Shown piece by piece: positions 1 through 64,000 of a DNA stretch of 64,000 nucleotides. Below the pieces are notes generated by a model. It saw nothing but the letters and a program-made list of their open reading frames with translations, did no database searches and had not been told where the DNA came from. The position numbers were made by a program, and so were the translations under genes. This stretch comes from a virus. How positions within the stretch are numbered: position 1 is the stretch's first letter; each line of letters begins with the position of its first letter. The stretch lies in IMG/VR virus record IMGVR_UViG_3300036760_000327, positions 42,487 to 106,486 of that record. One strand, written 5' to 3'.

Positions 1-1
1 A

Positions 2-217
2 ATTGGGGCTAACTCGTTTGATCTTCTTATGCTAGATGAAATTCTTGATCTATCTCTGGCAGAAAGAGGACAAGAAGAAACCTTGGATTTGTTATATTCT
101 AAAAAACCAACCATAAATCATATTATTTTGATCAGTCACAAAGACTTGTTAAAGGGTCAATTTGATAAAGAAATTAATATTTTACGAGGCGAAGATGGAA
201 TATCAAGAATTGGATAA
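2..217 (+). CDS. SbcC/Rad50/gp46-like ABC-ATPase recombination nuclease subunit, C-terminal fragment (5'-truncated by window)
   Basis: Walker B/D-loop 'LLMLDEILD' and H-loop 'ILISH'; the frame is open from position 2. Confidence 0.75.
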   Translation: MGANSFDLLMLDEILDLSLAERGQEETLDLLYSKKPTINHIILISHKDLLKGQFDKEINILRGEDGISRIG

Positions 218-228
218 AGGAGGAAAAT

Positions 229-483
229 ATGAAATTGTGGTTATTGAGACCAAGAAAAGAATGTATTAAGAAAGATAATCCATGGGAGCCGTGGTATGAT
301 AAAGCGTTTGGATTTGTTATAAGAGCAAAAACAGAAAAAAAAGCTCGTTGTTTGGCTGATCAAGACGCGGGGGATGAAAATGACAATTTCTCTGCTTGGA
401 CAGACAAAAAATATTCAACTTGTATTGAATTAACTCCATCAGGTAAAGAACAAATAATTCTGCGAGATTTTTACAGTGCTTAA
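229..483 (+). CDS. hypothetical phage protein
   Basis: 84-aa ORF with strong RBS (AAGGAGG) upstream. Confidence 0.6.
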   Translation: MKLWLLRPRKECIKKDNPWEPWYDKAFGFVIRAKTEKKARCLADQDAGDENDNFSAWTDKKYSTCIELTPSGKEQIILRDFYSA

Positions 484-491
484 AATATAAA

Positions 492-821
492 TCATTCCTT
501 TAACAATCCAGCCGATCTTAAAGCTCCCGTTAATACACGAGAAAATGGATTAACAATTAATTCTTCTATTTCGGCAAATTTAGCTGATACATCGGCTGGT
601 ATTACGGTTTCCAAACTCCCGTGTATTAATTCATGAATTAAAGTTGAAATTTTTTCAGACGATGCCATTCTTTTTAATATATTTATTATTCTTTTATTAA
701 AATCTATGTCACCTTTGGTTTCTATATCTTTATTCGAGTTAGAAATATGTTTCTTATATTTTATCTGATATAAAATCCCTCCAATTTCAACCGTCTTACC
801 ATTAAATCTACGATTTTTCAT
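492..821 (-). CDS. small HExxH metallopeptidase-like phage protein
   Basis: 'STLIHELIHG' motif; overlaps the end of the endolysin gene. Confidence 0.5.
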   Translation of the reverse strand: MKNRRFNGKTVEIGGILYQIKYKKHISNSNKDIETKGDIDFNKRIINILKRMASSEKISTLIHELIHGSLETVIPADVSAKFAEIEELIVNPFSRVLTGALRSAGLLKE

Positions 822-1278
822 TATTTTCCCCTAGTATAAATAATTTTGCTTCTCGTGCTCGTCTACCCATAAGACCTTTATTTATCTTTCCTCCGGCATA
901 TATCCAAGATAGCATAGCTTCTGGAACTCTGCTATATTCACTCCTATTCAATCTAGACCTAGCCGTACTGGCCTGGAATCCTCCTGTCCCAATGTTAAAA
1001 ACAAAGGAAAGAAGAGCCGCATATTGGTTATCCGTAAGAGGAACTCTAACTAATCTCATAATGGCCGTAGCTGTACGTAATAAATCTTTGCGCAATAAAT
1101 CATCGGCTTGAGATTCAGTTATGCCATCTTTAAATATAGTTTCTTCATTTGGCAATAAAAGATGTCCTACACCAATTGTTTTTTTGCCAGCTACATCAAG
1201 ATAAATATGGAGGACACAAGCTTCTTCTCGTTTAATAAACTCTATAGCAATTTGGGGTATTTGACGAACCGTTATCAT
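808..1278 (-). CDS. endolysin, GH24 phage lysozyme
   Basis: E-x8-D-x5-T catalytic pattern (EEACVLHIYLDVAGKKTIGVGH), 'ALLSFVFNIG', 'GLMGRRAREAKLF'. Confidence 0.9.
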   Translation of the reverse strand: MITVRQIPQIAIEFIKREEACVLHIYLDVAGKKTIGVGHLLLPNEETIFKDGITESQADDLLRKDLLRTATAIMRLVRVPLTDNQYAALLSFVFNIGTGGFQASTARSRLNRSEYSRVPEAMLSWIYAGGKINKGLMGRRAREAKLFILGENNEKS

Positions 1279-1799
1279 TTTTTAATTCCATTCTTCAATG
1301 CGCTTATTACAGAAGAAGATGGCATGGAAGTTCTGCCTAAACTATACCTCATAAAACGGGCTCCAAACCAAAATGCCAAAATTGTCGATAGTACAGCAAA
1401 GTCTTCGCTGTTCCATATTTGCGTTCCGACTTCGTTCCATTTGGCCCCTGCTTGAACTAAAGAATAGATTAAAGAATATTTAACGTACATATAGAGCACC
1501 ATAAAACCGTATGTGATCGTTGGACGTACTGAGGAATTGTATAATGATACGATTCCATCAATCCAGCGAACACCAGTGATCTTTTGTTCTGATGCTTTAT
1601 AGATCGCTTCTGTTTCAGCTATATCAGCCTGCGCACCCAACTCCTCTAGTTTAATCTGGCCCTGTAACTTCGCGGCTTCCATCTGTAATTTTCCCATCTC
1701 TATTTCATGTTTATGATCTTCTTTATTGTTCCAAAATTTCAAAATTTCGGGCAATAATGAACCTAACAAACCAAATATAGTACCTAAAAGTGTTAGCAT
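1275..1799 (-). CDS. holin-like membrane protein
   Basis: N-terminal hydrophobic segment, 'VRPTITY' plus TM helix and 'FWFGAR' motif; directly upstream of the lysozyme. Confidence 0.65.
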   Translation of the reverse strand: MLTLLGTIFGLLGSLLPEILKFWNNKEDHKHEIEMGKLQMEAAKLQGQIKLEELGAQADIAETEAIYKASEQKITGVRWIDGIVSLYNSSVRPTITYGFMVLYMYVKYSLIYSLVQAGAKWNEVGTQIWNSEDFAVLSTILAFWFGARFMRYSLGRTSMPSSSVISALKNGIKK

Positions 1800-1802
1800 A
1801 AA

Positions 1803-2078
1803 TTATTTCACCTCTTTCGTTGTGTTATGATGGGGATAAAGGATCGTCTGTTGTGGGTGCATAATTTGAGCAATATGTGGATCCTCTGTTGTATTACAGT
1901 GGTAGAAGGACGGTGCGGGTAAAGGACCATTTGTTGTGGGTACAGGATTTGGCGGGTATACAGGACCACTTGGAAAAACTTCATAATTCCATATTGCTGG
2001 ACTACAATCACATGTTTCTTTCCACGGTGCATTTACTCTACTACATCTTGGACAAATCCATCCATAATTTGATGACAT
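1803..2078 (-). CDS. small Zn-ribbon protein
   Basis: 'GWICPRCSRVNAPWKETCDC'; RBS AAGGAGG. Confidence 0.55.
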   Translation of the reverse strand: MSSNYGWICPRCSRVNAPWKETCDCSPAIWNYEVFPSGPVYPPNPVPTTNGPLPAPSFYHCNTTEDPHIAQIMHPQQTILYPHHNTTKEVK

Positions 2079-2098
2079 AAATTTATCCTCCTTTGATT

Positions 2099-3229
2099 TT
2101 ATTTGTTTTCTTGAATTTTTTCACATATAAACGATATATTATCTTCGGACAATTCTACATGCAATGGAAGACTAATACACCTTTCAAAAAATTTAATGGC
2201 CTCCTGGCAACCATTATCGGTTTCGTATGTACGATACATTTTATAAAGATGATTCAGGCGATAATGAACGCCGCATTGTATCCCTTGTTCAGACAAATAT
2301 TTCATTAATTTATCCCTGTTATTTACAAGAATTACAAATAAATGATTAGCAGATATTCTATCTGGAAATATTTTTAATAATTCAATCTGTTCTGTATTAG
2401 CTAATAATTTTCTATATTTATCTACTAGCATTTGTCTATAGATTCTATCTTCTTCATAATGTTGCAACTGCCCTAATCCAATAGCTGCTTGTATATCATT
2501 CATATGATTTTTCCAACCCATTGATACTATATCATAGTCCCATGAATATTTTTCATTATTTGTTCGTTCGGATGTATTTTTATTTATGCCAAACCATCGC
2601 AATAATCTGGCCATTTTATCAATTTCTGGATCATAGGTAGTTAACAAACCACCATCTCCGATAGCAAGTGGTTTAACAGAATGGAGACTAAAAGTGCAGA
2701 ATCTAGAATGCAAACATCCTATTTTCTCGTTTTGATACTCAGCGCCGAAAGCGTGAGAGCTATCCTCAATTACATCTAAATGATATTTAGTAGCTATATC
2801 ATATATTGCATTCATATCAACTGGCATACCGCCAAAATGGACAACCATAATTGCTTTTGCTCTAGAATTAATAAATGGATTGGTCATTAATCTTTCAATA
2901 GATTTTGGATCTATGTTGCCGGTATCTGGTTCAATATCTGCAAAAACAGGATAGTAACCAGCTTGTAAAATACAATGATTTGTGGCAATAAAAGTCAACG
3001 GGGTCGTAATGACATAAGAGCCTTTGGGAGCTTTAAGACAAGCTAAAGCTATTTGTATGGCCGCCGTGCCAGAATTAAGTGCAATTACATATGGAGTATT
3101 CAAATATTGGGATACTGCCTGTTCAAACTCAGCAACACGAGGGCCAAGGCCGGTCCAGCCGCTTTTTAATACTTCTGTAACATTATCAATGCTTTTCTGG
3201 TAAACGTGGTGGCGGAATAAAGTTATCAT
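2099..3229 (-). CDS. DegT/DnrJ/EryC1/StrS PLP-dependent sugar aminotransferase
   Basis: 'NSGTAAI', 'TFIAT', 'VHFGG', 'IEDSSHAFG' and catalytic Lys in 'FSLHSVKPLAIGDGG'; start at MITLF inferred. Confidence 0.92.
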   Translation of the reverse strand: MITLFRHHVYQKSIDNVTEVLKSGWTGLGPRVAEFEQAVSQYLNTPYVIALNSGTAAIQIALACLKAPKGSYVITTPLTFIATNHCILQAGYYPVFADIEPDTGNIDPKSIERLMTNPFINSRAKAIMVVHFGGMPVDMNAIYDIATKYHLDVIEDSSHAFGAEYQNEKIGCLHSRFCTFSLHSVKPLAIGDGGLLTTYDPEIDKMARLLRWFGINKNTSERTNNEKYSWDYDIVSMGWKNHMNDIQAAIGLGQLQHYEEDRIYRQMLVDKYRKLLANTEQIELLKIFPDRISANHLFVILVNNRDKLMKYLSEQGIQCGVHYRLNHLYKMYRTYETDNGCQEAIKFFERCISLPLHVELSEDNISFICEKIQENK

Positions 3230-3230
3230 T

Positions 3231-3458
3231 TTATTCTTTTTCCCCCAGATATTCATAGCCAAACGGACGAATTTCCCACATGTCCATTCCCAATGATTCT
3301 AAAGCACAATGGGCACATAATACGCAATCTTTTCCCATTATATCAATTATCTTTTTCCAGTACTTATTACTAAGCTGATAATCATAGTGCATACGGGCAT
3401 GGCATTTTTTACATACCATACCATTATGTAAGATTGTCTCTAGTATTTTTTTTCTCAT
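3231..3458 (-). CDS. small CxxC...CxxC protein
   Basis: CKKC and CAHC pairs; in operon order. Confidence 0.4.
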   Translation of the reverse strand: MRKKILETILHNGMVCKKCHARMHYDYQLSNKYWKKIIDIMGKDCVLCAHCALESLGMDMWEIRPFGYEYLGEKE

Positions 3459-3798
3459 CTTTCCTTTATTTTTCTCGCATAGCCCATTGTATAAAACATT
3501 CTTTACTACAAAAATAATATTTTTTATTATTTTTTATTACAACATATACCGGATATTTAATTCCTTGAGATAATTTTTCTAATCCACAATAAGCACATTT
3601 CATATTTTTATCCTATCCTACTTGGTTTTTCCACGTCTTCTAAACTATCAATCATTAGTTGAAGTAATGAAATTGATTTTTGATAATTAGGATAATTTTT
3701 AATTAAAGCCTGAAGTTGCTGGTCCAGATTTAATTTTATCATTTCCATTTTCATTTTAGAAGTCCAACTTCGTCTTAATTTCATGCTGTTTTACCTAG

Positions 3799-4329
3799 TT
3801 AGCACCTAGTAAATCCACAAGAATAACATTTTGCACAACCTTCTTCCATAATTAAACCAGAACCACACTCTGGACAAGGCTCGGTAATAAATTTTGGGGT
3901 CTTTTTGACCGCAGTTTTTACTTCAGCAATAACTTTATCAAAATTGATCTTATGCACTTCTGGTAATTTTTCTTCTTTCTTTTCAATTATTGTTATAGAT
4001 TTCTCTTGTTTTTTTCTGCTTTTAGCCAAACATTGAGCTACAGCATCAGCACAACTTAATGTTTTTGTATTTCCAAAACCATTAGATTGATGGCAACCTA
4101 TACCTGCCAACTGTTTGATTATTGTTTCCATACTTGTTCCAGCTTTTAAAGCTAAACTAATAAGTCTTCCTAGAGCTTCAGATTGGCTGGCGGCACATCC
4201 TCCCGCCTTTCCTAAACGAATAAACACCTCCCACGGTTTTCCTTCAGCATCTTCATTTATAGTAATATATAAATTTCCACACCCCGTACTTATACGACGT
4301 GTATGTCCCCTAAGCACTTCTTCTCTCAT
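3799..4329 (-). CDS. stand-alone TSCPD-domain protein (class II RNR C-terminal/NrdJb-like) with Zn ribbon
   Basis: 'TGCGNLYITIN', 'GKAGGC', 'LSCADAVA' and terminal 'CPECG...EEGCAKCYSCGFTRC'. Confidence 0.8.
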   Translation of the reverse strand: MREEVLRGHTRRISTGCGNLYITINEDAEGKPWEVFIRLGKAGGCAASQSEALGRLISLALKAGTSMETIIKQLAGIGCHQSNGFGNTKTLSCADAVAQCLAKSRKKQEKSITIIEKKEEKLPEVHKINFDKVIAEVKTAVKKTPKFITEPCPECGSGLIMEEGCAKCYSCGFTRC

Positions 4330-4330
4330 T

Positions 4331-4888
4331 TTACATGTCCTTGATATTTGTGGCCTGATTTTCATATGAATCTGATAGATCATCATAGCTGTAAATAACA
4401 GATGGTTTTTTTGAATCAAAATTATGATTAATGGCCTCTAATAATTGAATAGGTTTTGTAACGGATTTAAATCCTGCTCTTGCATAGATAGCAATAGCAT
4501 CTATATTGTCCATATGGACTTCTACTCTAACTTTGTACAGTTTCATTTCTTCAAATGCAATACGGAGAATTCTTTTAACCATTTCTTCAGCATATCCATG
4601 TTGCCGAAATTCTTCTAATAATAATACTCTTCCTAATTTAGCCGTTCGACTAGTGATGTCAGTAGCATAAAGAGCGATAGTCCCGATCTTTTCACCGGAT
4701 TTAAGCATTACAATAAACATATTATCCGTACCAATATCCCTATATTTTTGATACCAAGCTTTTTGTTGTTCTTTGGTTATCTCATTTGCATCAAAAAAAT
4801 GATCTCTATATTTATTACGAGTTTCTCTTAACCATTCAATATCATTCTCATTTACGGGCTTAAAAACTAATCGTTCACTTTTTATCAT
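4331..4888 (-). CDS. GNAT (RimJ/RimL/PseH-like) N-acetyltransferase
   Basis: 'EFRQHGYAEEM' motif A and 'NIDAIAIYARAGF'; lies in the sugar-modification cluster. Confidence 0.85.
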   Translation of the reverse strand: MIKSERLVFKPVNENDIEWLRETRNKYRDHFFDANEITKEQQKAWYQKYRDIGTDNMFIVMLKSGEKIGTIALYATDITSRTAKLGRVLLLEEFRQHGYAEEMVKRILRIAFEEMKLYKVRVEVHMDNIDAIAIYARAGFKSVTKPIQLLEAINHNFDSKKPSVIYSYDDLSDSYENQATNIKDM

Positions 4889-5759
4889 TTAATATTTCCT
4901 CCCATTTATGACCAATTGTATCTATTGAATATTTATCCAGTACATCTTCTCTTGCCTGTTGTCCAATTTTAATTCGCAAATCTCTATTTTTTAATATCTC
5001 AAGATACATTGTCCATTCGTTCTTTGAATTATTTAAACAAACAAATCCATTTTTGCCTTGACGAATGATCTCTGTATAAGCCGGAATTGGAGAAGTTATT
5101 ACAGGCAACCCTAATATCATTGACTGGGTTAAACGATTATTCCCCTTCGCAAGTTCAAATGGCGGCAGTTCACCGAGAAACGGTATTACAATAATATCTG
5201 AATCAATTAAATCTGACCATATAGTATCTAATCTCCATTGTTTTGTTGCTTCTTTACAGGCACTAATGGTAATATATTTAAAGCCCAGAGATTCTATTAA
5301 TGGCCGTATGGTTTCGGCTTGGGGAAAATGAAGAAGAGTACCAAACCAAGAAATTATGAGATTATCTTCCCTGTGTTCTTTTTTATATAAATTTCTTGGG
5401 GTTTCATACGCGTCATTTATCGTGTATAATTTAGCTTTTGTATAAGATTGAATCCATTCTCGGATGTACTCAGAGCCACAGACAACTTTATCAGCAATCT
5501 GGGCCATTGGAATACCTTCAAAGTATAGATCATCCAGTATATAAATTACTTCTTTCCCCTTTTCTTGGCATTCTTTAGCCCTATTAATTTCAGTAAATAT
5601 TTTTTGGAATATAATAATATCATATAAATCAATATTATAGGGGGATATAAGTATATCCGAAATGATACCGTTTTGATTCATCCAGTTAGAAACATTTATA
5701 CCCATAATACGACTGCTAGGAGTATTTTTATCACCAATTAAAATCCATCCTATATACAT
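4875..5759 (-). CDS. GT-B (GT4-like) glycosyltransferase
   Basis: 'KGNNRLTQSMILGLPVITSPIPAYTEII...NGF' C-terminal GT-B motif. Confidence 0.8.
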   Translation of the reverse strand: MYIGWILIGDKNTPSSRIMGINVSNWMNQNGIISDILISPYNIDLYDIIIFQKIFTEINRAKECQEKGKEVIYILDDLYFEGIPMAQIADKVVCGSEYIREWIQSYTKAKLYTINDAYETPRNLYKKEHREDNLIISWFGTLLHFPQAETIRPLIESLGFKYITISACKEATKQWRLDTIWSDLIDSDIIVIPFLGELPPFELAKGNNRLTQSMILGLPVITSPIPAYTEIIRQGKNGFVCLNNSKNEWTMYLEILKNRDLRIKIGQQAREDVLDKYSIDTIGHKWEEILNDKK

Positions 5760-6280
5760 AAATTTACCAAATATAAAGTATGATTTCCTTTACTTTTAAG
5801 AGTATCTATTCCAATAATTTCATTGGAACAAGATTCTAATTCAAATAATGCATCGCTACATATAAAATATCTAGTATGTTCTTTAAGCCAACAAATCAAA
5901 TTTTTTCTCCATACTAAATTTTCATCTGGTAACATATCCCATCGTCGCCACGTTTCTAGCATTAAAGTTAAATCAAAATTATTATTATAAGTATTAATAA
6001 AATCTTGAAATGTAGTATGATAAAATTTAATATTATTATATTTCGTCCATTCATCATATGTCCATATATCCACACCTTGACAAATAGTATTTGGAAATTT
6101 TTTGCTCAAACCGAAAAGAACATAACCCTTGCCACAGCACAAATCAAGTATATTATGAGGACGTATATTTCTATTTATAAGTGCTTCAAAGATTTTATAT
6201 CCTCGTCCAATTCCTTCTTCTTCATTATTATTCTCGTCATTTCCCCATACTCTTTTAATTTCCATATCGCCTTCTGTCAA
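5750..6280 (-). CDS. class I SAM-dependent methyltransferase
   Basis: motif I 'ILDLCCGKG' and 'GVD'. Confidence 0.7.
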   Translation of the reverse strand: MTEGDMEIKRVWGNDENNNEEEGIGRGYKIFEALINRNIRPHNILDLCCGKGYVLFGLSKKFPNTICQGVDIWTYDEWTKYNNIKFYHTTFQDFINTYNNNFDLTLMLETWRRWDMLPDENLVWRKNLICWLKEHTRYFICSDALFELESCSNEIIGIDTLKSKGNHTLYLVNLCI

Positions 6281-6440
6281 TTTAATTCCTCCAATAATAT
6301 ATTACAAGGTTGCCCACATAAAGAACATATATAATAACAAGTGCCTATTTTTTGTTTCTTTACATCTTCTCCAATAAAATCAGGCATATCTGAAAATACT
6401 ATTAATACTTCGGCTTGGCAACATGTACTTAGATTGGTAT

Positions 6441-6935
6441 TCATTTTACTGCCCTTAAAATAAAGACTATATTATAAATTATATTTAAATAATGTTTTTT
6501 AGCAAATTCTAATTCTTTACCGGATAATTTTTGTCCCTCTGGTGTCAGGGTTTCAATTAATTGGACTAGATCAAATTTTCCAGTGTAAGTATAATGTGGA
6601 ACTTGTTTTTGTCGGCAATCAAGATACTCATAGGTTCTGTGAGTCCAATACTTTTTATGTGTTGGATCTCTAAAGGCTGATTCGCAACCCCAATACGGCA
6701 CTTGTATTTCAACCAAAGCTCCAGGCATACAAACGCGATAAATTTCTCCCATAATCCTTAAGGGGTTATCCACATGTTCAAAAAAGTAAATAGCTCTTAC
6801 TGCTGCTACACTATTGTCCTCAAAGGGTAAATCTTCATTTTCTAAATCACATATAATCTCAGCTGGTGGAAGTTTATCTACCCCAATCCATCCTGGTAAA
6901 CATTGATTTCCACAACCAATATCTAATTTAATCAT
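6441..6935 (-). CDS. SAM-dependent methyltransferase (type 11-like)
   Basis: 'KLDIGCG', 'LPFEDNSV', 'FEHV', 'EIYRVC', 'DPTH'. Confidence 0.85.
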   Translation of the reverse strand: MIKLDIGCGNQCLPGWIGVDKLPPAEIICDLENEDLPFEDNSVAAVRAIYFFEHVDNPLRIMGEIYRVCMPGALVEIQVPYWGCESAFRDPTHKKYWTHRTYEYLDCRQKQVPHYTYTGKFDLVQLIETLTPEGQKLSGKELEFAKKHYLNIIYNIVFILRAVK

Positions 6936-7058
6936 AAACGCACCATTTACATCCTATAGGATTATGTTTAGTAATAATATTTAAACGTATTAACACATGT
7001 TCAAAAAAGTCGCAAAAGTCTTTACCCTGGGATAATAAAGCATTAATTTCTTTTTCCG

Positions 7059-8435
7059 TCACATGCCCCTCTGAATAGGTATCTCGTCTTTTTCTCTACA
7101 CTTCCAAAATTGATTTATAAAATAATCCCATTTAAATTCCCACCCATGTTCGGGTAAAAATTTAACCATAAAAAAATTAATCATATCGCTAATTTCTCTA
7201 CTGCACCAGGGAGGAACATATCGCAAAGTATATTCGCTCCATTCTTTTAATGTTTGTGGCATTTTATATCCTTGTTTTTTAAAATCATCGTATAATTTTG
7301 AACCTGGGTAGGGACGAATATAGAAAAGTTTAAATTTCATATAAGGATTAATTCGATGGGCTTCTTGAAGCATTAATATTGTATCTTTAAAGTCTTCTAA
7401 TTCATCTGAATCCGGAAAACCAGTCATAGTAGAAAGATCTGGAACCATTCCAAATTTAGTTATCTTTTCTACAAATTGTAATATATTATCTTTAGTTTGA
7501 TGTTTCTTTAGTCGATCTAAAATAATCTGATTTCCACTTTCCGCTCCAATTAATATTTCCTTAATTCCAGCCTGCGCTAATGTAAGATACATTTCATCTG
7601 AATATGTTAAAGCAGCTCTTACATGCACCAAAATAGAAATTGGAACAAAATTATATCCGGTTTTTATCCATTTTTCACAAAATTCCATGACTCTAGATTT
7701 TTTAAAAAACCATTCGTCATCATCAATATTTAAATGGGATATAGACTTCTTGTGAGTAAATATATATTTAAGATCATTAATAATCTCATCAATATCCCTA
7801 AATACATATTTATGTTTGGATATAACTTGCAAGCAACAAAACCGGCAGGTTTCATAACATCCAAAACTGGTTAAGTACCCGAAATAAGGACCATATTTAT
7901 CTAAATCAATCATCTCCCATGGAATTTTTCCAAATTTTAATGGTAAACTGTCAAGACCTGTATCAATTATACCTTCTGGTTCTTTCCACAATACACCAGG
8001 ACAAGACTTTTTATTATTAGCTATATCATCTACTAGGTTAACAATTAGATGCTCAAACTGGCCTTTGGCCACAATATCTGCATAAGATTCTTGAATAATA
8101 TTTTCTGGAATTAAGGAAGCAGCCCATCCCCCCCAGACAATCGGAATAGATTTATCAAATGATCTTATATACTTAGCAAAATTAATAGCTCCTCTTAATT
8201 GTTGTCCAATTAAACTACTAATCCCCACAAATAAAGGTTTACTTTTAAGATAAGTACTTAATATTTCAGGATTATCAACTCGGGCATCGAATAGTTTAAC
8301 CTCATATCCAGCTTCCACCAATGGTCCAGATAGATTTAAAATTGAATAAGGAACTCTATGTAAACCATCGGTTTTAATATACGATATTTCTGGATAATAC
8401 AAAAGGATAGTTCCTTTACTTATGTTCCATCCCAT
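7059..8435 (-). CDS. cobalamin-binding radical SAM enzyme (class B methyltransferase-like)
   Basis: N-terminal B12-binding-like domain ('IVWGGWAASL'), CxxxCxxC 'GCYETCRFC', 'GAESG', 'PYPGS'. Confidence 0.85.
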   Translation of the reverse strand: MGWNISKGTILLYYPEISYIKTDGLHRVPYSILNLSGPLVEAGYEVKLFDARVDNPEILSTYLKSKPLFVGISSLIGQQLRGAINFAKYIRSFDKSIPIVWGGWAASLIPENIIQESYADIVAKGQFEHLIVNLVDDIANNKKSCPGVLWKEPEGIIDTGLDSLPLKFGKIPWEMIDLDKYGPYFGYLTSFGCYETCRFCCLQVISKHKYVFRDIDEIINDLKYIFTHKKSISHLNIDDDEWFFKKSRVMEFCEKWIKTGYNFVPISILVHVRAALTYSDEMYLTLAQAGIKEILIGAESGNQIILDRLKKHQTKDNILQFVEKITKFGMVPDLSTMTGFPDSDELEDFKDTILMLQEAHRINPYMKFKLFYIRPYPGSKLYDDFKKQGYKMPQTLKEWSEYTLRYVPPWCSREISDMINFFMVKFLPEHGWEFKWDYFINQFWKCREKDEIPIQRGM

Positions 8436-8437
8436 AA

Positions 8438-9307
8438 TTAATCCTCAAATGTTCCTGTTATATTTACTAGTTTACCTTGTTCACAGAAATTCCAATTTTC
8501 ATTGCTGCCATTAATATAAGACTTGCTTGCTGTATTCCATCCGCCAAATCTGGATTCAAGCATTATATTATTATCTTGAGTATAATAACTGTAATAAGCA
8601 GGTGATTTTATTACATTTTTATTATACAATGCCTTAGCTATCCATTTTCTAGGATGAATATTTTCTTCTAATTGATATTCATTTTGCTTGATAACACAAT
8701 CCGGTAAATATATGTTTTTCAATGCTAACATGCTAATTCTAAGCGGCATATCAAGATCATCACATTGGAGATCTTCATTAAAAAATTGTAATTGATCTAA
8801 CATCTCGCCCTTAAAGGCCCATACACACCCGACAACCCCCGCTCTATCCGGCGATATGTATATCCAGAAATGTGGTGCCCGTTCTTCAATTTTTATTTCC
8901 TTGTAGAAAAATTCTTTACGACCAGGAGAATCTACAAAAAATGTAGGTCGAATAGCTAAAGCTGATCCAATGTCAGGATAGGACAAAGCTTTTAATATTA
9001 AATTTAACCAATTATCTGATTCAATAACTGAATCATCGTCCCATTTTATATAAATTTGTGAGGGTTGGCGTAATGACATTAAGAAATTATGTCCAAAGAC
9101 TATACCCGTATTAAAAGAATTTTGTCCAATATAATCAAATTCTTTTCTATATTTATGGATAACTTCTTTAACTTCTGGAGTTGCATTTTGATCTAAAACA
9201 GCCCATTGAAATTTAGATCTGTCTGTATGTAATAATAAGGCTTTAATACATTTTTCAGTAGCTTGAGGACGACCAAGAACGCACATTCCAATCAAAGGCT
9301 TTTTCAT
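8438..9307 (-). CDS. GT-A (GT2-like) glycosyltransferase
   Basis: 'NTGIVFGHN', DxD motif 'KWDDD', 'DDLDMPLRI'. Confidence 0.75.
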   Translation of the reverse strand: MKKPLIGMCVLGRPQATEKCIKALLLHTDRSKFQWAVLDQNATPEVKEVIHKYRKEFDYIGQNSFNTGIVFGHNFLMSLRQPSQIYIKWDDDSVIESDNWLNLILKALSYPDIGSALAIRPTFFVDSPGRKEFFYKEIKIEERAPHFWIYISPDRAGVVGCVWAFKGEMLDQLQFFNEDLQCDDLDMPLRISMLALKNIYLPDCVIKQNEYQLEENIHPRKWIAKALYNKNVIKSPAYYSYYTQDNNIMLESRFGGWNTASKSYINGSNENWNFCEQGKLVNITGTFED

Positions 9308-9849
9308 TTTATACCCCGCACATAAATTTTTAATTGAATAAAGTCTTCTGGCGTAATTCCTTTAGCTTTTAATTCTACATCTTCTCGTAACATATCTAGT
9401 TGCTCCAAAGCTACATCTTTAACATTCGAAAATCCAACACTTTTTAATTCTTCTATTATCATACTTGGCCATAATAAAGACCGATGGTAATCATACGGAG
9501 TTTGTCCTTGACCGAGTATATTATATATAACATAGGAATAATATTTACCTTGGTGAAGTAAATGAACAGAACCTTCAAAATTGGGACAGGTAATAAATAA
9601 TGTTCCGTTAGGAACTAAAACTCTATAACATTCTTTTAAAAGTCTATAAATATCAGGTAATTCCAGATGTTCTATAAATTCTACTGATACAATATTGTCT
9701 ATGGATTCATCTTTATATGGAATTCCTTTTCTTAAATCCCAGATAATATCTACATTTGGATGTTCAATAATATCAATACCAATATAATCTTTATACTGAT
9801 TATATCTATTCTTTAAAGGATTTATACCGCATCCAAGATCAAGATTCAT
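9304..9849 (-). CDS. SAM-dependent methyltransferase (type 11-like)
   Basis: 'NLDLGCG', 'FIEHL', 'ECYRVLVPNG'. Confidence 0.85.
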   Translation of the reverse strand: MNLDLGCGINPLKNRYNQYKDYIGIDIIEHPNVDIIWDLRKGIPYKDESIDNIVSVEFIEHLELPDIYRLLKECYRVLVPNGTLFITCPNFEGSVHLLHQGKYYSYVIYNILGQGQTPYDYHRSLLWPSMIIEELKSVGFSNVKDVALEQLDMLREDVELKAKGITPEDFIQLKIYVRGIK

Positions 9850-12017
9850 ATTAATACCTCTAAGTATTTTTTAATCATAATTTCGGCTGTATAAGTATCC
9901 TGTATTTTTTTTAATAATCCTTTTCTTATTGACTGTATAAATTCTTTGTCCTCTAATTGTACTTCAAAGATATATCGCAAATCATCTATTGTGTCAAATC
10001 CAAAAACTAAATCTTCTCCAAACATTTCGGGAACTACGTTACATTTTTTATTATAAATTATTGGACATTGACAAGCTGCTGCCTCGAGCGCTGTATTACT
10101 ACATCCTTCATGTTCGCTAAGAAACAACATAGCATCTGTTGATCTATATAAATTTACTAATTGTTTTGGCGCTTTAACCGGCCCATAATACATAATATTA
10201 GGTAATTGTGAAAATAATTCCATTGTTTTAGCCGTATCTAAACTAAAATAATTACCCACTAAATGAAAATCTATATTAGGATATTGTTTAGCAATTCCTT
10301 CAATTAAATCAGCACGTTTGTGTGGAAATATACTCCAAGAATTTATTAAGATTTTTGTTTTATTACCTGGCAAAGAAATATGTGGTCCACTGGTATTAAA
10401 AATTTCTGTATCCACGCCATTATAAATTACTACACTTTTCTTCGTAGTATCTACATAAGGCTCCCATACTTTCTTTGCAAATTCGGATTGCCATACAATT
10501 AAATCTGCTAGTTCATAATTATCCTTCATTACTTTCAGTGCACATTCTTGTATCTCTCCTGGTTTCTGCCCAGAGTTATCTCCGAGGTACGAGACAAAGG
10601 GTAAACCATCCATTCGTTCTATAAATTTTATGCTTGGATCTCGCTTTTTGGCCGCTTGCAGAATTTCAGCATTTAAAAATGCTATCGAAAGTATATATTT
10701 AACTGCTGGTGAATCTTGATCCACAATCTTATATTTATTATTGGTTAATCTAGGTATATATTTTTTTAATGTATTTCCAAAAGTTCCAGGACCACCGTCT
10801 GAGATTGCTGTTAATATTCCGATACTATTATCTATTTCTTTATAATTTCCCATAATGGCATCACGATATAATGGATACCTTATTTTAATATCATAATTTT
10901 CTTCAATATCTTCTCTGGCCTGTAATCCGATTTTCGTGGATTCTATAGGATTTGCTTTACAATACAATATCTTATCCAGAAACTCATCTGCCGAACGAAC
11001 AATAAATCCAGTTTTTCCATCTTGAATTGCTTCAGTATATGATCGACTAGGAGAAGAAATAATCGGTATTTTAGCCGCTCCGGCCATTGTATATTTTACT
11101 GCACTTTTAGAATCGAGCCATGTACTTTGCCACATGGGCGGCACGAGATAATCAATATCTTTATTACTAACAGGATTAATTATAAGATTCACTGATTTGC
11201 ATAAACGGTAATAATCTTCGATAGATAGCCAATCTATATAGGTTTTATATAAATTTCTAAATCCATTAATAAGTGTGCGCATCTGGGCCACGCCATTAGC
11301 ATTTATAATCCATTCAATATCTTTAAATTCTTCCCATCGTGCATTGGCCTTCTCGCACATTTCAAATAATAAAGTTGCTCCAACTCTACCGCTACTGGTC
11401 ATTAAAACTTTATATTTAGAAATTTGACTAATCCAATCTAATTTTGGCAGGTAATCAAAGATCGGTAAATTAATATGTGTAGGTACATGAATAACTGGCA
11501 CAGCAAAATTAGATAATTTTTTAAAGAAATCCTTTAATTCAGAAGTAGCCACAATAACAGCATCACACATATTTGCAATTTGTATTGGAGCGTTCTGATT
11601 AGCATTAACCAGAAAATCATCAATATAATAAACTATTCTTACGCCAAGTTGTTGTAAATGTTTAACAATTCTTGTTACATTATTAAGACCAATTTCCTGA
11701 CCAAATTCAGAATTTGTACCAACTCTTACCAAGACAACCCATTTAGGCACAAATTGAATGATTTCTTGCATGCCTTTTTGTAATGTAAATACAATTTGAT
11801 ATCCTTCTTTTTCAAAGAATGGCACATATTCTTTAACAATTTTGTCGATACAACAGTCACTTTTAGGGCCCACGAAGCAAATGGTCTTATCTGTGATTTT
11901 GATATCTCGTGCAGCCATTACTTGAGGCGGGGCTGTCAGATTAACCTTACATACTGGCAACTTAACATTATTTGCCCAATAAGGTCTAGCTATTTTGCGT
12001 CGTCTATGTTCTCCCAT
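9846..12017 (-). CDS. tandem two-module GT-B (GT4-like) glycosyltransferase
   Basis: Two GT-B C-terminal motifs: 'KSAVKYTMAGAAKIPIISS...GKTGF' and 'EGCSNTALEAAACQCPII'. Confidence 0.8.
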   Translation of the reverse strand: MGEHRRRKIARPYWANNVKLPVCKVNLTAPPQVMAARDIKITDKTICFVGPKSDCCIDKIVKEYVPFFEKEGYQIVFTLQKGMQEIIQFVPKWVVLVRVGTNSEFGQEIGLNNVTRIVKHLQQLGVRIVYYIDDFLVNANQNAPIQIANMCDAVIVATSELKDFFKKLSNFAVPVIHVPTHINLPIFDYLPKLDWISQISKYKVLMTSSGRVGATLLFEMCEKANARWEEFKDIEWIINANGVAQMRTLINGFRNLYKTYIDWLSIEDYYRLCKSVNLIINPVSNKDIDYLVPPMWQSTWLDSKSAVKYTMAGAAKIPIISSPSRSYTEAIQDGKTGFIVRSADEFLDKILYCKANPIESTKIGLQAREDIEENYDIKIRYPLYRDAIMGNYKEIDNSIGILTAISDGGPGTFGNTLKKYIPRLTNNKYKIVDQDSPAVKYILSIAFLNAEILQAAKKRDPSIKFIERMDGLPFVSYLGDNSGQKPGEIQECALKVMKDNYELADLIVWQSEFAKKVWEPYVDTTKKSVVIYNGVDTEIFNTSGPHISLPGNKTKILINSWSIFPHKRADLIEGIAKQYPNIDFHLVGNYFSLDTAKTMELFSQLPNIMYYGPVKAPKQLVNLYRSTDAMLFLSEHEGCSNTALEAAACQCPIIYNKKCNVVPEMFGEDLVFGFDTIDDLRYIFEVQLEDKEFIQSIRKGLLKKIQDTYTAEIMIKKYLEVLI

Positions 12018-12028
12018 CTTATCTCCAG

Positions 12029-13180
12029 TTAAATATCGTTGATCCCATTAACAACTACCAGATTTTGTATTCTTTCGGCTTCTTCAAAATTCCACACTTT
12101 ATCTTCGTATCCAGGCACTTTAAGATTAGTGCCCTTCAATTTATTATACATTTCATAAAAAATAGCCGCGTGTTCTGCTATATAAGTATTGATATTATGG
12201 TGTTCTAATACATAATAATATGCTCGTTTTGCCATTGCCTCTCTTTTCTCTTTATTTTCAATAAGATATGAAATAGCACTAATCCAATCTTCTGATGCAT
12301 TACTCTTTGGAATAACTGCGCATTTCTTCTCGTCCCAACCAAGATAAGGCAATACGGGAGATAATATCATTGGTATCCCCAAAATTGCATATTCTAGAGC
12401 TTTTCTATTTGTTTTACCCCAATTAAAGGCATTATCTTGTAATGGCGCTATTCCGATATCCATATCCAATGATGCTAGTGCAGGATAGAAAGCATCTACC
12501 GGAACAAAATTATAGTACTCGTACTTATTTTTAGGCAAAGTAGCAATTGATGGCGGCAGCCATCCCATCATAATCCATTTGACTTGCGGATAATGTTTAG
12601 TAATTTTAGGAACTACATCCTTAATTATATCGGCATCTGGCTTATGATGTGGGGTTAAATGCCATCCAATTCTCAAAGTATTCTCGTCGTTTTTATCCCT
12701 TCCTGGACTTACAAATTCATTTAAATGAGATTCAACTAAATTTCGCTCTACAAACACGTTTTGATTAAATTTTAAAGCAAGTTTTTTTAAATAAGGCGTA
12801 GAAGTCGTAAGAAAATCAACCTCTTTAAGAACTTGTTCATATCGCGCAAGAACTTGTGGTGTATAAACAGATTTGGCTGGATTATCTGTGGGTAAATGCC
12901 ATACATCGTCATCTACATTACTGCCAAGTATAATTTCTTTTTGTTTGATTTTTCGTATATACATAATAATTTCAGGAACATACTGACGCTGCATCATAAA
13001 AATATCTGCATTCTCGGCTAGCGCTTGATCTAAAGTATAAATTAATTTTCCCTGAAGCAAATTAAACTTATGAAAGTATTGCAATGGTAAGAATTGAACG
13101 TGGTAGTTCTAATTAGGGCCAGAATTATCAGCTCCCACAAATAGAACTTTTAATAATTTTTTCTGGTCCATCATTGGCAT
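12029..13180 (-). CDS. GT-B glycosyltransferase with an in-frame TAG near the N-terminus (possible pseudogene, readthrough or internal restart)
   Basis: 'DIGIAPL..NAFNWGKTNRKALEYAILGIP'; RBS AAGGAG and ATG at 13180 give MPMMDQKKLLKVLFVGADNSGPN*NYHVQFLP, in frame with the called ORF; TAG at 13109-13111. Confidence 0.7.
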
Positions 13181-13265
13181 CACTCTCCTTTTGATAAGGA
13201 CAAATTCCTTTATTATATTAATTAGTTATAATTTATTGGATTAACCAGGTAATATTACGAGGGCC

Positions 13266-13313
13266 TCTATATATATTAATAGTAAAATGAGCTTATTTGT
13301 GACAAAATATTTT
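13266..13313 (-). promoter_or_regulatory. putative late promoter, copy 2
   Basis: 43/48 nt identical to 63584-63631; lies upstream of the glycosylation cluster. Confidence 0.65.
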
Positions 13314-13354
13314 ATGCCCGCCAACCAAAAATTGCTTAATTGATCAACGGGCAT
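13313..13354 (-). terminator. stem-loop between structural block and glycosylation cluster
   Basis: TATGCCCG...CGGGCATA inverted repeat, extendable with G-U pairs; no clean U-tract. Confidence 0.4.
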
Positions 13355-13416
13355 ATTTTATATTGTTCTGATTTAAGGTAGGACTTTAAGGTAGGTGTTT
13401 AAAATTGTTAAGAAGT

Positions 13417-13794
13417 TTACTTCCTCCCGTAACCAACGAATCTTACAGTAAATGCTGAAAGATTTGTTCCATTAGGAATTTCTACTGCCATTTGAGATGC
13501 CGGACCTCCAGATGTGTCTCCCAAAGCCATAACTTTAGCGTTGTTATAATCATATTGAGCAATAAAAGATTGCCCAAGATTAGTTGCACCAGCACTTGGT
13601 TCAACACTAAATGAAATGAATAGAATCTCTTCGAGATCAATATCCGAAGCTGCTAAAGACTCGCCGCCAGACGCGTAAGAAGAATCCATGGTAAATTCAC
13701 CAATGACCATAGATAAATCTGAAAAAGTCTTTGATCTAACCGGTCTTACACTACCACCAGGACTATATCCTGTTTTAGAAAAAGTAAGTGCCAT
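13417..13794 (-). CDS. putative virion structural/decoration protein
   Basis: Strong RBS; beta-rich; 'DSSYASGGESL' resembles motifs in phage virion proteins. Confidence 0.45.
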   Translation of the reverse strand: MALTFSKTGYSPGGSVRPVRSKTFSDLSMVIGEFTMDSSYASGGESLAASDIDLEEILFISFSVEPSAGATNLGQSFIAQYDYNNAKVMALGDTSGGPASQMAVEIPNGTNLSAFTVRFVGYGRK

Positions 13795-13872
13795 TAAAAT
13801 CGCCTCCTTTCTATTGTAATATTTTATCCAGAATACCTCTGGAAAGGAGATCTAATGATCCCCTTAGTTCAA

Positions 13873-14064
13873 TTACTTATAAATCGCTCCAGAGCCCATT
13901 TCTTTGCCTTTATGTTCTCCTCGCTCACTCCGTTCCCGCATATCTTTAAGTTTATTCTTCGCATTCTTGAGATCAGGAGCTGCAGGTACCCAATCGGGAA
14001 TCCAGTCTATTATATTTTCTAAAGTGCTTTTCTTTTTTGAAATTTCGTTATATGTTTCTTCCAT
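13873..14064 (-). CDS. hypothetical protein
   Basis: RBS AAGGAG; in operon order. Confidence 0.5.
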   Translation of the reverse strand: MEETYNEISKKKSTLENIIDWIPDWVPAAPDLKNAKNKLKDMRERSERGEHKGKEMGSGAIYK

Positions 14065-14068
14065 ATTA

Positions 14069-14371
14069 TTACTCCTTGGTTAAAATACGGTCAATAATTT
14101 TATACATAAAATCAAAAAGTATGGATTGTGTAGAAGTCATATAATCCAAGAAATCACTTAGACATATTGAATTATTATTTGTTTTCTTGGCAATCATATT
14201 AGAAAGAATGGTTTCTTTGGAGTTCTGCAAGCCAAGATTAAATTTTTTCAATGGACTTGTCCAATTAGGATCACGTATACTACCCCAATCATTAGTCCTA
14301 TCTATTTCAACTTCATCCTGATCAACAGGCAATATTCCAAAAACCTCTTCTATGGTTAGTTTATCTTTCAT
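14069..14371 (-). CDS. hypothetical protein
   Basis: RBS GAGG; in operon order. Confidence 0.5.
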   Translation of the reverse strand: MKDKLTIEEVFGILPVDQDEVEIDRTNDWGSIRDPNWTSPLKKFNLGLQNSKETILSNMIAKKTNNNSICLSDFLDYMTSTQSILFDFMYKIIDRILTKE

Positions 14372-14411
14372 ATTTCCTCTTAATTAAAAAATTTCTAAAT
14401 CAGGAATATTA

Positions 14412-15284
14412 TTATGAATATTGTTTGCCAATTATATAAATTACTTTTCCCTCTATGGCATCAAATCCAATTATTGTAACACTCTGACCTGGAATGGTTA
14501 TACTGGCTGGTAATCCTGTAATAATATAAGATCCAGGATTAGCAGAAAGAATATAGTTTACAATTACACCGATATCAATTCCAGTAACTATATAGATTCC
14601 TGGTTCAACATTCAATAATCTATCTGTAATAAGACCAGCATTTACTCCCGTAACAGCATAAATACCATTTTCAGCATTAAGAATTCGGGTTGCATGTAAC
14701 CCTGCTTCTGTTCCAATTACCAAATAACTACCCGAATCGGCTGTAAGTACATATGCTCCAACACCTGAATAAACTAAATCAGCAACAGATCCAGTTAAAT
14801 TATAACTTCCCACTTCAGCGTTGAGCAATCTATCAGCAAGAATTTGAGCAGTTGCTCCCGTCACAAGGTAACTTCCTATATCTGCCGAGATAAGTCTCTG
14901 GGCAAGCAAGACCGCATCTGCACCCGTAATTGTGTAAACACCACCATCTGCTGAAATGAAATATCCACGAGCAAGCACGGCATCTGCACCCGTAATTGCA
15001 TAAACACCACTATTTACCGAGATAAGTCTCTGGGCAAGCAAGCCGGCATCTACTCCAGTTAATACATAACTGTCTGACAATGCCGCTATAATTCGATCAG
15101 CTAATACACCTGAAGCTATCCCAGATACGGCATAGGAACCTGGATCGACAGATAAAAAATAACTTCCCGCCGCTGCCGGCCAAATAATCAAGCCATTTTC
15201 GGTTAATAATCCACTCCAAACGAATCTACCAAATTCGTCTATTAAGTATCCCGTTAAAACAATTCTTCCATCTTCTACGATCAT
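14412..15284 (-). CDS. virion protein with about 10 tandem 22-aa repeats
   Basis: Repeat consensus (S/N)AxxGxYxxTGxxAxlxaxRll; DNA repeats at 66- and 132-bp spacing. Confidence 0.65.
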   Translation of the reverse strand: MIVEDGRIVLTGYLIDEFGRFVWSGLLTENGLIIWPAAAGSYFLSVDPGSYAVSGIASGVLADRIIAALSDSYVLTGVDAGLLAQRLISVNSGVYAITGADAVLARGYFISADGGVYTITGADAVLLAQRLISADIGSYLVTGATAQILADRLLNAEVGSYNLTGSVADLVYSGVGAYVLTADSGSYLVIGTEAGLHATRILNAENGIYAVTGVNAGLITDRLLNVEPGIYIVTGIDIGVIVNYILSANPGSYIITGLPASITIPGQSVTIIGFDAIEGKVIYIIGKQYS

Positions 15285-15574
15285 GCTGACGTCACTATTC
15301 CATCGTAGCCGATCAGTTTCGCAAGCGAAGCATGAGTATTTTTTACCCTGAGATAACGGGTGTTATTAAGATGGAAAGCATAATAAGCCATAGCTCCTGC
15401 ACCCTGCTCAGTTGTAAAAACAAGGCTATTTGTTCCATCATAAAGTTCAACCGTGATATCATATTCGTGGTAAATGTTATGAATAACCCATTCCACTCCC
15501 GCCCCAGGCTGTATTGTTAAATAACCTGCTGAGGCTACTGAAGTAAGTGCAGAAATAACATCTCCTCTTGCCAT
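15281..15574 (-). CDS. putative virion protein
   Basis: RBS GGAGG; small beta-rich protein in the structural block. Confidence 0.5.
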   Translation of the reverse strand: MARGDVISALTSVASAGYLTIQPGAGVEWVIHNIYHEYDITVELYDGTNSLVFTTEQGAGAMAYYAFHLNNTRYLRVKNTHASLAKLIGYDGIVTSA

Positions 15575-15583
15575 ATTAACCTC

Positions 15584-16624
15584 CTATACTTTCAATTTTC
15601 TCGTAAACCTTACCCCATCATCAAAAGAATCTACCAATAATGCCATCTGAACTCTTCTTAACGTATCCTGAGTCCATGCGCCTGCATCTGTTCGAGATGT
15701 TTGATAACACTTCTGCCCAAGAGAATAGGAATTCATCTGACCAGCAAGATCAACGGCAAAGTAAGATAAACCTATACTTGTAACTGTATTAGGGACTACC
15801 GTCATCCTATACCAGGTATCCTTCAATAAATTAACTGGAGTAGCAAAATAAGCCCAACATAAACCAACTGCCGTTCCAATTCTTTGGGCAAGGAGTAATT
15901 GTTTTGAAGCTAAGACAGTGGTTCCGTCTGAATCATACAGAGTGAACGTAGCAGATTCGTCGAGATCACTATAAGCAACTATCCCCACTGCCCTACAAGG
16001 AAAGGGAATTTGAAAATAGTTTCCATATTCATCTGGAGACGATCCTGAATTGTAAGTGTAATAAGATAGAGTAGACATTGGATGAGTAAAACCAGAGGAA
16101 TAAGAGCCATCAGAATATTCGAGGGCTACATTGATTAAATTGGCACTTTTAGCCCACGCAGCTGTATATAAATCTGTATACACATTATAGTGGTTAGTCC
16201 CAATCCCTGTCCCACCTGCTGAAATATTTAAGTTCCCTGCTACCCAAGCATTAAACTCAATGACGATAGCTATTGGGTCATTTTTTGTAACTGAGGCTCC
16301 AGCAACAAGGGTAACAAGAAACCATGTATTATCATTGGTATCTGCAACAACCAGTGTCTGGTAAGCGTTTCCACTCGCAAGTATTGTTCCGTCAGGATTG
16401 CCTGAAGCATTAACACCCTGAAGAGATATTTTTAAAGTATCTCCTGTGGTGACTGTTCCAGTTCTAAATCCAACCTTTGAAATTGTTCCTGTCTTGGGGG
16501 CGTAGGTTATGAATGCCGCTTTTTCAGCAGCAGCATCTATAAGCAGAGAACTCCAATAATAACTATGACAATAATCTATCAAACCAGGAATTAGTATGGG
16601 CGGATTAATTGCTTGTAACGTCAT
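15584..16624 (-). CDS. putative virion/fibre-associated beta-sandwich protein
   Basis: Thr/Gly/Ala-rich with two similar beta domains; structural context. Confidence 0.5.
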   Translation of the reverse strand: MTLQAINPPILIPGLIDYCHSYYWSSLLIDAAAEKAAFITYAPKTGTISKVGFRTGTVTTGDTLKISLQGVNASGNPDGTILASGNAYQTLVVADTNDNTWFLVTLVAGASVTKNDPIAIVIEFNAWVAGNLNISAGGTGIGTNHYNVYTDLYTAAWAKSANLINVALEYSDGSYSSGFTHPMSTLSYYTYNSGSSPDEYGNYFQIPFPCRAVGIVAYSDLDESATFTLYDSDGTTVLASKQLLLAQRIGTAVGLCWAYFATPVNLLKDTWYRMTVVPNTVTSIGLSYFAVDLAGQMNSYSLGQKCYQTSRTDAGAWTQDTLRRVQMALLVDSFDDGVRFTRKLKV

Positions 16625-16866
16625 ACCTTAAACACCGTCCCTTCGATCAAAGTTTTTAAATTCGAGAGTGACACTAAAGGATTCTCAACAATTATTTTTC
16701 TCATCTGCCCAAATAATAACTGCTCTACTTCATCAAGAGAATCAGGAACCAAAGCTTCCCTTAGTTCCTGAATCGTTGTAACTTTGGTCATGGTTTTTGT
16801 GCCCGATGTATAGGTTAATATTACATGAGAACACGGAAGCTTATTAATTTTTACTGTGACGTCCAT
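16621..16866 (-). CDS. hypothetical protein
   Basis: ORF coupled to the next gene by an ATGA overlap. Confidence 0.5.
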   Translation of the reverse strand: MDVTVKINKLPCSHVILTYTSGTKTMTKVTTIQELREALVPDSLDEVEQLLFGQMRKIIVENPLVSLSNLKTLIEGTVFKV

Positions 16867-16924
16867 ATCTATTTCCCTACTTTGATAATCTCAAATTTCC
16901 TGGGAGTGTAGCCGCCGATATTTT

Positions 16925-17242
16925 TTATCTCATTTCTTTTCCACTAACCCCCAATTTTCCAGCATCCATAGAAAGTTCAAAGTGTCTGCATTGACAAATC
17001 CGACATTTGAAAATCGTAAGATCGGGTTTATCACTCGGTTGAAGTTCAAGATTTTCGGGATTTTTACAACAGTCCTTCCGTTTATCATCTTGTTCTTTTG
17101 CCAAAACCTCTAACTCATGGGTGATCTCTATGATTGGATCATTATTATGATCCCCTTCTTCAGTTGAAATAAACCAATTATCATTTAGAATAGAAAGCAA
17201 TCTTCCCATGAGTTCGGCTGAAATATTGTATGTCTTAATCAT
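16925..17242 (-). CDS. hypothetical Cys-containing protein
   Basis: 'DCCKNPENL...CRICQCRHFE'; start MIKTY after AAGGGG. Confidence 0.5.
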   Translation of the reverse strand: MIKTYNISAELMGRLLSILNDNWFISTEEGDHNNDPIIEITHELEVLAKEQDDKRKDCCKNPENLELQPSDKPDLTIFKCRICQCRHFELSMDAGKLGVSGKEMR

Positions 17243-17252
17243 TTTGACCCCC

Positions 17253-17723
17253 TTATGCAAGTTGTTTACGTGGACGTGGGCCGATAAGTGGCCCATGTGC
17301 CCTATATTTTCGCATATAACAAGTCTGACATAGTCCCATTCCAGCTATTCTTTTGTCTGGATGGCATGTTGCAGTCCAATGGATTCCTCGGGGAGCACGA
17401 TGTGAAGTCATCTTTTTCCATTGTTCAATAATAAATCGAATCTTTTCCCTTCTTCTTTCACCCAAAAATTGATATAATGTCATCATCCATCCAATGGCTC
17501 GTGATCCATAAATCCCGCATTTCCATGTTGGTTTATGGTTTTTTCTTTTCCAATAGTAAGGCTTTTCTGGACTTTTTACTCCCAACAAAAAGGCTGCACG
17601 GATTACAATATCACAATCTGTCATCTGCAAGCCTATGACGGGCCACTTTTTGTCTTTTAGACCGAACCAACCTTCACCCTCTAAAAGACCAGCTAACCAT
17701 GCAATGTCCATTATACGTTTCAT
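17253..17723 (-). CDS. free-standing LAGLIDADG homing endonuclease with C-terminal Cys/His motif
   Basis: 'IAWLAGLLEGEG', 'MTDCDIV'; no intron core seen in the flanks. Confidence 0.8.
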   Translation of the reverse strand: MKRIMDIAWLAGLLEGEGWFGLKDKKWPVIGLQMTDCDIVIRAAFLLGVKSPEKPYYWKRKNHKPTWKCGIYGSRAIGWMMTLYQFLGERRREKIRFIIEQWKKMTSHRAPRGIHWTATCHPDKRIAGMGLCQTCYMRKYRAHGPLIGPRPRKQLA

Positions 17724-17727
17724 AGGT

Positions 17728-18162
17728 TTATGTCAAAGTCAGTATCGTTCCCGTTGTCTCTGATCCATCGAACTTGACCGAAAATGTCTCACCGACCTGT
17801 AAGGTTAAGGACGAACCATAATCCCACCAGCTAACAAGAGGATCAGCAGGGCTAGTCTGAGTATCGTTATAAAGAACAACATACCGAAAAGCTGCCATTG
17901 CTGCTGTATCGCATGTCCAAACTATTTTTGTTCCTGTTGCCGTTCCAGTTCCTCCCGTTTCAGCCCATGTAAGTTGTGCATCCTCACCACCTGCCGTATA
18001 TCCATTGCCAGAAGCAACCTCGGTTAAATCGGCCTTGACGGAATTCGTTGCGGACGGCGCTGGAGTATTAACTAACATACATTTAAATACGGCTGTTCCA
18101 AGTACATGCTTACCTTGACCTAATTGATCAACAAAATCAAAAAATTTCTGATATGTAGCCAT
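17728..18162 (-). CDS. putative virion structural protein
   Basis: 'GNGYTAGG', 'FRYVVLYNDT', 'WDYGSS'; strong RBS. Confidence 0.6.
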   Translation of the reverse strand: MATYQKFFDFVDQLGQGKHVLGTAVFKCMLVNTPAPSATNSVKADLTEVASGNGYTAGGEDAQLTWAETGGTGTATGTKIVWTCDTAAMAAFRYVVLYNDTQTSPADPLVSWWDYGSSLTLQVGETFSVKFDGSETTGTILTLT

Positions 18163-18209
18163 TTTTCTCTCCTCTTTTCTCTCCTTAAATAAATTTTATT
18201 TTGTTCAAA

Positions 18210-18434
18210 TTAAAACACATCATGAAAATAATTATAATCTAAACTTGCTCTATTATTCCAATCAGTTATATAACTTTCATTAGCGCTTCCTCTATAATAT
18301 CTTGCAGTGGTATCCGTCATTGCTAATATGTAATAATTTCCAGTCTCGTCCAGAAAACCATAATATTTTGTAGTTCCAGACGCGTCTAAATCAGATATTG
18401 CATATCCATCTTTAATAAAGAATTGTTTACTCAT
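18210..18434 (-). CDS. hypothetical protein
   Basis: ORF in operon order. Confidence 0.5.
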   Translation of the reverse strand: MSKQFFIKDGYAISDLDASGTTKYYGFLDETGNYYILAMTDTTARYYRGSANESYITDWNNRASLDYNYFHDVF

Positions 18435-18440
18435 ATAGTA

Positions 18441-18689
18441 TTACCTATGTCCTGCTACTAGCCAACCTATTATGGCAATTATTATACTTGCAAGAAACCC
18501 CGCCATTGCTCCCCATACAGAAGCTTTGCCCTTAATTGTGCTAACGTCTTCAATAGATTTCATTTTAAATGTATCTAAATCACCGGATATTTTATTTAAA
18601 ACCACCAGTATCTCTTGATGTGCTATATCATTTTGGGCCAGCTTCGTGTCGATACAGCCTAGCCGATACTCTAGAGATTCATTTGTCAT
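18441..18689 (-). CDS. small coiled-coil protein with C-terminal TM helix
   Basis: C-terminal 'WGAMAGFLASIIIAIIGWLV'. Confidence 0.5.
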   Translation of the reverse strand: MTNESLEYRLGCIDTKLAQNDIAHQEILVVLNKISGDLDTFKMKSIEDVSTIKGKASVWGAMAGFLASIIIAIIGWLVAGHR

Positions 18690-18690
18690 A

Positions 18691-21600
18691 TTATTCCTCT
18701 TCTTCTGTTTTTTGTTCCCCCGACCACATAGATCGTCCGGCTACATTTTCTGCTTTACCAAATTTAGATGGCATTAATCCTTCTTCTAATTCCTGAATTC
18801 TTTTTTGCATTGCAGGACGTAAATGTTTTGGCAATCTTTTTAATTGTGCCTGCAAATAAGTTATGGTTTTATGTGTTCTATAATATTTTGACAATTCAGA
18901 ATATGTTAATACAATATTATTTTTTTGCGCCTTCTCAAAAACTTGACGCACATCTTCCATTTTACCTTTATCTAGAGCATTAATACCTTTTAATACTAAA
19001 TCTTGTTTATCTTTTCGGTAGGTATAAGCTTCATCACGCATTTGTTGATATAAATCATAGGTTGCTTTAGATCCTACATACGGAAATCCTGTAAGATCCA
19101 TAATGGCATGTAATGGACTTGTTTCCATCGTCATTAATTGTTGTTTTCCCGCTGCTTTATATCCACGTTCTAAATCAGTTGCAGTCCTTAATGCTTTTGC
19201 TCCATATCTAAATTGCGGAATAGATATAATGCCCAAAGCATTTAGTAAATCATCTGCTCCAGAAGATTTGTCTTCTGCGCTTTGACCAAATGTGGCCTGA
19301 TAAGCTCCTTTCATAATTTCCCATGGAACGGATAATATTTTTACTGGCATTAACCCAACACCAAAAATTGAACTAACATCCATGCCCAATTGGGCCATGG
19401 CTGCTGCAATAGTAAGTTGAAATCCAGCGTATAAACCAAATCTTGCTAGTACACTTTTATCTCCACTTTTAATACCCTCGGTTAATCCACGAGCCATAAA
19501 TTGAATTGTATTAGCAGGATATGACCAAAATATAGTACTTATTTTTGCCACCGGTCCACGTGTTAATGGATTTCTCATGGTTTTAGAATAACCATATTGT
19601 GATGTAATTGTAGATTTAAAAGCATTAAAATAAGCATCAGGAATTATTAAATCTGGTATATCTTCCATACTTTTTAATAATCCTAATCTAACGCCCTTTT
19701 CAAAACTCCAACCTCTTTCTCCTGCTTCGCTTAAAGCAGTCTGAAACGCTAAAAATTTATTAAAATGTTCTGTAGCCCTCATTGGACTCATTGCCATATC
19801 GCTAATCCAATCATAAAAAGCTAATCCTTTTCCAGGTAAGGTTTCTGCTCTGCCCAATCTTGCTTTTAATGCCTTGCCACCAGGCCCTACTTCTTCATAA
19901 TATTCTTCTGCCCCTAATAACATATCGTACCATTTTTTAACTTCTGGATCCCCTTTTCCTTTAATATATTCAAGATAAGAATTTAATCCTTTGGCAAATT
20001 TTCCTGGTCCTTCATTAACTAGTGTTTGAACTGATTGTAAAATATTACGAATTGCCGTATCTGGCCCAATAGCTCCTCTGGCCACTTGTCCTGCCAATCG
20101 ACCAGCTATTATATTTGGAAAATTAGGATTTAATACCTCTTGTCCTATAACATTATTTAATCTTTCCACCTCTTGTGATAGCCACCTTGCTCCCATAGTT
20201 CTAGTTCCTAAAGCCTGTTTTACTTGTTTTTCCATATACCATCTAACAGATCTAATAATATCACTTCTAGGATATTTATTAATTATGGGCATGACCTCTT
20301 GTTTAAATATCCTATCACATTCTTTATTAATCATTGTATAAAGATATTGAGACAATACTTCTTGCGAATCATGTTTATATGACAGTAAATTTCCACCTGT
20401 TCTCTCTTGTAAATGGGGGTTAAATGTCTTTTCTCTAGTTCTAGCCATTACATCAGAAGGCAAAAATGCCCATTGATCATAAATTCCTTCAAAATCAAGA
20501 ACATTATATCTAATTCTGTTCTTCTCAATAGGAGATAATTCTTTCCATGTTTTGTTAGCAGCAAAAATGGTTTTTAATTCTAAAAATTCTTCATTTGATA
20601 AGGCTGATTGTCCTGCTATAATATATCTACTAGGCAAACCACGCGGATTATTAATTTTATCATATGGTGCATTATTATCAAAATTTGCAAACATTCCTTT
20701 AACTTTAAGATAAGTATTCTCATTATCTACAATTAATGGAAAATACTCATCTATAAAAAATTTACGTTCTCGTAAATTATTCGCATCCCCAAACTTATCC
20801 AAAAAAGAACGAATATTGTTTTTTACCTCTAATACTAATAGATTATTTGGAATAGTCTTACGAATAAATGAATCAGATACTTGTTCTCTTAATTCTTGAG
20901 CATTAGACTGCTCATTAATTTTCTTATATATGGTATTTAATACACTATTAGCATCATAAACTAATTTCTTTTTTAAATCTCGTTTACGCACTTCATTTAA
21001 AGTTGCTTTTTCAGCCACCGCACGAATATCTGGATTTGCATTTGCCATACTCTGTCCAAGCATATCTGTAGCTTTTACCATTGGAACATCACCCTTTGAA
21101 ATACCCTCAGGAGCTCCCATAGTTGTTACTGGTACTTTTGTAATATCCTTAGCCATGCTTTCAGTATGCATTGCAGCTATCTCGGCATCAGATAGTTTTA
21201 ACTTTTCTCCGTCCATCGTATCTTTTAGAACAGATGGCATTTCTTCCCGAGATATCCGTTTATTTGTACCCTTTCGGTCAGCAAATCCTTGATAAATACT
21301 TATTGTTTTTTGTTTAAGTCGAGATGCCATTTCTTTGGCCAAATCAATATCTATACCAGTACGAAGTTTAAGTCCAGTAGGTCCTGGTAATCCAAACCCT
21401 TGTTTTTCATAATAACTTTGAATACTATTTTTAAATTCTTCTTTAAAGAAATCTTGTTGTGGTATATCCAGAGTATTGGGAAAATCTATTTTTGTGGGTT
21501 TTCCATCAACCGTTTCAACCCTAGCTCTTCCAGCTATATTTAATCCCGTATCTCCAGGAATAGGGGATTGTCCCTCTTTGGTTAAAAGTTGAAATTCATC

Positions 21601-24528
21601 AATATTATTAGATACTTTCTTTAATACAACAATGGCCCCATTATTATCCTTTACCAATGAAGAAAGTGATACAGAATCCCCCACTTTTAATGGAACATCG
21701 GCTTTCCTTTTTAACTCATTTTGCCTTTTCTCTATTGCTTTTAAAGTATCAACTCTATTATTAATAATTAAATCCAGATCAGCTTTATCAATTAAATCAG
21801 CATCATAATCGGCCTGGGCCTTCATTTCTTTCCGTTTTAGTTCTGTGTATTTTCTTTTTAATCGAGTCAATTCAGAATCTATAACAGGATTTTTAGATAT
21901 AATTTCATTATATGTTTTGGTCGCCTCAACTTTTTCCTTTTCTATTACTTTACCGATTTTCGTAGCTTTTTCTACATTCTGATCTGCATACTGTAAATAT
22001 GTATTAATAGCATTACGTTTATCAATATCTGGTAAAGCGGCAACGGTTTTATATGGTACGCCCATAAACTCGGCAGCAGCTCGTAATTGGCCTTCATCAA
22101 TACCCGTAATAGTAGGTTTAATCTTATCTCGAACTTCAGCAGCTTCTGGTGTTGTGGTGCCCAATATAGTTGCTAAAGCTTTATCCCCTAGTTTAATTTT
22201 TATTAATTTACCAGTTGGTGTAATAGCAGCTTGTTCTGGAGTAATTTTATTTGTAACAATATCATGTAAATCCACATCTGATAACGTAGCTAGATCCATT
22301 CGCCGGTTGGGCCACAGAACAGCAGCCTGATTAATATACGCATCCCTATCTGGCGCTTCCTCCAGAGCTTGAATTCGCTCCAATTCAGCTTTTACCCCAG
22401 CTATTTTTTCGGCCTCGGATTTTGGCGTCCTCTTCTCTTTTCCAAGAATCTTTTCCTCGGCCTTAGTAAGTTTGGTTAATTTATTATTTGTCTCTTGAAT
22501 AGCATCTTGAATTTTCTTTAAAATAGCTTTATTTTCTGGAGTATCAACATATTTCTTAGCAATGGTCTCTTTATTTGTTAATTTAAGTAATTGGCCTTTT
22601 GTTTTATCTATTTCCTTTGTAATGGTTTTCCAAGCCTCTACATCTTTTCTTGCTTCAAACTTTTGAGTTTCTTTGGTTAATTGTGCTTCAGCTTTAGCTT
22701 CCTCGGTTGCCACAAACTCTGGTGTTTGTTTCTGTATATGCTTGGCTAAATTTTGGCCCTTTGGAAGTTGCGGAATTGATTCAAAAAATTTAGACGCATC
22801 TGTAGGAACCGTGATACCCTTTTCTGCAAGTAACAGGGCTGATTTTTTAGCATCAGCATTAGTAATACCAAATTTCCATTTTAATTGATTAACTAATTCT
22901 TGATTAATAGGTTTTTTAACACCACTAATTAACTTATTTTCGATAACTTCAGGCGTTAATGATTCTTTTCCCGTAACCCCAAGATATGCTTCCACTTGCT
23001 CTCGCAACATTTGCTTTTTAAATGCTTGAGTTACATCTTTAACATCAATAGTTTTATATTGTTGCCATATCTTCCTGGCTTCTTGTTGGGATAAATTTTT
23101 ACCAGTTGCAATAGCCTCTTCGGTAGTTGTGGGCATTTTTCCTTTCGGCAGCTCAACTTTAGGCGCAAATATATCTGGAGCAATCTTTATAATGGTCTCG
23201 ATCATTTGATCTCGATCCATGCCCTCCGTTTTAATGCCAGCAGCCGTAGCTTTAGCTTTAATCTCCGAGGTAGGCATGCCCTGATATGGTTCCATTAATT
23301 TTGCAACATCAACTCTTCCTAAATTAGTTTTAAGCGCGTCTACCATTGCTGCACTTTTAACTGGATCAACCGCAATATCTTCCACCGTCACTTGAGGTAT
23401 AAATTTTTTGCCCTGGGATAATTCTATTGGTGGAGGCGCCATGTCTCTTGTGGGTTTACCTGTTAACGTTAATTGACCGGTAATACTATTCACTTTTACT
23501 GTAGTAGGATCATGCAAACTATTAACAATAGCTAATTTAGTCTCATAAGGCATTGCATATATTTGTTTATCCTCAAAACCTCTGGCAGATAGTATTTTGT
23601 CATAAATTAAACCTTGCGGATCAGTTATTGCTGCCTTGGCCGCGGCAGTTTGAGCTTCTTGTTCTTTATTTATTAAGCCAGACAAATCTCCATAAGTAAC
23701 CGGTGAAACTGGAGTAGTTTCTGTAACTGGTTCTTGAGCTACAAATTTTTCTTTATTTTTAACTATTTCTCTAGCTCGTTTAACCGAAGTTTTATTAACA
23801 ACCTCATTAGGATATCCAAGTTTATTTAATTGTTTTTGTAATCCAGACGGCAGTTTAGGCCCAAGAGCGCCTAAGCCAAACATTGTAAGACCAGTAAGTG
23901 CCAAGTCTTCTGGCTTAGTTTCACCCCCAGCGGCAGCTATTGCTGTTGCTCCACCACCAACAACTCCAGCCCTAGGCCATCTGGCCAATTTACTTCCAAC
24001 TGGCCCTAACAAAGTACCATAAGCCGCACCTCCTAATAGCGCCTTAGCTATATCTTTGGGTGGGGCATTTTGTCCCCAGGCTGTTGCTGCCTCTACACCA
24101 GCCATCGCTGGAATTGCGGTTGCTGTCCCCAATCCCAAAGGACCTAGTGCGGCTATTGCCGAACCGTATTTTGGTAGCGCTACAGCTAAACCCCCAAAAA
24201 CCCTTCCTATTTTTCTGGTAAGAGTTGGCTGGTCGTCCAAATCTTTAGGTTCAATTGTATCAGCTAGTTGTTTAAATATTTGTAAACGATCTACTTTGGC
24301 GCCCTCTGATGTGGCGGCATTACCAATAGCATCGGTAACTTTCTGTAGCACCTTTGGCAAATCTGCAACTCCAGATCTAAATGCCTCTATCGCGCCACCT
24401 GCTAAATCTAAGAAAAATCCTTGCGATTGCGCTGGTTGATTATAGGCTTCAAGTGGTAGCGAGGGTGCGCCTTCGGGAATCTGTAATCTGTTTCTTAATG
24501 TTTTTGCTAGATCTAATGGTTCTGCCAT
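18691..24528 (-). CDS. large internal virion/DNA ejection protein (1945 aa)
   Basis: Size, Gly/Ala-rich hydrophobic N-terminal segments, coiled coils, and position after nozzle and pilot genes as in podoviruses. Confidence 0.65.
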   Translation of the reverse strand: MAEPLDLAKTLRNRLQIPEGAPSLPLEAYNQPAQSQGFFLDLAGGAIEAFRSGVADLPKVLQKVTDAIGNAATSEGAKVDRLQIFKQLADTIEPKDLDDQPTLTRKIGRVFGGLAVALPKYGSAIAALGPLGLGTATAIPAMAGVEAATAWGQNAPPKDIAKALLGGAAYGTLLGPVGSKLARWPRAGVVGGGATAIAAAGGETKPEDLALTGLTMFGLGALGPKLPSGLQKQLNKLGYPNEVVNKTSVKRAREIVKNKEKFVAQEPVTETTPVSPVTYGDLSGLINKEQEAQTAAAKAAITDPQGLIYDKILSARGFEDKQIYAMPYETKLAIVNSLHDPTTVKVNSITGQLTLTGKPTRDMAPPPIELSQGKKFIPQVTVEDIAVDPVKSAAMVDALKTNLGRVDVAKLMEPYQGMPTSEIKAKATAAGIKTEGMDRDQMIETIIKIAPDIFAPKVELPKGKMPTTTEEAIATGKNLSQQEARKIWQQYKTIDVKDVTQAFKKQMLREQVEAYLGVTGKESLTPEVIENKLISGVKKPINQELVNQLKWKFGITNADAKKSALLLAEKGITVPTDASKFFESIPQLPKGQNLAKHIQKQTPEFVATEEAKAEAQLTKETQKFEARKDVEAWKTITKEIDKTKGQLLKLTNKETIAKKYVDTPENKAILKKIQDAIQETNNKLTKLTKAEEKILGKEKRTPKSEAEKIAGVKAELERIQALEEAPDRDAYINQAAVLWPNRRMDLATLSDVDLHDIVTNKITPEQAAITPTGKLIKIKLGDKALATILGTTTPEAAEVRDKIKPTITGIDEGQLRAAAEFMGVPYKTVAALPDIDKRNAINTYLQYADQNVEKATKIGKVIEKEKVEATKTYNEIISKNPVIDSELTRLKRKYTELKRKEMKAQADYDADLIDKADLDLIINNRVDTLKAIEKRQNELKRKADVPLKVGDSVSLSSLVKDNNGAIVVLKKVSNNIDEFQLLTKEGQSPIPGDTGLNIAGRARVETVDGKPTKIDFPNTLDIPQQDFFKEEFKNSIQSYYEKQGFGLPGPTGLKLRTGIDIDLAKEMASRLKQKTISIYQGFADRKGTNKRISREEMPSVLKDTMDGEKLKLSDAEIAAMHTESMAKDITKVPVTTMGAPEGISKGDVPMVKATDMLGQSMANANPDIRAVAEKATLNEVRKRDLKKKLVYDANSVLNTIYKKINEQSNAQELREQVSDSFIRKTIPNNLLVLEVKNNIRSFLDKFGDANNLRERKFFIDEYFPLIVDNENTYLKVKGMFANFDNNAPYDKINNPRGLPSRYIIAGQSALSNEEFLELKTIFAANKTWKELSPIEKNRIRYNVLDFEGIYDQWAFLPSDVMARTREKTFNPHLQERTGGNLLSYKHDSQEVLSQYLYTMINKECDRIFKQEVMPIINKYPRSDIIRSVRWYMEKQVKQALGTRTMGARWLSQEVERLNNVIGQEVLNPNFPNIIAGRLAGQVARGAIGPDTAIRNILQSVQTLVNEGPGKFAKGLNSYLEYIKGKGDPEVKKWYDMLLGAEEYYEEVGPGGKALKARLGRAETLPGKGLAFYDWISDMAMSPMRATEHFNKFLAFQTALSEAGERGWSFEKGVRLGLLKSMEDIPDLIIPDAYFNAFKSTITSQYGYSKTMRNPLTRGPVAKISTIFWSYPANTIQFMARGLTEGIKSGDKSVLARFGLYAGFQLTIAAAMAQLGMDVSSIFGVGLMPVKILSVPWEIMKGAYQATFGQSAEDKSSGADDLLNALGIISIPQFRYGAKALRTATDLERGYKAAGKQQLMTMETSPLHAIMDLTGFPYVGSKATYDLYQQMRDEAYTYRKDKQDLVLKGINALDKGKMEDVRQVFEKAQKNNIVLTYSELSKYYRTHKTITYLQAQLKRLPKHLRPAMQKRIQELEEGLMPSKFGKAENVAGRSMWSGEQKTEEEE

Positions 24529-24537
24529 AAATTTTCC

Positions 24538-26424
24538 TTATTTGGATAATGGAACCTTGTGCTCAATCAATATTTCTTGTACGGCCTGCCACAATAAAGC
24601 ATCCTCGCCTCTATCAGCAGCCGTGGCTATTCTTTGCATTTCTGTATCAGTTAATAATGGTTTTTTAGCATTTATTAACGTCTGATTAACTGCATCAAAT
24701 ATATCCTTATATTTATTGATCATAATTGTTCGTATACTCTTCTGGATTTCAGGGTTTATATCTACCCACATCTTTAATTTATCGCCATCTTTTGCAGTAT
24801 TAGGAGGGGCCATTTTGGCAGCCATTCCGTATGGCCATGGAAGTTGTATACCCGCTACACCACCCTTATATAAAAAATCCATGGGGGTAATTCCTTTATG
24901 TTTAGTTGTAAATGCTTTTTCTGCCGCTGGATTTCCTAGAGCTGCGCGAGCCTCCTGTTTTATTTGTTCGTCAACTTTAATTTCTCTCGGTGTTCTTTGT
25001 GGCGGCATCTTAGCCTTTTCTCCCTGTAAGGCTTGCAAATAAGTTTGACTTTTCATGTACTGAGCATCTTCTTTATTAGAAAACATTTTATCATAAATAG
25101 TTAGTTTCGGATCATTTTTTATTAAATTCAATGCTTTTTCCTGTACTAGATCTCTTTGTGTAAATTCTTGATAAGTTCTAATTTGCGCCCCTATTTTTTC
25201 AGCCTTTTTTGTATCATTATTCGTAATAGCATTCTGATATTGTTGACCCAAAAAATCAAATATTTCTTTACTGCCACCAGCAGCAATATAAGCAGCACGA
25301 TCGGGCGGTACGCCCACATCTATAAGATTTTGCTTGGTCCAATTCATCAAAGCTTTTTGCTGTTGTATGAGTCTTTCCTCTGGCGGAACACTTAATTTTA
25401 ATTCACCTGTAGTTGGATCATAAGATTCTCTGATTATTTTAGCAGCCTCAGATGGAGGTACTCCTAGGTTAGAAGCTGCTGCTTGCACAAAAGATAAATT
25501 ATCCATTAATTCTGGTTTACTTTTGACCAGAAATTCTAACCATTTAGCATGGCGCTCTCTTTCAATATCTTCCCTTCTTACTTGTTCTTGCAAAGCTATA
25601 AGCTTTAAATTGGCTGTTTTAGATGCTCTATCAATAATATAATTTCTGGCTTCTTTAGTTTTGGCTTCCGCCTCTTGTTCTTCTGCCTTTATTACGGCGT
25701 AAGGATCTTTGCCACTTCTTTGTAAAGCCATTAAACGACCAAATTCACCCAACCATTCTATTATATTAGTGGGTTTTTTATATTGTGCTTTAGGTAAATC
25801 TTCCTCTTTAGGAATTGCCTCATCTAAAATCTGTTTAAAATTTTCCGTAAAATCTGTTTTTGGTTTCCAGGGAGTTATTCCAGCAGCAATTTGTTCTGTA
25901 GAAGGAATAGGTGCTGGCGCCCCAGCAGAAGGAGTTGTAGCAGAAACGGTTGATGGAGGAGCATTAGTATAGTTTTCAGCAGGAGCAGCCTCGTACGATG
26001 GATATGCTGGTTCATTCCCAAGAACTTGTCCTAGTCCTGGGGCAGTATATTGTGGCATTCCAATCTGTTTGCCAGGCGCTGGAGTTTGAGGAATAGCTCG
26101 TTTGATAGGCGTTTCTGGTCGGATAATTGCTCCTGGCGGAGAAACCGCGGACGGAGGAGAAGGAGTTGCTGATTCTGTACCAAAACCAAACGAAATTGGC
26201 CATCCTTGAAATAATCCTGGTTGAGGTTTTTTAACAACCTCGATTTTAGGAAAAAAATTATTTTCTATCCAGTCTCTAACGGTTTTATCAATAGATTTTA
26301 AATTTTGAAAAAATCCAGTTTGTTGCACATTAGTTTCTGGTGGAGGTTGTTCCTCCTGTTGTTCAGGAGAAATATTTAACAATTGTTGATATATTTGTAA
26401 TATATCTGGATTTATATCTGCCAT
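24538..26424 (-). CDS. internal virion/ejection protein
   Basis: Pro/Gln-rich N-terminus then helical; RBS AAAGGAG before MADINPD. Confidence 0.55.
   Translation of the reverse strand: MADINPDILQIYQQLLNISPEQQEEQPPPETNVQQTGFFQNLKSIDKTVRDWIENNFFPKIEVVKKPQPGLFQGWPISFGFGTESATPSPPSAVSPPGAIIRPETPIKRAIPQTPAPGKQIGMPQYTAPGLGQVLGNEPAYPSYEAAPAENYTNAPPSTVSATTPSAGAPAPIPSTEQIAAGITPWKPKTDFTENFKQILDEAIPKEEDLPKAQYKKPTNIIEWLGEFGRLMALQRSGKDPYAVIKAEEQEAEAKTKEARNYIIDRASKTANLKLIALQEQVRREDIERERHAKWLEFLVKSKPELMDNLSFVQAAASNLGVPPSEAAKIIRESYDPTTGELKLSVPPEERLIQQQKALMNWTKQNLIDVGVPPDRAAYIAAGGSKEIFDFLGQQYQNAITNNDTKKAEKIGAQIRTYQEFTQRDLVQEKALNLIKNDPKLTIYDKMFSNKEDAQYMKSQTYLQALQGEKAKMPPQRTPREIKVDEQIKQEARAALGNPAAEKAFTTKHKGITPMDFLYKGGVAGIQLPWPYGMAAKMAPPNTAKDGDKLKMWVDINPEIQKSIRTIMINKYKDIFDAVNQTLINAKKPLLTDTEMQRIATAADRGEDALLWQAVQEILIEHKVPLSK
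25969..26002. repeat. 34-bp repeat copy A (encodes PSYEAAPAENY)
   Basis: 33/34 identical to 27176-27209. Confidence 0.9.
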
Positions 26425-26434
26425 AACTACTCCT

Positions 26435-27286
26435 TTATGCTTTTTGACCAGCCAGCGCACCTAGAACCGGCGCTAATTTACTCCAAATATCTTGATCAGT
26501 ATAGTCTTGGCCAGAAATCATCTGTGGTTGGCCACCTTTTTCTAAAGTAGCAAGTAAATTATATAAATTTGCTATACTTGTTGTTGCTCCTTGTTGATAA
26601 GTTTGCGGATAATTTGCTAGACCTAGCAAGCTGGATAATTGAGTTGGTTGAGCCAGCGTGGCTGTCTGTTCTGCTTGCGCTCGTTGTGTCAATAAATTCG
26701 TTAGTAATTGTCGAGTTTGGTAATCAGTTGAAGCAACCTGTTTTATCATATCCTGAATATTTGTACCCATAGAATATGCACGAGGAGCCACTCGTCCTAA
26801 CACCTGCGCCAAATTAGCTTCCAGAGCGGTTTGTGTTGACGGTATGTTTGCTTCGGCTCTATTCCATATTTCTGCTGGAAATGCGTTCATATAATCAGAT
26901 AAATTCATTTGTCCAAATAAATTTTGCGCCTGCGGAGATATCGTAGTTGGTAATGACATTGCCTGCCCGAACATTCCTGGCAAAAATGTTTGGCCGTATT
27001 GTCCTAGCGGCTGCGTGGTAGTTTGACTTAATTTTCTTGTATCGGGACTAGAAAGTAGTGAAGCGACACCGCCCCCAAGACCCAATAAACCCTTACCAGT
27101 ACTTGAGCCAAGAAAGTTAAGTAAACTAGATCCGGCCGAACCTAATGTATTTAGAAGACCACTACTGGTATTCGCATAGTTTTCAGCAGGAGCAGCCTCG
27201 TAAGATGGAAAATTGTAATAATCGGACCAATTTGTAGAATAATCCGTATCTGCTGGATTGTAAAAATCATAATATTCATCAGCCAT
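26435..27286 (-). CDS. pilot/ejection protein
   Basis: Gly/Leu/Ser-rich amphipathic stretch, Gln-rich; podovirus synteny. Confidence 0.55.
   Translation of the reverse strand: MADEYYDFYNPADTDYSTNWSDYYNFPSYEAAPAENYANTSSGLLNTLGSAGSSLLNFLGSSTGKGLLGLGGGVASLLSSPDTRKLSQTTTQPLGQYGQTFLPGMFGQAMSLPTTISPQAQNLFGQMNLSDYMNAFPAEIWNRAEANIPSTQTALEANLAQVLGRVAPRAYSMGTNIQDMIKQVASTDYQTRQLLTNLLTQRAQAEQTATLAQPTQLSSLLGLANYPQTYQQGATTSIANLYNLLATLEKGGQPQMISGQDYTDQDIWSKLAPVLGALAGQKA
27176..27209. repeat. 34-bp repeat copy B (encodes PSYEAAPAENY)
   Basis: 33/34 identical to 25969-26002. Confidence 0.9.
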
Positions 27287-27309
27287 TTTAATATATCTCC
27301 TTATTTTAT

Positions 27310-27552
27310 TTAAAACTTATCACTTATATTGTTTTTATTATCTATTAAATCTTTTTCCACCTGAAATAATTCCCATGTTCTTTCATCCAATTTCCACTCT
27401 TCGGGATTGCACTTCAGACGTTTAAATTCTTCCTTAAGGACTCTATCTCTTTCTGCCATTATCTGATTCGCTTGCATTTGAAGAATTTGGAGAGATAAAT
27501 TAGCATTTTGAAGTTTTAGTTTTGTTAATTCATTTATTGGTTTTCGCTTCAT
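27310..27552 (-). CDS. small coiled-coil protein (possible fibre chaperone)
   Basis: Heptad pattern; directly follows a fibre-like gene. Confidence 0.45.
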   Translation of the reverse strand: MKRKPINELTKLKLQNANLSLQILQMQANQIMAERDRVLKEEFKRLKCNPEEWKLDERTWELFQVEKDLIDNKNNISDKF

Positions 27553-27564
27553 AAGGACTCCTGA

Positions 27565-28803
27565 TTAAGCACATACCATAATCTTTCTTAATGTTCCTCC
27601 ACCATCTTTTAGGGTAATAAACCCTGCGAATGCTTCTGCCCCCTTTGCGGTATAAGTTCCAAAACTTAAATACCCTCCTCCCTGTGGGGTAATGACTACA
27701 TCGCCAGCGTCTGCCACTTGAATAATAGCTGCTGATATAGCATTATTTAGCAGTTGAAATCCCGACTCCCCGCCTTTTATTCTAAGCCAGGGACCTCCAG
27801 TATCTGACCAGATTGCCCCAGAGTTGCCAGAAGGCATCACAAATTCTAAGAACTTTGCACCTGAAAAGACCAAACCTCCACCAGCATTAAAATAAGACTT
27901 GTAGACTCCAACCGCTGTACCAATCCCCCAAATCATCTGTGCTCCATCATAGCCAACTCCTTCTGGGGTTTCAATAAACAATGCCTTTCGATTAGCTGTA
28001 AATTTTTGTAGAAGATGATCACTATTAAGGTTGTTCTGTTTTCTTAAGTAGATTCCAACTGGGCCACCAGAGATATTAGTTTGACTCCAATCGTAAATTT
28101 GAATTCCATAACCCGTAAAAAGAGTCGAATTTTCAACAGACCCATTTCTATTCAAATCCACTCCAAGTCCAGTTGGGCTTGACGCAACTGCTCCAGCCTT
28201 ACCCTTTACACTCATATAAATTGTATCAGCTTTCCCTGAATTTGTTAGTCCGATGGCTCCACCCGTATCAATGGCATCAGAATCAAAGTTAATTACAAGT
28301 CCCCAAAGAAAACTATTTGCATCAACAGTGTCAGTATTTTTAATATTCAAATTGATAAGGGACAAATTCTGTCCTACATTTGGAGTTACAGAAAGCTGAG
28401 AAGCATGTTTAATTAAAACTCCATCACCCTGCAAAGCAGTTGGATTGTCGAACAGAACCCCATCTGCTATTTTGATATTACCTTTTATGGGATGAGAAGT
28501 TGATTTTAAATAAAGATTTTCTCCAGAACCAATTCCGCCATAAAGAGTTTGACCGCCAGAACGACCAATAAGTTTTGCATAATCACTTAGATCTCCGCCC
28601 GTACCATCAGTACTATGATCATGTTGGGCATTAGTAAAATCATCAATTAAAGGAACTTTAAGAACTTTACGCGATAAAGTTTGTATACTATCCGTATTAA
28701 CAAAATTCTTGGATAAAGAACGTTCTTTATCCATTTGTTCTTTAAACGCTTCTAATACTTTTATTTTTTCTTCTAATAGAGATATTTTATCTTGAATGAT
28801 CAT
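27565..28803 (-). CDS. tail fibre/spike-like protein
   Basis: N-terminal coiled coil, 'HDHS', 'GRSGGQTLYGG', Gly-rich beta repeats. Confidence 0.6.
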   Translation of the reverse strand: MIIQDKISLLEEKIKVLEAFKEQMDKERSLSKNFVNTDSIQTLSRKVLKVPLIDDFTNAQHDHSTDGTGGDLSDYAKLIGRSGGQTLYGGIGSGENLYLKSTSHPIKGNIKIADGVLFDNPTALQGDGVLIKHASQLSVTPNVGQNLSLINLNIKNTDTVDANSFLWGLVINFDSDAIDTGGAIGLTNSGKADTIYMSVKGKAGAVASSPTGLGVDLNRNGSVENSTLFTGYGIQIYDWSQTNISGGPVGIYLRKQNNLNSDHLLQKFTANRKALFIETPEGVGYDGAQMIWGIGTAVGVYKSYFNAGGGLVFSGAKFLEFVMPSGNSGAIWSDTGGPWLRIKGGESGFQLLNNAISAAIIQVADAGDVVITPQGGGYLSFGTYTAKGAEAFAGFITLKDGGGTLRKIMVCA

Positions 28804-28805
28804 AT

Positions 28806-30422
28806 TTAAGAAACTAGAGTCCTACCTTTTATAAGAAAATCTAATACAATTTTATGTATAGTTATTAATGCATTTAATTGATTAATTGATAATTTAAATT
28901 TAAAAGCTCTTCCAGGCAATGTAAAATCTAATCGTTTTTCCGCAATATCCTTATCAGCAGCAGTGGATGTAAATGTTATAGTCTTAGCTGCTGTAACGTC
29001 GTTCCAATCAGTATATACAGTAAGTGTAATCGTATATTCAGTAGCTCCGCTAGAATCTATGAATGCAGATGTTCTTAATATTCGTTTATTTCGGTCAGGA
29101 TAGCCAATATCAATCCAAGGACTAACCCAATAACTATTTATAGTGGCTCCCAAATCATTTTCACTTTCTCCAAATCTTTGAAGCTTACCATCGTAAGACC
29201 CAAATGCCAGAAAAGTATCCCCAGCGCCACCAGCTTCTCCAACTATCAGAGAATATGTTTCATATGCATTTGGAAAATCTATATACATTAAATTTGCGCC
29301 ATACAATATGCTCGACAAAGATGCTGCACTTACAGACCATTGAGTCCAATTTTTTACTGTTGGATCATAAATATATATTTTATTTTTCCGTTCGGATGAG
29401 CCCTCGGCTATGTTAAAGAAAATTTGTCCTTTCGTGTCAAAATTATCAGCTTCAAAAACGTGTATTTTGGATGAATTCATACGTTCTACCAATCGTTCGA
29501 TCTTATCAGAAATCCTATAGGGAGGACTTGTACCATCGAAGGCATAAAATCCATCCGCCCCAATAAAATATAAAACTCCATCTTTTTCACATATGGCATT
29601 TGGTCCAACGCAACCTACAGAATTATCTATCTTTTCCCAATCAAAAATTTGTGTTCCTCCCACATATTTAATGACATACGTTTTATATTTTTTAAACACG
29701 ACAATTACATTTTTTAAAAGCCACATGGCTGTAATTACATCGCCTTCTTCACTATCTAAATCCATATAATTTGCGGCTGGCCATGTATCTTGATTTAAAG
29801 CATCATTCCATACCACTCGATATCGGTATCGTATCCCGCCCACTAATACATTACCAGCAAATAAGTACGATCCCCACGCAGCAACTGTTTTTGCTCCAGA
29901 AGGATTGCCTGTTCCTAATATTGGAGCAATATAATCTCCTCCTGTATATACGGCCAGCGGAAGATTACCACCATAAGCCATTACCGCAGACCCTGCATAA
30001 GCCGTTATATCAATCATATTATCAATTGACGGCGCCCAATTACTTAAAGCAGAACCTGACGCGGATACAGAAGCAAAAGTAGCCGAACCACCGGATACGG
30101 TTACTGTAGCAATAGCAGCAGATGCGGCGCCAGAAGTACATGAAAATACTAATGTAAATTCATTTGTGGATGCGCTCTGCCATTGATATATTCTAGTAAT
30201 GGCAGAATCTTTCCATGCGGTAGAATTTAAATTCTCTCTGCCTTGCATTTTATTTAATGCACCGCGAGTATAAAAATCCATGGCATTTATATCAGTAGCC
30301 GGACAGTCGGATAAACGTACTTCTTGGCTACTAATACCTGGTTTAATATTAGCCAATCCCATACGAGTTATCGTATTTTCATCAACTAAACCTTGAGAGA
30401 ATCCTTCAATAATTAATTTCAT
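28806..30422 (-). CDS. tail nozzle / head-closure protein (P22 gp10 / T7 gp12-like)
   Basis: 538 aa beta-propeller-like pattern ('VGCVGPNAI', 'LYFIGADGFYAFDG'); podovirus synteny. Confidence 0.7.
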   Translation of the reverse strand: MKLIIEGFSQGLVDENTITRMGLANIKPGISSQEVRLSDCPATDINAMDFYTRGALNKMQGRENLNSTAWKDSAITRIYQWQSASTNEFTLVFSCTSGAASAAIATVTVSGGSATFASVSASGSALSNWAPSIDNMIDITAYAGSAVMAYGGNLPLAVYTGGDYIAPILGTGNPSGAKTVAAWGSYLFAGNVLVGGIRYRYRVVWNDALNQDTWPAANYMDLDSEEGDVITAMWLLKNVIVVFKKYKTYVIKYVGGTQIFDWEKIDNSVGCVGPNAICEKDGVLYFIGADGFYAFDGTSPPYRISDKIERLVERMNSSKIHVFEADNFDTKGQIFFNIAEGSSERKNKIYIYDPTVKNWTQWSVSAASLSSILYGANLMYIDFPNAYETYSLIVGEAGGAGDTFLAFGSYDGKLQRFGESENDLGATINSYWVSPWIDIGYPDRNKRILRTSAFIDSSGATEYTITLTVYTDWNDVTAAKTITFTSTAADKDIAEKRLDFTLPGRAFKFKLSINQLNALITIHKIVLDFLIKGRTLVS

Positions 30423-30426
30423 AAAA

Positions 30427-31923
30427 TTACAGACAATCTACTGGCAAACGATGAATAGCCAAATAAGTAAATTGAGATGCCCCATAAAGTGTATCATCTA
30501 TCATTGTTTTTGTATAAGCAATTTTAATAGTATCTCCAGCAGATAAAAATATAATTGAAAAAATACTTCCTACTTGGTAAGATGCTATTCCAGGTTCTTT
30601 AATAGGACAATAAGTAGATTGATATAAATTATTATTCTTATAAATATGGACACCAATTACAGGTCTAGCAGGATACCAACTTAATGTCATATAACACTGG
30701 CTTATATCTGCCGAGCATCCAGTTGTTCCTTGCGCTGCCGTATAACCAAATCCTTGAATTCCCGATACTCCAGCAGCCGTCCATGGCAATCCAGTAGTCG
30801 GATCGTTTGCCCATGTCTGATCATAATCTACAAAGGCAGTTGTCAATAAAGTTGTATCTCCAAAATAGTTAGTATTACTTTTGCGTAACACAGCCGCCGG
30901 TCTGGTGGTATCTTCGGAATAACAAACTTGATCACACGAGCATCCAGCAGAACCGTATACTGTAGCATTACAAGTACAACTAAAGGTATAGCATGTAAAA
31001 TTACAAGAACATGCAGAGTAGCCATAACAAGTATTATTACAAGTACAACCACCGTAACCGTCCTGTGCATAACATGTATTATTACAGGAACATGCAGAAT
31101 ATCCATAACATGTATTATAACAAGTACAACTTTCCCCGTAGCATGTATTGTTGCACGTACAACCTTCACCATAGCATGAAATATTACAAACGCATCCTCG
31201 TCGTCTGCTTCTAAATCTTACGGATACATAAGTAGCCCCAGAATCTCCTGGTAACGTTGGCAGCGCACCACTAAACGTATCTGTGCTTCCGCTGGTTTGC
31301 GTAACATTTAAATCTGTATCAATAGCTGTTGGATATTCATCAATATTTTGATAATTTTCGGCCGCGCCACTTGGCGACCATGAATATGTGCCTAATCGTC
31401 CTGTTGCGGATGTAATTCCTGTATCCGTTTGAGTTCCAGAGGCAACCATTGAAGCTTGCGCAATAACTATATAATATCCCGACGCCTTTGCCGTAAATAT
31501 TCCTGTAGCATTATCATATTCATTTAAAGTATCATAATCTTCGGTATCATAAATTAAGGTCTGAGCTGATGCGCCGGCTGTTACACTAGCGCCGCTAGAC
31601 GCGTAAGCTCGTACCCGTGACCAATAATTTGATCCTATATCATTCCAGGATGCGCCATCATATCTGCGTAATATCCCGACAGTTGTATCATATGAAAGCG
31701 CTCCAGATAGTGGGGAAGAACCCGTTAATTCGGCGGTTGTCCCTTCACCCACAATGCCTACAATTCCCAATTGATGCGCTCCTGATGTTGTATTCATTGA
31801 CAAAGGACTATAATGCTCTAATTCATACGCATCTTCAATTGCATCCAGATTGTCTTGTACAACCGCAGGTATATCTTTTATTTTATGTTCTGAATTTGGA
31901 AAAGTTTTTTGCCAACTTCCCAT
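30427..31923 (-). CDS. C1q-like virion protein carrying an inserted domain with 8 CxCxxxCY repeats
   Basis: C1q-like 'YDTLNEYDNATGIFTAKASGYYIV' and 'LSAGDTIKI...IHRL'; paralog of the two upstream ORFs; Cys-rich insert. Confidence 0.7.
   Translation of the reverse strand: MGSWQKTFPNSEHKIKDIPAVVQDNLDAIEDAYELEHYSPLSMNTTSGAHQLGIVGIVGEGTTAELTGSSPLSGALSYDTTVGILRRYDGASWNDIGSNYWSRVRAYASSGASVTAGASAQTLIYDTEDYDTLNEYDNATGIFTAKASGYYIVIAQASMVASGTQTDTGITSATGRLGTYSWSPSGAAENYQNIDEYPTAIDTDLNVTQTSGSTDTFSGALPTLPGDSGATYVSVRFRSRRRGCVCNISCYGEGCTCNNTCYGESCTCYNTCYGYSACSCNNTCYAQDGYGGCTCNNTCYGYSACSCNFTCYTFSCTCNATVYGSAGCSCDQVCYSEDTTRPAAVLRKSNTNYFGDTTLLTTAFVDYDQTWANDPTTGLPWTAAGVSGIQGFGYTAAQGTTGCSADISQCYMTLSWYPARPVIGVHIYKNNNLYQSTYCPIKEPGIASYQVGSIFSIIFLSAGDTIKIAYTKTMIDDTLYGASQFTYLAIHRLPVDCL
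30919..31194 (-). repeat. 8 tandem Cys-rich peptide repeats C-x-C-x-x-x-C-Y (23 Cys)
   Basis: CVCNISCY, CTCNNTCY, CTCYNTCY, CSCNNTCY, CTCNNTCY, CSCNFTCY, CTCNATVY, CSCDQVCY. Confidence 0.95.
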
Positions 31924-31931
31924 ATATTTCC

Positions 31932-32651
31932 TTACGACAGGCGATAAATGTGAATAAAATTTCTATCGCTGCCGCCTTCTAAGACAATACTTGTAGTTCT
32001 ATTATGCCAAACCCAAGTTTTAATTTTATCCCCAGCCGACAAAGAGAATAAAACCGTGGTGCCTGTTGAAATCTCATCTGCTGATAATGTATATTTTAAA
32101 TATGTACTATTATTAATTAATGCATCACTTGAATTATATTGCGCTATTTGTACTCCTATTTCAATTCCTCCAATAGCCGTAAAACTTGCCACTAGTCTAA
32201 CATAGTAAAATCCAGCGGTTTTAGCAACAAAAACATAAGATGAAGCATCGTATTCACTTAATGTATCAAATTGTTCTGTATCAAAGGGTATAACTGCCGT
32301 AGTTCCGGTTGTGACTAAATAATCAGTATTTCGATACGCGCTTACTTGACTATGCGCCAATAAATTAATCTGCTGCCAAGTACTGCCATCATATACTTTA
32401 TGCATTCCTAAAGTCGTATCTTGATATAACGCTCCCGTGGCGGGTAGTGTTACTGCCGTTATAGCTGATGTTGCTGCTGATCCCATTGCTGGAGTTATAC
32501 CAGGTTTATGTCTGCCAGAGAGTACATCAGTAAAAGTATAATGTTCTACGCCTAGAATATTCTCTATTGCGTTCCAATTATCGCCATATATTGTAGGAAT
32601 ATCTACAATATAAGATCCAGTAACTGGGACTGTCTTTGACCAACCACCCAT
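31932..32651 (-). CDS. C1q-like domain virion protein
   Basis: 'IPFDTEQFDTLSEYDASSYVFVAKTAGFYYV', 'LSAGDKIK', 'IYRLS'. Confidence 0.7.
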   Translation of the reverse strand: MGGWSKTVPVTGSYIVDIPTIYGDNWNAIENILGVEHYTFTDVLSGRHKPGITPAMGSAATSAITAVTLPATGALYQDTTLGMHKVYDGSTWQQINLLAHSQVSAYRNTDYLVTTGTTAVIPFDTEQFDTLSEYDASSYVFVAKTAGFYYVRLVASFTAIGGIEIGVQIAQYNSSDALINNSTYLKYTLSADEISTGTTVLFSLSAGDKIKTWVWHNRTTSIVLEGGSDRNFIHIYRLS

Positions 32652-32653
32652 TC

Positions 32654-33367
32654 CTAGCTTAACCTCATGATATGGATATTCCCGCCCACAATATCAACTG
32701 AAGATGTGTGTTCATGATAACATGCTAATACTATATAATCTCCAGCAGCTAAGGATAAAATATCATTGACTTCAGTAGTAACTATTGACGCACCATGAAG
32801 AACAGATTTCGTAGTTAAAACACCGTTTTTGCCAATACCAACACCTTTTGTATAATTATCAGTCGTTACGGGAAATTTCGCCGCGCCTTTAACAAAATAT
32901 GTCCCAGCCTGTGTGGCCGTAAATCGAAATGTAGTTGCATTCCATTCTCCAAGTGTGTCATAAGTGCCTGAAACAGTTGCCGAAGAGGCGCTCATAGTAG
33001 TCCATGCTGTCGTAGGAATAGTTTGGGTTCCAAATCCCTGTCGGATTCTAGAATATTTATTACTAGTTAACCGCACCCAACTAGTTCCGTTATACCGCAA
33101 AAGCTGGCCATTAGTTGTATCATATCCTATTGCTCCAGTGCCTGGCGATGTTAAAGCTGTAATGGCAGAATTAGCCGCGGTTATAAGAACTCCAAACTTG
33201 CCAAAAGTATGAGTGCCACTACCACCACTAGTAAAAGTACTATGCTCTACGTTCCACCAATCTTCTAGAGCCTCCCAATTATCCCTAACATTTTCGGTAG
33301 GATCTGTATGAGCAGAGCCACTTACTGAAGTGCTTGCTAAAGGAAAAAGCTTATTCCATCCCGACAT
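32654..33367 (-). CDS. C1q-like domain virion protein
   Basis: 'YDTLGEWNATTFRFTATQAGTYFV', 'LAAGDYIV', 'IMRLS'. Confidence 0.7.
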   Translation of the reverse strand: MSGWNKLFPLASTSVSGSAHTDPTENVRDNWEALEDWWNVEHSTFTSGGSGTHTFGKFGVLITAANSAITALTSPGTGAIGYDTTNGQLLRYNGTSWVRLTSNKYSRIRQGFGTQTIPTTAWTTMSASSATVSGTYDTLGEWNATTFRFTATQAGTYFVKGAAKFPVTTDNYTKGVGIGKNGVLTTKSVLHGASIVTTEVNDILSLAAGDYIVLACYHEHTSSVDIVGGNIHIMRLS

Positions 33368-34334
33368 ATCTATCCTTAATTTTTATTAACTTAGGAAATA
33401 ACTTTTTAAATTCATTACAAAATGGAGTTTTTTTATCGTATGTACCATATGCTAACTTACGCGTGTAAGGACAACCAGCCTGGCAAAGAGTGATCCACTC
33501 GCAACCTTGACATTCAAGAATATTTTTTGCACTCCAACGTTGGTGCATCTTTAATTCTTTCCAGTGTTTGTGTGTATAAATTGAACCTATTTTTGTATCT
33601 AAATCTGCATTGCAACTTCTTAATGTTCCATCTGGATCAATAACAGCAAGCCATTTACCACAACTGTAACAATTTTTAGGACTCTGCCATGTTGGATAGG
33701 TTGACTCGATGATCCAGTTCGGCCACATTGGTTTTGGTGCTGTAAGTATTAAATCTAAAACTTTATCCATTTGCCTTCCATATTCTTTAACATATTCAGG
33801 ATCTTTTCCTCCATTATATAAACGATTTATCCGAATATGTCCATTATGTTTAATAATTAATTTTGTAAGATCTACAATACGAGGCAGATTCATTTCATCC
33901 AGAACTACTGCCAAACTACATCCGTGACAAAAGTACTTAATATATTCGATCTTTTTTTCTACAATATCCAAATTATCATAAGTAGGATTTAACATGATAT
34001 AAATCTGATGCTTTTTGCATTCCTTAAGGACATCCTCTGACAAATAATCTCCGTTAGTAAATACTAAAAATTGCCCATCTAGATATGCTTTAACATGTTC
34101 AGGCAACCTTGCCTGCAATGCATTGATAAAAAAGAAAACAGTATCAATGGCTATAAATGGTTCACCTCCTAAGAAATTAACTCTTAGGGATTTAACGTTT
34201 TCCTCTTTACATATATCCACTATCCAGTTCGCACTATCCAGCGCAACTTGAGGAGACATCGCGCTTTCACCGTGTGGCCAATAACAATATGGACACACAC
34301 GATTACAATTATTTGTAATATAAACAAAAATCAT
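33351..34334 (-). CDS. radical SAM enzyme with SPASM domain (rSAM-2)
   Basis: 'CNRVCPYC', 'FLGGEP', 'TNG'; SPASM Cys set 'CGK...GTLRSC...CQGCEWITLCQAGCP...C'. Confidence 0.9.
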   Translation of the reverse strand: MIFVYITNNCNRVCPYCYWPHGESAMSPQVALDSANWIVDICKEENVKSLRVNFLGGEPFIAIDTVFFFINALQARLPEHVKAYLDGQFLVFTNGDYLSEDVLKECKKHQIYIMLNPTYDNLDIVEKKIEYIKYFCHGCSLAVVLDEMNLPRIVDLTKLIIKHNGHIRINRLYNGGKDPEYVKEYGRQMDKVLDLILTAPKPMWPNWIIESTYPTWQSPKNCYSCGKWLAVIDPDGTLRSCNADLDTKIGSIYTHKHWKELKMHQRWSAKNILECQGCEWITLCQAGCPYTRKLAYGTYDKKTPFCNEFKKLFPKLIKIKDRYVGME

Positions 34335-35035
34335 TAAAGCGTCGATTGAAAATCCCTCACTTGCTGTGCGGCCTTATTCATCTCTGACAGCCACTGTTCA
34401 ATCTTATTTTCAGAACGACCAGGAACAGCCATCATATATTTTTTTAAATCCATATTTTTATATATATCGCCATTTATTTCGATTAAAATATAAGGATAAC
34501 TCAAAACATTAAACCTTTTTTTAATTAGAATATATTTTTGGACATTTATCCCGTCGCTTTCAAATCTTGGACTAGCGCATGTAAGCATATCTCTATTGAT
34601 TGCGTCCATAAAAAATTCTGAGTTATTTTTAACCGGCACATAACAATATAAATTATTACCCATGCCAGACATAAAAATAATATGTAATAGATCAGCTATC
34701 GCATATCTAGAATATTTTGTATGAATATACTCTTTCCGCACTAATTTAAAATAATAAAAATCGTTATTAGAATAACCATCGGGATTGTCTAAAAATTCCA
34801 TAAGTACGATACTACAAATATTAGAATCATTCTTTTTTACTCTAACACAATATTGCCTGCTCATTCTTTTACCCTTAGGAATATATCCCCCAATTTTATT
34901 AAGAACTATTTGGCACGGGTCATGTTCAAAATAATATTTGACTTTATTACTTTCTTTTTCAGGAATATCGTGTATATCTATATAATGAACTCCTGTCATA
35001 TAACATCCACCAGGAGGTAATAACCTATCATACAT
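34334..35035 (-). CDS. hypothetical protein of the rSAM module (possible degenerate GNAT fold)
   Basis: Translationally coupled on both sides; 'LVRKEYIHTKYSRYAIADLL' loosely resembles GNAT motif A. Confidence 0.45.
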   Translation of the reverse strand: MYDRLLPPGGCYMTGVHYIDIHDIPEKESNKVKYYFEHDPCQIVLNKIGGYIPKGKRMSRQYCVRVKKNDSNICSIVLMEFLDNPDGYSNNDFYYFKLVRKEYIHTKYSRYAIADLLHIIFMSGMGNNLYCYVPVKNNSEFFMDAINRDMLTCASPRFESDGINVQKYILIKKRFNVLSYPYILIEINGDIYKNMDLKKYMMAVPGRSENKIEQWLSEMNKAAQQVRDFQSTL

Positions 35036-35663
35036 AAAATTTATATTTCCTGCATGTTCCTAGATCTATAATTTGATTTGGTATAGGCATATTTGAATCC
35101 GTATAATTAACTGGCAATATTTGATATATTTCTTTCTTATTTAAGTAATTAAAACAAAAGGTTAAAAATTCTTTACTGCATTCTTGCATAATATTATCAT
35201 TTCTTAGAGTTACTGGGCGATACCACAAAGCCTTGTCTCGATAATGAAATAAAATTTCCTTTGAAACCGCCTGCCCATCATAAATAATATACCAAGAATC
35301 TGCTGCATCATAAACAACATCATCAACTAAAAAAGATAACAAATAATCCGTAGACGCGTGATCTTCTTTAAAATCCATTCTAGTTTGTCTGCTGGCCGCT
35401 ACAAAACTCAATATCTCTATGTTCCCGTTTTTATATCTTATATTTGGAACTTCCGTATCTATTGTAATTTGACCCGAAACATATCTTTTAATCATATCCT
35501 CAATAGAATAATTATCTAGAGATAAGGCAGTATATTTATTAACTAATTCAATCCAAGGAGTAATTGTAATTAAACTAATATTATCTTCTTCCAATGCAGG
35601 AATAGGATAATTAATATTTTTTCTTAGACGTAACGAATTAGCAAATGGATAAAGTCTTGGCAT
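35028..35663 (-). CDS. hypothetical protein of the rSAM module
   Basis: 211-aa ORF overlapping the next gene. Confidence 0.5.
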   Translation of the reverse strand: MPRLYPFANSLRLRKNINYPIPALEEDNISLITITPWIELVNKYTALSLDNYSIEDMIKRYVSGQITIDTEVPNIRYKNGNIEILSFVAASRQTRMDFKEDHASTDYLLSFLVDDVVYDAADSWYIIYDGQAVSKEILFHYRDKALWYRPVTLRNDNIMQECSKEFLTFCFNYLNKKEIYQILPVNYTDSNMPIPNQIIDLGTCRKYKFYV

Positions 35664-35668
35664 AATTT

Positions 35669-36463
35669 TTAATTATAATAATCAACCTCTTCAACAATTG
35701 ATGTTCCACGATCTGTCAAAAACTCGAATAGTACCATTTCCAGTCGTCCTGGTACCATTCCTCCTTCATATACTGCAACAGCTTTTATATTCCAAGGTTT
35801 ACTACTATAAGCACTATTTAACTCGGCTATCAAATCATGATTTTTACCAGGTTTAAAATAAGGTTTTGCGCCATCTATAACAGAACGTAACCGATTAATA
35901 TGTGCATTACAAAAAGATGGCAAATAATCAAGAGAACCTTGTTCTTTAATTTTATTCTCTTTATTTTTAATTATTTTAGAATAAATTTTTACTTCCGGAC
36001 CGCCGATCAATTTCCGAACTGAATTTTGAAAGAACGATACTAATTCTGGACCTCTTACATATACATCGCTTCTGGAAATGGTTGAATGTGTAAAAGCAAA
36101 TAATCCCATTAAAAGTACGGTAGCTCTCCATTTATATTCGTCTAAAAGTAAGGCATCATTATAAAGCGACACTAGAGCACTAGCCTTTTTGTACATAGCC
36201 GCTCTTTGTGGTTCTGGAATTGGTTGAACATTTACTTCTTCCATTGGAACATTTATTTTATTAATATCCTTATACATTTTTGGCGATACTGGTTGAGGAA
36301 TAAACGGGCCCCCATGCGTGAGGTGTTGCCTCCAATTTCTTGCATCCTTAATAACTTTAATAATTGGATTGCCTGGAAATTCCTTAGCAAAATTAATTAC
36401 TTGTAAATGTCCATTATGTAATCCTGATACATGATCTGCTATAGGTATTATTACTCTGCTCAT
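35669..36463 (-). CDS. HIGH-motif nucleotidyltransferase-superfamily protein (PanC-like N-terminus)
   Basis: N-terminal beta strand followed by 'SGLHNGHLQVINFA' (HxGH). Confidence 0.55.
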   Translation of the reverse strand: MSRVIIPIADHVSGLHNGHLQVINFAKEFPGNPIIKVIKDARNWRQHLTHGGPFIPQPVSPKMYKDINKINVPMEEVNVQPIPEPQRAAMYKKASALVSLYNDALLLDEYKWRATVLLMGLFAFTHSTISRSDVYVRGPELVSFFQNSVRKLIGGPEVKIYSKIIKNKENKIKEQGSLDYLPSFCNAHINRLRSVIDGAKPYFKPGKNHDLIAELNSAYSSKPWNIKAVAVYEGGMVPGRLEMVLFEFLTDRGTSIVEEVDYYN

Positions 36464-37710
36464 TTAATTTTTTTCTCTAATACAGCGATCCTATTATTCA
36501 AATCTGATACCAATAAAGCTAAAGTTTCTACAGTTATTTGAGGATGATTAGTTGGCCCAGTATAATTTGCATTATAACAATCACAACTAAATCTTTCGCC
36601 TTGATATGGCATGCAACTTACATCCTTTGTATTTTCCACCATTCTCTCTTTATAATATTGGGATACTCTTTTTTGCATCTCAACATATCTACATACCTGA
36701 AAATAAGGTTTAGTAATATCTTTATTAAAATCCCAGTTTACCATATAGCACCCGCCCCAGCACGGACTTGTTCCCCAGCATCCCTTACCTTTACATTCAG
36801 GCTCAAAATTAATAAATTTCTCCCGAATTTCTGGTTTAGTAATCCCTTGGTCAATATGTCCTAAACATAATTCTTGTTCTATAAAAGGTCGATTATCATT
36901 AAATTTTTCGGCACGATGACAACTAAAAATATATCCCTCATGATTAATATGACAATAATTACGACCACTTCCGCAGGGCCAGCGGCTATTATCTGGACCA
37001 ATATAGGATTTAAAATGTTCTATTTCAACCTTTCTTCCTTTTAATTTAAGTTCTGCCATATAATCTACAACTTGTTTACATTGATTTTCCCATATATTCC
37101 ATTTTTCTTCTGTCCAATTTGATTCGTAGACAGGCGAAAACATTAAATAATTACATCCAAGATCAAAAATATATTTACAATCTTCATAAAAATGATCTAT
37201 TCTTTCAGCAAAAGGAGACATCCGTACTCTATAAAAGGGCCACTTGTTTAATATTTGCTTTAAATTTTTTTCTACAATTGCATGAGATCCAAAACCTTGT
37301 TTTGTCTTTCTATGATAATCATGTGTTTCTTTTGTCCCGTCAAAACTGATCATAAAAAATATTTTATGTTCGTCTAAGAAAGAAAAACGCTCTGGAACTA
37401 ACAAAGTTCCATTAGTTGTGCCTCCAAATTGAATAGGAATAGCTGTTCTTTTCGACATGTCTTCTGCATATAGTGTAATATCTTTTAATAAATCCCACTT
37501 TAATAAAGGCTCGCCCCCCCAAAAAGAAATTTCAACTTGTCGTTCATTTTCATCCGCCAATAAAGCATTAGTAAATAACCATTCTATTGCTTTAAACGCT
37601 ATTTCTTTGGACATATCCCCTTCTGTGCAACCATAAGTAAAGCACGGATAAGTACACCTAAGATTACACGAACGAGTTAAATTAAAAGAAGCCCGAGTTA
37701 AATTATACAT
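36460..37710 (-). CDS. radical SAM enzyme with SPASM domain (rSAM-1)
   Basis: 'CNLRCTYPC' (CX3CX3C), 'FWGGEPLL', 'TTNGTLL', 'ISFDG'; SPASM 'CGSG...GYIFSC...CKGKGCWGTSPCWGGC...C'. Confidence 0.9.
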   Translation of the reverse strand: MYNLTRASFNLTRSCNLRCTYPCFTYGCTEGDMSKEIAFKAIEWLFTNALLADENERQVEISFWGGEPLLKWDLLKDITLYAEDMSKRTAIPIQFGGTTNGTLLVPERFSFLDEHKIFFMISFDGTKETHDYHRKTKQGFGSHAIVEKNLKQILNKWPFYRVRMSPFAERIDHFYEDCKYIFDLGCNYLMFSPVYESNWTEEKWNIWENQCKQVVDYMAELKLKGRKVEIEHFKSYIGPDNSRWPCGSGRNYCHINHEGYIFSCHRAEKFNDNRPFIEQELCLGHIDQGITKPEIREKFINFEPECKGKGCWGTSPCWGGCYMVNWDFNKDITKPYFQVCRYVEMQKRVSQYYKERMVENTKDVSCMPYQGERFSCDCYNANYTGPTNHPQITVETLALLVSDLNNRIAVLEKKIK

Positions 37711-37721
37711 CTTGTACCTTT

Positions 37722-38795
37722 TTACTTATGAGATATTTGAGTTGGTGGTCCTTTACTTGATGGTGGCAACGCATTTCCCAAAGGCAATAAAGTATCAATA
37801 TAATCTAATACACCTCCGGGCTGGTAGAAAAAATTAATATCCTCTTGGGATAGGCCAGCAAATGGATTTACTCCCATGTATGAAATTAAAGGCCCACTTA
37901 CATCACCCCCGACAATACCCCTTCCAGGAGTATAATATGCCGATATCAATGATTTTTCCCCCCCAGCTCCTTTTCCTAAACTAGCTGGTTGATTAGCTTT
38001 ATCTCTTGCTTCTAATATCTTCCACCATTTTTCAAGAGGAGAACCAACGGGAGGAGTCCATGGTGTAAGCGTATCAAGGCTTTCGCTTTGATATCCTCCT
38101 TGACCTATTAGTTCCATCAATCCATGGGGAGAGAACAATTGTGAAGCGTAAGGCGCCCAATCTTGCAAATACCATTGTGAACTAGCAGCATCGGTTGGTC
38201 GCGCCAACGTAGGAGCGGGCTTCCCATATCCAGCTTTTGTGGTAGGATCATATTCCTCTTTCCACGTTCCCTGGGACCCCCACCTAGGATCTAAATACTT
38301 TCTTTGCTGTGCTGCAAACCAGTCTGGTGATATTGGTTCATTTGCAAGAGGATCTTTACCGCCCAGAACACCCTGCAATAATCCTCCTAGTACAGAACCA
38401 ACAAACGGAATAGCAGACAGATAGCTACTATATGGATTAGTAAAAGTATTTTGTCCTGCCATAAATGCTCCCAAACCACCTAGGGTTGCTCCTCCCAGAG
38501 AAGCGGCTGGCAGAACGCCAAGTTGTTGTCCTACGGTAGAACCCAAATTACTAGTTATGTAATTCAAAGCCGGATTGCTATTAGGTATAGCTGTATTTAA
38601 TATAGATGACAAAAAGCCAGGAGCACCGCCAGCTAAAGCCGCGGATAAATCTTGATTGCCCAATAATGTATTTCCTAAAACACTTCCAGCATATTTTCCA
38701 ATAGGACTGGTATATTTTCGTTCTTCTCCACCTAAAATATTTCCAAGTAATCCTCCTGCTGTGCTTCCAAGTTGGCTATAATTTATATTAACCAT
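37722..38795 (-). CDS. Gly-rich internal virion protein
   Basis: Gly/Leu-rich amphipathic N-terminal half; RBS AAAGGAG. Confidence 0.5.
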   Translation of the reverse strand: MVNINYSQLGSTAGGLLGNILGGEERKYTSPIGKYAGSVLGNTLLGNQDLSAALAGGAPGFLSSILNTAIPNSNPALNYITSNLGSTVGQQLGVLPAASLGGATLGGLGAFMAGQNTFTNPYSSYLSAIPFVGSVLGGLLQGVLGGKDPLANEPISPDWFAAQQRKYLDPRWGSQGTWKEEYDPTTKAGYGKPAPTLARPTDAASSQWYLQDWAPYASQLFSPHGLMELIGQGGYQSESLDTLTPWTPPVGSPLEKWWKILEARDKANQPASLGKGAGGEKSLISAYYTPGRGIVGGDVSGPLISYMGVNPFAGLSQEDINFFYQPGGVLDYIDTLLPLGNALPPSSKGPPTQISHK

Positions 38796-38808
38796 TTTCT
38801 CCTTTGCC

Positions 38809-39522
38809 TTAATTATTCATCTTGGTAATTCGTTTAAATTGTTCTACATTAAAATCTTTATAGGATTTCATTCGTACCATTACATCACTAGATTTCCTAT
38901 CCTTTTCTCGTTTTATCATTCGTTGAATCTCACTAGCATATACTCCAGCAAATTTTTGTGCTTTAGCATCATCCTCTAAGTATATAGCCCCACGTAAAAC
39001 AGCCCCAAATATTACAGCCTCAGTATGAAATGTGGATATATAATCATACTCGGCATCCAATGTCCAATCCGCTGGATTAGCATAATATTTTATAGTAAGG
39101 GTATAAGTAGCATCAGGAATAGGATATAAATCAAATTCCATACCTCGATCAATATAATAATCCGGTTCCCCTGTTTCAGATGAGCTCGTAGTAAATAATT
39201 TCTCTGGAGAACTATCTGTAGATGCAATATCCGAATCACTACCATGAATTGAATCAAACTCATTTGGCAATATTCTAATTAATTTTTTAGTCCCAAGAAA
39301 TATATTCAAATGACCTAGATAGTCGGAAGGCAGTGCATATCTTGCAGTGCTGGCTGATACGGTAGCAGTAGATTCAGTGTATAAATAATTAAAATTATAT
39401 TCTCCCGCCAGCGCTCTTCGTGCATCATTGATCCACTGCCCGATTTCGGTATCTATGTCTGTCCGATTGTCCAAATAGGATTTAACTCTGGTTTTTATAG
39501 TTCCAAAATCATTAAAACTCAC
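38809..39522 (-). CDS. head-tail adaptor (P22 gp4 / T7 gp11-like)
   Basis: 'WINDARR', 'YALPSDY', 'LYPIPDATYTLTIKYY'. Confidence 0.75.
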   Translation of the reverse strand: MSFNDFGTIKTRVKSYLDNRTDIDTEIGQWINDARRALAGEYNFNYLYTESTATVSASTARYALPSDYLGHLNIFLGTKKLIRILPNEFDSIHGSDSDIASTDSSPEKLFTTSSSETGEPDYYIDRGMEFDLYPIPDATYTLTIKYYANPADWTLDAEYDYISTFHTEAVIFGAVLRGAIYLEDDAKAQKFAGVYASEIQRMIKREKDRKSSDVMVRMKSYKDFNVEQFKRITKMNN

Positions 39523-39580
39523 ATCAATTCTCCTTATAAAAAGGGCAGTTTATAGCCTCATGCCCAGGAGGATTGTCTGG

Positions 39581-40150
39581 TTAAATCTCCGATATATGTT
39601 TCTCCTTTTTATGAGCACCAAGTTCAATACCACTTCTAAATATTTCCCCGCAACCAGGAACAGGACATGTAAAAACCTTTTTAGGTTTTTCTGCCTTAAC
39701 TTCCGGCGTGGCAAGTAACCGATCTAATTTTTCGGATAAAGAATTAAATTTCTCGCCAATCTTCTTGTCAATAATTTCTTCAATATTAACCACCGGATCT
39801 GGAACTCTTGCGGGAATATGAGATCTGGCCGCACTCAATAGAGGAGCAGATGCTGAATTAATTGTTGCTACAGCACCCGTAATCATCTCAATCGCAGGTT
39901 TAAAATATTCTGGATGAGCAATCTTCCATTCTTTCTCGTCCTCTACTGCTGCAAACTTGATATTACAATAATCGTGCTTAAGCATTAATGCAATAGTATC
40001 AGGATCTTCAATCTCTATTCTTCCATTCATAAATTCGACTGTTTTTCCTGGAATTTGTACCCGCTGTCCATTAGCATCTAAAATATAAAAAGCGGGTTTC
40101 AATATTACTCGTAATCGTTTTGCTTTTGCCATAAAAATCATCTTTGTCAC
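39581..40150 (-). CDS. protein with C-terminal C2H2 zinc finger
   Basis: 'FTCPVPGCGEIFRSGIELGAHKKEKH'. Confidence 0.6.
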   Translation of the reverse strand: MTKMIFMAKAKRLRVILKPAFYILDANGQRVQIPGKTVEFMNGRIEIEDPDTIALMLKHDYCNIKFAAVEDEKEWKIAHPEYFKPAIEMITGAVATINSASAPLLSAARSHIPARVPDPVVNIEEIIDKKIGEKFNSLSEKLDRLLATPEVKAEKPKKVFTCPVPGCGEIFRSGIELGAHKKEKHISEI

Positions 40151-40159
40151 CGTTTCCTT

Positions 40160-40549
40160 TCACTCACCCATATCATCTCTTTTTAAGAGGTTTAGGCGCG
40201 TTTTTAATGGTTGTACATAATCTTTAGGATCGTTGGTTGTGAATTTAAATTCTTGAAATTCGATACCAACTTCTGCCTGGTCCCTTTTGATAATCAAATG
40301 TGGAAGCATAATTTTTAATAGTCTATATGCTTGTTCATCTTTCCATTTTGCCCTAAATTGTCCCCCAGAAATTCTACCAATAATAGCATCAAACATTTGT
40401 AAGAATTTCATAAGTTCCGTATATTTAGAGGTGATCCATACATATAATGATGAATCAGATAAATTTTTCTTGTCTACAATTATCTTGATGCTCCCATGAA
40501 TATCAAAAATTCCTGCCGTATAAGCAATTTCGGATCTATTGTACCTCAT
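40160..40549 (-). CDS. free-standing, probably degenerate LAGLIDADG endonuclease
   Basis: 'IAYTAGIFDIHG' (catalytic acidic position replaced by His) and 'LPHLIIKRDQA'. Confidence 0.65.
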   Translation of the reverse strand: MRYNRSEIAYTAGIFDIHGSIKIIVDKKNLSDSSLYVWITSKYTELMKFLQMFDAIIGRISGGQFRAKWKDEQAYRLLKIMLPHLIIKRDQAEVGIEFQEFKFTTNDPKDYVQPLKTRLNLLKRDDMGE

Positions 40550-40573
40550 ATATCCTCCATTGAATTTTAAGTG

Positions 40574-40619
40574 CTGGAGGCTTCTGCTTTCTTTCGATTG
40601 CTTTTAATGAAGCCTCCAG
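40574..40619. terminator. 11-bp inverted repeat stem-loop
   Basis: CTGGAGGCTTC ... GAAGCCTCCAG between the two free-standing endonuclease genes. Confidence 0.45.
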
Positions 40620-40641
40620 GTTAAAGGTTAAAAACTAAATG

Positions 40642-41106
40642 CTAAAGACTCAGTTTTTTAAGTTCACTAAGTTTTACTCGCAAAGATTCTCGATAAACGA
40701 TAGTATCTTCCGATAGACCACGTGCACCATTAGATGTCCCCATTAAATCCTTATGTTTCTGTAAAGTTAAGCCAACCAAGGCTTCTTCTTTCTTTACAAT
40801 TAAATAAGGTAAAATCAATGTTAACATCTTTGCTGCCTTTCGATCCATCATAACTGCAACCCAGCATCGTTTCCAATGCGGTAATTGAGATTTCGCTGTA
40901 CGCTCTCGAATATAAAATCCAAGTTCCTTAAGAAAAATCATCAATTTAGCAGATGTATTAGTAATTTGCAACTTCAATCGGTATCGCTTACTACGATAAC
41001 CTTTATTAACTTTAGCTGCATTAATTCTAATACAACCCTCGCCATCTACAATCCCCGCAAGATATATTATCTTAGTGGTCGCTTCATCCATTGTAACCAC
41101 CTCCAT
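40642..41106 (-). CDS. free-standing LAGLIDADG homing endonuclease
   Basis: 'IYLAGIVDGEGCI', 'ITNT', 'LPYLIVKKEEA'; immediately after the capsid stop codon. Confidence 0.85.
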   Translation of the reverse strand: MEVVTMDEATTKIIYLAGIVDGEGCIRINAAKVNKGYRSKRYRLKLQITNTSAKLMIFLKELGFYIRERTAKSQLPHWKRCWVAVMMDRKAAKMLTLILPYLIVKKEEALVGLTLQKHKDLMGTSNGARGLSEDTIVYRESLRVKLSELKKLSL

Positions 41107-41133
41107 AATAAAATACTCAATGATTTCAATAAC

Positions 41134-44100
41134 TTAGCCGGTTACCCCGGTCAACAACCCGTGCTTTTCTTCGTTGTGGAATTCAAATCCGACTTCGCAG
41201 ATGTATTGCAATTTGTTGCTGTCTTTTCAGACGAGTCAAACATTTCTGTTGACTTCTTAATGTTCCCATTAAGTTCGGACTGTGTCTTCTGATCATTAAG
41301 ATCTGGGCTATGTACAGTCTCTACAGGAATTATAAGATCATAAGTTCTATTAATTTTATCTACTTTTTTGATTAAAGAATTAAACGCTTTTGTATATTCT
41401 TTATCATGCACATATCCATTGTCTTTAACTAATGTATTTCTATAATTTAAGAAACTACATATCAAATCAGCAATGGATTTTTTTAAGCCCACCATACATT
41501 TCCTAGTAATGTTTAAAATTCTATGAACATCATTAAACTTTGATATTACCAAACGGTAACATTGTCTAGTTCTTAGTCCATTTGGATTGGATACTGAATA
41601 TATTTTAACTGGATGCTCTAGTTCTTTCTCAAAAACTGATTTAGCCCAATTAATAATACCTATATCAGTATTACTAATCTCTATTCCAAGATGCGGCGAA
41701 CTTAAACAATTCTCACCAGTTCGTTTGTATGGTCTGCATACTCTAATTGAACCTTCTGATTCAATCAACATGCTTAATCTGGCGACGTCTTTAAGCTTCA
41801 TAAAAAGCACCTCCTTGGCATGTCTTACGATCTGATTATTTCCCTCGGCGTTGTCCATTCTAGGACTTTCACCGATTAAATAGCCTTTTACAAGGACCAA
41901 TTGTCGATCCTTCACGAAATCGTCCCCTGGATGTTGAATATCAGCTTCCATGGTCACGTCTCTATTTTGTAAGAAACGATAGACCATTTCATCTAACTTC
42001 AATCCAAAGGCATATCCACCATAAAGAGCGGTATTGCTAACAGAACCAGCATTCTCTAACATATAATCCTTAATCAGATTCAAGGTTCCATGAGGAGAAA
42101 GGTATTGCGCTATCGCAATTCCGTACGTTCTATCTTTGGGGTACATTTGAAGTTTTCCTTGTGCCCACTGGCTGATTACTGAAATAATCAGCGGGGATGC
42201 AAACAGATAAACTTCATCTCCACCAAAGCGCGTCACTGTCCTAATGAATGCCTCAAAATCTGCTTCAGTAAGGATTCCACCCACTGCTGTAACGTTAGTG
42301 TTGATAAAGAAATCAGCTCCACCAGATGTCCGTCTAGCATGGGTAATAGTAGAATCTAATCCCGAAGAAGTGTCTTCTAATCTTTCTCCGTACAAAGCCA
42401 TTCGCTCGATGTCGCGCATAAGCTCGATGCCTTTAACTTTCCGCTCGTATGCACGGTAATTTCCGCCATCAATTGTGTTATTCTGAATCCTTAAGATTCA
42501 ACTCTTTGCATCGCTGCAAAGTTCGGACTGTATCATCATCCATCCCTAATGGAATGGATGCCTTACGTGCGGTCTCTGAGGAAATATATTTAGGTTTGCG
42601 CTGTATTTCATACCGTTCAAACCAACGATTAATTTGTTCTTCAGAAATTGTTTTTCGTAAATTCGTATAGCCTTGTTGTTGCCTCCACTTAATATATTCT
42701 AGCAAAAACATAGCTAAGTATTTCTTATTTCGCAAATAGGGTAAAATAGCATTTAAAAACTTTTTACAGGTATTTAGCCCATTTGATTCGATCTTAAGAG
42801 CCATATTCCATTTTTTATTTCTAAGATTATTCTTTTGCAAACTAAAATGAAAGTTAATGCTTAAAGCATACAAAATATTACTAATTTCCTTAATCATTAT
42901 TTCATCACAGTTCGTAACAGAAATACCTGTCGCTATCCATCCATATTTATGACCGGATGATTTATCCATATCTTTCTTTCTGAAAAACATGATGGAACCT
43001 TCTCCATCAATAATACCAGCTAACCAAGCTAAATCGGTATCTTTTATAATCATTTTATATCTCCTGCTGATTAACCCCACCTTTCTCTTTTACCAAACAG
43101 GTGGAAAGGATACTGGGTTTTTCCAGCATTTTATAAGGTTTTCATTATATCATTACTGATATACGCTGCATGCCTTATACAGCTCGGAATTTAACATAGT
43201 ATTAGTCACCTCAACGGATTTTCTAATAGTCTGTAAATAGTTATAGACTCTTGCGGCTTTGCGACTCTTTGTATAAAGAGCAGTAGAAGGAGATCCTTCT
43301 TCAAAGGCTGCACCGATGATCACCATCGTTGCTGCATTGGCTGCCGAGGCCGCGGCTGTAGCACCATAAGCTCTAATAGCTGTTACAGCGCACGCTGCTG
43401 TAGCTGTTACTAAAATAACTTCGCCGGTTGAAGGAATTTTAACCAAGTCATACTTGTTAAAATAATTACCTTCGCCCGAGGCTACAGTTAATCCAGTAGC
43501 TGCTGACGTAGCAGAAGCTGCTAATGAAGACCAACTCGGATTAAGATCCAGATGTGTATTCTAGTCATTACTGACTAGCTCGGACTTTATCATCATCTTG
43601 CGATGTTTCACGTAAAGTCTCTGAGGAACGGAGTTTTGTCAAATCAAGTACGCTATTAGCCAATCGTGGAAGATGTAACATATTATATCTTTCTGCTTTT
43701 GCGAGTTTATGTTTCTCTATTAACTGATTAACATAATCTCGATCAATATAATCTTTATATCTCCCATCAGGTCCGCGGTTTTTTATTAATTGTTCGCGAT
43801 AATTTGCGTATTCTAGCATGATATCTACTTCTGCTTGTTTGGTTTTTAAGTAAGGACGTATCATTTCTATTAATTTTCTACAACTCCCCGTACTATTACA
43901 AACTATTGTAATAGCATGATTTTGTTTACCGTGTAAATTATAAGCATTAATAGTATAATGAAATTTTAGTCCTAACTTATGCCACATTTCACTAACAGCT
44001 CTAATCATATATGGATTAGTATTACAAACCGTAACTATCATAGAGATAAATGTTGCCATATCACTCTTATTTAATTGTTTTCTTGATTGGTAACACAACA

Positions 44101-44840
44101 TTAAACATCCTTCTCCTTCTATGATAGCCGCTAGCCATGCTTTATCTTGCTCTGACAACATATAATTTCCTTTCCTGCTGATTGTCCCGCCAAAGGAATT
44201 GTCACATAATGTATCCTTGACATAGGAGTTTCCAGCATATGGTGAAATTTTATGAGAACAATGTTGTTTATTCTCAGGCCATTCTACTGTAGTGTTGATG
44301 GCTACCCTTTTGTTAAGCTTTGAAACCAAAACGTACAAAGGCATAAATGTTAACTGCAATTTCGTATTACGATTATTTTTGCAGATCAGACTGTCGCATC
44401 ATCTTTCGATGTCTCCTCGCTCAGTCGTTCACGGTGCTTTCGCTTCCGCCCTGTTGTCCATCTCTGGATGTCCAAGTCAATCAGAGGAGATTTATAGCGG
44501 CCCGCTTTGTCAAGCCGCCTCTGGCTGTAAAAGATAAATTTTATCCAAATTTGTTAATGATTTCAATAAGTTATGAAATCATGCTTGCTCATTTCTGTCA
44601 AGCTCTGCATATTCATTTATATGCAGTTCAGACTGTCGCTTCTACTTTCGTAGTCTCTCCACTCAGTCGTTGCAACTGCACGGCTTTCGCCTGCTTGTTG
44701 AGGGTTGCCATCTCAGGTGTTCCCCATTAATCAGGAGAGATTTTATATGACCAAGTAGTTTACCAAGCCATATCCACCACACGTAGATTTGACAATATGT
44801 TTTGTGAGCCTGTTCCGCCCGTTACCATTGTTGCTGCCAT
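41134..44840 (-). CDS. major capsid protein (SU10/DUF5309-like), six exons, 395 aa after splicing
   Basis: Exons 44840-44766, 44545-44513, 44341-44270, 43548-43179, 42469-41907, 41208-41134 total 1188 nt in one frame. Junctions read VVDMA|DKIYLLQPEAA|PLYV...VEWPEN|DLNP...SELY|GGNYRAYERK...MRDIERMALYG...FVKD|QYICEVGFEFHNEEKHGLLTGVTG*. RBS AAGGAGG; follows the scaffold gene. Confidence 0.88.
41151..41801 (-). CDS. intron 5-encoded LAGLIDADG-like endonuclease
   Basis: 'ARLSMLIESEGSI', 'ISNTD'; own RBS AAGGAGG; in frame with exon 5 and runs past the 3' splice site. Confidence 0.75.
   Translation of the reverse strand: MKLKDVARLSMLIESEGSIRVCRPYKRTGENCLSSPHLGIEISNTDIGIINWAKSVFEKELEHPVKIYSVSNPNGLRTRQCYRLVISKFNDVHRILNITRKCMVGLKKSIADLICSFLNYRNTLVKDNGYVHDKEYTKAFNSLIKKVDKINRTYDLIIPVETVHSPDLNDQKTQSELNGNIKKSTEMFDSSEKTATNCNTSAKSDLNSTTKKSTGC
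41209..41906 (-). mobile_element. group I intron 5 of capsid gene (698 nt) with LAGLIDADG-like ORF
   Basis: P1 AAGGAU/GUCCUU with U-G at the splice site, P3 GGCUAU/AUAGCC, P7 GACUGU/ACAGUC, terminal G. Confidence 0.88.
42470..43178 (-). mobile_element. group I intron 4 of capsid gene (709 nt, phase 1) with LAGLIDADG ORF
   Basis: P1 GCUGU/GCAGC places the splice site inside a Tyr codon (T|AT); P3 CCUUAU/GUAAGG; 'CUCAGAGACCG...ACAGUCCGA' core; terminal G. Confidence 0.88.
42478..43053 (-). CDS. intron 4-encoded LAGLIDADG endonuclease
   Basis: 'LAWLAGIIDGEGSI', 'LPYLRNKK'. Confidence 0.85.
   Translation of the reverse strand: MIIKDTDLAWLAGIIDGEGSIMFFRKKDMDKSSGHKYGWIATGISVTNCDEIMIKEISNILYALSINFHFSLQKNNLRNKKWNMALKIESNGLNTCKKFLNAILPYLRNKKYLAMFLLEYIKWRQQQGYTNLRKTISEEQINRWFERYEIQRKPKYISSETARKASIPLGMDDDTVRTLQRCKELNLKDSE
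43549..44269 (-). mobile_element. group I intron 3 of capsid gene (721 nt) with LAGLIDADG ORF
   Basis: P1 GAGAAU/GUUCUC, P3 UUUCAC/GUGAAA, P7 GACUUUA/UAAAGUC, terminal G. Confidence 0.88.
43568..44161 (-). CDS. intron 3-encoded LAGLIDADG endonuclease
   Basis: 'KAWLAAIIEGEGCL', 'IRPYLKTK'; in frame with exon 3. Confidence 0.85.
   Translation of the reverse strand: MLSEQDKAWLAAIIEGEGCLMLCYQSRKQLNKSDMATFISMIVTVCNTNPYMIRAVSEMWHKLGLKFHYTINAYNLHGKQNHAITIVCNSTGSCRKLIEMIRPYLKTKQAEVDIMLEYANYREQLIKNRGPDGRYKDYIDRDYVNQLIEKHKLAKAERYNMLHLPRLANSVLDLTKLRSSETLRETSQDDDKVRASQ
44342..44512 (-). mobile_element. group I intron 2 of capsid gene (171 nt, no ORF)
   Basis: P1 GCGGCU/GGCCGC, P3 UCUCCUC/GAGGAGA, P7 GACUG/CAGUC, P8 CAUC-GAAA-GAUG, P9 CUGCAA/UUGCAG, terminal G. 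Confidence 0.87.
44546..44765 (-). mobile_element. group I intron 1 of capsid gene (220 nt, no ORF)
   Basis: P1 AUAUGGCU/GGUCAUAU, P3 UCUCUCC/GGAGAGA, P7 GACUG/CAGUC, P8 CUAC-GAAA-GUAG, terminal G. Confidence 0.88.
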
Positions 44841-44885
44841 ATAATTTTTCACCTCCTTCTGTCATAGAATAAAATTACAACTGGA

Positions 44886-45902
44886 CTATTTCTTCGATGC
44901 TAAATCAAGTCCATGCAAGAAATTAGCCGAGACTGGTCCAGCTTTTAACATGTCATCAAACATCTTTTCTTCCTCTGTCATAGGCACTGTGGCATCACGA
45001 GGAGCCATCCTATTTGTAGGAGTAATAGGCATTGTCTGATTAGATGTTAATGGAACCGAGGCATTCCTTCGTTTACGAATCTGTTCTTTCAATCTTTGTT
45101 CAAGTTTTGAAAGAATTTCTTCTTCTGATAATCTTGGCGCAGCCTGTACAGTAGGAGGTACAGAAGTTATAGGAATATTTAATTCCCGTTTCATTGCTTC
45201 TAAAGCAGCAGTTTTACGTCTTTTGGCTTCATCATACACACGAGGAAGCGCATTAGGATTATCATTAACTGATGGATTTTCAGCCACAATTTGACGCATA
45301 AGAGGTCTTAATTCATCAAAATCTGTGTGTTCAGATCTGAATCTATTTACAAAATCTCTTGTGTTTCTAATATTATCGTATTCTGAAAAAGCTGCTGGCA
45401 AAGCAGTCTGGAGCACCGCACGAACAGTCTTTACGACATTTTCTTTTGGTGACTGAATGATTGCCTGATCATCAATTTCATCCAGAGGATCTGGTTGTGA
45501 CCTATTTAGCTCTGTTCCAGTTGCCTGAGATTTCTTTAAAAGTTCCTGAACAATCAGTGATAATTGTGCAATTTGATTGTTGGTTTCTTTTAAAGAATTT
45601 TCTAAGTCATTAGACTTATCAGAAGTTGGCACTTCTGGCCGTGGGGGCTCAGGCTGGGCTACCACGTGCGTTGGTACAACCACGTCTGCTGTTGGTACCG
45701 TTGGTTCGGTAACAGGAGGCGTTGGCGTCACCGGCTCTACAGTCGGGGTGGCAGTTGCTGGAGTTGGACTTGGGGTTGGTTCTTCAACCTTCTTATCCTC
45801 AAAAAGCAATTGCAAATCTGCATCGGAAATTCCGAAGTTACTTGATAGTGTGTCATCCACAATCTGATCAAGTGTTTTTTTAGGTCTACTTTCTTCTGCC
45901 AT
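44886..45902 (-). CDS. capsid scaffolding protein
   Basis: Pro/Thr/Glu-rich disordered N-terminus and coiled coils; lies between portal and capsid genes. Confidence 0.7.
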   Translation of the reverse strand: MAEESRPKKTLDQIVDDTLSSNFGISDADLQLLFEDKKVEEPTPSPTPATATPTVEPVTPTPPVTEPTVPTADVVVPTHVVAQPEPPRPEVPTSDKSNDLENSLKETNNQIAQLSLIVQELLKKSQATGTELNRSQPDPLDEIDDQAIIQSPKENVVKTVRAVLQTALPAAFSEYDNIRNTRDFVNRFRSEHTDFDELRPLMRQIVAENPSVNDNPNALPRVYDEAKRRKTAALEAMKRELNIPITSVPPTVQAAPRLSEEEILSKLEQRLKEQIRKRRNASVPLTSNQTMPITPTNRMAPRDATVPMTEEEKMFDDMLKAGPVSANFLHGLDLASKK

Positions 45903-45928
45903 AATAATTTCTCCTTCTTTTTTGTTTG

Positions 45929-46234
45929 CTATTTCTTTAGCATTTTAAAAGCCTTTTCACCTTCCTCAATCTTTTTATTAACAAAATTGAGCAAGTCGAA
46001 AATTTCCCGTTGTGCTGCTCTAATATCAGTTAATTCTTCAGCCTTGGCCATTAAATATCTTTCTTGAGATATTCTCCGATTAATGAAATTTTCCATCAAA
46101 TGTTTCCATCCTGAAGAACTTACCAAAGCTAAGTACATCCCTCCATCGTCGCAGCTCTTCCTCAGTTTTGATTCCTGTTCTGTTGTTAACTCAACAGATT
46201 TAGTATCATTCATTAATAAATCTTTACGATCCAC
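45929..46234 (-). CDS. small head-module protein
   Basis: 'SSGWKHL' helical protein just upstream of the scaffold; RBS AAGGAGG. Confidence 0.5.
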   Translation of the reverse strand: MDRKDLLMNDTKSVELTTEQESKLRKSCDDGGMYLALVSSSGWKHLMENFINRRISQERYLMAKAEELTDIRAAQREIFDLLNFVNKKIEEGEKAFKMLKK

Positions 46235-46246
46235 ATTACCTCCTTT

Positions 46247-48223
46247 TTAAAATTCCCACTTTCGAGCACCCGTTTTAGGATCATAACTTGTAGGGCTCGG
46301 CAATTCTTCTAAATATGGACTTATCTTTCCTGTTTTATTAACAATCAGTCCGCTACCTTTTCGTGAACCACCACTCATCGGAATATATTTTCCGATCTCT
46401 TCTTTAATCATATCTATTATTTCTTTGTTTTTTATAATATCCTTCTGTTCTTTAACTGCTTGCCGTCCGATAGGTTTATTACTAAACGAACCCCGTTCTG
46501 ATTTCAACAGAGGCCCTGGTGTGCCTTCTGATTTAGATCCAACTTTTTCAAAAAATGTCTGATAAGCGCCTGGCTTAACTTGATTGGATAAATGGGACTT
46601 AATATATTCGGGATCCCATCCCTCGGCTTGCGCCCAATCATTCCAATCAAATCCCTTTTCTAGTTTTTTTATCCTGGTTATTCTATACACATCTCCAGAT
46701 TCATCAAATTTTACCACATCCCCAATCTTTCCAAGAGGTTGACTACGAGTAGTTGCGGTTCTAACCCCATCCTTAATCATTTGCAAAGTAGACGTGCCTT
46801 CTGGATATAAATTATATAAATCTGTACGTACTCCTTCCGCAGGAACCTTATAATACATGGGTTTATATACGGCCATTTCTTTAGAAACAACCCCTGTGAT
46901 TTTTCCACCAGGAGGATTTAATATAACATACTTTGTCCCACCACCCGTTGTGCTTTCTCCAGATACACTCCATCCTTTTTCTATCCATTGATTTGCTTTA
47001 TCTTTAGTTACACGAATTGGGCCACCCTTAGATTTTAATAAAGGCCCTTCTTCTAATTTACTCCATAATTTATCAATTATCTTATTAGCATCTGTTTCAC
47101 CAAATTCTGCTTTAAGAAGATCTTCGTATTTTTTAGCCTGTAATCTTGTATTTAAATGTACATCTTGGGCAATTAATTCTAATTTTAAGGCGGATTTTGG
47201 ATCTTTAGGATCTGTAATACTAGTAATATCTTTCATTAATTTATTTTTAAAAGGACTATCATCAAAATTATTTATTTTAGTCTTTAGGTCATTGGTAAAT
47301 CTAACCCTGGCAAATGGATCAGTTTCTATTTTGGACCTAATCGGATTAGATTCAGTGGTAAAAGTCACAACATCATTATATAAATTTAACAACTTATCTG
47401 AAGTACTAAGTGGTTTAGTTTTAGATAAACCTTGTACTGTACTTTTTATACCCGTTTCTGTTCTAGTGCCTGGAGTTTGTAATAATTTCCACATTTCCTC
47501 TTTAGCTTCTGGAGTAAATGGAATTGGTCCAGACGAAAGCGGCAAATCTAATTTCTTGGCCACTTGTTCCGCCAAAGTATCCTCTATAAGTCTGGCCCCG
47601 AATTCTTCTCTTAATAAATTAGGAGGTACGCCTAATTTAGTTAATGCAGTTTCAGTACCAGTTGGTGATTTCATATATAAATCGTACACTAAATTTTTAA
47701 TTTCTGGATCCATGGCCTGTAATCCATGCCCAGCTCCTTCATGCAACAAAGCCGTAGGATCAGGTCTATATATATTTGCAGTACCTAATGGTCGTAATGG
47801 AGAAGGTGAAAGATATTCAGCAATTGAACTTGGGCGCCTTTCTAAAGGTTGAAATAAATTTACCGGCATTTCCTTTGTAATAGCTCCAACACGAGGAGCT
47901 ATTTCTTCAGCCGCCGCACCAACCCGTTTAATTGTATCCAGTGATTTTAATATCTGGGGTGATGTTAATGGGGATGTTTTATAAATAAAACCAGCGGGAC
48001 CACCCATCATTCCAGATGGGTCAGCCAACCCTAAGGCTCGTGCAAGACCATATATAAGTTTAGGCAAATCTGGTCCTATATTTGGTCCTGGTTGTTGTCC
48101 CAATAATGATTGATATTTATTGCCTTGTGTAAATGGACCCAGTACTGCATTCTTAATTTGTTCTGCTATTTCCTGTCCACTTTCTGGAGGCGACATTTGA
48201 ATAGGTGCTAATAAATCTGCCAT
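46247..48223 (-). CDS. multidomain protein with zincin-like motif and ASCH-like domain
   Basis: 'ALLHEGAGH...EEFGAR'; ASCH-like 'MIKDGVRTATTR...KIGDVVKF...WAQAEGW'. Confidence 0.5.
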   Translation of the reverse strand: MADLLAPIQMSPPESGQEIAEQIKNAVLGPFTQGNKYQSLLGQQPGPNIGPDLPKLIYGLARALGLADPSGMMGGPAGFIYKTSPLTSPQILKSLDTIKRVGAAAEEIAPRVGAITKEMPVNLFQPLERRPSSIAEYLSPSPLRPLGTANIYRPDPTALLHEGAGHGLQAMDPEIKNLVYDLYMKSPTGTETALTKLGVPPNLLREEFGARLIEDTLAEQVAKKLDLPLSSGPIPFTPEAKEEMWKLLQTPGTRTETGIKSTVQGLSKTKPLSTSDKLLNLYNDVVTFTTESNPIRSKIETDPFARVRFTNDLKTKINNFDDSPFKNKLMKDITSITDPKDPKSALKLELIAQDVHLNTRLQAKKYEDLLKAEFGETDANKIIDKLWSKLEEGPLLKSKGGPIRVTKDKANQWIEKGWSVSGESTTGGGTKYVILNPPGGKITGVVSKEMAVYKPMYYKVPAEGVRTDLYNLYPEGTSTLQMIKDGVRTATTRSQPLGKIGDVVKFDESGDVYRITRIKKLEKGFDWNDWAQAEGWDPEYIKSHLSNQVKPGAYQTFFEKVGSKSEGTPGPLLKSERGSFSNKPIGRQAVKEQKDIIKNKEIIDMIKEEIGKYIPMSGGSRKGSGLIVNKTGKISPYLEELPSPTSYDPKTGARKWEF

Positions 48224-50067
48224 TATTCACTAACTCCTGGAGCTTGTCCACTAACTGGCTGTGGTGATAATCCAGCTCTATTAAGTAATCCGCCGCCCGC
48301 GACACGACTCATTTCTTGCATTTGTTGTACTGCCGGAACAGGAGGACTTCCTGGAGGAGGTACATTTGGAACATTACCAGGCCCACCTGGTCTTTCTTGT
48401 GGCTTACCGCCGCCCTTTGTTCCCTGGCCTTTAAGCTGGTTTTCCATTTGCATTAACATTAATTTTTGTTGCAATGCTTGCTGTTGTTCTTGCTGTATTT
48501 GTTCGGGTGATTTTAATAATCTATTAATATTTTTTATATCCAACACATCCAAAACCATTTTTCTTAATTCCAATTGGTTAATTGCAGGATCCTGATTAAA
48601 TAATTTATAAGCTTGCATTAATTGTTGAATTCGCACTTCTTTTATTGCCGTAGTAGAAGAACCCATTGGCTGAAAATTATATTGCTTAAGAATTTCATTA
48701 ATATCCTGTTGATAAAATGATGTTCCATTATATCGTTGAAATTCTTCTATACCCACAATTCTAGCAAACTCCTCAGGGGGTAAAAAATGATAATCTAGCC
48801 ATATGAACATTTTAGCCATAGCTCTTAATACAGTAAATTCCAACATCTTAACAACTGTATCAAATCGTATGTTGCTCGCCTGCTGTAATCTAACAATACC
48901 TGTAGCTGTTTCTCTTCTTTCTGGCAGTCCGCCACGAGAGTACAAAGATTCTCCACTAGCATCGTCAATATCTTTTTTAATTATACTTTCTTCTACATAA
49001 GCTGATTTAGTAACATCCCGAGTATCCAGTGACTTAATAGCATTAATATCATTAGACAATATAACATTTCCTGGATAAGATACCATATTATCAAAATCAA
49101 TATCAGCATATTTATTAGCAATCCACATACGGTTAATAATTAAATTAACATTATCCATGCGTTGATTTCTAACACTATTCAACTCTTCTTGTAAATTTTC
49201 AGAAACTTCAGGAATTCCTATCCCATATAATTCATGCGGAACCGGAATATATCTTGCCATAATAAAAGGCAATAAACCCTGAAAAGGATTGTCTTCAATT
49301 TTTAATACAAAATTTCTTGCTCCTACAACAATAATCTTATCCCTATCCCAATATTCTAATATTTCTACAATTTGCCGATTACTATCAAAACCATATTCAT
49401 CCAATATACCAACACTAGATAATCTTTCTTTCTTATAAGAATCTACAGTGGCCATAGATTCTGTATGGTTCAATAATTCTGGAACATTTTCATAAAACCC
49501 CTGGTCATATAATCTTTGTAATTCATCATAATCAACATAAGAAAGATGGATAATGTATTTCATTCGACGGACAGACTTGGCCCTATAATCTGGAAAAACA
49601 TTAAAAATATCAAGTGGTTCAATATCTATATAATTAAAACTTACAATTTCATCATCATTAAATTTAGGAATTACTTTAGCAAATGAAGTTCCGTACATTA
49701 CTGTTTCTTTAAAAAACTCCATGATTTTATTAAATAATTCTAATTGTTCTTCATCTAATTGATATTCAAGTAATCTTTCTAATAAGACAGACATTCCTTC
49801 AGCAGCACCCTTGCGAGGAATAACCGAAAGAATAGGACGAACATTAAATATCGTGCCCAACATTTTTGGTGTAATACTCTCAACAATTGCAAATATGTAA
49901 GGAACAAAAATATTAGATTTAAAGGGAGTAATGGTCACGTCTCTCCAACTGCGATATAATTTATAAAAACGTTTCCAACGTTCCTCGTAAGGTGCCCGCC
50001 ACTGCTTAGCAGCTTCGTAAGTAGTGGTAACAAACAAACTTGGATTCTCATCTCTATTGATCGGCAT
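48223..50067 (-). CDS. portal protein (podovirus-type)
   Basis: 614 aa; 'YGIGIPE', 'NQRMDN', 'RETATGI'; Gln/Pro-rich tail; synteny with TerL and scaffold. Confidence 0.85.
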   Translation of the reverse strand: MPINRDENPSLFVTTTYEAAKQWRAPYEERWKRFYKLYRSWRDVTITPFKSNIFVPYIFAIVESITPKMLGTIFNVRPILSVIPRKGAAEGMSVLLERLLEYQLDEEQLELFNKIMEFFKETVMYGTSFAKVIPKFNDDEIVSFNYIDIEPLDIFNVFPDYRAKSVRRMKYIIHLSYVDYDELQRLYDQGFYENVPELLNHTESMATVDSYKKERLSSVGILDEYGFDSNRQIVEILEYWDRDKIIVVGARNFVLKIEDNPFQGLLPFIMARYIPVPHELYGIGIPEVSENLQEELNSVRNQRMDNVNLIINRMWIANKYADIDFDNMVSYPGNVILSNDINAIKSLDTRDVTKSAYVEESIIKKDIDDASGESLYSRGGLPERRETATGIVRLQQASNIRFDTVVKMLEFTVLRAMAKMFIWLDYHFLPPEEFARIVGIEEFQRYNGTSFYQQDINEILKQYNFQPMGSSTTAIKEVRIQQLMQAYKLFNQDPAINQLELRKMVLDVLDIKNINRLLKSPEQIQQEQQQALQQKLMLMQMENQLKGQGTKGGGKPQERPGGPGNVPNVPPPGSPPVPAVQQMQEMSRVAGGGLLNRAGLSPQPVSGQAPGVSE

Positions 50068-50093
50068 TATTTATTATCCTTTATATCTTAATC

Positions 50094-51050
50094 TTACTTT
50101 AAATAATCAGATAAGAACGGTAATGACGGAAAAAGATCAGGCATACCAGATTGTCCTATTGGTACTGCTGCCGTTTCACCTGATTGTGCAAAAGGACTTA
50201 AACCAAGATTTAATCGTTTCATAGCATGTTCAACTGCCTTATCTACTATTGCTTGCGTTGGAGTTCCACCACCCAACAAATAATCAATTTCCTTTTTAGT
50301 TAATGTTGGAACAAGAGTTGGCACTTCTGTTTCTTTTCCCTGAATTGGCACTCCAATTGATATTTCGGTAGATACTCCCTTATCCGGTCTGGTTAATGTA
50401 CCCCAAAAACCTGGACCCTTCTGCCTTACTTTAGGTATATTACTCGGTAATACATCAGATAATTTTGGTTCAAATAATCCAGTAAGTTCTGGATTTTCTC
50501 TTAATAAATTAGCAATTCCAACAATTCTATTTGCTTGAGGCTTATCTTTCCAAAAATTTATTTTTTGATACGGCTTTCCAAATACCCGCGTTGTATCAAG
50601 TTGATATTTAACAACATCAGGATGACCAGTATAAATAGTTTTTCCTGTTCCTGAATAAGCCTGCAAAGCTGATAACAAATCTCCTGAATAACGTTTAAAT
50701 TGATCAGCTAAATACTTAGCCCCATAATCAATTATCGTTTGTCGTTGTTTTTCTAATTGCGTATCCGGTATTTTCTCCATTTGTTTTTGTAATTCAGGAT
50801 GCTTGTTCCAGAATATATGAACAGGATTACCATAATCCTGATTACCTAATCCACTTTCTGAAATACCAAGAGCCGTATAAAGAGAAGGATCTACTTCATG
50901 GCGTTTGGCTGCATCTATAAAATCTAGCATTGCATTTAAACTATACCAATCTGCCAATTTAGGATGTTCTAGATAAACCCAACTCGAGGGATCCTCGTGC
51001 GCTCCAGTTTCATAAAATCTTTTTGTTTTCCAATCTTTATAATCAGGCAT
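50094..51050 (-). CDS. lytic transglycosylase (SLT-like) domain protein
   Basis: 'AAKRHEVDPSLYTALGISESGL', 'GAKYLAD', 'ALQAYSG'; TAATG coupling with TerL. Confidence 0.65.
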   Translation of the reverse strand: MPDYKDWKTKRFYETGAHEDPSSWVYLEHPKLADWYSLNAMLDFIDAAKRHEVDPSLYTALGISESGLGNQDYGNPVHIFWNKHPELQKQMEKIPDTQLEKQRQTIIDYGAKYLADQFKRYSGDLLSALQAYSGTGKTIYTGHPDVVKYQLDTTRVFGKPYQKINFWKDKPQANRIVGIANLLRENPELTGLFEPKLSDVLPSNIPKVRQKGPGFWGTLTRPDKGVSTEISIGVPIQGKETEVPTLVPTLTKKEIDYLLGGGTPTQAIVDKAVEHAMKRLNLGLSPFAQSGETAAVPIGQSGMPDLFPSLPFLSDYLK

Positions 51051-52417
51051 TAGAAATATCCTGTCACTCGACTTATTTTTACTGGAGTTTTGGGAATTGC
51101 GTGAAAATCTGGATGTCGATAAACTATTGGGACCATGCACGCGTAGCGCAATGCATCGAGTATATGATTATCTTTTTTTAATATTCTCTCTTTTGGATCT
51201 CTTTGATCTCTATTACGCGCCCAATTATCCCAAATTAAATGATGAAATTGTCTTATTGTATTTACACAATTCCGAGTTACAAATAATCTTGGCCTTTTAT
51301 TTTTTCCCTGATCTAATAATGCATTTAATTCCAAAATACCCTCGGATACTCTTTTATCTGCATCCTGACAATATAAACCATACGGCATCAACATTTCTTT
51401 ATAACTTTTACCAGATGTTGCTTGTACAATATTACCTGATGTATCCATTACGCATAATTGCGGTTTTCTTCCTTTTAATTTTTTAAGTATTTCCTCTGCA
51501 ATTTCAGGAACTGTGCCTGCCTGTAATATTTCATCATAAACAATATATTCATTTTCTCGATTAAATGCTATAAAAGGAATCCCCCACGGATTTCGATCAT
51601 GTGGATCAATACCAAGAATAATCATATGATCATTTGTTATAACCATAGGTTCAATTATATTTTTATCCGAAAATGATTTAAAAACTAATCCACTTTTAGG
51701 TATAAATTCACCCATTAACGCGGCGTCTAAATTATCCCGCATCGCAGGATTGGCTTTAACCGCCTCAATCTCATCTTTAGAAATATGCGGATTTTCATCT
51801 GTTCTAACATGCCAATGCTCTACCGCTGGCGGAACAGCATCTGGATTATCATATAATTCTGAATACAACCAGGAAAGCCCGTGGATCGGCGTACAACTTA
51901 TAATTAATTTTCCCCCGACATCTACTGTTCGCATAAAGTTACTTTGAAAAATATCCAATGGAGGTTCTTCATCCATTCCAACGATTTGACGACTGGTTCC
52001 TTCAAAAGACTCAAGTTCAGATTCAAATGATTTTAATTCAATCTCGGTTCCATTTCTCAATAATATAATTGGACGTTCTTTACTACAATGACCATCCCAT
52101 GCCCAAGGATATAAGAACCGTTTAAAATATGGTAAAGCAATTCTAAATATTGCATTAAAATCTACTGTACAATATCGAATTTGCAAAGGGGGCGGGGGAT
52201 ACGGTAAGAATGGATGAATACCAGTTGCCGCCCAACAAATTTCTACAATATGCGAATAAGTTTTGCCGGATCGTTTTCCCCCGAGCAATAATCTCGTTTT
52301 AGAATTACTCTTGTGGAAAGCCAACATCTTATTATTATTCGGCTTATAAGAAAGTAAATCTGTAGATTGTTCTAGTTTAGATTGAGTTAAAGGATCATAA
52401 TTTTCTATATTCATCAT
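51050..52417 (-). CDS. terL: terminase large subunit
   Basis: Walker A 'GGKRSGKT', Walker B 'GMDEEP', 'CTP' coupling motif, RNase H 'GIDPH' and 'DNHILDALRY'. Confidence 0.92.
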   Translation of the reverse strand: MMNIENYDPLTQSKLEQSTDLLSYKPNNNKMLAFHKSNSKTRLLLGGKRSGKTYSHIVEICWAATGIHPFLPYPPPPLQIRYCTVDFNAIFRIALPYFKRFLYPWAWDGHCSKERPIILLRNGTEIELKSFESELESFEGTSRQIVGMDEEPPLDIFQSNFMRTVDVGGKLIISCTPIHGLSWLYSELYDNPDAVPPAVEHWHVRTDENPHISKDEIEAVKANPAMRDNLDAALMGEFIPKSGLVFKSFSDKNIIEPMVITNDHMIILGIDPHDRNPWGIPFIAFNRENEYIVYDEILQAGTVPEIAEEILKKLKGRKPQLCVMDTSGNIVQATSGKSYKEMLMPYGLYCQDADKRVSEGILELNALLDQGKNKRPRLFVTRNCVNTIRQFHHLIWDNWARNRDQRDPKERILKKDNHILDALRYACMVPIVYRHPDFHAIPKTPVKISRVTGYF

Positions 52418-53676
52418 TAAAATTTTATATTAATTTGCTGGGACAAAGCGGCCAATTCTTTTATTCCCTCGTCTAAACTATCCGTAAAAGTATCTATATA
52501 ATATCCTTCAACCTGGGAAGCATATTCTTTAACTTTCCCGATTGCTTCTTCTATTGTATCTCCAACAGCTACCACAGCCGCAATTTCGGGTATTCCTACT
52601 AGTTGTGGAACAACATAATATTCTTTGTTAATAATGGTTAAATTTCTAAGTTTTATATTTTTTCGTATGCCAGAAGGAAATTGCACAGCTTGCCAATTCT
52701 TATCTGCCCACATAGACTGTATTAACAATTCTGCGCCGTACGTATATGAACAAATAGGATCAATTAATTTACCGTTTGCTCCGTTCCATATAATATCCGA
52801 CAAATTCTCTATCATAATTTGGTATAACTCGCCAGGCGGACTTCCCATACGAGTGCAGGGATCTAAAAAATATGGTATCTTATTTTTTATACGTAACTCA
52901 GATGAAAAAAAATTTCTATATCTATAACTTTTTAAAACGGGAGATAAGCGCTCATTAACATAAGAAATCTGTTTAGGCATTTTAGAAGCATCTGTAAATT
53001 TTTCTAAATAACCTTTGTCCTTAACTTCTATTCCATAAAAAGCACTTCTTGGAAATTGTCCGTCAATTGTATATCCATCATAACCAATCTCTATGGCATC
53101 ATCTATGGCATCCTCGACAATAAACTTCGTAATACTATTTTTTGCCCCCAATAAATATTCTATTTCATTTAATTTTGGTTCAATTAATTTATAATTTTTA
53201 GACGGAAAGGTTTCAAAATCTCCACGAGTAACATTTATTTTTATCCATTTATTATCATTCAATTTCAAATATTTACGAAGATTATCCATTCCAATAATAA
53301 CTTCATATTTATTTATGGGAATTTTTAAACTTTTAAAAAGTTGTTTTGTTTTATCCCTTTGTAATTCTAATTGTTCTCCCTTCCGGCTTCCCCATACTCT
53401 TTTTCCTAATTTTTCCAAATGTAATTGCAGCGGACCAAAATATATATCAGGAAATACAAATAAATCTATATCATCAATAATACTCCAGAAATCATTAACT
53501 CTAGTGATTCCAGGAACACCATACCCAACCAGCATATCATTAGATCTAGGAAACGAACTCTCCCACGGACTATAATAATAAACTTTTCCAAAAGACTCTG
53601 ATAAAGTAATTGCCAACTCTACGAACAAACCATTATCTATAATACAGACAGATTTAGTTTTATAATTATTTTCCAT
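52417..53676 (-). CDS. ATP-grasp ligase (PurD-like fold)
   Basis: 'VWGSRKGEQLELQRDKTKQLFKSLKIP', 'FIVEDAID..IEIG', 'LDPCTRMGSP'. Confidence 0.7.
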   Translation of the reverse strand: MENNYKTKSVCIIDNGLFVELAITLSESFGKVYYYSPWESSFPRSNDMLVGYGVPGITRVNDFWSIIDDIDLFVFPDIYFGPLQLHLEKLGKRVWGSRKGEQLELQRDKTKQLFKSLKIPINKYEVIIGMDNLRKYLKLNDNKWIKINVTRGDFETFPSKNYKLIEPKLNEIEYLLGAKNSITKFIVEDAIDDAIEIGYDGYTIDGQFPRSAFYGIEVKDKGYLEKFTDASKMPKQISYVNERLSPVLKSYRYRNFFSSELRIKNKIPYFLDPCTRMGSPPGELYQIMIENLSDIIWNGANGKLIDPICSYTYGAELLIQSMWADKNWQAVQFPSGIRKNIKLRNLTIINKEYYVVPQLVGIPEIAAVVAVGDTIEEAIGKVKEYASQVEGYYIDTFTDSLDEGIKELAALSQQINIKF

Positions 53677-54025
53677 TTAATCGAAGTTCCATTATCTTTT
53701 TCTGATTTACTTTTAAACCAAATTCTTTTAATTTAATCATAACTCTTTTTGCATCAAACGGTTTACAACTTGCAATAAATAAATATGCTCCATGAAAATC
53801 ATCCCATACATCAAATGCCATAAAAGATTCAGTCAGTGCTTGAAAAAAAGTAAATCCATTACCACCCTTAGAATCAAATGGATATGTACATAATAAAGCA
53901 CCTGGCATGGACGTCATTCCAATTGTTTTTATAATAGCATTTGACAACTTTAAAATATCTTCTTGACTAATAACTCCCTTAAGAGAAAGCGCTATTATAT
54001 TTATTCTCTCTCCAAATTTAAGCAC
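53666..54025 (-). CDS. S-adenosylmethionine decarboxylase (SpeD)-like pyruvoyl proenzyme
   Basis: 'GFTFFQALTESFMAFDVW...LFIASCKPFD' matches the E|S autocleavage region, but ESH is ESF. Confidence 0.6.
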   Translation of the reverse strand: MLKFGERINIIALSLKGVISQEDILKLSNAIIKTIGMTSMPGALLCTYPFDSKGGNGFTFFQALTESFMAFDVWDDFHGAYLFIASCKPFDAKRVMIKLKEFGLKVNQKKIMELRLNGK

Positions 54026-54365
54026 AAAAAATTTCCTCGTATTTCTTCCAGGGAATTTTTAAATAACTACAAATTAATCTTTCTATGCCTTCTGCAAATA
54101 AATGTGCATCTCTATACGGTGCATCTATCTCAAGTCCAGGTTCTTCTACATTTAAATGATTTTTATCAAAATTGGATATTACTTCCTCTGGAATACCAGC
54201 ATGTTTAGTTAACATTTCTTCGATTATGGCGTGTATCAAAATTAATTTATCATATATTTCATTACCAGTTTCAGCAATCTCAAATACTAATTCGCCATTT
54301 TTATAAAAAAAATCATCATATTGTAGATTTCTGATGGTGTCTTTCGGCTTAATCTTAATTTGCAT
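54018..54365 (-). CDS. hypothetical phage protein
   Basis: 'IHAIIE...EPG...APYRDAH...E' conserved-looking motif; overlaps its neighbours. Confidence 0.5.
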   Translation of the reverse strand: MQIKIKPKDTIRNLQYDDFFYKNGELVFEIAETGNEIYDKLILIHAIIEEMLTKHAGIPEEVISNFDKNHLNVEEPGLEIDAPYRDAHLFAEGIERLICSYLKIPWKKYEEIFCA

Positions 54366-54621
54366 TTTTTCTCAACTGAATATAATTCCAAATACAAGTA
54401 CCAATTAAAATCATGTCAACCGGAATAAGAACTGCCCAATTGCCAAAATAACCGAATAGTCCAATCAATATTTGACCAGCAATTTTAGCTGGCAATAACC
54501 CCAAAAATTTTATAACAGGATTAAGTTCTTTCCCGCCTTTACGTAAAATTATTCTGGTAAAATAAAAATCTAGCCAATTTAAAATTGTAAATAAAATATA
54601 CAAAGAAATAAAAGGAATCAT
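54355..54621 (-). CDS. small membrane protein
   Basis: Three hydrophobic segments and 'ELNP'. Confidence 0.55.
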   Translation of the reverse strand: MIPFISLYILFTILNWLDFYFTRIILRKGGKELNPVIKFLGLLPAKIAGQILIGLFGYFGNWAVLIPVDMILIGTCIWNYIQLRKNAN

Positions 54622-54852
54622 TTACACCCCCGCAATTGTCTTAATCTGATCCTTCTGGGCTTGAGTTAAAAAGTCCCACCTATCCCTTATAGATTTAGAT
54701 TCTTCATCAAGCATTTCTCTAATCCAGGATGCCAAAAGACTTTTCACGACATAACCATCAAAGACCTGAGCCTTAGTCTTCTTCTCTTTTGTTGCCTTCC
54801 AAGTAAGTGCCTTATCTTCTAAATCTGAAATTGTAATTGAATAGATTGCCAT
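54622..54852 (-). CDS. hypothetical protein
   Basis: RBS AAGGAGG. Confidence 0.5.
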   Translation of the reverse strand: MAIYSITISDLEDKALTWKATKEKKTKAQVFDGYVVKSLLASWIREMLDEESKSIRDRWDFLTQAQKDQIKTIAGV

Positions 54853-54900
54853 TTTAATCCTCCTTTATGGCGAGATTTAAAATTTCTTCTCATTTTAATA

Positions 54901-55779
54901 TCACGAAGTGGGTGCTATAGAATCCTCATACCACACTGTTATCCTTACTTGCCCAGTCGCAGCCGCTGGTGTTGCATTTGGAGTAATTCTTATCTTTTGC
55001 GCCGCCCCATTGTTGTAAGGACAATTTAGATTGCCCTTATCTGTACTATTTGCTGCCGTAGAAACCGCTGCCGTATTAAATACTGTTGTAGAAGTTGCTC
55101 CAGTCACTGTGAAGGTGGCTGCTGTTGGAATGACTGTCACGACCCTAACCGAAACAGCTTTTACAATTACATTAGCAGGAATTTGAATCACTGTATCAGT
55201 GGTGGCCGCAGCCGCTATGGTGGTGAGTTCACTTAGAGACTTATAAGAAATTTGCTGACCATTTGCTAATCCCGTGCTTAATTGACCGTCTGGAGCAGGC
55301 GTCCCGATGCCGACATTGCCGCTTGTTGTATACACATTTCCCGTTGTTGAATCAAACCGTAAAAACTCGGTGAGAGCATTAACTTTCCATCCAGAAAACC
55401 TCATATCTACATTTGTACTAGAGGGAGAAATCATCTGAATATGCCCTAACTTTGTTGCGCCTTGATAAAATCCTAATGTGGCTGATGCCCCAACCGGAAA
55501 TTCTGCTGTTTCTAACCTTATTTCCGAAGCTGAAACATGACTCACTTGCAACCCCGCCCCCGGCCCCGTCGTCCCGATGCTGACGTTGCCTCCCATTATT
55601 GAGAGTAAGCCAGCTCCTGAACGATAAAGACCAAGTGTCGGCTCACTTGCAAAAGCCAAACTCAGAGCAGTCGACAAACCATCGAGAAGAAAGATGGGCA
55701 ATGTTGATGTTATTTTTGATCCGTCTGAACTTAATCCAGCAACTCCACTATTCCACGCACCAGCACGATCCCAACTCAT
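54901..55779 (-). CDS. fibre-like virion protein
   Basis: 'GNVSIGTTGP' and 'GNVGIGTPAP' beta repeats typical of phage fibres. Confidence 0.65.
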   Translation of the reverse strand: MSWDRAGAWNSGVAGLSSDGSKITSTLPIFLLDGLSTALSLAFASEPTLGLYRSGAGLLSIMGGNVSIGTTGPGAGLQVSHVSASEIRLETAEFPVGASATLGFYQGATKLGHIQMISPSSTNVDMRFSGWKVNALTEFLRFDSTTGNVYTTSGNVGIGTPAPDGQLSTGLANGQQISYKSLSELTTIAAAATTDTVIQIPANVIVKAVSVRVVTVIPTAATFTVTGATSTTVFNTAAVSTAANSTDKGNLNCPYNNGAAQKIRITPNATPAAATGQVRITVWYEDSIAPTS

Positions 55780-55781
55780 TT

Positions 55782-56027
55782 TTATTTCACCTCGTCTAGG
55801 ATAATACTATAATCATTTGCTATATTGCCATTTTCATAACCATGATTCTTAACTATCTTTTTAATCAATTCATCCAATTCTTTTTGCATTCTAGGAATTT
55901 GATCATTTAAAACTATAAACCTTTCTTTAATAGCCATAGCTTCATTCTGTCGAGCTAAAATCTTACTATTCAATTCCAATAATTCAATTTTCTCCGCATC
56001 ATTTAAATATACTTTTTCGTCCATCAT
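55782..56027 (-). CDS. small coiled-coil protein
   Basis: RBS AAGGAGG; heptad pattern. Confidence 0.5.
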   Translation of the reverse strand: MMDEKVYLNDAEKIELLELNSKILARQNEAMAIKERFIVLNDQIPRMQKELDELIKKIVKNHGYENGNIANDYSIILDEVK

Positions 56028-56047
56028 CTTCCTCCTTTTATTAGGGA

Positions 56048-56416
56048 TTAGGATTGTTTAAAAAATCTAACTGATAAGGTAACATTTGGATCGCTTGTAC
56101 TTAAAGCCGTAGCCCTAAATCTTATAAATCGCATTGGAACAGGAGCTATACTTTTTACCACTGTCCCAGCCCCTTTATCAGATTCTATATCTGAAACTCC
56201 TGTTGGATATACAAAATTACTAGAAGTATTGTCATAACTTTCTTCCACATATATTCTTGCATGAGCAGTTCCTGTAGACGCGACAGTATACCATATTCCA
56301 AAATAACCTTGATCACTAACATCTATAGGATCACTAACTGCTGTTGCACCACTTGTCAATATGGTTAATGAAAATACTGACAATATCTCCCCTTCTCCTT
56401 TTACTGGTTGGCCCAT
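56048..56416 (-). CDS. putative virion beta-sandwich protein
   Basis: 'MRFIRFRA' beta-rich pattern; RBS AAGGAG. Confidence 0.45.
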   Translation of the reverse strand: MGQPVKGEGEILSVFSLTILTSGATAVSDPIDVSDQGYFGIWYTVASTGTAHARIYVEESYDNTSSNFVYPTGVSDIESDKGAGTVVKSIAPVPMRFIRFRATALSTSDPNVTLSVRFFKQS

Positions 56417-56417
56417 T

Positions 56418-56987
56418 TTAATTGATCTCCTTATCTTTATTTGTTTCCTGTATAACTTCTTCTTGCTCTAAGTACTTAATAGCATTTAATAAAATTAATT
56501 TATTGTCATAAAATAAACCAAGTGCACTATTACAGGTAGGACATAGCAAACCTCGAATTTTTCCTGTTATATGATTATGATCCACACCTAATTTTGTAAT
56601 TTTACCACAAATTGCACATTTTCCATTCTGCTTTTCTATTAATTTATTATATTCTATTAAAGTCAAATTATAATTATTTCACAATTTTCGTTGTTTATCG
56701 GCCTCTTTTCGTTTTCCGTTATATCGCTTTCGATCATATTCTCTTACATGCTCTCTGTTATTTTCAATCCATTTCTTTCTATATCCTTTGACTTTACCTG
56801 GATTTTCTTTACTCCATCGCCGACGATAAGCTTTATTGCGTTCATATAGTTGTGCTTTATGTTCCTGATAATATAAACTTTTATATTTCTTATTTTTATC
56901 ACTGCGTCTCAAACTTGATTTTTTATTACTAGCTAGTATTCGGTCTTTATTCTTCTGATAATATTCTTTGCTATACGCTACCATCAT
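56418..56987 (-). pseudogene. endonuclease VII-type HNH homing endonuclease interrupted by an in-frame TGA
   Basis: ORFs 56679-56987 and 56418-56666 are in frame: ...KQRKL*NNYNLTLIEY...QNGKCAICG...VDHNH..GKIRGLLCPTCN; TGA at 56679-56681. Confidence 0.7.
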
Positions 56988-57426
56988 TAACCTTCTCTTG
57001 TTCCGGTTCCGGTTCTTCCAGTTGTGCTCTTATCATATCCCGAATATCTTCCACGCTAGCACTACCAAATATCCCAATAGCTTTAAGCTCTACCTGTTCA
57101 GGCGGCTTGAGACCAGCACCCCAGAGAATCTCGCGGTTTGCTTCCAGCCGTACTTTCTCGCTTTCTGCATTATTGGCCAAATTAATAATATTGTCCAAAG
57201 CTTCGGGAGAAAGTAGTACAAATTGTGCTCTTATACCCTGTTGAATTTCTTCAATCAAAGATTTGATCTTCGGATCAGATAATTTATGATAAGCTGTTGA
57301 TTTTAAATACTTTACCTTTTTTGCATTATCCGGATAAGCCAATTTATAACTTTCTACAGCATCCTGAGTTTCAGCATAATATTTTGCAAAAGCTATTTGT
57401 TGAGCAGTAGGTTTTCCGTTTGACAT
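56971..57426 (-). CDS. terS: terminase small subunit
   Basis: N-terminal HTH 'TAQQIAFAKYY...AVESYKLAY' and 'EKVRLEANREIL'. Confidence 0.7.
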   Translation of the reverse strand: MSNGKPTAQQIAFAKYYAETQDAVESYKLAYPDNAKKVKYLKSTAYHKLSDPKIKSLIEEIQQGIRAQFVLLSPEALDNIINLANNAESEKVRLEANREILWGAGLKPPEQVELKAIGIFGSASVEDIRDMIRAQLEEPEPEQEKVNDGSV

Positions 57427-57522
57427 ATTATAACACTCTCTTAAATAAATTTAGATGTTTTTCTCCATACAAATATGTTATCCCCTAAAGCCATAAATTA
57501 TCCTGCCAAATTAGCCATTGCC

Positions 57523-59082
57523 TTAATTCACACTTCTTGAAACTTCATACCAGTTCCCATCCGCCTTTTGAATTAAAGTAAGCGTATCTGTGGCTTTCAT
57601 CACAAAATTGGCACTTCCATTAAGAAAAATATTTGTTCCATCTGTGATGGTGATGGCATGTTCGGAAATAATGGTGATAATTTTTCCAACAGTACCTTCG
57701 GTAAAGTTAGTAATTGTTGTTGTTCCACCAGTTAACCATTTTTCTGATCTTAAAACTGATGGAGTTGCACTATTGACAAGAGTAGCAATGGTAAGGGGAA
57801 GGGGTGTGCCACTTTCAGTATCGCCATGAAAAAGGTTATATTGTGGTCTTTCAATTCGAGTATTTGAAGAATATCTATTGCCAATCGAAACTAAATTGGT
57901 GATATAATCGGCATTTAAAATAACTGGATCACCAGCCCTCGAAGCCGTAAGGGTATTAGAAATAAGAATTAAAGAACCGATTCCAGCAGTAGCTGCATTA
58001 TTAATAATTTCTCCACGGGCGGATAAAATATCACAATTTTCAATTCGTAAAAGGGAAACTCCAGCATTTCCGACATCTCCCACCAATCTAATTAATTCTA
58101 ATCCATCATTTGTTCCACCCGTAAGCCCCCAATCTGCAAAATGGAGATTCCGCAAAGCTACAATTCCAGTTCTGCCTATTAAAACAGGGATTGAAGTGGT
58201 CGTTATTGTACCGTTAAAAAGAGAGTTTTCTATCGTTATATTTGTAGATATCGTACTATTATCACATCCTCCAATATAAACTTGATATCCTCCATTTTTC
58301 GGATTCTCCCAGGAACAAGTATCAAAATGAATGTTATTTACCATTGCATTTAAGACAGAATAGAATCCATATTTAACATCATAAAAATTGCAGTTTCTAA
58401 AATCAGCTTTTACGATTCCTCCATCAGCTCCTTTACTATCATCTAATACTTGAAATGCCTTGTCAGAAATTGTTAAAAAGGTACATTCATCGAAAATGAT
58501 ATTTGTGAGCATTTTGGTGTCTGGAAGAGAAAAGGCAATGTCGGTATTGTAAAAAGTCAATCGTTTAAATGTGATATTTAGGCAATCGTGACCAAAAGTA
58601 AACAAGGTTACTCCTGTTCCACCGGAGATCAAACTGGAGCCAAGATTTCTTGTATCATTCATTCCCTCGATGATCAGATCGGTAGTGGATGCTGGAATAG
58701 TTAAACCGGTGACTTTATAATTCCCGTTTGGTATAAGGATAGTTTTATTAGACCCAATGATAGCCTGAATCGCTGCCGTATCATCTGTTACTCCATCACC
58801 TTTAGCACCATAGGCACGGACATCTACCCAAGGAGACTTAGTAATAATATCAACTATTGGTCCAGCCGATGTTCCCAGTGTTTTATTAGTAATAACCTGA
58901 CTATCCGTAGTTCCTACTACTAATCCTGTTATTCCGTGAATTCCTGTTGACGCCGAACGATGGTTATATCCAGATAATAGCTCTGTACCAGCGGATGCTA
59001 ATCCAGTATCAAAATTAGTAAATTCTGTTAATCCGGTAGCTCCCAATGATGGTCGGTATAAAAAATTTGTCCAAGAACTCAT
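57523..59082 (-). CDS. tailspike with pectate-lyase-like beta-helix
   Basis: 'WVDVRAYGAKGDGVTDDTAAIQA...IPNGNY' followed by beta-helix repeats. Confidence 0.85.
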   Translation of the reverse strand: MSSWTNFLYRPSLGATGLTEFTNFDTGLASAGTELLSGYNHRSASTGIHGITGLVVGTTDSQVITNKTLGTSAGPIVDIITKSPWVDVRAYGAKGDGVTDDTAAIQAIIGSNKTILIPNGNYKVTGLTIPASTTDLIIEGMNDTRNLGSSLISGGTGVTLFTFGHDCLNITFKRLTFYNTDIAFSLPDTKMLTNIIFDECTFLTISDKAFQVLDDSKGADGGIVKADFRNCNFYDVKYGFYSVLNAMVNNIHFDTCSWENPKNGGYQVYIGGCDNSTISTNITIENSLFNGTITTTSIPVLIGRTGIVALRNLHFADWGLTGGTNDGLELIRLVGDVGNAGVSLLRIENCDILSARGEIINNAATAGIGSLILISNTLTASRAGDPVILNADYITNLVSIGNRYSSNTRIERPQYNLFHGDTESGTPLPLTIATLVNSATPSVLRSEKWLTGGTTTITNFTEGTVGKIITIISEHAITITDGTNIFLNGSANFVMKATDTLTLIQKADGNWYEVSRSVN

Positions 59083-59249
59083 TATGTTTTACTCCACAAA
59101 GGAATATTTTTATCTATATTTTCCCAACCACCCAATGTACCTACAAAAAACGGGGATGTAAACCATTTAGTAATAAAATAATCATAGTATACATTTCCAT
59201 ATATCAAAGACCAATATAGATTATTTTTATCTATTTTAATCCAGTTCAT
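59082..59249 (-). CDS. 55-aa aromatic-rich small protein (not in ORF track)
   Basis: MNWIKIDKNNLYW...WSKT*; ATGA and TAATG overlaps with both neighbours. Confidence 0.5.
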   Translation of the reverse strand: MNWIKIDKNNLYWSLIYGNVYYDYFITKWFTSPFFVGTLGGWENIDKNIPLWSKT

Positions 59250-59518
59250 AAAAAATTACTCAATTTATCTTTAGGGTTAATTTCTGATTTCTCTACTTTT
59301 TTAGAAGGCGCAAATTTAAGCAAGGACGTTATAGTTCCTGGAATAGGTAATTTAAATTCTTCTTGCTTCCTCACGGGAACTCGAGCACCAGGATCTCTGT
59401 ACTCATCCTTTAAAGTATTAGGATCAATTTTAAATCGAGTGATTTTAGAATAAGATTTTTTGATATGAATCTTATTGCTTTTATTACTCTTTTCCGCTTT
59501 TATGGTGAATCTCCCCAA
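59246..59518 (-). CDS. small basic protein
   Basis: Lys-rich ORF. Confidence 0.4.
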   Translation of the reverse strand: MGRFTIKAEKSNKSNKIHIKKSYSKITRFKIDPNTLKDEYRDPGARVPVRKQEEFKLPIPGTITSLLKFAPSKKVEKSEINPKDKLSNFL

Positions 59519-59650
59519 TAAAATAAAAAAATGCTATAATTATTCCTTAATTCTGAATAAATAAATTTTGGCTGTCTTGAGAAATTTAATTTGGTGAGAT
59601 TTCTTGATATACAGCTTGACAGAAAATCTTAAATCTTGTGGTTGTTACTT

Positions 59651-59833
59651 TTATAAAAGTTCGTCAATTTTAGCTTTTAACTCAGCTAATTTATCTTTAC
59701 CTATCGCTGAAAGCTCGTCTCGTTTTGCTTTCAATATATCATCAATATTAAAATATTTTGGATTATTTCTCATCACAAAAAACATTACTACTGCTCCGAT
59801 AATTAATCCAGCAATACCAGTAATGACTGCCAT
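59651..59833 (-). CDS. small protein with N-terminal TM helix
   Basis: RBS AAGGAGG; hydrophobic N-terminus. Confidence 0.6.
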   Translation of the reverse strand: MAVITGIAGLIIGAVVMFFVMRNNPKYFNIDDILKAKRDELSAIGKDKLAELKAKIDELL

Positions 59834-59845
59834 TTTATCCTCCTT

Positions 59846-60016
59846 CTATATCTTTATCTTTATTTTAGGAAATATTGATTTGAATTTTCGTTGCACAGGC
59901 GGCTTCAATGCAATTGAAAGTTTCTCAGCCTTTGGTTCCTTTAGCGGCATCTTTGGCAATTTTATCTTTACCTCTTGAAGCCAAGAAATATCTTTATTTT
60001 TATCTTTAAAAGCCAT
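59846..60016 (-). CDS. 56-aa Lys/Pro-rich protein (not in ORF track)
   Basis: MAFKDKNKDISW...IKIKI*; TAATG coupling to the upstream ORF. Confidence 0.5.
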   Translation of the reverse strand: MAFKDKNKDISWLQEVKIKLPKMPLKEPKAEKLSIALKPPVQRKFKSIFPKIKIKI

Positions 60017-60228
60017 TATTTTTTCCTCTTTTTATATCCGGCTTCCGCAGCGTTCCAATATGCTTCTCCAGCAACTTTTTTTGCCCTTGCTTTACTTAAT
60101 CCACCAGCCTCTGCTTTCTGCATAATATCTTCAAATGTAGATGGCTTCATAATAACCCCTGGTTTTTGCCGGCTCCGCCAGGCCAACATATCCTTACCTT
60201 GCCTAGGTTTCGGTTTTCCTCGTGCCAT
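60016..60228 (-). CDS. small basic protein
   Basis: RBS AGGAG; Lys/Arg-rich. Confidence 0.6.
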   Translation of the reverse strand: MARGKPKPRQGKDMLAWRSRQKPGVIMKPSTFEDIMQKAEAGGLSKARAKKVAGEAYWNAAEAGYKKRKK

Positions 60229-60244
60229 TTTATCCTCCTAAATT

Positions 60245-60433
60245 TTAAATCCTGGGATTTACTACTTTGCTTTTTCTTTTTGCTTGAACAAATTTTATTT
60301 TTATTCCATTATTTCGTCCCTGATACTTAGTGCTATCGCTTCCCGCAATATCGGGTCGCATCAGTATCGTTTTTGTGTTCTCGGGTCCAGACGTGCTTAA
60401 ACCGCTAAACCCCCTACCATGTATATGTGCCAT
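60245..60433 (-). CDS. small basic protein
   Basis: Abuts the protease stop codon; basic C-terminus. Confidence 0.5.
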   Translation of the reverse strand: MAHIHGRGFSGLSTSGPENTKTILMRPDIAGSDSTKYQGRNNGIKIKFVQAKRKSKVVNPRI

Positions 60434-60434
60434 A

Positions 60435-61310
60435 TCAATCAGTATCCAGCCAGCGTTTTATTTCATCTATTCGAGTGAAATAATAATGTACTTCCTTGTC
60501 TTTCAAAAAAATAGCCCTTGCAATACCAACAATCACTGGTGTACCATTCTGATAAACAAACACTGGCGATCCAGAATCTCCAGGAATTAATGGTACATCA
60601 ATAGTAACATCGTACACATTAAACCAGGGCAAGACTTGCGGCATTGAACATGTAGCATAAATGTTTTCTATCTTTCCAGATCTAAGTTCATATAACCATG
60701 TTTTTTGCCCTTCTTCATCTCTTTGAGACACGAGTACAGAAACTGCATCACCTATTTTTAAAACCAAATTTGGATCAGATGTACTAAAGGTATAACTAGT
60801 ATTATATTCTAGTGCAGCCAATCTTTTGGACGGAGCATTTAGTTCCAATATGGCCATATCGTTAGCCAGATCAGTCCATACTATTTCAGCCGTAAGATAA
60901 GGAGAATAAGTATCACCAATAAATATTATTCTTTGTATAATTTTAAATGATCTTGTAATAAAATAAGAAGCAGGATTTTCGGATGGTACAGAAACTGTAG
61001 CGGGTTCTATAACATGAGCAGCCGTTATAATATATAATTTACCCTTTTGGCTTTTTACCACAAATCCAGTACCTTGCATATCGAATATACCTTGTTGCCA
61101 AATTAAATCAATTTTATTCGTTTTTGAATTGTAAACTGGAACTGATCCCATGGCAGAACCGAATGTATAAATATTTACCACGGATCGAGATAAATAATAT
61201 GATCTGTCTTCTTCAAATTCTTTAAATTTACCATGTGTAGAATCAAAAGCAACAACAGTTGCTGTCAATAAAAACAAGGCAACAACGACAGCAAAAATTT
61301 TTTTAAACAT
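60435..61310 (-). CDS. trypsin-like serine protease with signal peptide
   Basis: Triad motifs 'TAAHV', 'DMAIL', 'GDSGSP'; N-terminal 'MFKKIFAVVVALFLLTATVVA'. Confidence 0.85.
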   Translation of the reverse strand: MFKKIFAVVVALFLLTATVVAFDSTHGKFKEFEEDRSYYLSRSVVNIYTFGSAMGSVPVYNSKTNKIDLIWQQGIFDMQGTGFVVKSQKGKLYIITAAHVIEPATVSVPSENPASYFITRSFKIIQRIIFIGDTYSPYLTAEIVWTDLANDMAILELNAPSKRLAALEYNTSYTFSTSDPNLVLKIGDAVSVLVSQRDEEGQKTWLYELRSGKIENIYATCSMPQVLPWFNVYDVTIDVPLIPGDSGSPVFVYQNGTPVIVGIARAIFLKDKEVHYYFTRIDEIKRWLDTD

Positions 61311-61437
61311 TTTTCTTATTGGTCCTCTTGGATTTTTTCTTTCGCTTTTTGCTAACAATTTTCCATGCCATATCTGAAATTTTTAAATTTGGTAAAATAT
61401 TTTGAGTTCCGGTTGCTCCGGTTACCATATTGGCCAT
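61303..61437 (-). CDS. 44-aa capsid N-arm paralog with basic tail (not in ORF track)
   Basis: MANMVTGATGTQNILPNLKISDMAWKIVSKKRKKKSKRTNKKNV; RBS AGGAG; aligns to the capsid N-terminus. Confidence 0.7.
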   Translation of the reverse strand: MANMVTGATGTQNILPNLKISDMAWKIVSKKRKKKSKRTNKKNV

Positions 61438-61502
61438 ATTAACTCCTAATTTGCCCCTTGCCCACCCTCGCCCTTTATTTATCTAATTTATGGGCTACAC
61501 TC

Positions 61503-61976
61503 TTATTTATGTTTTTTATTTTTAATACTCTTGAACATTTTTAACTGGCCTATTCTTTTATCCGCAGCAGCCGCAGAAGGATATACTTTTGGGAGTAATT
61601 TTCCCGACTCTAAGCGAATTTTATAACCGTCTTTAACCTTTACTTTCATAATATGCTCCTTCTTTATCTTTAGTTGATTTCGTCTGTCTTCATAAATAAC
61701 ATTTCTAAGGGTTTTCTTAGTAATTCCAAGTAGTTGTGATATTTCTTCTCTAGTAAGTCCTTTCGCAATTAGCGTCCCTATCTGTTCTTTTCTAGGCAAT
61801 TTATATAATTTATATAAATATCTACGTATCAATTTATCATCTAAATCAACATTACCAAAAGTAGGTGTTCCTATTGCAATTTCTTTAAGACCAACCCAAT
61901 CTTGATCAGCAAATACTTCGGCCTCAGGACATAATGAAGTACAAAGATTTCGTTTACTGCATTCTTGACAAAGCAA
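61503..61976 (-). CDS. HTH (sigma region 4-like) protein with N-terminal Cys motif; possible internal start at 61649
   Basis: 'CQECSKRNLCTSLC' and 'GLTREEISQLLGITKKTLRN'; RBS AAGGAG before internal MKVKVK. Confidence 0.55.
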   Translation of the reverse strand: MLCQECSKRNLCTSLCPEAEVFADQDWVGLKEIAIGTPTFGNVDLDDKLIRRYLYKLYKLPRKEQIGTLIAKGLTREEISQLLGITKKTLRNVIYEDRRNQLKIKKEHIMKVKVKDGYKIRLESGKLLPKVYPSAAAADKRIGQLKMFKSIKNKKHK

Positions 61977-62000
61977 CTTTAATATTCCTCTTATATAAAC

Positions 62001-62212
62001 TGTGCTATGGAAGGATTGCCACGTTTTTCAACGTTAGGACCGTCGTCCCACCTTCAATTCCCCTTTCGTCTCGGCTGTAATAATCGAAATAGTTTGCTGA
62101 AGAAAGGGGAAAACCAGAACCTTCGTTTCCCAGGCCAAACTCGGATGTCTCCCCTAAATGCCTGGGCTGTGCGTTATCCGCCGACAAGCAGATTCTTCCG
62201 CCACATAGCACA
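62001..62212 (-). ncRNA. candidate structured non-coding RNA
   Basis: GC-rich island closed by TGTGCTATG/CATAGCACA with several internal stems; strand assumed from the flanking genes. Confidence 0.5.
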
Positions 62213-62398
62213 TTACTCCTCAATGATTATTGCACTCACTGGACATAATTCATAATATTCACAATCATCTATTTTAATCTTTAAATATTTACACCATCCA
62301 AGAACATCATCAAATAATATACAATTTAAACAATGCTTGTCCGGTTTAATAGTGGTTCTATTTACAAATTTATAAGTACCCAAAGAATTAATTTTCAT
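62213..62398 (-). CDS. small Cys-rich protein
   Basis: 'CLNC...WC...C...LC'; TAATG coupling. Confidence 0.45.
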   Translation of the reverse strand: MKINSLGTYKFVNRTTIKPDKHCLNCILFDDVLGWCKYLKIKIDDCEYYELCPVSAIIIEE

Positions 62399-63192
62399 TA
62401 TACACTTCTTTTTATTAAATCTAAAAATTTATTTATTATGGCCACATTACAATCAATACGTTTCTCTAACTTAGCCTTCCCTGGGGTTTCAGTAACAGCC
62501 ACACGATTTACTCCTTTATGAAAGAGATAATCCTCAAAACTTCCGTCACAATATTTATATACAAGTCCATTTACAGCAAAAGGAGGAGTCTTTAAACCAG
62601 AATCTGCTGCTGATGCGCCATTTAACGGTTTTTCCCACCACAGAGCTAGTTCTTCCAAAAGTCCACAGGTAAATTGACCTGGATCAGAGGTAGGTTCAAA
62701 TATATAAAGATAGTATTCTTTACGCAGTTCTATGTCCTCATGTAAGGATAAAAAACCATCCATGGATAATGAGTGCAATCTATTAATATGTTTAAGTAAA
62801 ATCTTTCCTTCTTCTGATGGTTCTTCCTGATCATGACAAAATCCACAATTAGATTTTTGATTCCATGTGTTATATCGCACATACTTATTAAAAGCGGTAG
62901 GATTAACCACAGGTATAATTGAAATATCCATACCAGGATAACCTGTAAATGATTCTAACCATTTTAAAATTGCCCAGGGACCGGCTTTCTCTTCTCCATG
63001 AAAACCAGCAACCACCAGAACTCTTTTCTTTTTAGAGGTTTCTTTTATCTGGGTTCTAATCAGCCATATTGGCCATGGACCAACTTCCCCTAAGGGGAGC
63101 ATAGAAAAGCTTTTTTCAGCGCATATACTAATCAATTTTTTAGTGTACTTGGGTAATATAGTCATTTTAATTTCTTTATCTTCTGGATACAA
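62398..63192 (-). CDS. M14-family Zn carboxypeptidase/deacylase (AstE/AspA-like)
   Basis: 'AGFHGEE', 'PVVNP', 'LSLHED', 'TETP'. Confidence 0.8.
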   Translation of the reverse strand: MYPEDKEIKMTILPKYTKKLISICAEKSFSMLPLGEVGPWPIWLIRTQIKETSKKKRVLVVAGFHGEEKAGPWAILKWLESFTGYPGMDISIIPVVNPTAFNKYVRYNTWNQKSNCGFCHDQEEPSEEGKILLKHINRLHSLSMDGFLSLHEDIELRKEYYLYIFEPTSDPGQFTCGLLEELALWWEKPLNGASAADSGLKTPPFAVNGLVYKYCDGSFEDYLFHKGVNRVAVTETPGKAKLEKRIDCNVAIINKFLDLIKRSV

Positions 63193-63425
63193 CCTCGAGG
63201 CACTGTAAAAGCCTCGGTAAACATACCTCCATTATCCACAGCATAACTCTGACAAATGGTTATTCCATCTTTACATTCATTTACATAATATCCGATTGCT
63301 TTATGATAAAGCGCGTTATAATGATTTTTCCAATTAAATTCTTCAGGTGTTTTCCAACCACTTGTATTGCTTACACTATCCATCCAGTCAATTTCTAGTT
63401 TGTCCCACAGTTTAAATTTTCTCAT
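63162..63425 (-). CDS. hypothetical phage protein
   Basis: 'EIDWMDS...GW' and 'VPRGCI' conserved-looking motifs. Confidence 0.55.
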   Translation of the reverse strand: MRKFKLWDKLEIDWMDSVSNTSGWKTPEEFNWKNHYNALYHKAIGYYVNECKDGITICQSYAVDNGGMFTEAFTVPRGCIQKIKKLK

Positions 63426-63573
63426 TATATAACCTCTTGGTTTTCTGGTAAATAGACCTTAAGGATGTTTCTACATTAATTATTTGACCATTTTTTAATG
63501 TTTCGTAATCTCGTATAGGATAAGTATTACCATACACCGTTTTTCTTAATAATTTAGCTTTTTTATCATTCAT
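63412..63573 (-). CDS. 53-aa first ORF of the late operon (not in ORF track)
   Basis: MNDKKAKLLRK...NEKI*, just downstream of the promoter-like element. Confidence 0.45.
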   Translation of the reverse strand: MNDKKAKLLRKTVYGNTYPIRDYETLKNGQIINVETSLRSIYQKTKRLYNEKI

Positions 63574-63583
63574 AATATACCCT

Positions 63584-63631
63584 TCTATATATATTAATAG
63601 TAAAATTTCAATATTTGTGACAAAATATTTT
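63584..63631 (-). promoter_or_regulatory. putative late promoter, copy 1
   Basis: 43/48 nt identical to 13266-13313; minus strand AAAATATTTTGTCACAAATA-N5-ATTTTACTATTAATATATATAGA. Confidence 0.65.
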
Positions 63632-63637
63632 TAATTA

Positions 63638-63724
63638 TGACACATGTCACCCTTTTTATAAAATATGACATGCATCCCCTACCATTAATAATAAGTAATT
63701 AAATAAAAATCATGACAAATGTCA
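63638..63724. promoter_or_regulatory. two TGACA-N2-TGTCA palindromes (putative operators)
   Basis: TGACACATGTCA at 63638-63649 and TGACAAATGTCA at 63713-63724; half-sites at ~63618 and ~63666. Confidence 0.55.
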
Positions 63725-64000
63725 CCTTTTCCATGAAAACTATATAAATATACAATATAAAGGGGGTTTGAAAGATATTTTTATACATATCGGCAGTAAC
63801 ATCTTTTCGTGGGTTGGCAGGGTGGCTATTTGGTGGTATAGTCGTCTCATTCCCCTCTTCTTTTTAGATAGTTTTCACTTTCACAATGTCGATTAACCTA
63901 TCGAAATCATTCATGATTTTTCTATTTGACTTTTCGTTTGTGAAAAGTTAGAATTGTCTCAAATTTGGAAGAAAAGTTTGAGAATTTGAGAAGAAAGAAG

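Follow-up and report, generated by a model that had tools for sequence, protein, structure and literature searches.

The 64,000-nucleotide stretch analyzed here (the window) comes from a complete phage genome of 106 kb. Positions 30427–37710, minus strand, hold a module of two radical SAM (rSAM) enzymes, a PanC-fold protein with an HxGH motif, two orphan genes and three C1q-like fibre paralogs. The module and its flanking genes are, from upstream to downstream:

38809–39522, minus strand: adaptor-like virion protein, 237 aa, the upstream boundary
37722–38795, minus strand: Gly/Leu/Ser-rich protein, 357 aa, directly upstream of rSAM1
36460–37710, minus strand: rSAM1, 416 aa, a radical SAM/SPASM enzyme from the ranthionine-forming PapB/SCIFF/QhpD neighbourhood
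37642–37668, minus strand: SAM-cluster motif of rSAM1, CNLRCTYPC, a CX3CX3C variant
36562–36585, minus strand: CDCYNANY, a substrate-like unit past the SPASM domain, in the C-terminal tail of rSAM1
35669–36463, minus strand: HxGH protein, 264 aa, PanC fold
35028–35663, minus strand: orphan of 211 aa, an optional module member
34334–35035, minus strand: orphan X, 233 aa, possible GNAT-like fold
33351–34334, minus strand: rSAM2, the second radical SAM/SPASM enzyme
32654–33367, minus strand: fibre paralog 1, 237 aa, without a Cys array
31932–32651, minus strand: fibre paralog 2, 239 aa, C1q/BclA-C-like, without a Cys array
30427–31923, minus strand: fibre paralog 3, 498 aa, whose C1q-like jelly roll is interrupted by an array-bearing insert of ~260 residues
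30919–31194, minus strand: Cys array, residues 244–335 of paralog 3, 8 units, the proposed substrate
28806–30422, minus strand: nozzle-like virion protein, 538 aa, the downstream boundary

Nine tightly packed genes thus separate the adaptor-like from the nozzle-like gene, all on the minus strand, and neighbours within the module overlap by at most 17 nt or are separated by gaps of at most 11 nt. Every gene that the first-pass annotation had listed is in place on this strand, and the run is as tightly coupled as it had described. Its borders, which that annotation took for a head-tail adaptor and a nozzle, match virion structural proteins (phrog_2941, E 2e-16, and phrog_3287, E 3e-26, respectively); the name “adaptor” draws on weak matches to phage adaptors in the PDB (7z47, E 3e-4; 8zkk, E 0.07), and “nozzle”, for a gene that matches chain Y of the six-chain entry 9nwi (E 2e-10), is plausible only. 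The adaptor-like gene has a homolog in the same position in contig L001, and in L001, L003 and L013 the gene right after that of the array protein is an ortholog of the nozzle-like one. The Gly/Leu/Ser-rich protein matches neither a Pfam nor a PHROG family; in L013 the same position is held by a relative that is longer, at 516 aa.

rSAM1 matches Pfam Radical_SAM (PF04055), and its best NCBIfam match is the PapB ranthipeptide maturase (207 bits, cut-off 340), with the SCIFF maturase model at 145 bits (cut-off 425) and a QhpD-type model, the fourth-best match, at 140 bits, also below its cut-off. It aligns with residues 101–438 of the CteB structure 5wgg, SPASM region included (E 2e-29), and its SPASM cysteines are invariant in six homologs. 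No RRE (RiPP-recognition element) was found at its N-terminus. The nearest relatives of rSAM1 are thioether-forming SPASM enzymes, and this kinship counts in favour of stapling by rSAM1. The family comprises 149 unnamed clusters among 5.8 billion proteins. Five aligned homologs have CX3CX2C in place of the unusual CX3CX3C of the window, which is a point against stapling, although the Pro-containing CX3CX3C form is shared by 13 of 101 full-length family members that are not identical to one another, and is hence a conserved feature of a sub-clade and not an error. In 99 of 120 family members, a substrate-like unit, CxC[YNDF]xxx[YFH], lies within 130 residues of the C-terminus, in some cases in two copies.

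rSAM2 has a CX3CX2C motif and a full, conserved CX2CX5CX3C SPASM motif, scores above the cut-off of the SPASM model TIGR04085 (42 bits, cut-off 27), and likewise has no RRE. Its NCBIfam family scores are not decisive (PapB, 67 bits; YhhB, 53 bits; anSME, 45 bits). Both enzymes retain their radical SAM and SPASM cysteines. Since all such family scores fall below cut-offs, neither rSAM1 nor rSAM2 belongs to a characterized equivalog, which is a point against the stapling reading.

The first-pass annotation had called the HxGH protein nucleotidyltransferase-like. The motif stands (H16-N-G-H19, with H16, G18 and H19 invariant in five homologs), but the generic nucleotidyltransferase fold gives way to a full pantothenate synthetase (PanC) fold. 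An AF2 model (pLDDT 79.6, pTM 0.75) retrieves only pantothenate synthetases among its top ~50 Foldseek matches in the PDB (full length, E 4e-9, TM 0.5–0.59), and a profile search returns PPAT (E 0.009) as well as PanC. With PanC it shares the two-domain fold over its full length and the invariant ATP-binding motif; it differs from PanC in its low identity (10–16%), in matching no Pfam family, Pantoate_ligase included, and in its position in a protein-modification module. It is presumably an ATP-dependent adenylating enzyme or ligase. In L186, the PanC-like gene adjoins Mom-like and QueC-like genes, which suggests nucleic-acid chemistry and counts against the stapling reading. The 211-aa orphan has no Pfam, PHROG or NCBIfam family and no profile similarity to orphan X; its homologs occur only in L013 and L186, and it is absent from L001, L003 and L004. 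Orphan X matches only five proteins among 5.8 billion. Its structural neighbours in the ESM Atlas are GNAT acetyltransferases (TM 0.42–0.62), which makes a GNAT-like fold possible, as a lead only. X directly precedes rSAM2 in the window, L001, L003 (twice), L004, L013 and L026, and an X-like gene directly precedes rSAM1 in L077.

The three C1q-like paralogs recognized in the first-pass annotation are borne out by weak C1q or BclA_C and tail-fibre PHROG matches. Paralog 1 matches a tail fibre protein (phrog_35360, E 6e-7) and aligns to two parts of paralog 3, the N-terminal ~165 residues and the final strand. Paralog 2 matches a tail protein (phrog_13286, E 8e-8) and, below the Pfam cut-offs, BclA_C (E 3e-5) and C1q (E 8e-4). 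Paralog 3 reaches 23.9 bits for Pfam C1q against a cut-off of 23.7, and its low-confidence AF2 model retrieves C1q domains (TM by target 0.75–0.83). These matches stretch over ~397 columns, suggesting that the C1q domain is interrupted. The array within paralog 3 consists of exactly eight CxCxxx(C/V)Y units, as had been noted, in the form C-x-C-(N/Y/D)-x-(S/T/V)-(C/V)-Y with a period of 11–15 residues. It holds 23 Cys in 92 residues, compared with four in the other 406. The RFRSRRRG stretch reported to precede it is present in the window, but is conserved no further than the nearest relative. The array matches no Pfam or NCBIfam family, its AF2 model is of low confidence, and its units have diverged at the DNA level (74% over 2.6 copies). 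Orthologs of paralog 3 in L013, L001 and L003 have from 7 to more than 28 units. The Cys-array ORF is unique in the whole 106-kb genome; together with the same arrangement in many other contigs, this indicates that the module is not a chance assembly.

Tail proteins of this phage, and of 60 or more other uncultured phages, have arrays of an 11–12-residue Cys motif, and radical SAM enzymes are nearly always encoded directly beside them. For rSAM1 homologs of at least 32% identity, an array protein lies within a few kb in 12/12 distinct viral contigs (array contigs L001, L003, L004/5, L013, L031, L047/L075, L050, L077, L080 and L082). For rSAM2 homologs the figure is 6/6, and every viral contig with an X or PanC-like homolog also has an array nearby. 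The first-pass annotation had named such co-occurrence as the check on its reading, RiPP-like maturation of a tail structure, and rSAM pairs in phages lacking a Cys-repeat protein as the evidence against it. In every viral contig found, the rSAM homologs accompany Cys-repeat proteins, and no contig of the contrary kind was seen, so that the reading comes through its own test. The reverse search gave the same picture. The array DNA pattern alone retrieved 173 loci, of which 65 are in-frame arrays and 108 are chance matches that served as the control (782 kb of sequence); an rSAM1- or rSAM2-family gene is present at 41/65 of the former and 1/108 of the latter (Fisher p 1e-21). Where 5 kb or more of flank is available, 17/20 non-redundant array loci have an rSAM gene, or 18/20 counting one further case. 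Distances from array to rSAM gene are mostly 0–2 kb, and 0–60 nt in many loci. The complete phage G002 has arrays with rSAM1-type enzymes only, and the complete phage G003 has arrays with X and rSAM2 only. No rSAM gene was seen in more than 5 kb of flank at L136 and L147. The L136 array is flanked by glycosyl- and methyltransferases; that of L147 is next to a TnpB gene.

The arrays are carried by unrelated proteins. One carrier is the C1q-like fibre of the window, and another is the central tail fibre J (phrog_31, E 5e-35); the others are a baseplate-like protein and proteins that stand alone within tail modules. Among tail proteins the array appears on three unrelated scaffolds. It changes carrier while the enzymes stay, which indicates that the enzymes follow the array and not the carrier. 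L026, L031 and L179 encode almost pure array proteins of 185–326 residues. A consensus of 707 units from 60 non-redundant proteins, with Cys1 and Cys3 fixed by unit selection, has Asn (62%) or Asp (23%) at position 4, Thr (51%) or Ser (14%) at position 6, Cys (85%) at position 7, and Tyr (75%) or His (10%) at position 8; these values are slightly inflated because, in one or two units of each protein, some residues were dictated by the reverse-search pattern. In a jumbo-phage variant, CSCDGSCNGDT, the Cys and Asp/Asn are kept, the Tyr is lost, and three SPASM enzymes are adjacent. Asn, Asp and Thr are the acceptors in NxxcA (Cys23–Asn20, NxxC motif), freyrasin and SCIFFs (PMC8326336). The conserved Asn/Asp and Thr/Ser next to Cys in the array are thus known ranthipeptide acceptors, which counts in favour of thioether stapling.

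What do the enzymes do to the array? What we observed directly is which genes are present, how they relate to known families, the consensus of the repeat, and its association with the enzymes in many phages and carriers. Because array-bearing tail proteins adjoin rSAM enzymes of the thioether-stapling kind, these phages, judged from sequence, probably form chemical welds within part of their own tail fibre. In its specific form, enzymatic thioether stapling of a tail-protein repeat domain is the best reading, and we hold it somewhat likelier to be right than wrong. We infer from the array and its neighbours that the array is modified at all, and the chemistry and sites described here are our proposal. 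The CxC(N/D)x(S/T)CY array of paralog 3 would be the substrate of both co-encoded SPASM enzymes, late in infection, in host cytoplasm that is anoxic or reducing enough for rSAM enzymes. Each enzyme would process the array one 11–12-residue unit at a time: a 5ʹ-deoxyadenosyl radical would take a side-chain hydrogen from the acceptor residue, and a neighbouring Cys sulfur would be joined to the acceptor carbon, giving a thioether (ranthionine). The likeliest acceptor is Asn/Asp at position 4, whose C-beta would be joined to Cys7 as in the NxxC pair of NxxcA, and/or Thr/Ser at position 6, bridged to Cys1 or Cys3. As each unit has three Cys and there are two enzymes, two kinds of bridge per unit may be formed. 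Recognition would rely on the local motif, without a leader peptide or RRE, perhaps aided by the C-terminal unit of rSAM1 and accessory proteins; PapB is active without its RRE or leader peptide (PMC12715619). Probably the PanC-fold enzyme and the GNAT-like protein either help the rSAM enzymes or have a part in another modification, which they would prepare or add. If incorporated into the virion, the product would be a rod or knob, densely stapled, non-reducible and resistant to proteases, that stands out from the C1q-like head of one tail-fibre chain; both its place there and this functional consequence are conjectural. If true, chemical stapling of its own tail fibre is undescribed for any virus.

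The array could be the substrate of a chemistry that is not, or not only, a Cys-Asn/Asp/Thr thioether: Tyr-centred C-C or C-S links of the cyclophane type, oxidation of Cys to formylglycine, epimerization, or a combination, with different activities for rSAM1 and rSAM2. We consider this unlikely, though well ahead of the alternatives discussed below. Position 8 is Tyr or His in 85% of units, and as Tyr8 is as conserved as the proposed acceptors, aromatic crosslinks would fit too; the cyclophane-forming YhhB is the second-best NCBIfam match of rSAM2, with anSME behind it, and the retention of two distinct SPASM enzymes side by side suggests two chemistries. However, rSAM1 is much closer to thioether formers, the jumbo-phage arrays that lack Tyr still adjoin SPASM enzymes, and alternation of Asn and Asp at position 4 is what is predicted for a beta-carbon acceptor next to a carbonyl.

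Two further explanations dispense with a stapled fibre, and we regard each as improbable, to the same degree. An autonomous metal-binding or disulfide domain, metallothionein-like or beta-solenoid-like, would need no enzyme, the rSAMs being merely linked and having another target. CxC motifs are typical metal ligands, modified CrpA (see below) is itself suspected of binding metal, and the arrays of L136 and L147 have no visible rSAM gene in several kb of flank. This is difficult to reconcile with the enrichment of rSAM genes over chance matches, with rSAM genes that abut the array gene in many loci, and with a linkage that survives changes of carrier protein and phage type; rSAM1 is tied to the array also by its substrate-like tail, and the window's module contains no other Cys-rich or peptide substrate candidate. 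Alternatively, array proteins could be multi-core RiPP precursors from which units are excised and released as small stapled peptides (toxin, signal or anti-defence). The almost pure arrays are consistent with this, as are distant phage SPASM enzymes that adjoin small Cys-rich precursors, such as a 47-aa SCIFF-like peptide in gut phage MT835472. Nonetheless, the array of the window and its relatives is inserted within a fibre paralog, between the jelly-roll halves, other arrays lie inside the central tail fibre J, and even the stand-alone array gene is within a tail module. Moreover, the window's module has no protease or exporter gene by Pfam, PHROG or NCBIfam.

Thioether stapling of the array resembles several characterized systems. 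The best-scoring characterized relatives of rSAM1, PapB (on PapA, giving freyrasin) and the SCIFF maturases CteB/Tte1186, have three [4Fe-4S] sites and form thioethers from Cys to Asp, Glu or Thr side chains in repeated short motifs. In contrast to them, rSAM1 scores below the family cut-offs and lacks an RRE; their substrates are leader-core peptides, whereas rSAM1 is presumed to act on a domain within a tail protein of 498 aa, and the phage array does not conserve the CX3D spacing seen in PapA. NxxcB of Streptococcus orisratti links Cys to an Asn three residues upstream by a beta-thioether in NxxcA (Caruso et al. 2019, reviewed in PMC8326336), and positions 4–7 of most phage units are N-x-(S/T)-C. 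However, NxxcA is a short, quorum-sensing-regulated peptide with a single bridge, whereas the phage unit adds two Cys and a conserved Tyr.

The first-pass annotation knew of no characterized system of this kind, a statement that QhpD/QhpC and, since September 2026, CrpC/CrpA make outdated; neither is in a virus. In both, a SPASM enzyme installs thioethers in a Cys-rich protein, which for CrpC is the 28.8-kDa Cys-repeat protein CrpA (PMC13692751). The Cys-Asp and Cys-Glu thioethers of QhpC are permanent structural staples of a protein subunit of quinohemoprotein amine dehydrogenase, but QhpC has three bridges in ~80 residues, a leader and RRE recognition, and no repeat array. The closest characterized system is archaeal CrpA/CrpC of Methanococcus voltae (Dieter et al. 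2026, PMC13692751), in which the SPASM gene also adjoins that of a large tandem Cys-repeat protein, and the repeat region is also modelled, as a beta-helix, with low confidence. There, ranthionine (non-alpha thioether) crosslinks in a protein and not a short peptide are proven experimentally, whereas those of the phage array are proposed; metal binding is the suspected function of modified CrpA (PMC13692751). CrpC belongs to TIGR04463, for which rSAM1 scores 40 bits (cut-off 525), and has an RRE, and CrpA has a leader-like N-terminus. The CrpA unit is 17 residues with CxxQ/D, compared with 11–12 residues and CxC(N/D)x(S/T)CY in phages. CrpA/CrpC is cellular, has one SPASM enzyme without PanC-like or GNAT-like partners, and has no virion context; its description does not mention phages (PMC13692751). 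What the phage loci add to the pairing of a SPASM enzyme with a Cys-repeat protein is the context of a virion.

The candidate module belongs to a phage genome that is complete at 106,486 bp and carries direct repeats at its termini. The genes running from 39522 to 28806 are all on the minus strand, with overlaps of no more than 17 nt and gaps of no more than 11 nt.

Genes of the module and its flanks, in order of transcription (window positions)
38809-39522, minus strand: adaptor-like virion protein (phrog_2941; PDB adaptor 7z47, E 3e-4)
between the adaptor-like gene and rSAM1, minus strand: Gly-rich 357-aa protein, unknown
36460-37710, minus strand: rSAM1, a radical SAM/SPASM enzyme, third in transcription order
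35669-36463, minus strand: HxGH protein, after rSAM1
between the HxGH gene and X, minus strand: 211-aa orphan
directly before rSAM2, minus strand: X, a 233-aa orphan
33351-34334, minus strand: rSAM2, a radical SAM/SPASM enzyme, before the fibre paralogs
32654-33367, 31932-32651 and 30427-31923, minus strand: three paralogous fibre proteins
28806-30422, minus strand: nozzle-like virion protein (phrog_3287; PDB 9nwi chain Y)

The third fibre paralog (498 aa) is the only ORF of its kind in the genome. It carries eight CxCxxx(C/V)Y units at residues 244-335, preceded by RFRSRRRG, and has 23 Cys in this 92-residue array versus four in its other 406 residues. Since the units, the cysteines and RFRSRRRG are all present, and the gene order is confirmed, the first-pass annotation described the locus accurately. 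Promoter and terminator scans gave no excess over shuffled sequences. A SCIFF maturase has a SCIFF peptide of some 45 aa encoded next to it; no small Cys-rich ORF was found within the window's module. Elsewhere in the window (40160-44359), several LAGLIDADG-type ORFs surround a capsid-like gene, which through its C-terminal part forms an in-frame fusion with one of these ORFs.

The repeat consensus, drawn from 707 units in 60 non-redundant proteins, reads Cys1, Ser (54%) or Thr (22%), Cys3, Asn (62%), Asp (23%) or Tyr (9%), any residue, Thr (51%) or Ser (14%), Cys7 (85%), and Tyr (75%) or His (10%), where Cys1 and Cys3 are fixed by the rule used to pick units. The period is mostly 11-12 residues. 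Asn4 and Cys7 give the units an NxxC motif, and N-x-(S/T)-C occurs in five of the eight window units. No model in Pfam or NCBIfam matches the repeat region. At the DNA level the only tandem repetition is a weak 33-nt period; hence, there is no sign of recent array expansion. The N-glycosylation sequon (N-x-S/T) was considered and rejected as a conserved or selected feature, because Ser/Thr6 is equally common after Asp4 (64%) and Asn4 (69%; p 0.24). Glycosylation may nonetheless occur at one array, that of locus L136, which is flanked by glycosyltransferases.

The 498-aa protein scores 23.9 bits against Pfam C1q (cut-off 23.7), and paralog 2 falls below the cut-off. Its AF2 model is poor (mean pLDDT 54.8, with the array region at about 45-55) and was used solely for the C1q-like halves, not for the fold of the array. 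With this model, Foldseek finds C1q domains (TM by target 0.75-0.83) across ~397 columns, a span that would fit a jelly roll interrupted by the array insert.

The first-pass annotation proposed that the phage may crosslink or metal-load its own fibre tip, and named as a check the co-occurrence of the rSAM pair with CxCxxxCY-containing tail proteins in phage and metagenome databases. Its interpretation passes this test. In IMG/VR, searches with rSAM1, rSAM2, X and the HxGH (PanC-like) protein yielded few contigs, all of which have a CxC(N/D)x(S/T)CY array protein nearby; an array lies near rSAM1 (at ≥32% identity) in 12 of 12 distinct contigs and near rSAM2 in six of six. The closest relative, L013, shares all nine genes; its array has 7-8 units, and an additional domain is inserted before it. 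L001 combines a four-gene core (rSAM1, PanC-like gene, X and rSAM2) with a 736-aa fibre of at least 28 units. L003, in which the enzyme set is duplicated to give four SPASM enzymes, has more than 12 units. In L004/L005, a phage of quite another kind that has a tape measure, four units lie within the central tail fibre J (phrog_31, E 5e-35), and the same four-gene core is found 3.7 kb downstream. Carriers are also J-like at L050 and L077, a 246-aa carrier immediately precedes rSAM1 at L080, and a 255-kb phage (L082) has variant arrays (CSCDGSCNGDT) on two proteins next to three SPASM enzymes. Among GenBank phages, the array protein has no relatives and rSAM relatives occur only at ≤30% identity.

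The association also holds when arrays are searched for independently of the enzymes. For this reverse search we used the array alone, as a degenerate DNA pattern spanning two units. A single true array came from 185,579 prokaryote genomes, and rSAM1 adjoins it on its 2.6-kb contig; many arrays were among the matches listed for IMG/VR and JGI/ENA metagenomes. The pooled set comprises at least 173 loci obtained by pattern alone, 65 with an in-frame array of at least two strict units and 108 chance matches (782 kb). A gene of the rSAM1 or rSAM2 family is present in the examined stretch at 41 of the 65 in-frame loci versus one of the 108 chance matches (Fisher p 1e-21), and that lone positive (L050) does have a short real array. 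When all loci are drawn upon, including the related loci and the window, there are 50 non-redundant in-frame array loci. Twenty have at least 5 kb of flank; the enzyme is present in 17 of these, and in an eighteenth (L047) lies just beyond the stretch examined. Distances between array and enzyme are mostly 0-2 kb.

Two kinds of array are exceptions. The L136 protein (639 aa, 115 Cys) is flanked by GT1, GT9 and methyltransferase genes and has no rSAM gene in the examined stretch. L147 and its relatives L097 and L204 have nearly pure arrays of 219-226 residues with 54-55 Cys (L147 2195-2851, L097 371-1048 and L204 681-1337), which adjoin a TnpB/IS605 OrfB gene; no rSAM gene was found within the examined 4-10 kb around them, and most of the remaining 6 kb of L147 is without an ORF of ≥150 aa. 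Like the L136 array, a third radical SAM gene in the window's genome (7059-8435; B12-binding class B type, HpnJ/BchE/ApyD-like, ≤91 bits) has glycosyl- and methyltransferase neighbours: a GT4-like glycosyltransferase and two small genes that are methyltransferase-like (4875-12017).

Two complete phage genomes contain parts of the module. In a 69-kb phage (G002/L020) the array is accompanied by an rSAM1-type enzyme alone, and in a 37.7-kb siphophage (G003/L026) by X and rSAM2 alone; each enzyme is thus independently tied to the array. In the siphophage, a stand-alone 204-aa array gene, X and rSAM2 sit between the gene for a 998-aa collagen-like tail fibre and those for the tail assembly chaperone and tape measure. 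Arrays are also carried by a baseplate-like protein (L047a, phrog_7378) and by proteins that reach 1068 aa, with ~47 units and 150 Cys. Cys-rich C-terminal tails of other sequence (e.g. HCSYCSYCSYCSQCNNC...) end the fibre-like proteins of L086 (6088-7098) and L087 (5071-5565), which lie beside pairs of more distant SPASM enzymes; this suggests that the pairing of rSAM enzymes with Cys-rich-ended tail proteins may extend beyond the CxC(N/D)x(S/T)CY motif. The rSAM gene of phage Phass-1 is followed by the gene for a 174-aa protein whose ends are Cys-rich.

rSAM1 matches Pfam Radical_SAM. Its top NCBIfam model is the PapB ranthipeptide maturase (NF047865; 206.8 bits, cut-off 340), a family that forms a thioether between Cys and a side-chain carbon of an acidic residue. 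Scores against the SCIFF maturase (TIGR03974; 144.6 bits, cut-off 425), nif11-type (144 bits), QhpD-type (140 bits) and CrpC-type (TIGR04463; 39.6 bits, cut-off 525) models are likewise under the curated cut-offs. In a comparison with solved structures, rSAM1 resembles the SCIFF maturase CteB (E 2e-29; CteB residues 101 through 438). The alignment starts at rSAM1 residue 9, opposite CteB residue 101, which follows the RiPP recognition element (RRE), and the rSAM1 cluster motif begins at residue 15; rSAM1 therefore lacks an N-terminal RRE of the kind found in the PapB family.

The SAM-cluster motif of the window's rSAM1 reads CX3CX3C (CNLRCTYPC), a variant of the canonical CX3CX2C, which holds the [4Fe-4S] cluster that cleaves SAM and is found in 88 of 101 full-length family members. 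Judged from the aligned sequences, this is a conserved sub-clade feature and not damage, because the Pro-containing variant recurs in 13 of the 101, and these differ from one another. All six homologs compared for each enzyme keep the SPASM cysteines (C246, C264, C306, C317, C321 and C340 in rSAM1), and the spacing of the second SPASM block of rSAM1 differs between the window (Cx4Cx5Cx3C) and L001 (Cx2Cx7Cx3C). One or two substrate-like units, CxC[YNDF]xxx[YFH], are present in the C-terminal tail of 99 of 120 family members; that of the window's enzyme is CDCYNANY (nt 36562-36585).

Several rSAM1-family genes are miscalled or interrupted. The database copy of the window's rSAM1 (P0006, 384 aa) begins at Met33, so that the cluster-binding motif, within 37615-37710, is left out, and the motif is missing from the called form of 19 of 120 homologs, several truncated like P0006. 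Hence, automatic annotation would miss that these are complete radical SAM enzymes. At L032/L187 (2266-5037) the rSAM1 match is split in two inside a single 924-aa open frame, and the homologs P0033 and P0074 contain intein domain PF14890, which together indicate an intein in a SPASM maturase gene. A distant relative (27% identity) in a human gut phage (GenBank MT835472; L210) directly follows a gene (7405-7617) for a 47-aa SCIFF-like peptide with a leader, GG and then seven Cys; from its sequence, this looks like a classic small ranthipeptide system on a phage.

rSAM2 has a canonical CX3CX2C cluster motif (CNRVCPYC), kept in six of six homologs, and passes the SPASM model TIGR04085 (42.3 bits, cut-off 27). 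All seven cysteines of its SPASM motif, which in general form is CX9-15GX4C ... CX2CX5CX3C ... C and serves two auxiliary clusters, are invariant (C225...G...C241, C275x2C278x5C284x3C288 and C306). Its other NCBIfam affinities are weak and mixed: PapB 66.9 bits (NF047865 cut-off 340), YhhB 53, anSME 45 and TIGR04463 38.3 (cut-off 525).

The HxGH gene had been annotated as nucleotidyltransferase-like. The motif is there, with H16, G18 and H19 invariant; the generic nucleotidyltransferase assignment does not stand, since the ~50 top Foldseek matches in the PDB are all pantothenate synthetases, aligned at full length over ~285 columns (E 4e-9, TM 0.5-0.59; AF2 model pLDDT 79.6, pTM 0.75). By these matches and the invariant HxGH, the protein as modelled is an enzyme of the two-domain PanC fold, and presumably adenylate-forming. 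It has no Pfam match at E ≤0.01 and so is not a member of Pantoate_ligase (PF02569); by profile, its match to PanC covers only 25 residues around the HxGH motif. X has only five relatives among 5.8 billion proteins. Its ESM Atlas model resembles GNAT acetyltransferases (TM 0.42-0.62), a likeness we treat as a lead and not a result; by profile, X had no match among PDB sequences. Relatives of the 211-aa orphan occur only in L013 and L186, and the other modules lack it. In the larger L186 cluster (127-10058), an array protein and an rSAM1 homolog come first, and then genes for UPF0489, a methyltransferase, a PanC-like protein, a QueC/DUF7411-like PP-loop ATPase, the homolog of the 211-aa orphan and a Mom-family protein. 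Given this company, the PanC-like gene and the orphans might instead serve nucleic-acid modification. Profile similarity of X to the 211-aa orphan, and to a Mom-family protein, is not significant.

What is the function of an array that is so closely tied to SPASM enzymes? We favor enzymatic thioether stapling of a repeat domain in a tail protein, which is probably the correct explanation. The main rival keeps the array as substrate and assigns it another crosslink chemistry. We consider this unlikely; the weak and mixed affinities of rSAM2 would leave room for it, and the PapB and CteB likeness of rSAM1 would point to thioethers. It is very improbable that the array is an unmodified metal or disulfide domain, a reading that the exceptional L136 and L147 loci would suit and that the enrichment of rSAM genes beside arrays would not. 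Equally improbable is that the array protein is a multi-core peptide precursor: some nearly pure array proteins would suit this reading, and insertion into C1q-like and J-type proteins speaks against it.

Beyond thioether stapling of the window's fibre, we suggest, more tentatively, that a portable "stapled repeat" cassette of array and SPASM enzymes is carried by tailed phages from anoxic habitats; it would give a module laddered by covalent thioethers at the virion's receptor-binding end. The array would be expandable, from 4 to ~47 units of an 11-12-residue Cys motif, and insertable into any tail protein; one or two leader-independent SPASM enzymes would accompany it, and the enzyme's own substrate-like tail would serve as a docking or templating element in place of an RRE. 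If true, a virus structural protein would for the first time be the target of enzymatic RiPP-type crosslinking, and virion architecture would join the secreted peptides and the few cellular proteins on which RiPP-type radical chemistry acts. With its own enzymes, a phage would install non-reducible thioether bridges and so harden or shape the apparatus by which it recognizes its host. The combination of a short motif, leader-free enzymes and variable array length would be a new, compact genetic route to hyper-stable protein modules, which would interest protein engineers. The proposal would also account for the SPASM enzymes of tail modules, which are usually filed as "auxiliary metabolic" or "antibiotic" in viromes; the family comprises at least 60 arrays and ~150 enzymes, none with a functional name.

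In the literature searched, no paper described phage structural proteins modified by radical SAM enzymes. The closest characterized system is CrpA/CrpC of Methanococcus voltae, in which a SPASM enzyme (TIGR04463) installs ranthionine crosslinks in CrpA, a 28.8-kDa protein with ten 17-residue Cys repeats; viruses are not mentioned in that paper (PMC13692751). For the phage rSAM genes, adjacency to a tandem Cys-repeat protein holds as a statistical association; that the enzymes modify this protein, as CrpC does CrpA, is predicted. QhpD/QhpC is an older precedent for protein staples. rSAM1 and rSAM2 miss the score cut-offs of the PapB, SCIFF, CrpC and QhpD families; their setting is similar, and they are not members. 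PapB acts without its RRE (residues 1-86) or leader peptide (PMC12715619), which by analogy makes RRE-less, motif-directed action of the phage enzymes plausible. In NxxcA, Cys23 is linked to the C-beta of Asn20 within an NxxC motif; freyrasin links Cys to the C-beta of Asp, and SCIFFs link Cys to the C-gamma of Thr (PMC8326336). No NxxcB model was among the listed NCBIfam matches. The NxxC motif of NxxcA corresponds to positions 4-7 of the phage unit, and the putative acceptors Asn, Asp and Thr of that unit are precisely those of known ranthipeptides. New to the phage system are the virion context, the proposed portable cassette, the substrate-like tail of the enzyme, the CX3CX3C sub-clade and the PanC-like and GNAT-like partners.

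Follow-up and report, generated by a model that had tools for sequence, protein, structure and literature searches.

Among described systems, phage Twort carries three group I introns (IA2) in one gene, orf142 (Landthaler & Shub 1999, as cited in PMC11878797), and mycobacteriophage LittleE and lactococcal phage Tuc2009 have an intron in the capsid gene that is preceded by U and ends in G (PMC3706429). The LittleE intron, whose splicing was demonstrated by RT-PCR, is described as 'most likely group I' and contains a LAGLIDADG-like ORF on the opposite strand (PMC3706429). Group I introns are numerous in the Jug jumbo phages (PMC12880540) and the Bastillevirinae (PMC11878797), with the essential genes terL, DNA polymerase and nrdD found in two to three fragments and splicing confirmed by RNA reads (PMC12880540, PMC11878797). 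The first-pass annotation of the DNA studied here held that phage group I introns mostly occupy DNA-metabolism genes, at one to three per gene, which fits this literature (PMC11878797, PMC3706429).

The window analysed (64,000 nt) is part of a complete phage genome of 106,486 bp, which has direct terminal repeats and was rated 100% complete. On its minus strand, at 44840-41134, lies a single major capsid gene that has very probably undergone five invasions by mobile group I introns; these fall into two structural classes, class 1 (introns I3, I4 and I5) and class 2 (I1 and I2). While the introns of the Jug jumbo phages and Bastillevirinae are spread over many genes, all five introns here lie in one gene of 1.2 kb, with no intron elsewhere in the genome. 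LittleE and Tuc2009 have one intron per gene, compared with five introns of two classes here, and the ORFs of the present introns lie on the same strand as the gene and overlap the ribozyme core, in contrast to the opposite-strand ORF of LittleE. Twort orf142 is similar in having small ORF-less group I introns clustered in one phage gene with short exons between them, but it has three introns instead of five, is apparently not a capsid gene and has no LAGLIDADG genes in its introns. Outside phages, cox1-type genes of fungal mitochondria contain many group I introns, with in-frame fusions of LAGLIDADG ORFs to the upstream exon and with micro-exons; these are organellar genes, whereas the present gene is subject to bacterial-type coupled transcription and translation and has internal starts with Shine-Dalgarno sequences. 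The type of element is well known, but none of the reports that we found describes a phage gene with more than three group I introns.

The capsid gene and its splice sites

Exons were mapped by tblastn with the intron-less homologs P0005, P0006, P0008, P0009 and P0010, which resolved six collinear blocks on the minus strand. Exon 1 (44766-44840, 75 nt, amino acids 1-25) starts with an ATG at 44840, preceded by a Shine-Dalgarno sequence (AAGGAGGTG, 44858-44850), and exon 2 (44513-44545) is a micro-exon of 33 nt encoding DKIYLLQPEAA, a 100% match to amino acids 26-36 of P0008 and P0009. Exon 3 (44270-44341, 72 nt) is followed by exon 4 (43179-43548, 370 nt), whose last base is the first of a Tyr codon, exon 5 (41907-42469, 563 nt) and exon 6 (41134-41208, 75 nt), the latter comprising 72 nt and a TAA stop at 41136-41134. 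The five intervening sequences (220, 171, 721, 709 and 698 nt) agree to the base with the lengths and coordinates of the first-pass annotation, and the further features that it had proposed, a continuous frame of 395 amino acids, a 33-nt exon and a phase-1 junction (T|AT), were all recovered. This junction, within the Tyr codon shared by exons 4 and 5, is the sole placement of I4 between U and G.

The joined exons give 1188 nt, encoding 395 amino acids and a stop with no internal stop codon, and the spliced protein (residues 1-395) aligns from end to end with residues 1-395 of P0008 and P0009, two intron-less SU10-type capsid proteins, with zero gaps. Identity to intron-less SU10-type homologs is 85%. 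Exon 5 alone passes the cut-off of the Pfam SU10_MCP profile (PF17236, E 1.5e-12), and exons 4, 5 and 6 match abutting pieces of it (profile positions 56-99, 101-264 and 264-292). We assign the gene to the SU10-type major capsid genes (PF17236) on these matches; no second capsid gene is present elsewhere in the 106,486-bp genome. A tblastn search with exon 5 against 50,697 GenBank phage records gave no match. Comparison with the closest relative (L001) gave a dN/dS of 0.027, and the exons are under strong purifying selection. Gene callers miss the gene and yield fragments only, including a predicted protein (P0001) in which exon 5 is fused to the endonuclease ORF of I5.

All exons upstream of an intron end in T and all introns end in G (omega-G, 5 of 5), and the insertions are exact to the base against intron-less alleles. 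Protein alignment allows a single boundary placement for I1, I2 and I3, three equivalent placements for I4 and two for I5, one of which in each case yields U...G. A P1 helix of 5-8 bp with a U·G pair at the splice site was found in every intron (shuffle p-values of 0.008, 0.020, 0.010, 0.090 and 0.035 for I1-I5), the guide sequence lying 10-14 nt inside the intron. The hallmarks proposed from the sequence at the outset (P1 with exon-terminal U·G, P3, P7 and terminal G) are present in all five introns.

Several other kinds of insertion were considered and rejected. Inteins are incompatible with lengths that are not multiples of three (220, 721, 709 and 698 nt) and with the in-frame stops found 0-8 codons into I1, I2 and I4. 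Group II introns were rejected given no domain V, no Rfam group II match and ORFs of the LAGLIDADG rather than the reverse transcriptase type. The intervening sequences greatly exceed the lengths that translational bypassing could account for, and they contain ribozyme cores. An assembly chimera is countered by the precision of the insertions and by other contigs that carry the same intron families at matching sites.

Ribozyme cores and endonuclease ORFs

The class 1 introns have a core in two parts, a 5′ core and a 3′ core (P7-P3′-P8-P7′-P9), located at 44251-44173 (P3-P4-P5-P4′) and 43626-43561 in I3 (43549-44269, 721 nt), at 43142-43062 and 42581-42504 in I4 (42470-43178, 709 nt, with a P2 hairpin) and at 41889-41842 and 41326-41256 in I5 (41209-41906, 698 nt, a class 1 variant). 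Models of the 3′ half (R1) and the 5′ half (R2) were built from Rfam-verified introns, and their matches to I3 (R2 E 1.4e-7, R1 E 6e-10), I4 (R2 E 2.2e-5, R1 E 1.5e-8) and I5 (R1 E 1e-9, R2 with filters off E 5.6e-4) are partly circular, as the training contigs were fetched with a motif that came from relatives of this locus, with the training introns themselves verified independently by Rfam. The top matches in the 64 kb were I3, I5, I4 and I1 for R1 and I3 and I4 for R2.

Rfam itself, with which the first-pass annotation had proposed to verify the introns, gave no match at gathering score in the whole window, to group I, group II or any other model; searches relaxed to E ≤10, on stretches of 6.5 kb and 451 nt, gave no group I match either. 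The best scores of the group I model RF00028 (39.4 bits, E 6e-10 for I4; 21.2 bits, E 1.7e-4 for I5) are both below its gathering threshold of 50 bits. I3-I5 fall short of this cut-off because an endonuclease ORF of ~500 nt lies inside the core, between elements Q and R, which sets them apart from RF00028; I1 and I2 are not recognised. Elements P ('AUGCUGGAAA'), Q ('AAUCAGCAGG'), R ('UCAGAGACU..ACG') and S ('GAUGAUA.AGUCCGA') of I3-I5 nevertheless align with the RF00028 consensus, as do the order P7-P3′-P8-P7′-P9 and the terminal G, and the P7 strands (GACU.../...AGUC) agree with it at sequence level. At least 120 viral contigs contain the R...S motif, which lay inside an RF00028 match above gathering score in 7 of 20 contigs tested. 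I3, I4 and I5 are assigned a canonical group I core on these sequence features.

The class 2 introns, I1 (44546-44765, 220 nt) and I2 (44342-44512, 171 nt), have no ORF and are near-identical in their cores, with the 33-nt exon between them. A model of the class (R3) matches only these two introns in the window (I1, 88.6 bits, E 8e-18; I2, 107.6 bits, E 5e-22), and both have weaker matches to R1 (I1, E 2e-4; I2 with filters off, E 6.6e-4). In I1, P1 is formed by AUAUGGCU|...GGUCAUAU, an in-frame stop (TGG TAA) directly follows the 5′ splice site and the core (44743-44628) is followed by P9, P9.1 and P9.2. I2 opens with an in-frame TGA and has just P1, P3, P4, P5, P6, P7, P8 and P9, without P2, P9.1 or P9.2. 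P8 is present alongside the pairings P3 and P7 named at the outset. At least 120 viral contigs contain members of the class; across 34 independent members, 95.4% of cells in the P3-P8 core are paired, compared with 38-50% in slid-partner controls, and both sides have changed in 19 of the 26 pairs.

RF00028 likewise missed the class in each of 20 other contigs. Phages T4 and SPO1 had no match to the class 2 model, and comparison of I1 and I2 with the 50,697 GenBank phage records by blastn gave two weak unannotated matches only. The class 2 model gave three adjacent weak matches in Twort (16815-17410), where the layout AAA-P3-J3/4-P4...CAACGACU...AGUCUGAAC-P9...UAACA-N4-5-G is shared with I1 and I2; putative extra helices P7.1/P7.2 between P7 and P8 of Twort are absent in I1 and I2. 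We assign I1 and I2 to group I on their topology, their covariation, the weak R1 match and the weak Twort link rather than on a curated model.

Each of the class 1 introns contains an intact endonuclease ORF on the same strand as the capsid gene. The ORF of I3 (44161-43568, motif LAAIIEGEG) and that of I5 (41801-41151, motif SMLIESEG) are open in frame from the upstream exon (exons 3 and 5, respectively) and also have an internal start, in I5 an ATG with its own Shine-Dalgarno sequence; the tail of the I5 ORF extends beyond the 3′ splice site. The I4 ORF (starting at 43080 or 43053 and ending at 42478) has the motif LAGIIDGEG, and its structural model (pLDDT 82.4) matched I-CreI, I-CvuI and I-MsoI at probability 1.00 in a fold search. 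These homodimeric enzymes, of the alpha-beta-beta-alpha-beta-beta-alpha fold, are likewise encoded in group I introns and have a single LAGLIDADG motif; the target-normalised TM-score is 0.65-0.68 at a sequence identity of 14-19%. The I4 protein differs from them in an extra C-terminal ~40 amino acids, whose codons double as P7, P3′, P8 and P7′ ('SETxR', 'DDDxVR'). The three ORFs are mutually related by BLAST, and the structural model identifies the I4 product as a predicted LAGLIDADG endonuclease of I-CreI type, with those of I3 and I5 as its sequence relatives. Pfam gave no match for the I3 and I5 endonucleases, and its LAGLIDADG_1 profile matched the I4 endonuclease and D1 (see below) below cut-off and a related ORF in L001 (5642-6322) above it.

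Just downstream of the capsid gene are two free-standing LAGLIDADG-like ORFs on the same strand, D1 (41106-40642) and D2 (40549-40160), which match PHROG 5046 and are linked to the intron endonucleases by BLAST. The 'HNH endonuclease' label of PHROG 5046 was rejected as a generic mis-naming, the fold search giving LAGLIDADG. The class 2 model, with filters off, found no ribozyme core near D1 and D2.

Five guanosine-initiated reactions would splice the late pre-mRNA: the final 5-8 nt of each upstream exon would pair with the guide sequence inside the intron, cleavage falling at a U·G pair, and the terminal G of the intron would set the 3′ splice site, to give the 1188-nt mRNA and the 395-residue capsid protein. 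The in-frame stops met directly on entering I1, I2 and I4 may release ribosomes, so that the ribozyme folds. Unaided self-splicing is not assured, because P4-P6 is minimal and has no P5abc-type extension. The introns could instead be group I by descent and need LAGLIDADG maturases or a host factor, as might be thought from the 171-nt I2, which has no peripheral domains, and from the bI3 LAGLIDADG maturase among the fold matches of the I4 endonuclease (rank 46). We consider such dependence unlikely, given that the core pairings are complete. It appears equally unlikely that I1 and I2 rely on factors supplied in trans, as class 2 introns that lack an ORF occur widely in viral contigs, with no nearby LAGLIDADG gene required.

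Mobility and consequences

The closest relative of the gene (L001, 92% amino acid identity) has one of the five sites occupied, by a different intron exactly where I2 lies here, and is intron-less at the remaining four; most homologs have no intron or one. The introns are for this reason interpreted as dispensable mobile elements. At the site of I5, P0099 (91% identity) and P0054 (65%) have introns of the same type with a homologous endonuclease, and the recurrence of one intron and endonuclease in separate lineages gives indirect support to homing. The single-motif LAGLIDADG enzymes of I3-I5, of I-CreI type, would cut intron-less capsid alleles of co-infecting relatives, and repair would copy the intron in; the ORF-less I1 and I2, within ~300 nt of I3, probably spread by co-conversion. 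It is conceivable, although we lean towards the opposite view, that these capsid-targeting endonucleases act as weapons against co-infecting intron-less relatives, with the capsid gene as a battleground and the introns as more than neutral passengers. Such weaponry would amount to ordinary homing as viewed by the losing phage.

The first-pass annotation had proposed that capsid production might be gated, by timing or stress, through the five splicing events. The genome has all five of its introns in one late gene, the most highly expressed, which could be taken to mean that obligatory splicing is kept by selection, to delay capsid synthesis or tie it to the state of the cell (GTP, Mg2+, translation). 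The idea of phage introns as environmental sensors has been raised, as yet unproven (PMC11878797). We regard such a gate as very improbable: with one site occupied in the closest relative and none in most homologs, the introns are dispensable to the life cycle, the homing endonucleases of three introns are sufficient alone to explain their presence, and no regulatory element was found. Selfish, dispensable mobile elements account for all of this, and no regulatory role is needed. The fragmentary gene calls might suggest that the capsid gene is dead, a disrupted pseudogene whose intervening sequences are never removed, in an assembly that is defective or chimeric, but this is barely credible against a dN/dS of 0.027, a joined frame with no frameshift or stop, intact ribozyme cores and endonuclease ORFs, insertions base-precise against intron-less alleles and a complete genome with terminal repeats and no other capsid gene.

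The class of the 171-nt I2, present in at least 120 viral contigs, is missed by RF00028, and surveys relying on this model would under-count phage introns. Annotation pipelines yield fragments and a capsid-endonuclease "fusion", so that capsid-based classification and counting mis-handle the clade. Among 101 homolog clusters (P0001 excluded), 27 differ from the intron-less reference by truncation or extension, many at mapped intron sites, and some of these may be cut by contig ends. For RNA biology, five ribozymes would have to choose their splice sites within one very highly expressed mRNA, a setting in which splicing order, exon skipping and interference between ribosomes and ribozymes may be studied.

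Reconstruction of the capsid gene

Every long open reading frame (ORF) of the window lies on the minus strand, and across 44840–41134 gene callers give only fragments, in keeping with the first-pass annotation that ORF callers miss this gene; one such fragment is a 422-aa ORF with capsid protein at its start and something else at its end. One exon, E5, matches the Pfam profile SU10_MCP (E = 1.5e-12) and has ~100 metagenomic homologues of roughly 390–397 aa. Comparison of five intron-less homologues with the window (tblastn) gave six collinear minus-strand blocks: E1 (44840–44766), E2 (44545–44513), E3 (44341–44270), E4 (43548–43179), E5 (42469–41907) and E6 (41208–41134). The gaps between these blocks, corresponding to introns I1–I5, measure 220, 171, 721, 709 and 698 nt, in exact agreement with the intervening lengths of the first-pass annotation, and 68% of the 3.7-kb capsid locus is intron. 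When joined by script, the exons yield 1188 nt encoding 395 aa with zero internal stops, and the product aligns end to end (1–395 to 1–395, no gaps) with the intron-less homologues P0008 (85% identity) and P0009, which upholds both the single continuous 395-aa frame proposed from the sequence alone and the contiguity of the spliced protein with intron-less capsids.

The Pfam profile is covered piecewise by abutting matches (positions 56–99, 101–264 and 264–292). The 106,486-bp genome, with its direct terminal repeats, has a completeness rating of complete, a search of it for a second capsid gene found none, and dN/dS is 0.027 against the closest relative, contig L001 (92% amino acid identity). 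Judged from sequence, the gap-free joined frame, the profile pieces, the sole capsid gene and the low dN/dS argue that the split gene is the phage's working capsid gene, from whose RNA the intervening sequences must be removed, and make a non-functional gene very unlikely.

Splice sites and two classes of ribozyme core

A U ends each upstream exon and a G ends each intervening sequence (5/5). Protein alignment allows a single placement of the I1–I3 boundaries, while three equivalent placements exist for I4 and two for I5, exactly one of which gives U...G in each case. The predicted junctions of the spliced RNA, in order from E1/E2 to E5/E6, are GCT|GAT, GCT|CCT, AAT|GAT, T|AT and GAT|CAA, and I3, I4 and I5 interrupt the protein at aa 60/61, 185 and 374/375, respectively. 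A guide sequence 10–14 nt into each intron pairs with the last 5–8 exon bases to form P1 (shuffle p-values of 0.008, 0.020, 0.010, 0.090 and 0.035 for I1–I5), and a U·G pair occupies the splice site in all five, so that the three splice-site features reported in the first-pass annotation (exon-terminal U, U·G in P1 and terminal G) are present throughout. P1 is likewise found in the introns of relatives, in which, read by eye, the guide sequence varies together with the exon (exon/guide UUUGCU/GGCAAA in L010, UACUUGUU/GACAAGUA in L027 and CUACGGU/GCCGUAG in L042).

I3, I4 and I5, together with introns of the related viral contigs L001, L010, L027, L033, L042 and L009, form class 1, with the layout AUGCUGGAAA ... 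AAUCAGCAGG ... UCAGAGACU..ACG-P3'-P8-GAUGAUA.AGUCCGA-P9 ... UAACA-N4-5-G, which is the P/Q/R/S order of the Rfam RF00028 consensus. At least 120 viral contigs contain the class 1 R...S motif, and in 7 of 20 contigs tested it falls within an RF00028 match of 52–91 bits. RF00028 itself scores I4 at 39.4 bits (E = 6e-10) and I5 at 21.2 bits (E = 1.7e-4), both under the 50-bit cut-off because of the ~500-nt ORF between Q and R. We also built a 3'-half model from 11 Rfam-verified introns and a 5'-half model from 10 of these; the training contigs were retrieved through a motif of the same intron family and are not fully independent of the window's introns, their Rfam verification being independent, and the best matches in the 64-kb window were I3 (6e-10), I5 (1e-9), I4 (1.5e-8) and I1 (2e-4) for the 3' half and I3 (1.4e-7) and I4 (2.2e-5) for the 5' half. 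With filters off, the latter also matched the 5' part of I5 (E = 5.6e-4 in 231 nt). Over the whole genome, the 3'-half model located introns in the capsid gene only.

I1 and I2, which form class 2, have in common AAAUCUC.CCUGAUU ... CGACUGAG-P3'-P8-GCGACAGUCUGA. At least 120 IMG/VR viral contigs (L164–L283) carry the class 2 core motif (CGACUGAG...GACAGUCUGA), and RF00028 detected none of the 20 tested; surveys relying on RF00028 alone would overlook class 2 introns. An alignment of 34 non-redundant members, excluding the window, supports a pseudoknotted P3-P4-P5-P6-P7-P8 core, with 95.4% of cells paired (38–50% with slid partners) and changes on both sides in 19 of 26 pairs, while P7 was held constant by the search pattern, which alone accounts for its invariance. 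In the window, the class 2 model matches I2 (107.6 bits, 5e-22) and I1 (88.6 bits, 8e-18) only. I2 consists of P1, a 108-nt core, P9 and a 12-nt tail, to which I1 adds P9.1 and P9.2. Both introns are expected to fall in an IA subtype of group I. Three adjacent weak matches to this model lie in phage Twort at 16815–17410, an unannotated gap that probably houses its known three-intron gene; by eye, the Twort introns share the class 2 layout but have additional helices between P7 and P8.

Endonuclease reading frames

I3, I4 and I5 each contain one intact ORF of about 190–216 aa with a single LAGLIDADG motif; the three form one related group with the ORFs in relatives' introns. Pfam matches to the encoded proteins are weak; a structural model of the I4 protein (pLDDT 82, pTM 0.73) matches the fold of I-CreI, I-CvuI and I-MsoI (probability 1.00). 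PHROG family 5046 is named 'HNH endonuclease', a label that looks wrong, since those of its members that were matched have a LAGLIDADG (I-CreI-like) fold. The final ~40 codons of the class 1 ORFs overlap P7, P3', P8 and P7' in a conserved frame, UCAGAGACU coding Ser-Glu-Thr and GAUGAUGAUA.AGUCCGA coding Asp-Asp-Asp-x-Val-Arg.

The upstream exon frame runs open into the ORF in I3 and I5, as it does in mitochondrial introns, and both ORFs have their own ribosome-binding site and ATG. In I1, I2 and I4, an in-frame stop lies 1, 0 and 8 codons past the 5' splice site, the usual phage-intron arrangement, which would free the ribozyme of ribosomes. A gene-calling artefact in the protein database, P0001 (416 aa; window 41151–42419, minus), results from reading E5 across the 5' splice site and on through the endonuclease ORF of I5, and P0054 (568 aa) and P0099 are capsid–endonuclease fusions of the same type in relatives.

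Two free-standing, single-motif LAGLIDADG-like ORFs, D1 (40642–41106, 154 aa) and D2 (40160–40549, 129 aa), occupy the minus strand in the interval that separates the capsid gene from the next virion gene, D2 being conserved in L001 (6384–6782). D1 lacks a ribozyme and is syntenic with and related to a Pfam-passing LAGLIDADG ORF of L001 (5642–6322) that begins 6 nt past the capsid stop. The 3' part of the L001 ORF overlaps a class 2 core (6095–6208; 51 bits, E = 4e-9) whose P9, P9.1 and P9.2 are 82% identical to those of I1; a search for flanking exons found none, and the element is possibly an intron that lies between genes or in a 3' untranslated region.

Intron polymorphism and proposed repeated invasion

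Most related loci fetched have a capsid gene without introns, and a few have one. L001 carries a 750-nt class 1 LAGLIDADG intron (3807–4556) at the exact I2 site, between codons 36 and 37, and its other four sites are empty; in the window this site holds the 171-nt, ORF-less class 2 intron I2 (44342–44512). The first ~33 nt of the two introns are alike (P1 loop, guide sequence, AUAAA, P3, CUGAU) and the remainder is unlike, a pattern that suggests intron replacement or between-class recombination. Other introns lie five codons upstream of the I2 site (L010, L013 and L027), around aa 300–310 (L042 and L033) and, in two more lineages, after aa 374, the last being I5-type introns with a homologous endonuclease. 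The 14.5-kb contig of P0099 carries at least two introns. With P0001, which comes from the window itself, left out, 27 of 101 homologue clusters (about a quarter) are either shorter or longer than the reference, many of them departing from it at intron sites mapped here, and part of the 27 may be contig-end artefacts. Elsewhere in the window, a 44-aa minus-strand ORF (61303–61437) starts with MANMVTGATGTQNILPNLKISDMAWKI..., a copy of the capsid N-terminus, and has a poly-lysine tail at its end; its 'DMAW' is E1 read one codon into I1, and the next 'KI' matches E2.

Group I introns occur in the capsid genes of LittleE and Tuc2009 (PMC3706429), up to three per gene are found in Twort and Bastillevirinae (PMC11878797) and the genomes of Jug phages are rich in introns (PMC12880540). 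Our literature search, of incomplete coverage, turned up no case of five group I introns in a single phage gene. We therefore rate this capsid gene as an extreme case of a known type of element among phage group I introns.

It is rather unlikely that the introns need a maturase or host factor for splicing. The proposal in the first-pass annotation that five splicing events make capsid production timed or stress-sensitive found nothing in its support, and is highly improbable; the intron-poor relatives argue against the introns being required. The simplest account is repeated invasion, in which selfish homing introns would enter the conserved, essential capsid gene again and again and be tolerated there because they splice, with I1 and I2 travelling along with I3 via co-conversion.

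Follow-up and report, generated by a model that had tools for sequence, protein, structure and literature searches.

A small phage gene, very probably a partial duplicate of the major capsid gene, joins a copy of the capsid N-arm tip to a poly-basic tail

The stretch of DNA analysed here (hereafter the window) makes up the right end, 64 kb in length, of an IMG/VR phage genome (G000) of 106,486 bp with direct terminal repeats, and every long gene in it lies on the minus strand. Its head module includes a portal and a capsid of the SU10 type (Pfam PF23899 and PF17236). The nearest cultured phages are very distant, the portal being about 22% identical to those of cyanopodoviruses; the capsid is 24-26% identical to the capsids of two cultured phages, and the closest solved structure to it is the capsid of Vibrio phage VP1 (9in6, E 1e-23). 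No tRNAs were found in the window, and a search with Rfam at the gathering scores reported no RNA families across it, group I introns included. The relative that serves for most comparisons below, G001, is the 110-kb record IMGVR_UViG_3300031949_000008.

At 61303..61437 on the minus strand lies a small gene of 44 codons and a TAA stop, residues 1-28 of whose product copy the tip of the capsid N-arm, while residues 26-44 form a poly-basic tail with K or R at 12 of its 19 positions. A Shine-Dalgarno-like AGGAG, read from the sequence (61443..61447, minus strand), stands 5 nt before the ATG at 61437, which bears out the good ribosome-binding site claimed in the preliminary description of the locus. 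The same description regarded the ORF as uncalled. This is not wholly so, as a public protein set contains a 41-aa call for this contig that begins at the second ATG. We favour the first ATG because of the AGGAG site and of the N-termini in the protein family described below, which have two to four residues ahead of MVTG. The 44-aa protein has no match in Pfam at E up to 0.1, SU10_MCP (PF17236) included, and no usable match in the ESM Atlas; blastn searches with the locus and tblastn searches of cultured phages with the peptide gave no matches either.

The 5' leader of the small gene contains a G-rich motif of four tracts (G3-4 N1-3, x4; 61454..61473, minus strand), which lies about 7 nt upstream of the AGGAG and is kept at the same place in G001 (locus L004, ~1610-1630, minus strand). 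Such four-tract motifs number three in G000 and one in the 110 kb of G001. From its sequence the motif is a possible RNA G-quadruplex or regulator site; the leader as a whole has no significant RNA fold (z -0.7), and no terminator was found upstream of the small gene.

Directly upstream of the small gene is the gene of p48 (61503..61649, minus strand), a conserved basic 48-aa protein that is 81% identical in G001, and a 328-nt block with 73% DNA identity between the window and G001 covers p48 and the small gene together. The cluster is headed by a Cys-rich protein with an HTH resembling sigma-70 region 4 or LuxR (61650..61976, minus strand). The HTH protein and p48 accompany the small gene in all three lineages where its context is known. 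In the window the HTH protein and p48 make up one continuous frame of 157 aa (61503-61976, minus strand), whereas in G001 and in a further relative, G008, they are separate ORFs; the continuous frame may be due either to a fusion or to an internal start at MKVKV.

On the other side, the small gene is followed by that of a trypsin-like serine protease (60435..61310, minus strand; Pfam Trypsin_2, E 1e-12), whose N-terminus has the look of a signal or anchor; the protease ATG (61310) and the stop of the small gene overlap by 8 nt (ATGTTTAA). In G001 an HNH gene, with a 70-nt gap, follows the small gene, and then comes a protease of the ClpP family (L004 287-1048, minus strand). G000 has no ClpP-family protease and G001 has no trypsin-like one, while both proteases bear signal peptides and are encoded just upstream of the same conserved 62-aa ORF; this slot looks like a non-orthologous replacement of an exported protease. 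No relative of the trypsin-like protease was found in viral contigs. Since G008 has no protease at the position of the small gene, the link to a protease is not general, and the exported proteases are unlikely to be head-maturation enzymes. From about 61382 onwards the +1 frame stays open across the A-rich lysine codons of the small gene and into the protease, so that a +1 shift within 61303-61382 would fuse the capsid-arm copy to the protease; this arrangement is not kept in G001 or G008, and a conserved frameshift fusion was rejected, as neither of the two has an adjacent protease. Near the small gene, other small proteins with basic C-termini are encoded besides p48, namely those of 62 aa and 70 aa (60016-60433, minus strand), and the counterpart module of G008 (L106 1249-1644, plus strand) encodes small proteins of 54 aa and 87 aa with the same feature; none of them belongs to a Pfam or PHROG family. 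The location of the small gene in a cluster of HTH and small basic proteins, far from the head module, would suit a regulatory or early role as well.

The template of the copy is exon 1 of the capsid gene (25 codons; 44766..44840, minus strand), whose end is fixed by colinearity with G001 and whose start (44840, minus strand) is 16.6 kb from the small gene. The template gene encodes an SU10-type capsid: its exons match PF17236, which is also carried by the intron-free homologues of 390-400 aa. The codon alignment with exon 1 has one gap of a single codon and identical residues at 19 of 26 positions, and inclusion of the spliced xKI raises the agreement between the small protein and the capsid to 21 of 28; the preliminary description had given about 19 of 27 positions and 16.5 kb. 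When the small peptide is searched by tblastn in the 106-kb genome, it matches itself and capsid exon 1 only (E 7e-8), no third copy of the arm segment being present there. Different codons are used at 10 of the 14 identical residues that have degenerate codons, and synonymous sites are nearly saturated, in agreement with the many synonymous differences remarked upon at the outset. The selection at the protein level that had been suggested on this basis is upheld by the comparison with G001, where an intact counterpart of 41 aa, 59% identical to the small protein, occupies the same place: over 36 codons the two genes give a dN/dS of about 0.27, at a dS that is close to saturation.

As to the origin of the gene, the non-coding DNA upstream of its start is unrelated to that upstream of the capsid start, and a duplication that captured a promoter was rejected for this reason. 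A recent fragment of a foreign capsid gene was rejected as well, since the tail is conserved and the family extends beyond this phage. On the strength of the sequence comparisons we consider it very probable that the small ORF is genuine and originated by partial duplication of the capsid gene. The duplicated part would be the 5' end of an SU10/VP1-type major capsid gene, either intron-free or in spliced form.

The match continues beyond exon 1, as the first residues of the capsid micro-exon 2 (DKIYLLQPEAA; 44513..44545, minus strand), in the form xKI, are still recognisable in the small gene. The preliminary description had seen in this match across the exon 1/exon 2 junction (DMA-x-KI) a support for its splice model, and the junction DMA|DKI is confirmed by two kinds of capsid genes. 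The capsid of G001 has no intron 1, and its start runs uninterrupted through VVDMADKIYLLQPEAA; dozens of metagenomic intron-free capsids (390-400 aa) also read uninterrupted across VVDMADKIYLLQPEAA. Because G001 and the intron-free capsids are continuous at this point, exon 1 is placed at 44840-44766 and exon 2 at 44545-44513. Throughout this work the spliced capsid protein was represented by its intron-free homologues, and the exons of the window were not joined. The Trp that follows DMA in the small protein would also fit an unspliced read-through of the capsid gene (DMAW*); this agreement is, however, a coincidence, since the Trp is a feature of the family and is present in G001, whose capsid gene is without intron 1. 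The small gene is an independent support, at the protein level, for the exon 1/exon 2 junction of this intron-split capsid gene.

The family comprises eight clear members of 41-51 aa, two of them from phage genomes and six from metagenomic clusters (43-51 aa), the latter found by a word-index search and a full HMM search among 1.84 billion representatives. Common to all eight are the motif MVTGA[TI]GTxN[IV]LPNLR, an acidic residue at the second position after it and a tail rich in K and R; the N half is kept in sequence and the tail in charge only (alignment A4). No fused or longer form was found among the 1.84 billion representatives, except for one spurious 3,080-aa repeat protein, and when viral, metagenome and genome contigs were scanned with P0008 or with alignments of the small proteins, G001 was the only one recovered. 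It had been proposed that the ORF be looked for in relatives; it is kept in them, with neither frameshifts nor decay.

A probable ninth member, more diverged in sequence, is a 36-aa ORF of G008 (L106 1138-1248, plus strand), situated between the HTH homologue and a p48-like ORF that adjoins it, so that the gene order relative to p48 is swapped with respect to the window. G008 is a complete genome whose capsid is 58% identical to those of the clade, and an identical stretch is present in G007 (L116). The genome-wide HMM score of the candidate is not significant (E 1.6); in shuffling tests it gave z values of 5-7 with several family members and of 6.4 with its own capsid arm, and it has the derived Pro of NILP, which is absent from all capsid arms. 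In 8 of the 9 members the copy starts 2-4 residues after Met1, like the capsid's own start, the exception being P0003 with its 11-residue Ala-rich extension. The only capsids that share the NLR signature with the small proteins are those of the window's own clade. The best score of each small protein is with the capsid arm of its own lineage, a result that comes from only three lineages with unequal arm divergence.

A profile search of 50 related viral records, 8 of which are at least 90% complete and have capsid identities of about 30-58%, matched capsid N-termini only. No second copy of the arm segment was found in G005, and weak capsid-arm-like matches within other ORFs of G005 and G008 were internal and were discarded as spurious. 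As complete relatives with capsid identities of 30-57% are without the gene, it is not essential to this capsid type. By its sequence distribution the small gene is lineage-restricted, yet of an age that lets it accompany capsids with 58% identity to one another.

In the AlphaFold2 model of a near-identical intron-free capsid (A7, mean pLDDT 78), residues 1-30 are unplaced (pLDDT <50), and a helix is formed by residues 38-46, ahead of the E-loop strands. According to this model, the copied piece is the free, extended tip of an HK97-type N-arm, and the freedom of residues 1-30 is as expected of an arm that binds in trans. The small-protein family keeps the near-invariant positions of the arm, namely the I of NIL, a hydrophobic residue at VV and D or E at VVD. 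The strongly conserved arm stretch YLLQPEAAPLYVL is lacking in the small proteins: in the MAFFT alignment it falls in a deletion of 13 residues, past which their VSKKRK is paired with VSKLNKR of the arm helix. The alignment is suggestive of a descent of the basic tail from the arm helix, a chance match not being negligible in a K-rich tail. If the tail does come from VSKLNKR, the template spanned exons 1-3, that is, it was intron-free or spliced. A complex prediction for capsid residues 31-394 (A7) with the small protein (A4) had a score of 0.00 in a run without controls, which speaks neither for nor against binding.

A gene of similar design is present in T4. Residues 2-38 of gp61.1, a 54-aa 'hypothetical protein', align with residues 57-93 of gp23 at 46% identity (E 1e-9), and in a search of the T4 genome gp61.1 matches itself and gene 23 only (E 1.4e-5); in NC_000866 the two loci are L118 4967-5131 (gene 61.1, minus strand) and L121 146-520 (gene 23, plus strand). 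The aligned part of gp61.1 is preceded by an N-terminal leader, which we take to resemble the T4 capsid-targeting (head-targeting) sequence, and is followed by KKKK and a charged tail. The aligned stretch of gp23 (57-93) presumably spans the gp21 maturation cut after residue 65. A literature search found no functional study of gp61.1. Among the PHROGs, gp61.1 defines phrog_1823 (its own score 3e-33), and the long forms define phrog_2086; the proteins of the window and G001, as well as P0002 and P0008, match neither of these at E up to 1. The small-protein family has no credible match among the PHROGs in general. A weak match of the G001 copy alone to phrog_23971 was dismissed, as that family also matched 5 of 14 control genomes.

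Like the window gene, T4 gene 61.1 encodes a free-standing copy of its own phage's capsid N-arm with a lysine-rich tail. The two differ in that the T4 copy begins behind a leader and about 57 residues into gp23, whereas the window copy begins at Met1; in that the tail of gp61.1 is of mixed charge after KKKK, while that of the window protein is purely basic; and in the leader of gp61.1, apparently a head-targeting one, to which nothing corresponds in the window family. Their capsid lineages and gene neighbourhoods are different too. Since each of the families resembles its own capsid protein, T4 61.1 and the window family are not homologous, and, to judge from the sequences, the arm-plus-tail design appears to have arisen independently at least twice. 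By analogy, the T4 parallel makes a role of the window protein as a head component more plausible.

Several known systems share some of these features. The T4 internal proteins IPI, IPII, IPIII and Alt are of small or medium size, are packaged in the head by means of a short N-terminal capsid targeting sequence and are located with the DNA; this address, which attaches to the scaffold core and is removed by gp21, does not copy the capsid protein. No leader or cleavage site of this kind is visible in the window small protein. Adenovirus mu and protein VII are poly-basic peptides that neutralise and organise the genome inside the capsid, and in the coats of small icosahedral viruses a basic N-terminal arm is part of the coat protein. 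Unlike such coat-borne arms, the basic segment in the window is attached to a separately encoded arm copy, and, as these are eukaryotic viruses with unrelated folds, the analogy is functional only. The T4 vertex protein gp24 and Ccm of PICIs are full-length capsid paralogues that serve as accessory shell proteins. They resemble the window gene in that a duplication of the major capsid gene has led to an accessory protein, its head role being putative in the window; however, gp24 and Ccm keep the whole HK97 fold, and the window protein keeps only about 28 residues of the arm. CpmB of SaPI1 imitates the C-terminus of the scaffold and binds the 80alpha capsid protein via the capsid N-arm (PMC5644958). 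Like the window protein, it is small and copies the docking segment of a head-assembly protein, but CpmB is a satellite-encoded scaffold mimic that resizes capsids, whereas in the window it is the capsid's own arm that is copied, and by the phage itself.

With regard to the function, our tentative preference, held at somewhat less than an even chance and drawn from sequence features, is for a minor head-internal protein that would dock in the manner of the capsid arm and carry a DNA-binding tail. The arm-like half would use the capsid N-terminal tip's own contacts on the inner face of the shell or procapsid, and a few copies of the small protein could thereby be built into the head; the tail, kept in charge and not in sequence, would sit in the lumen and bind the packaged DNA. 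The small protein would thus be a capsid arm acting in trans. The grounds for this reading are the pattern of conservation, the free state of the copied segment, the analogy with T4 and the position of N-arms, which are generally placed on the inner shell (PMC5644958). An N half conserved in sequence and a tail conserved in charge fit a specific docking to protein and an electrostatic binding to nucleic acid, respectively. There are also arguments against a head-internal protein. In a complete lattice the acceptor sites for N-arms would already be filled by the capsid subunits, so that the docking site should be a special one (at the portal vertex, or in the procapsid only) or the docking should be competitive. 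Besides, the most conserved part of the arm (DKIYLLEPxAAPLYVL) is missing from the small protein, including a part of the helix that is bound by scaffolds in other phages.

The same sequence features would be expected of an assembly modulator, which we find rather unlikely. In this role the arm copy would compete with the capsid tip or bind the scaffold and so time, cap or bias the assembly, with effects on the choice of vertex, on size or on premature assembly, and it would not remain in the virion; the partners of the basic tail would be acidic segments of the scaffold or nucleic acid. The scaffold here does have an acidic stretch near its end, ahead of a conserved C-terminal motif, and the loss of the gene in some relatives fits an accessory regulator, but the leader of the T4 protein, if it is head-targeting, and the maturation cut site argue for incorporation rather than for mere interference. 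In other phages the C-terminus of the scaffold touches the capsid N-arm (PMC5644958); in 80alpha, however, this contact is with the arm helix, and the small protein is without the residues that lead into this helix. The concentration of conservation in the copied motif would also be explained if a shared third partner, that is, one enzyme, chaperone or host factor, recognised both the capsid N-terminus and the small protein, the latter being a second substrate, a competitor or a decoy. Examples of such a partner would be a modifying enzyme of the amidoligase or ATP-grasp type, a protease or a host capsid sensor. An exported protease follows the gene in two lineages, though the proteases are of different families; their signal peptides, however, make an action outside the cytoplasm likely, the link with a protease is absent in G008, no modification site or cleavage motif is evident, and a mimic of a sensed epitope should trigger the sensor and not block it. 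We therefore consider a shared partner improbable.

The HTH/sigma-r4-like protein and p48 are constant neighbours in three of three lineages of known context, several small proteins of the module end in basic segments, and the conserved G-rich leader suggests regulated expression; all this would be in line with a nucleic-acid-binding regulator of the HTH-p48 cluster. In this case the tail would be the working part, and the N half would be mainly a relic, in use as a spacer or an oligomerisation strand. Yet it is the N half that is best conserved across the nine members and keeps the invariant residues of the arm, while a relic would drift, and in T4 the arm-plus-tail design sits in a different neighbourhood, which makes such a regulator decidedly improbable. 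The 8-nt overlap with the start of the protease and the +1 frame open into it from about 61382 might, in their turn, point to a leader peptide or uORF, whose translation would deliver ribosomes to the protease or, after a +1 shift, fuse the arm to it. This has very little likelihood: the downstream gene differs from lineage to lineage, being the trypsin-like protease in the window, the HNH gene, with the 70-nt gap, and then the ClpP-like protease in G001, and the p48-like ORF in G008; the sequence of the peptide is under purifying selection; and in six other clusters the family exists as free-standing small proteins. Finally, the shortness of the ORF and the absence of any family annotation could be those of a remnant, left by a partial capsid-gene duplication, that is not translated or has no function. 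We find this hardly credible in view of nine intact members with the same architecture, accompanied by capsids that diverge down to 58% identity, and of the absence of frameshifts, the low dN/dS ratio (~0.27) and the good ribosome-binding site.

Gene callers, proteomics and symmetry-averaged cryo-EM routinely miss small phage proteins, and the window family and T4 gene 61.1 may, by analogy, mark an overlooked kind of small head protein. A broader generalisation, which in our opinion is doubtful, is that free-standing copies of the capsid N-arm with a charged tail form a class of small head proteins that has evolved repeatedly and independently among tailed phages, and whose members would occupy the arm-binding sites of the inner shell and serve to tether the DNA or to neutralise it. 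Such proteins would act without processing in the SU10/VP1-type lineage and would be encoded behind an N-terminal leader in T4-like phages (gene 61.1). Were it true, this class would be a missing minor component of HK97-fold capsids, overlooked by proteomics blind to small proteins and by symmetry-averaged cryo-EM. Capsid inventories and models of DNA organisation in HK97-fold heads would need an extra player if these proteins are head components. That T4 61.1 has this architecture without being related in sequence suggests a general solution, reached by evolution more than once, and T4 is a tractable model for the possible roles of arm copies, such as DNA anchoring, charge neutralisation, vertex filling and control of assembly. 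The family is also a clear case of a gene newly formed from some 28 structural-gene codons and a simple charged tail, and it has persisted in phages with a capsid identity of only 58%.

One more feature of the window concerns the capsid gene itself (39849-44840, minus strand), which is interrupted several times in comparison with its intron-free homologues, though Rfam reports no intron in it. The capsid gene of G001 (L003) is without intron 1 of the window, without the HNH-bearing insertion and without one LAGLIDADG-bearing insertion, and it has a LAGLIDADG insertion of its own after exon 2. The insertion of G001 that follows L003 10514 contains a 95-nt piece 82% identical to intron 1 of the window. 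The intron complement of the capsid gene thus differs between close relatives.
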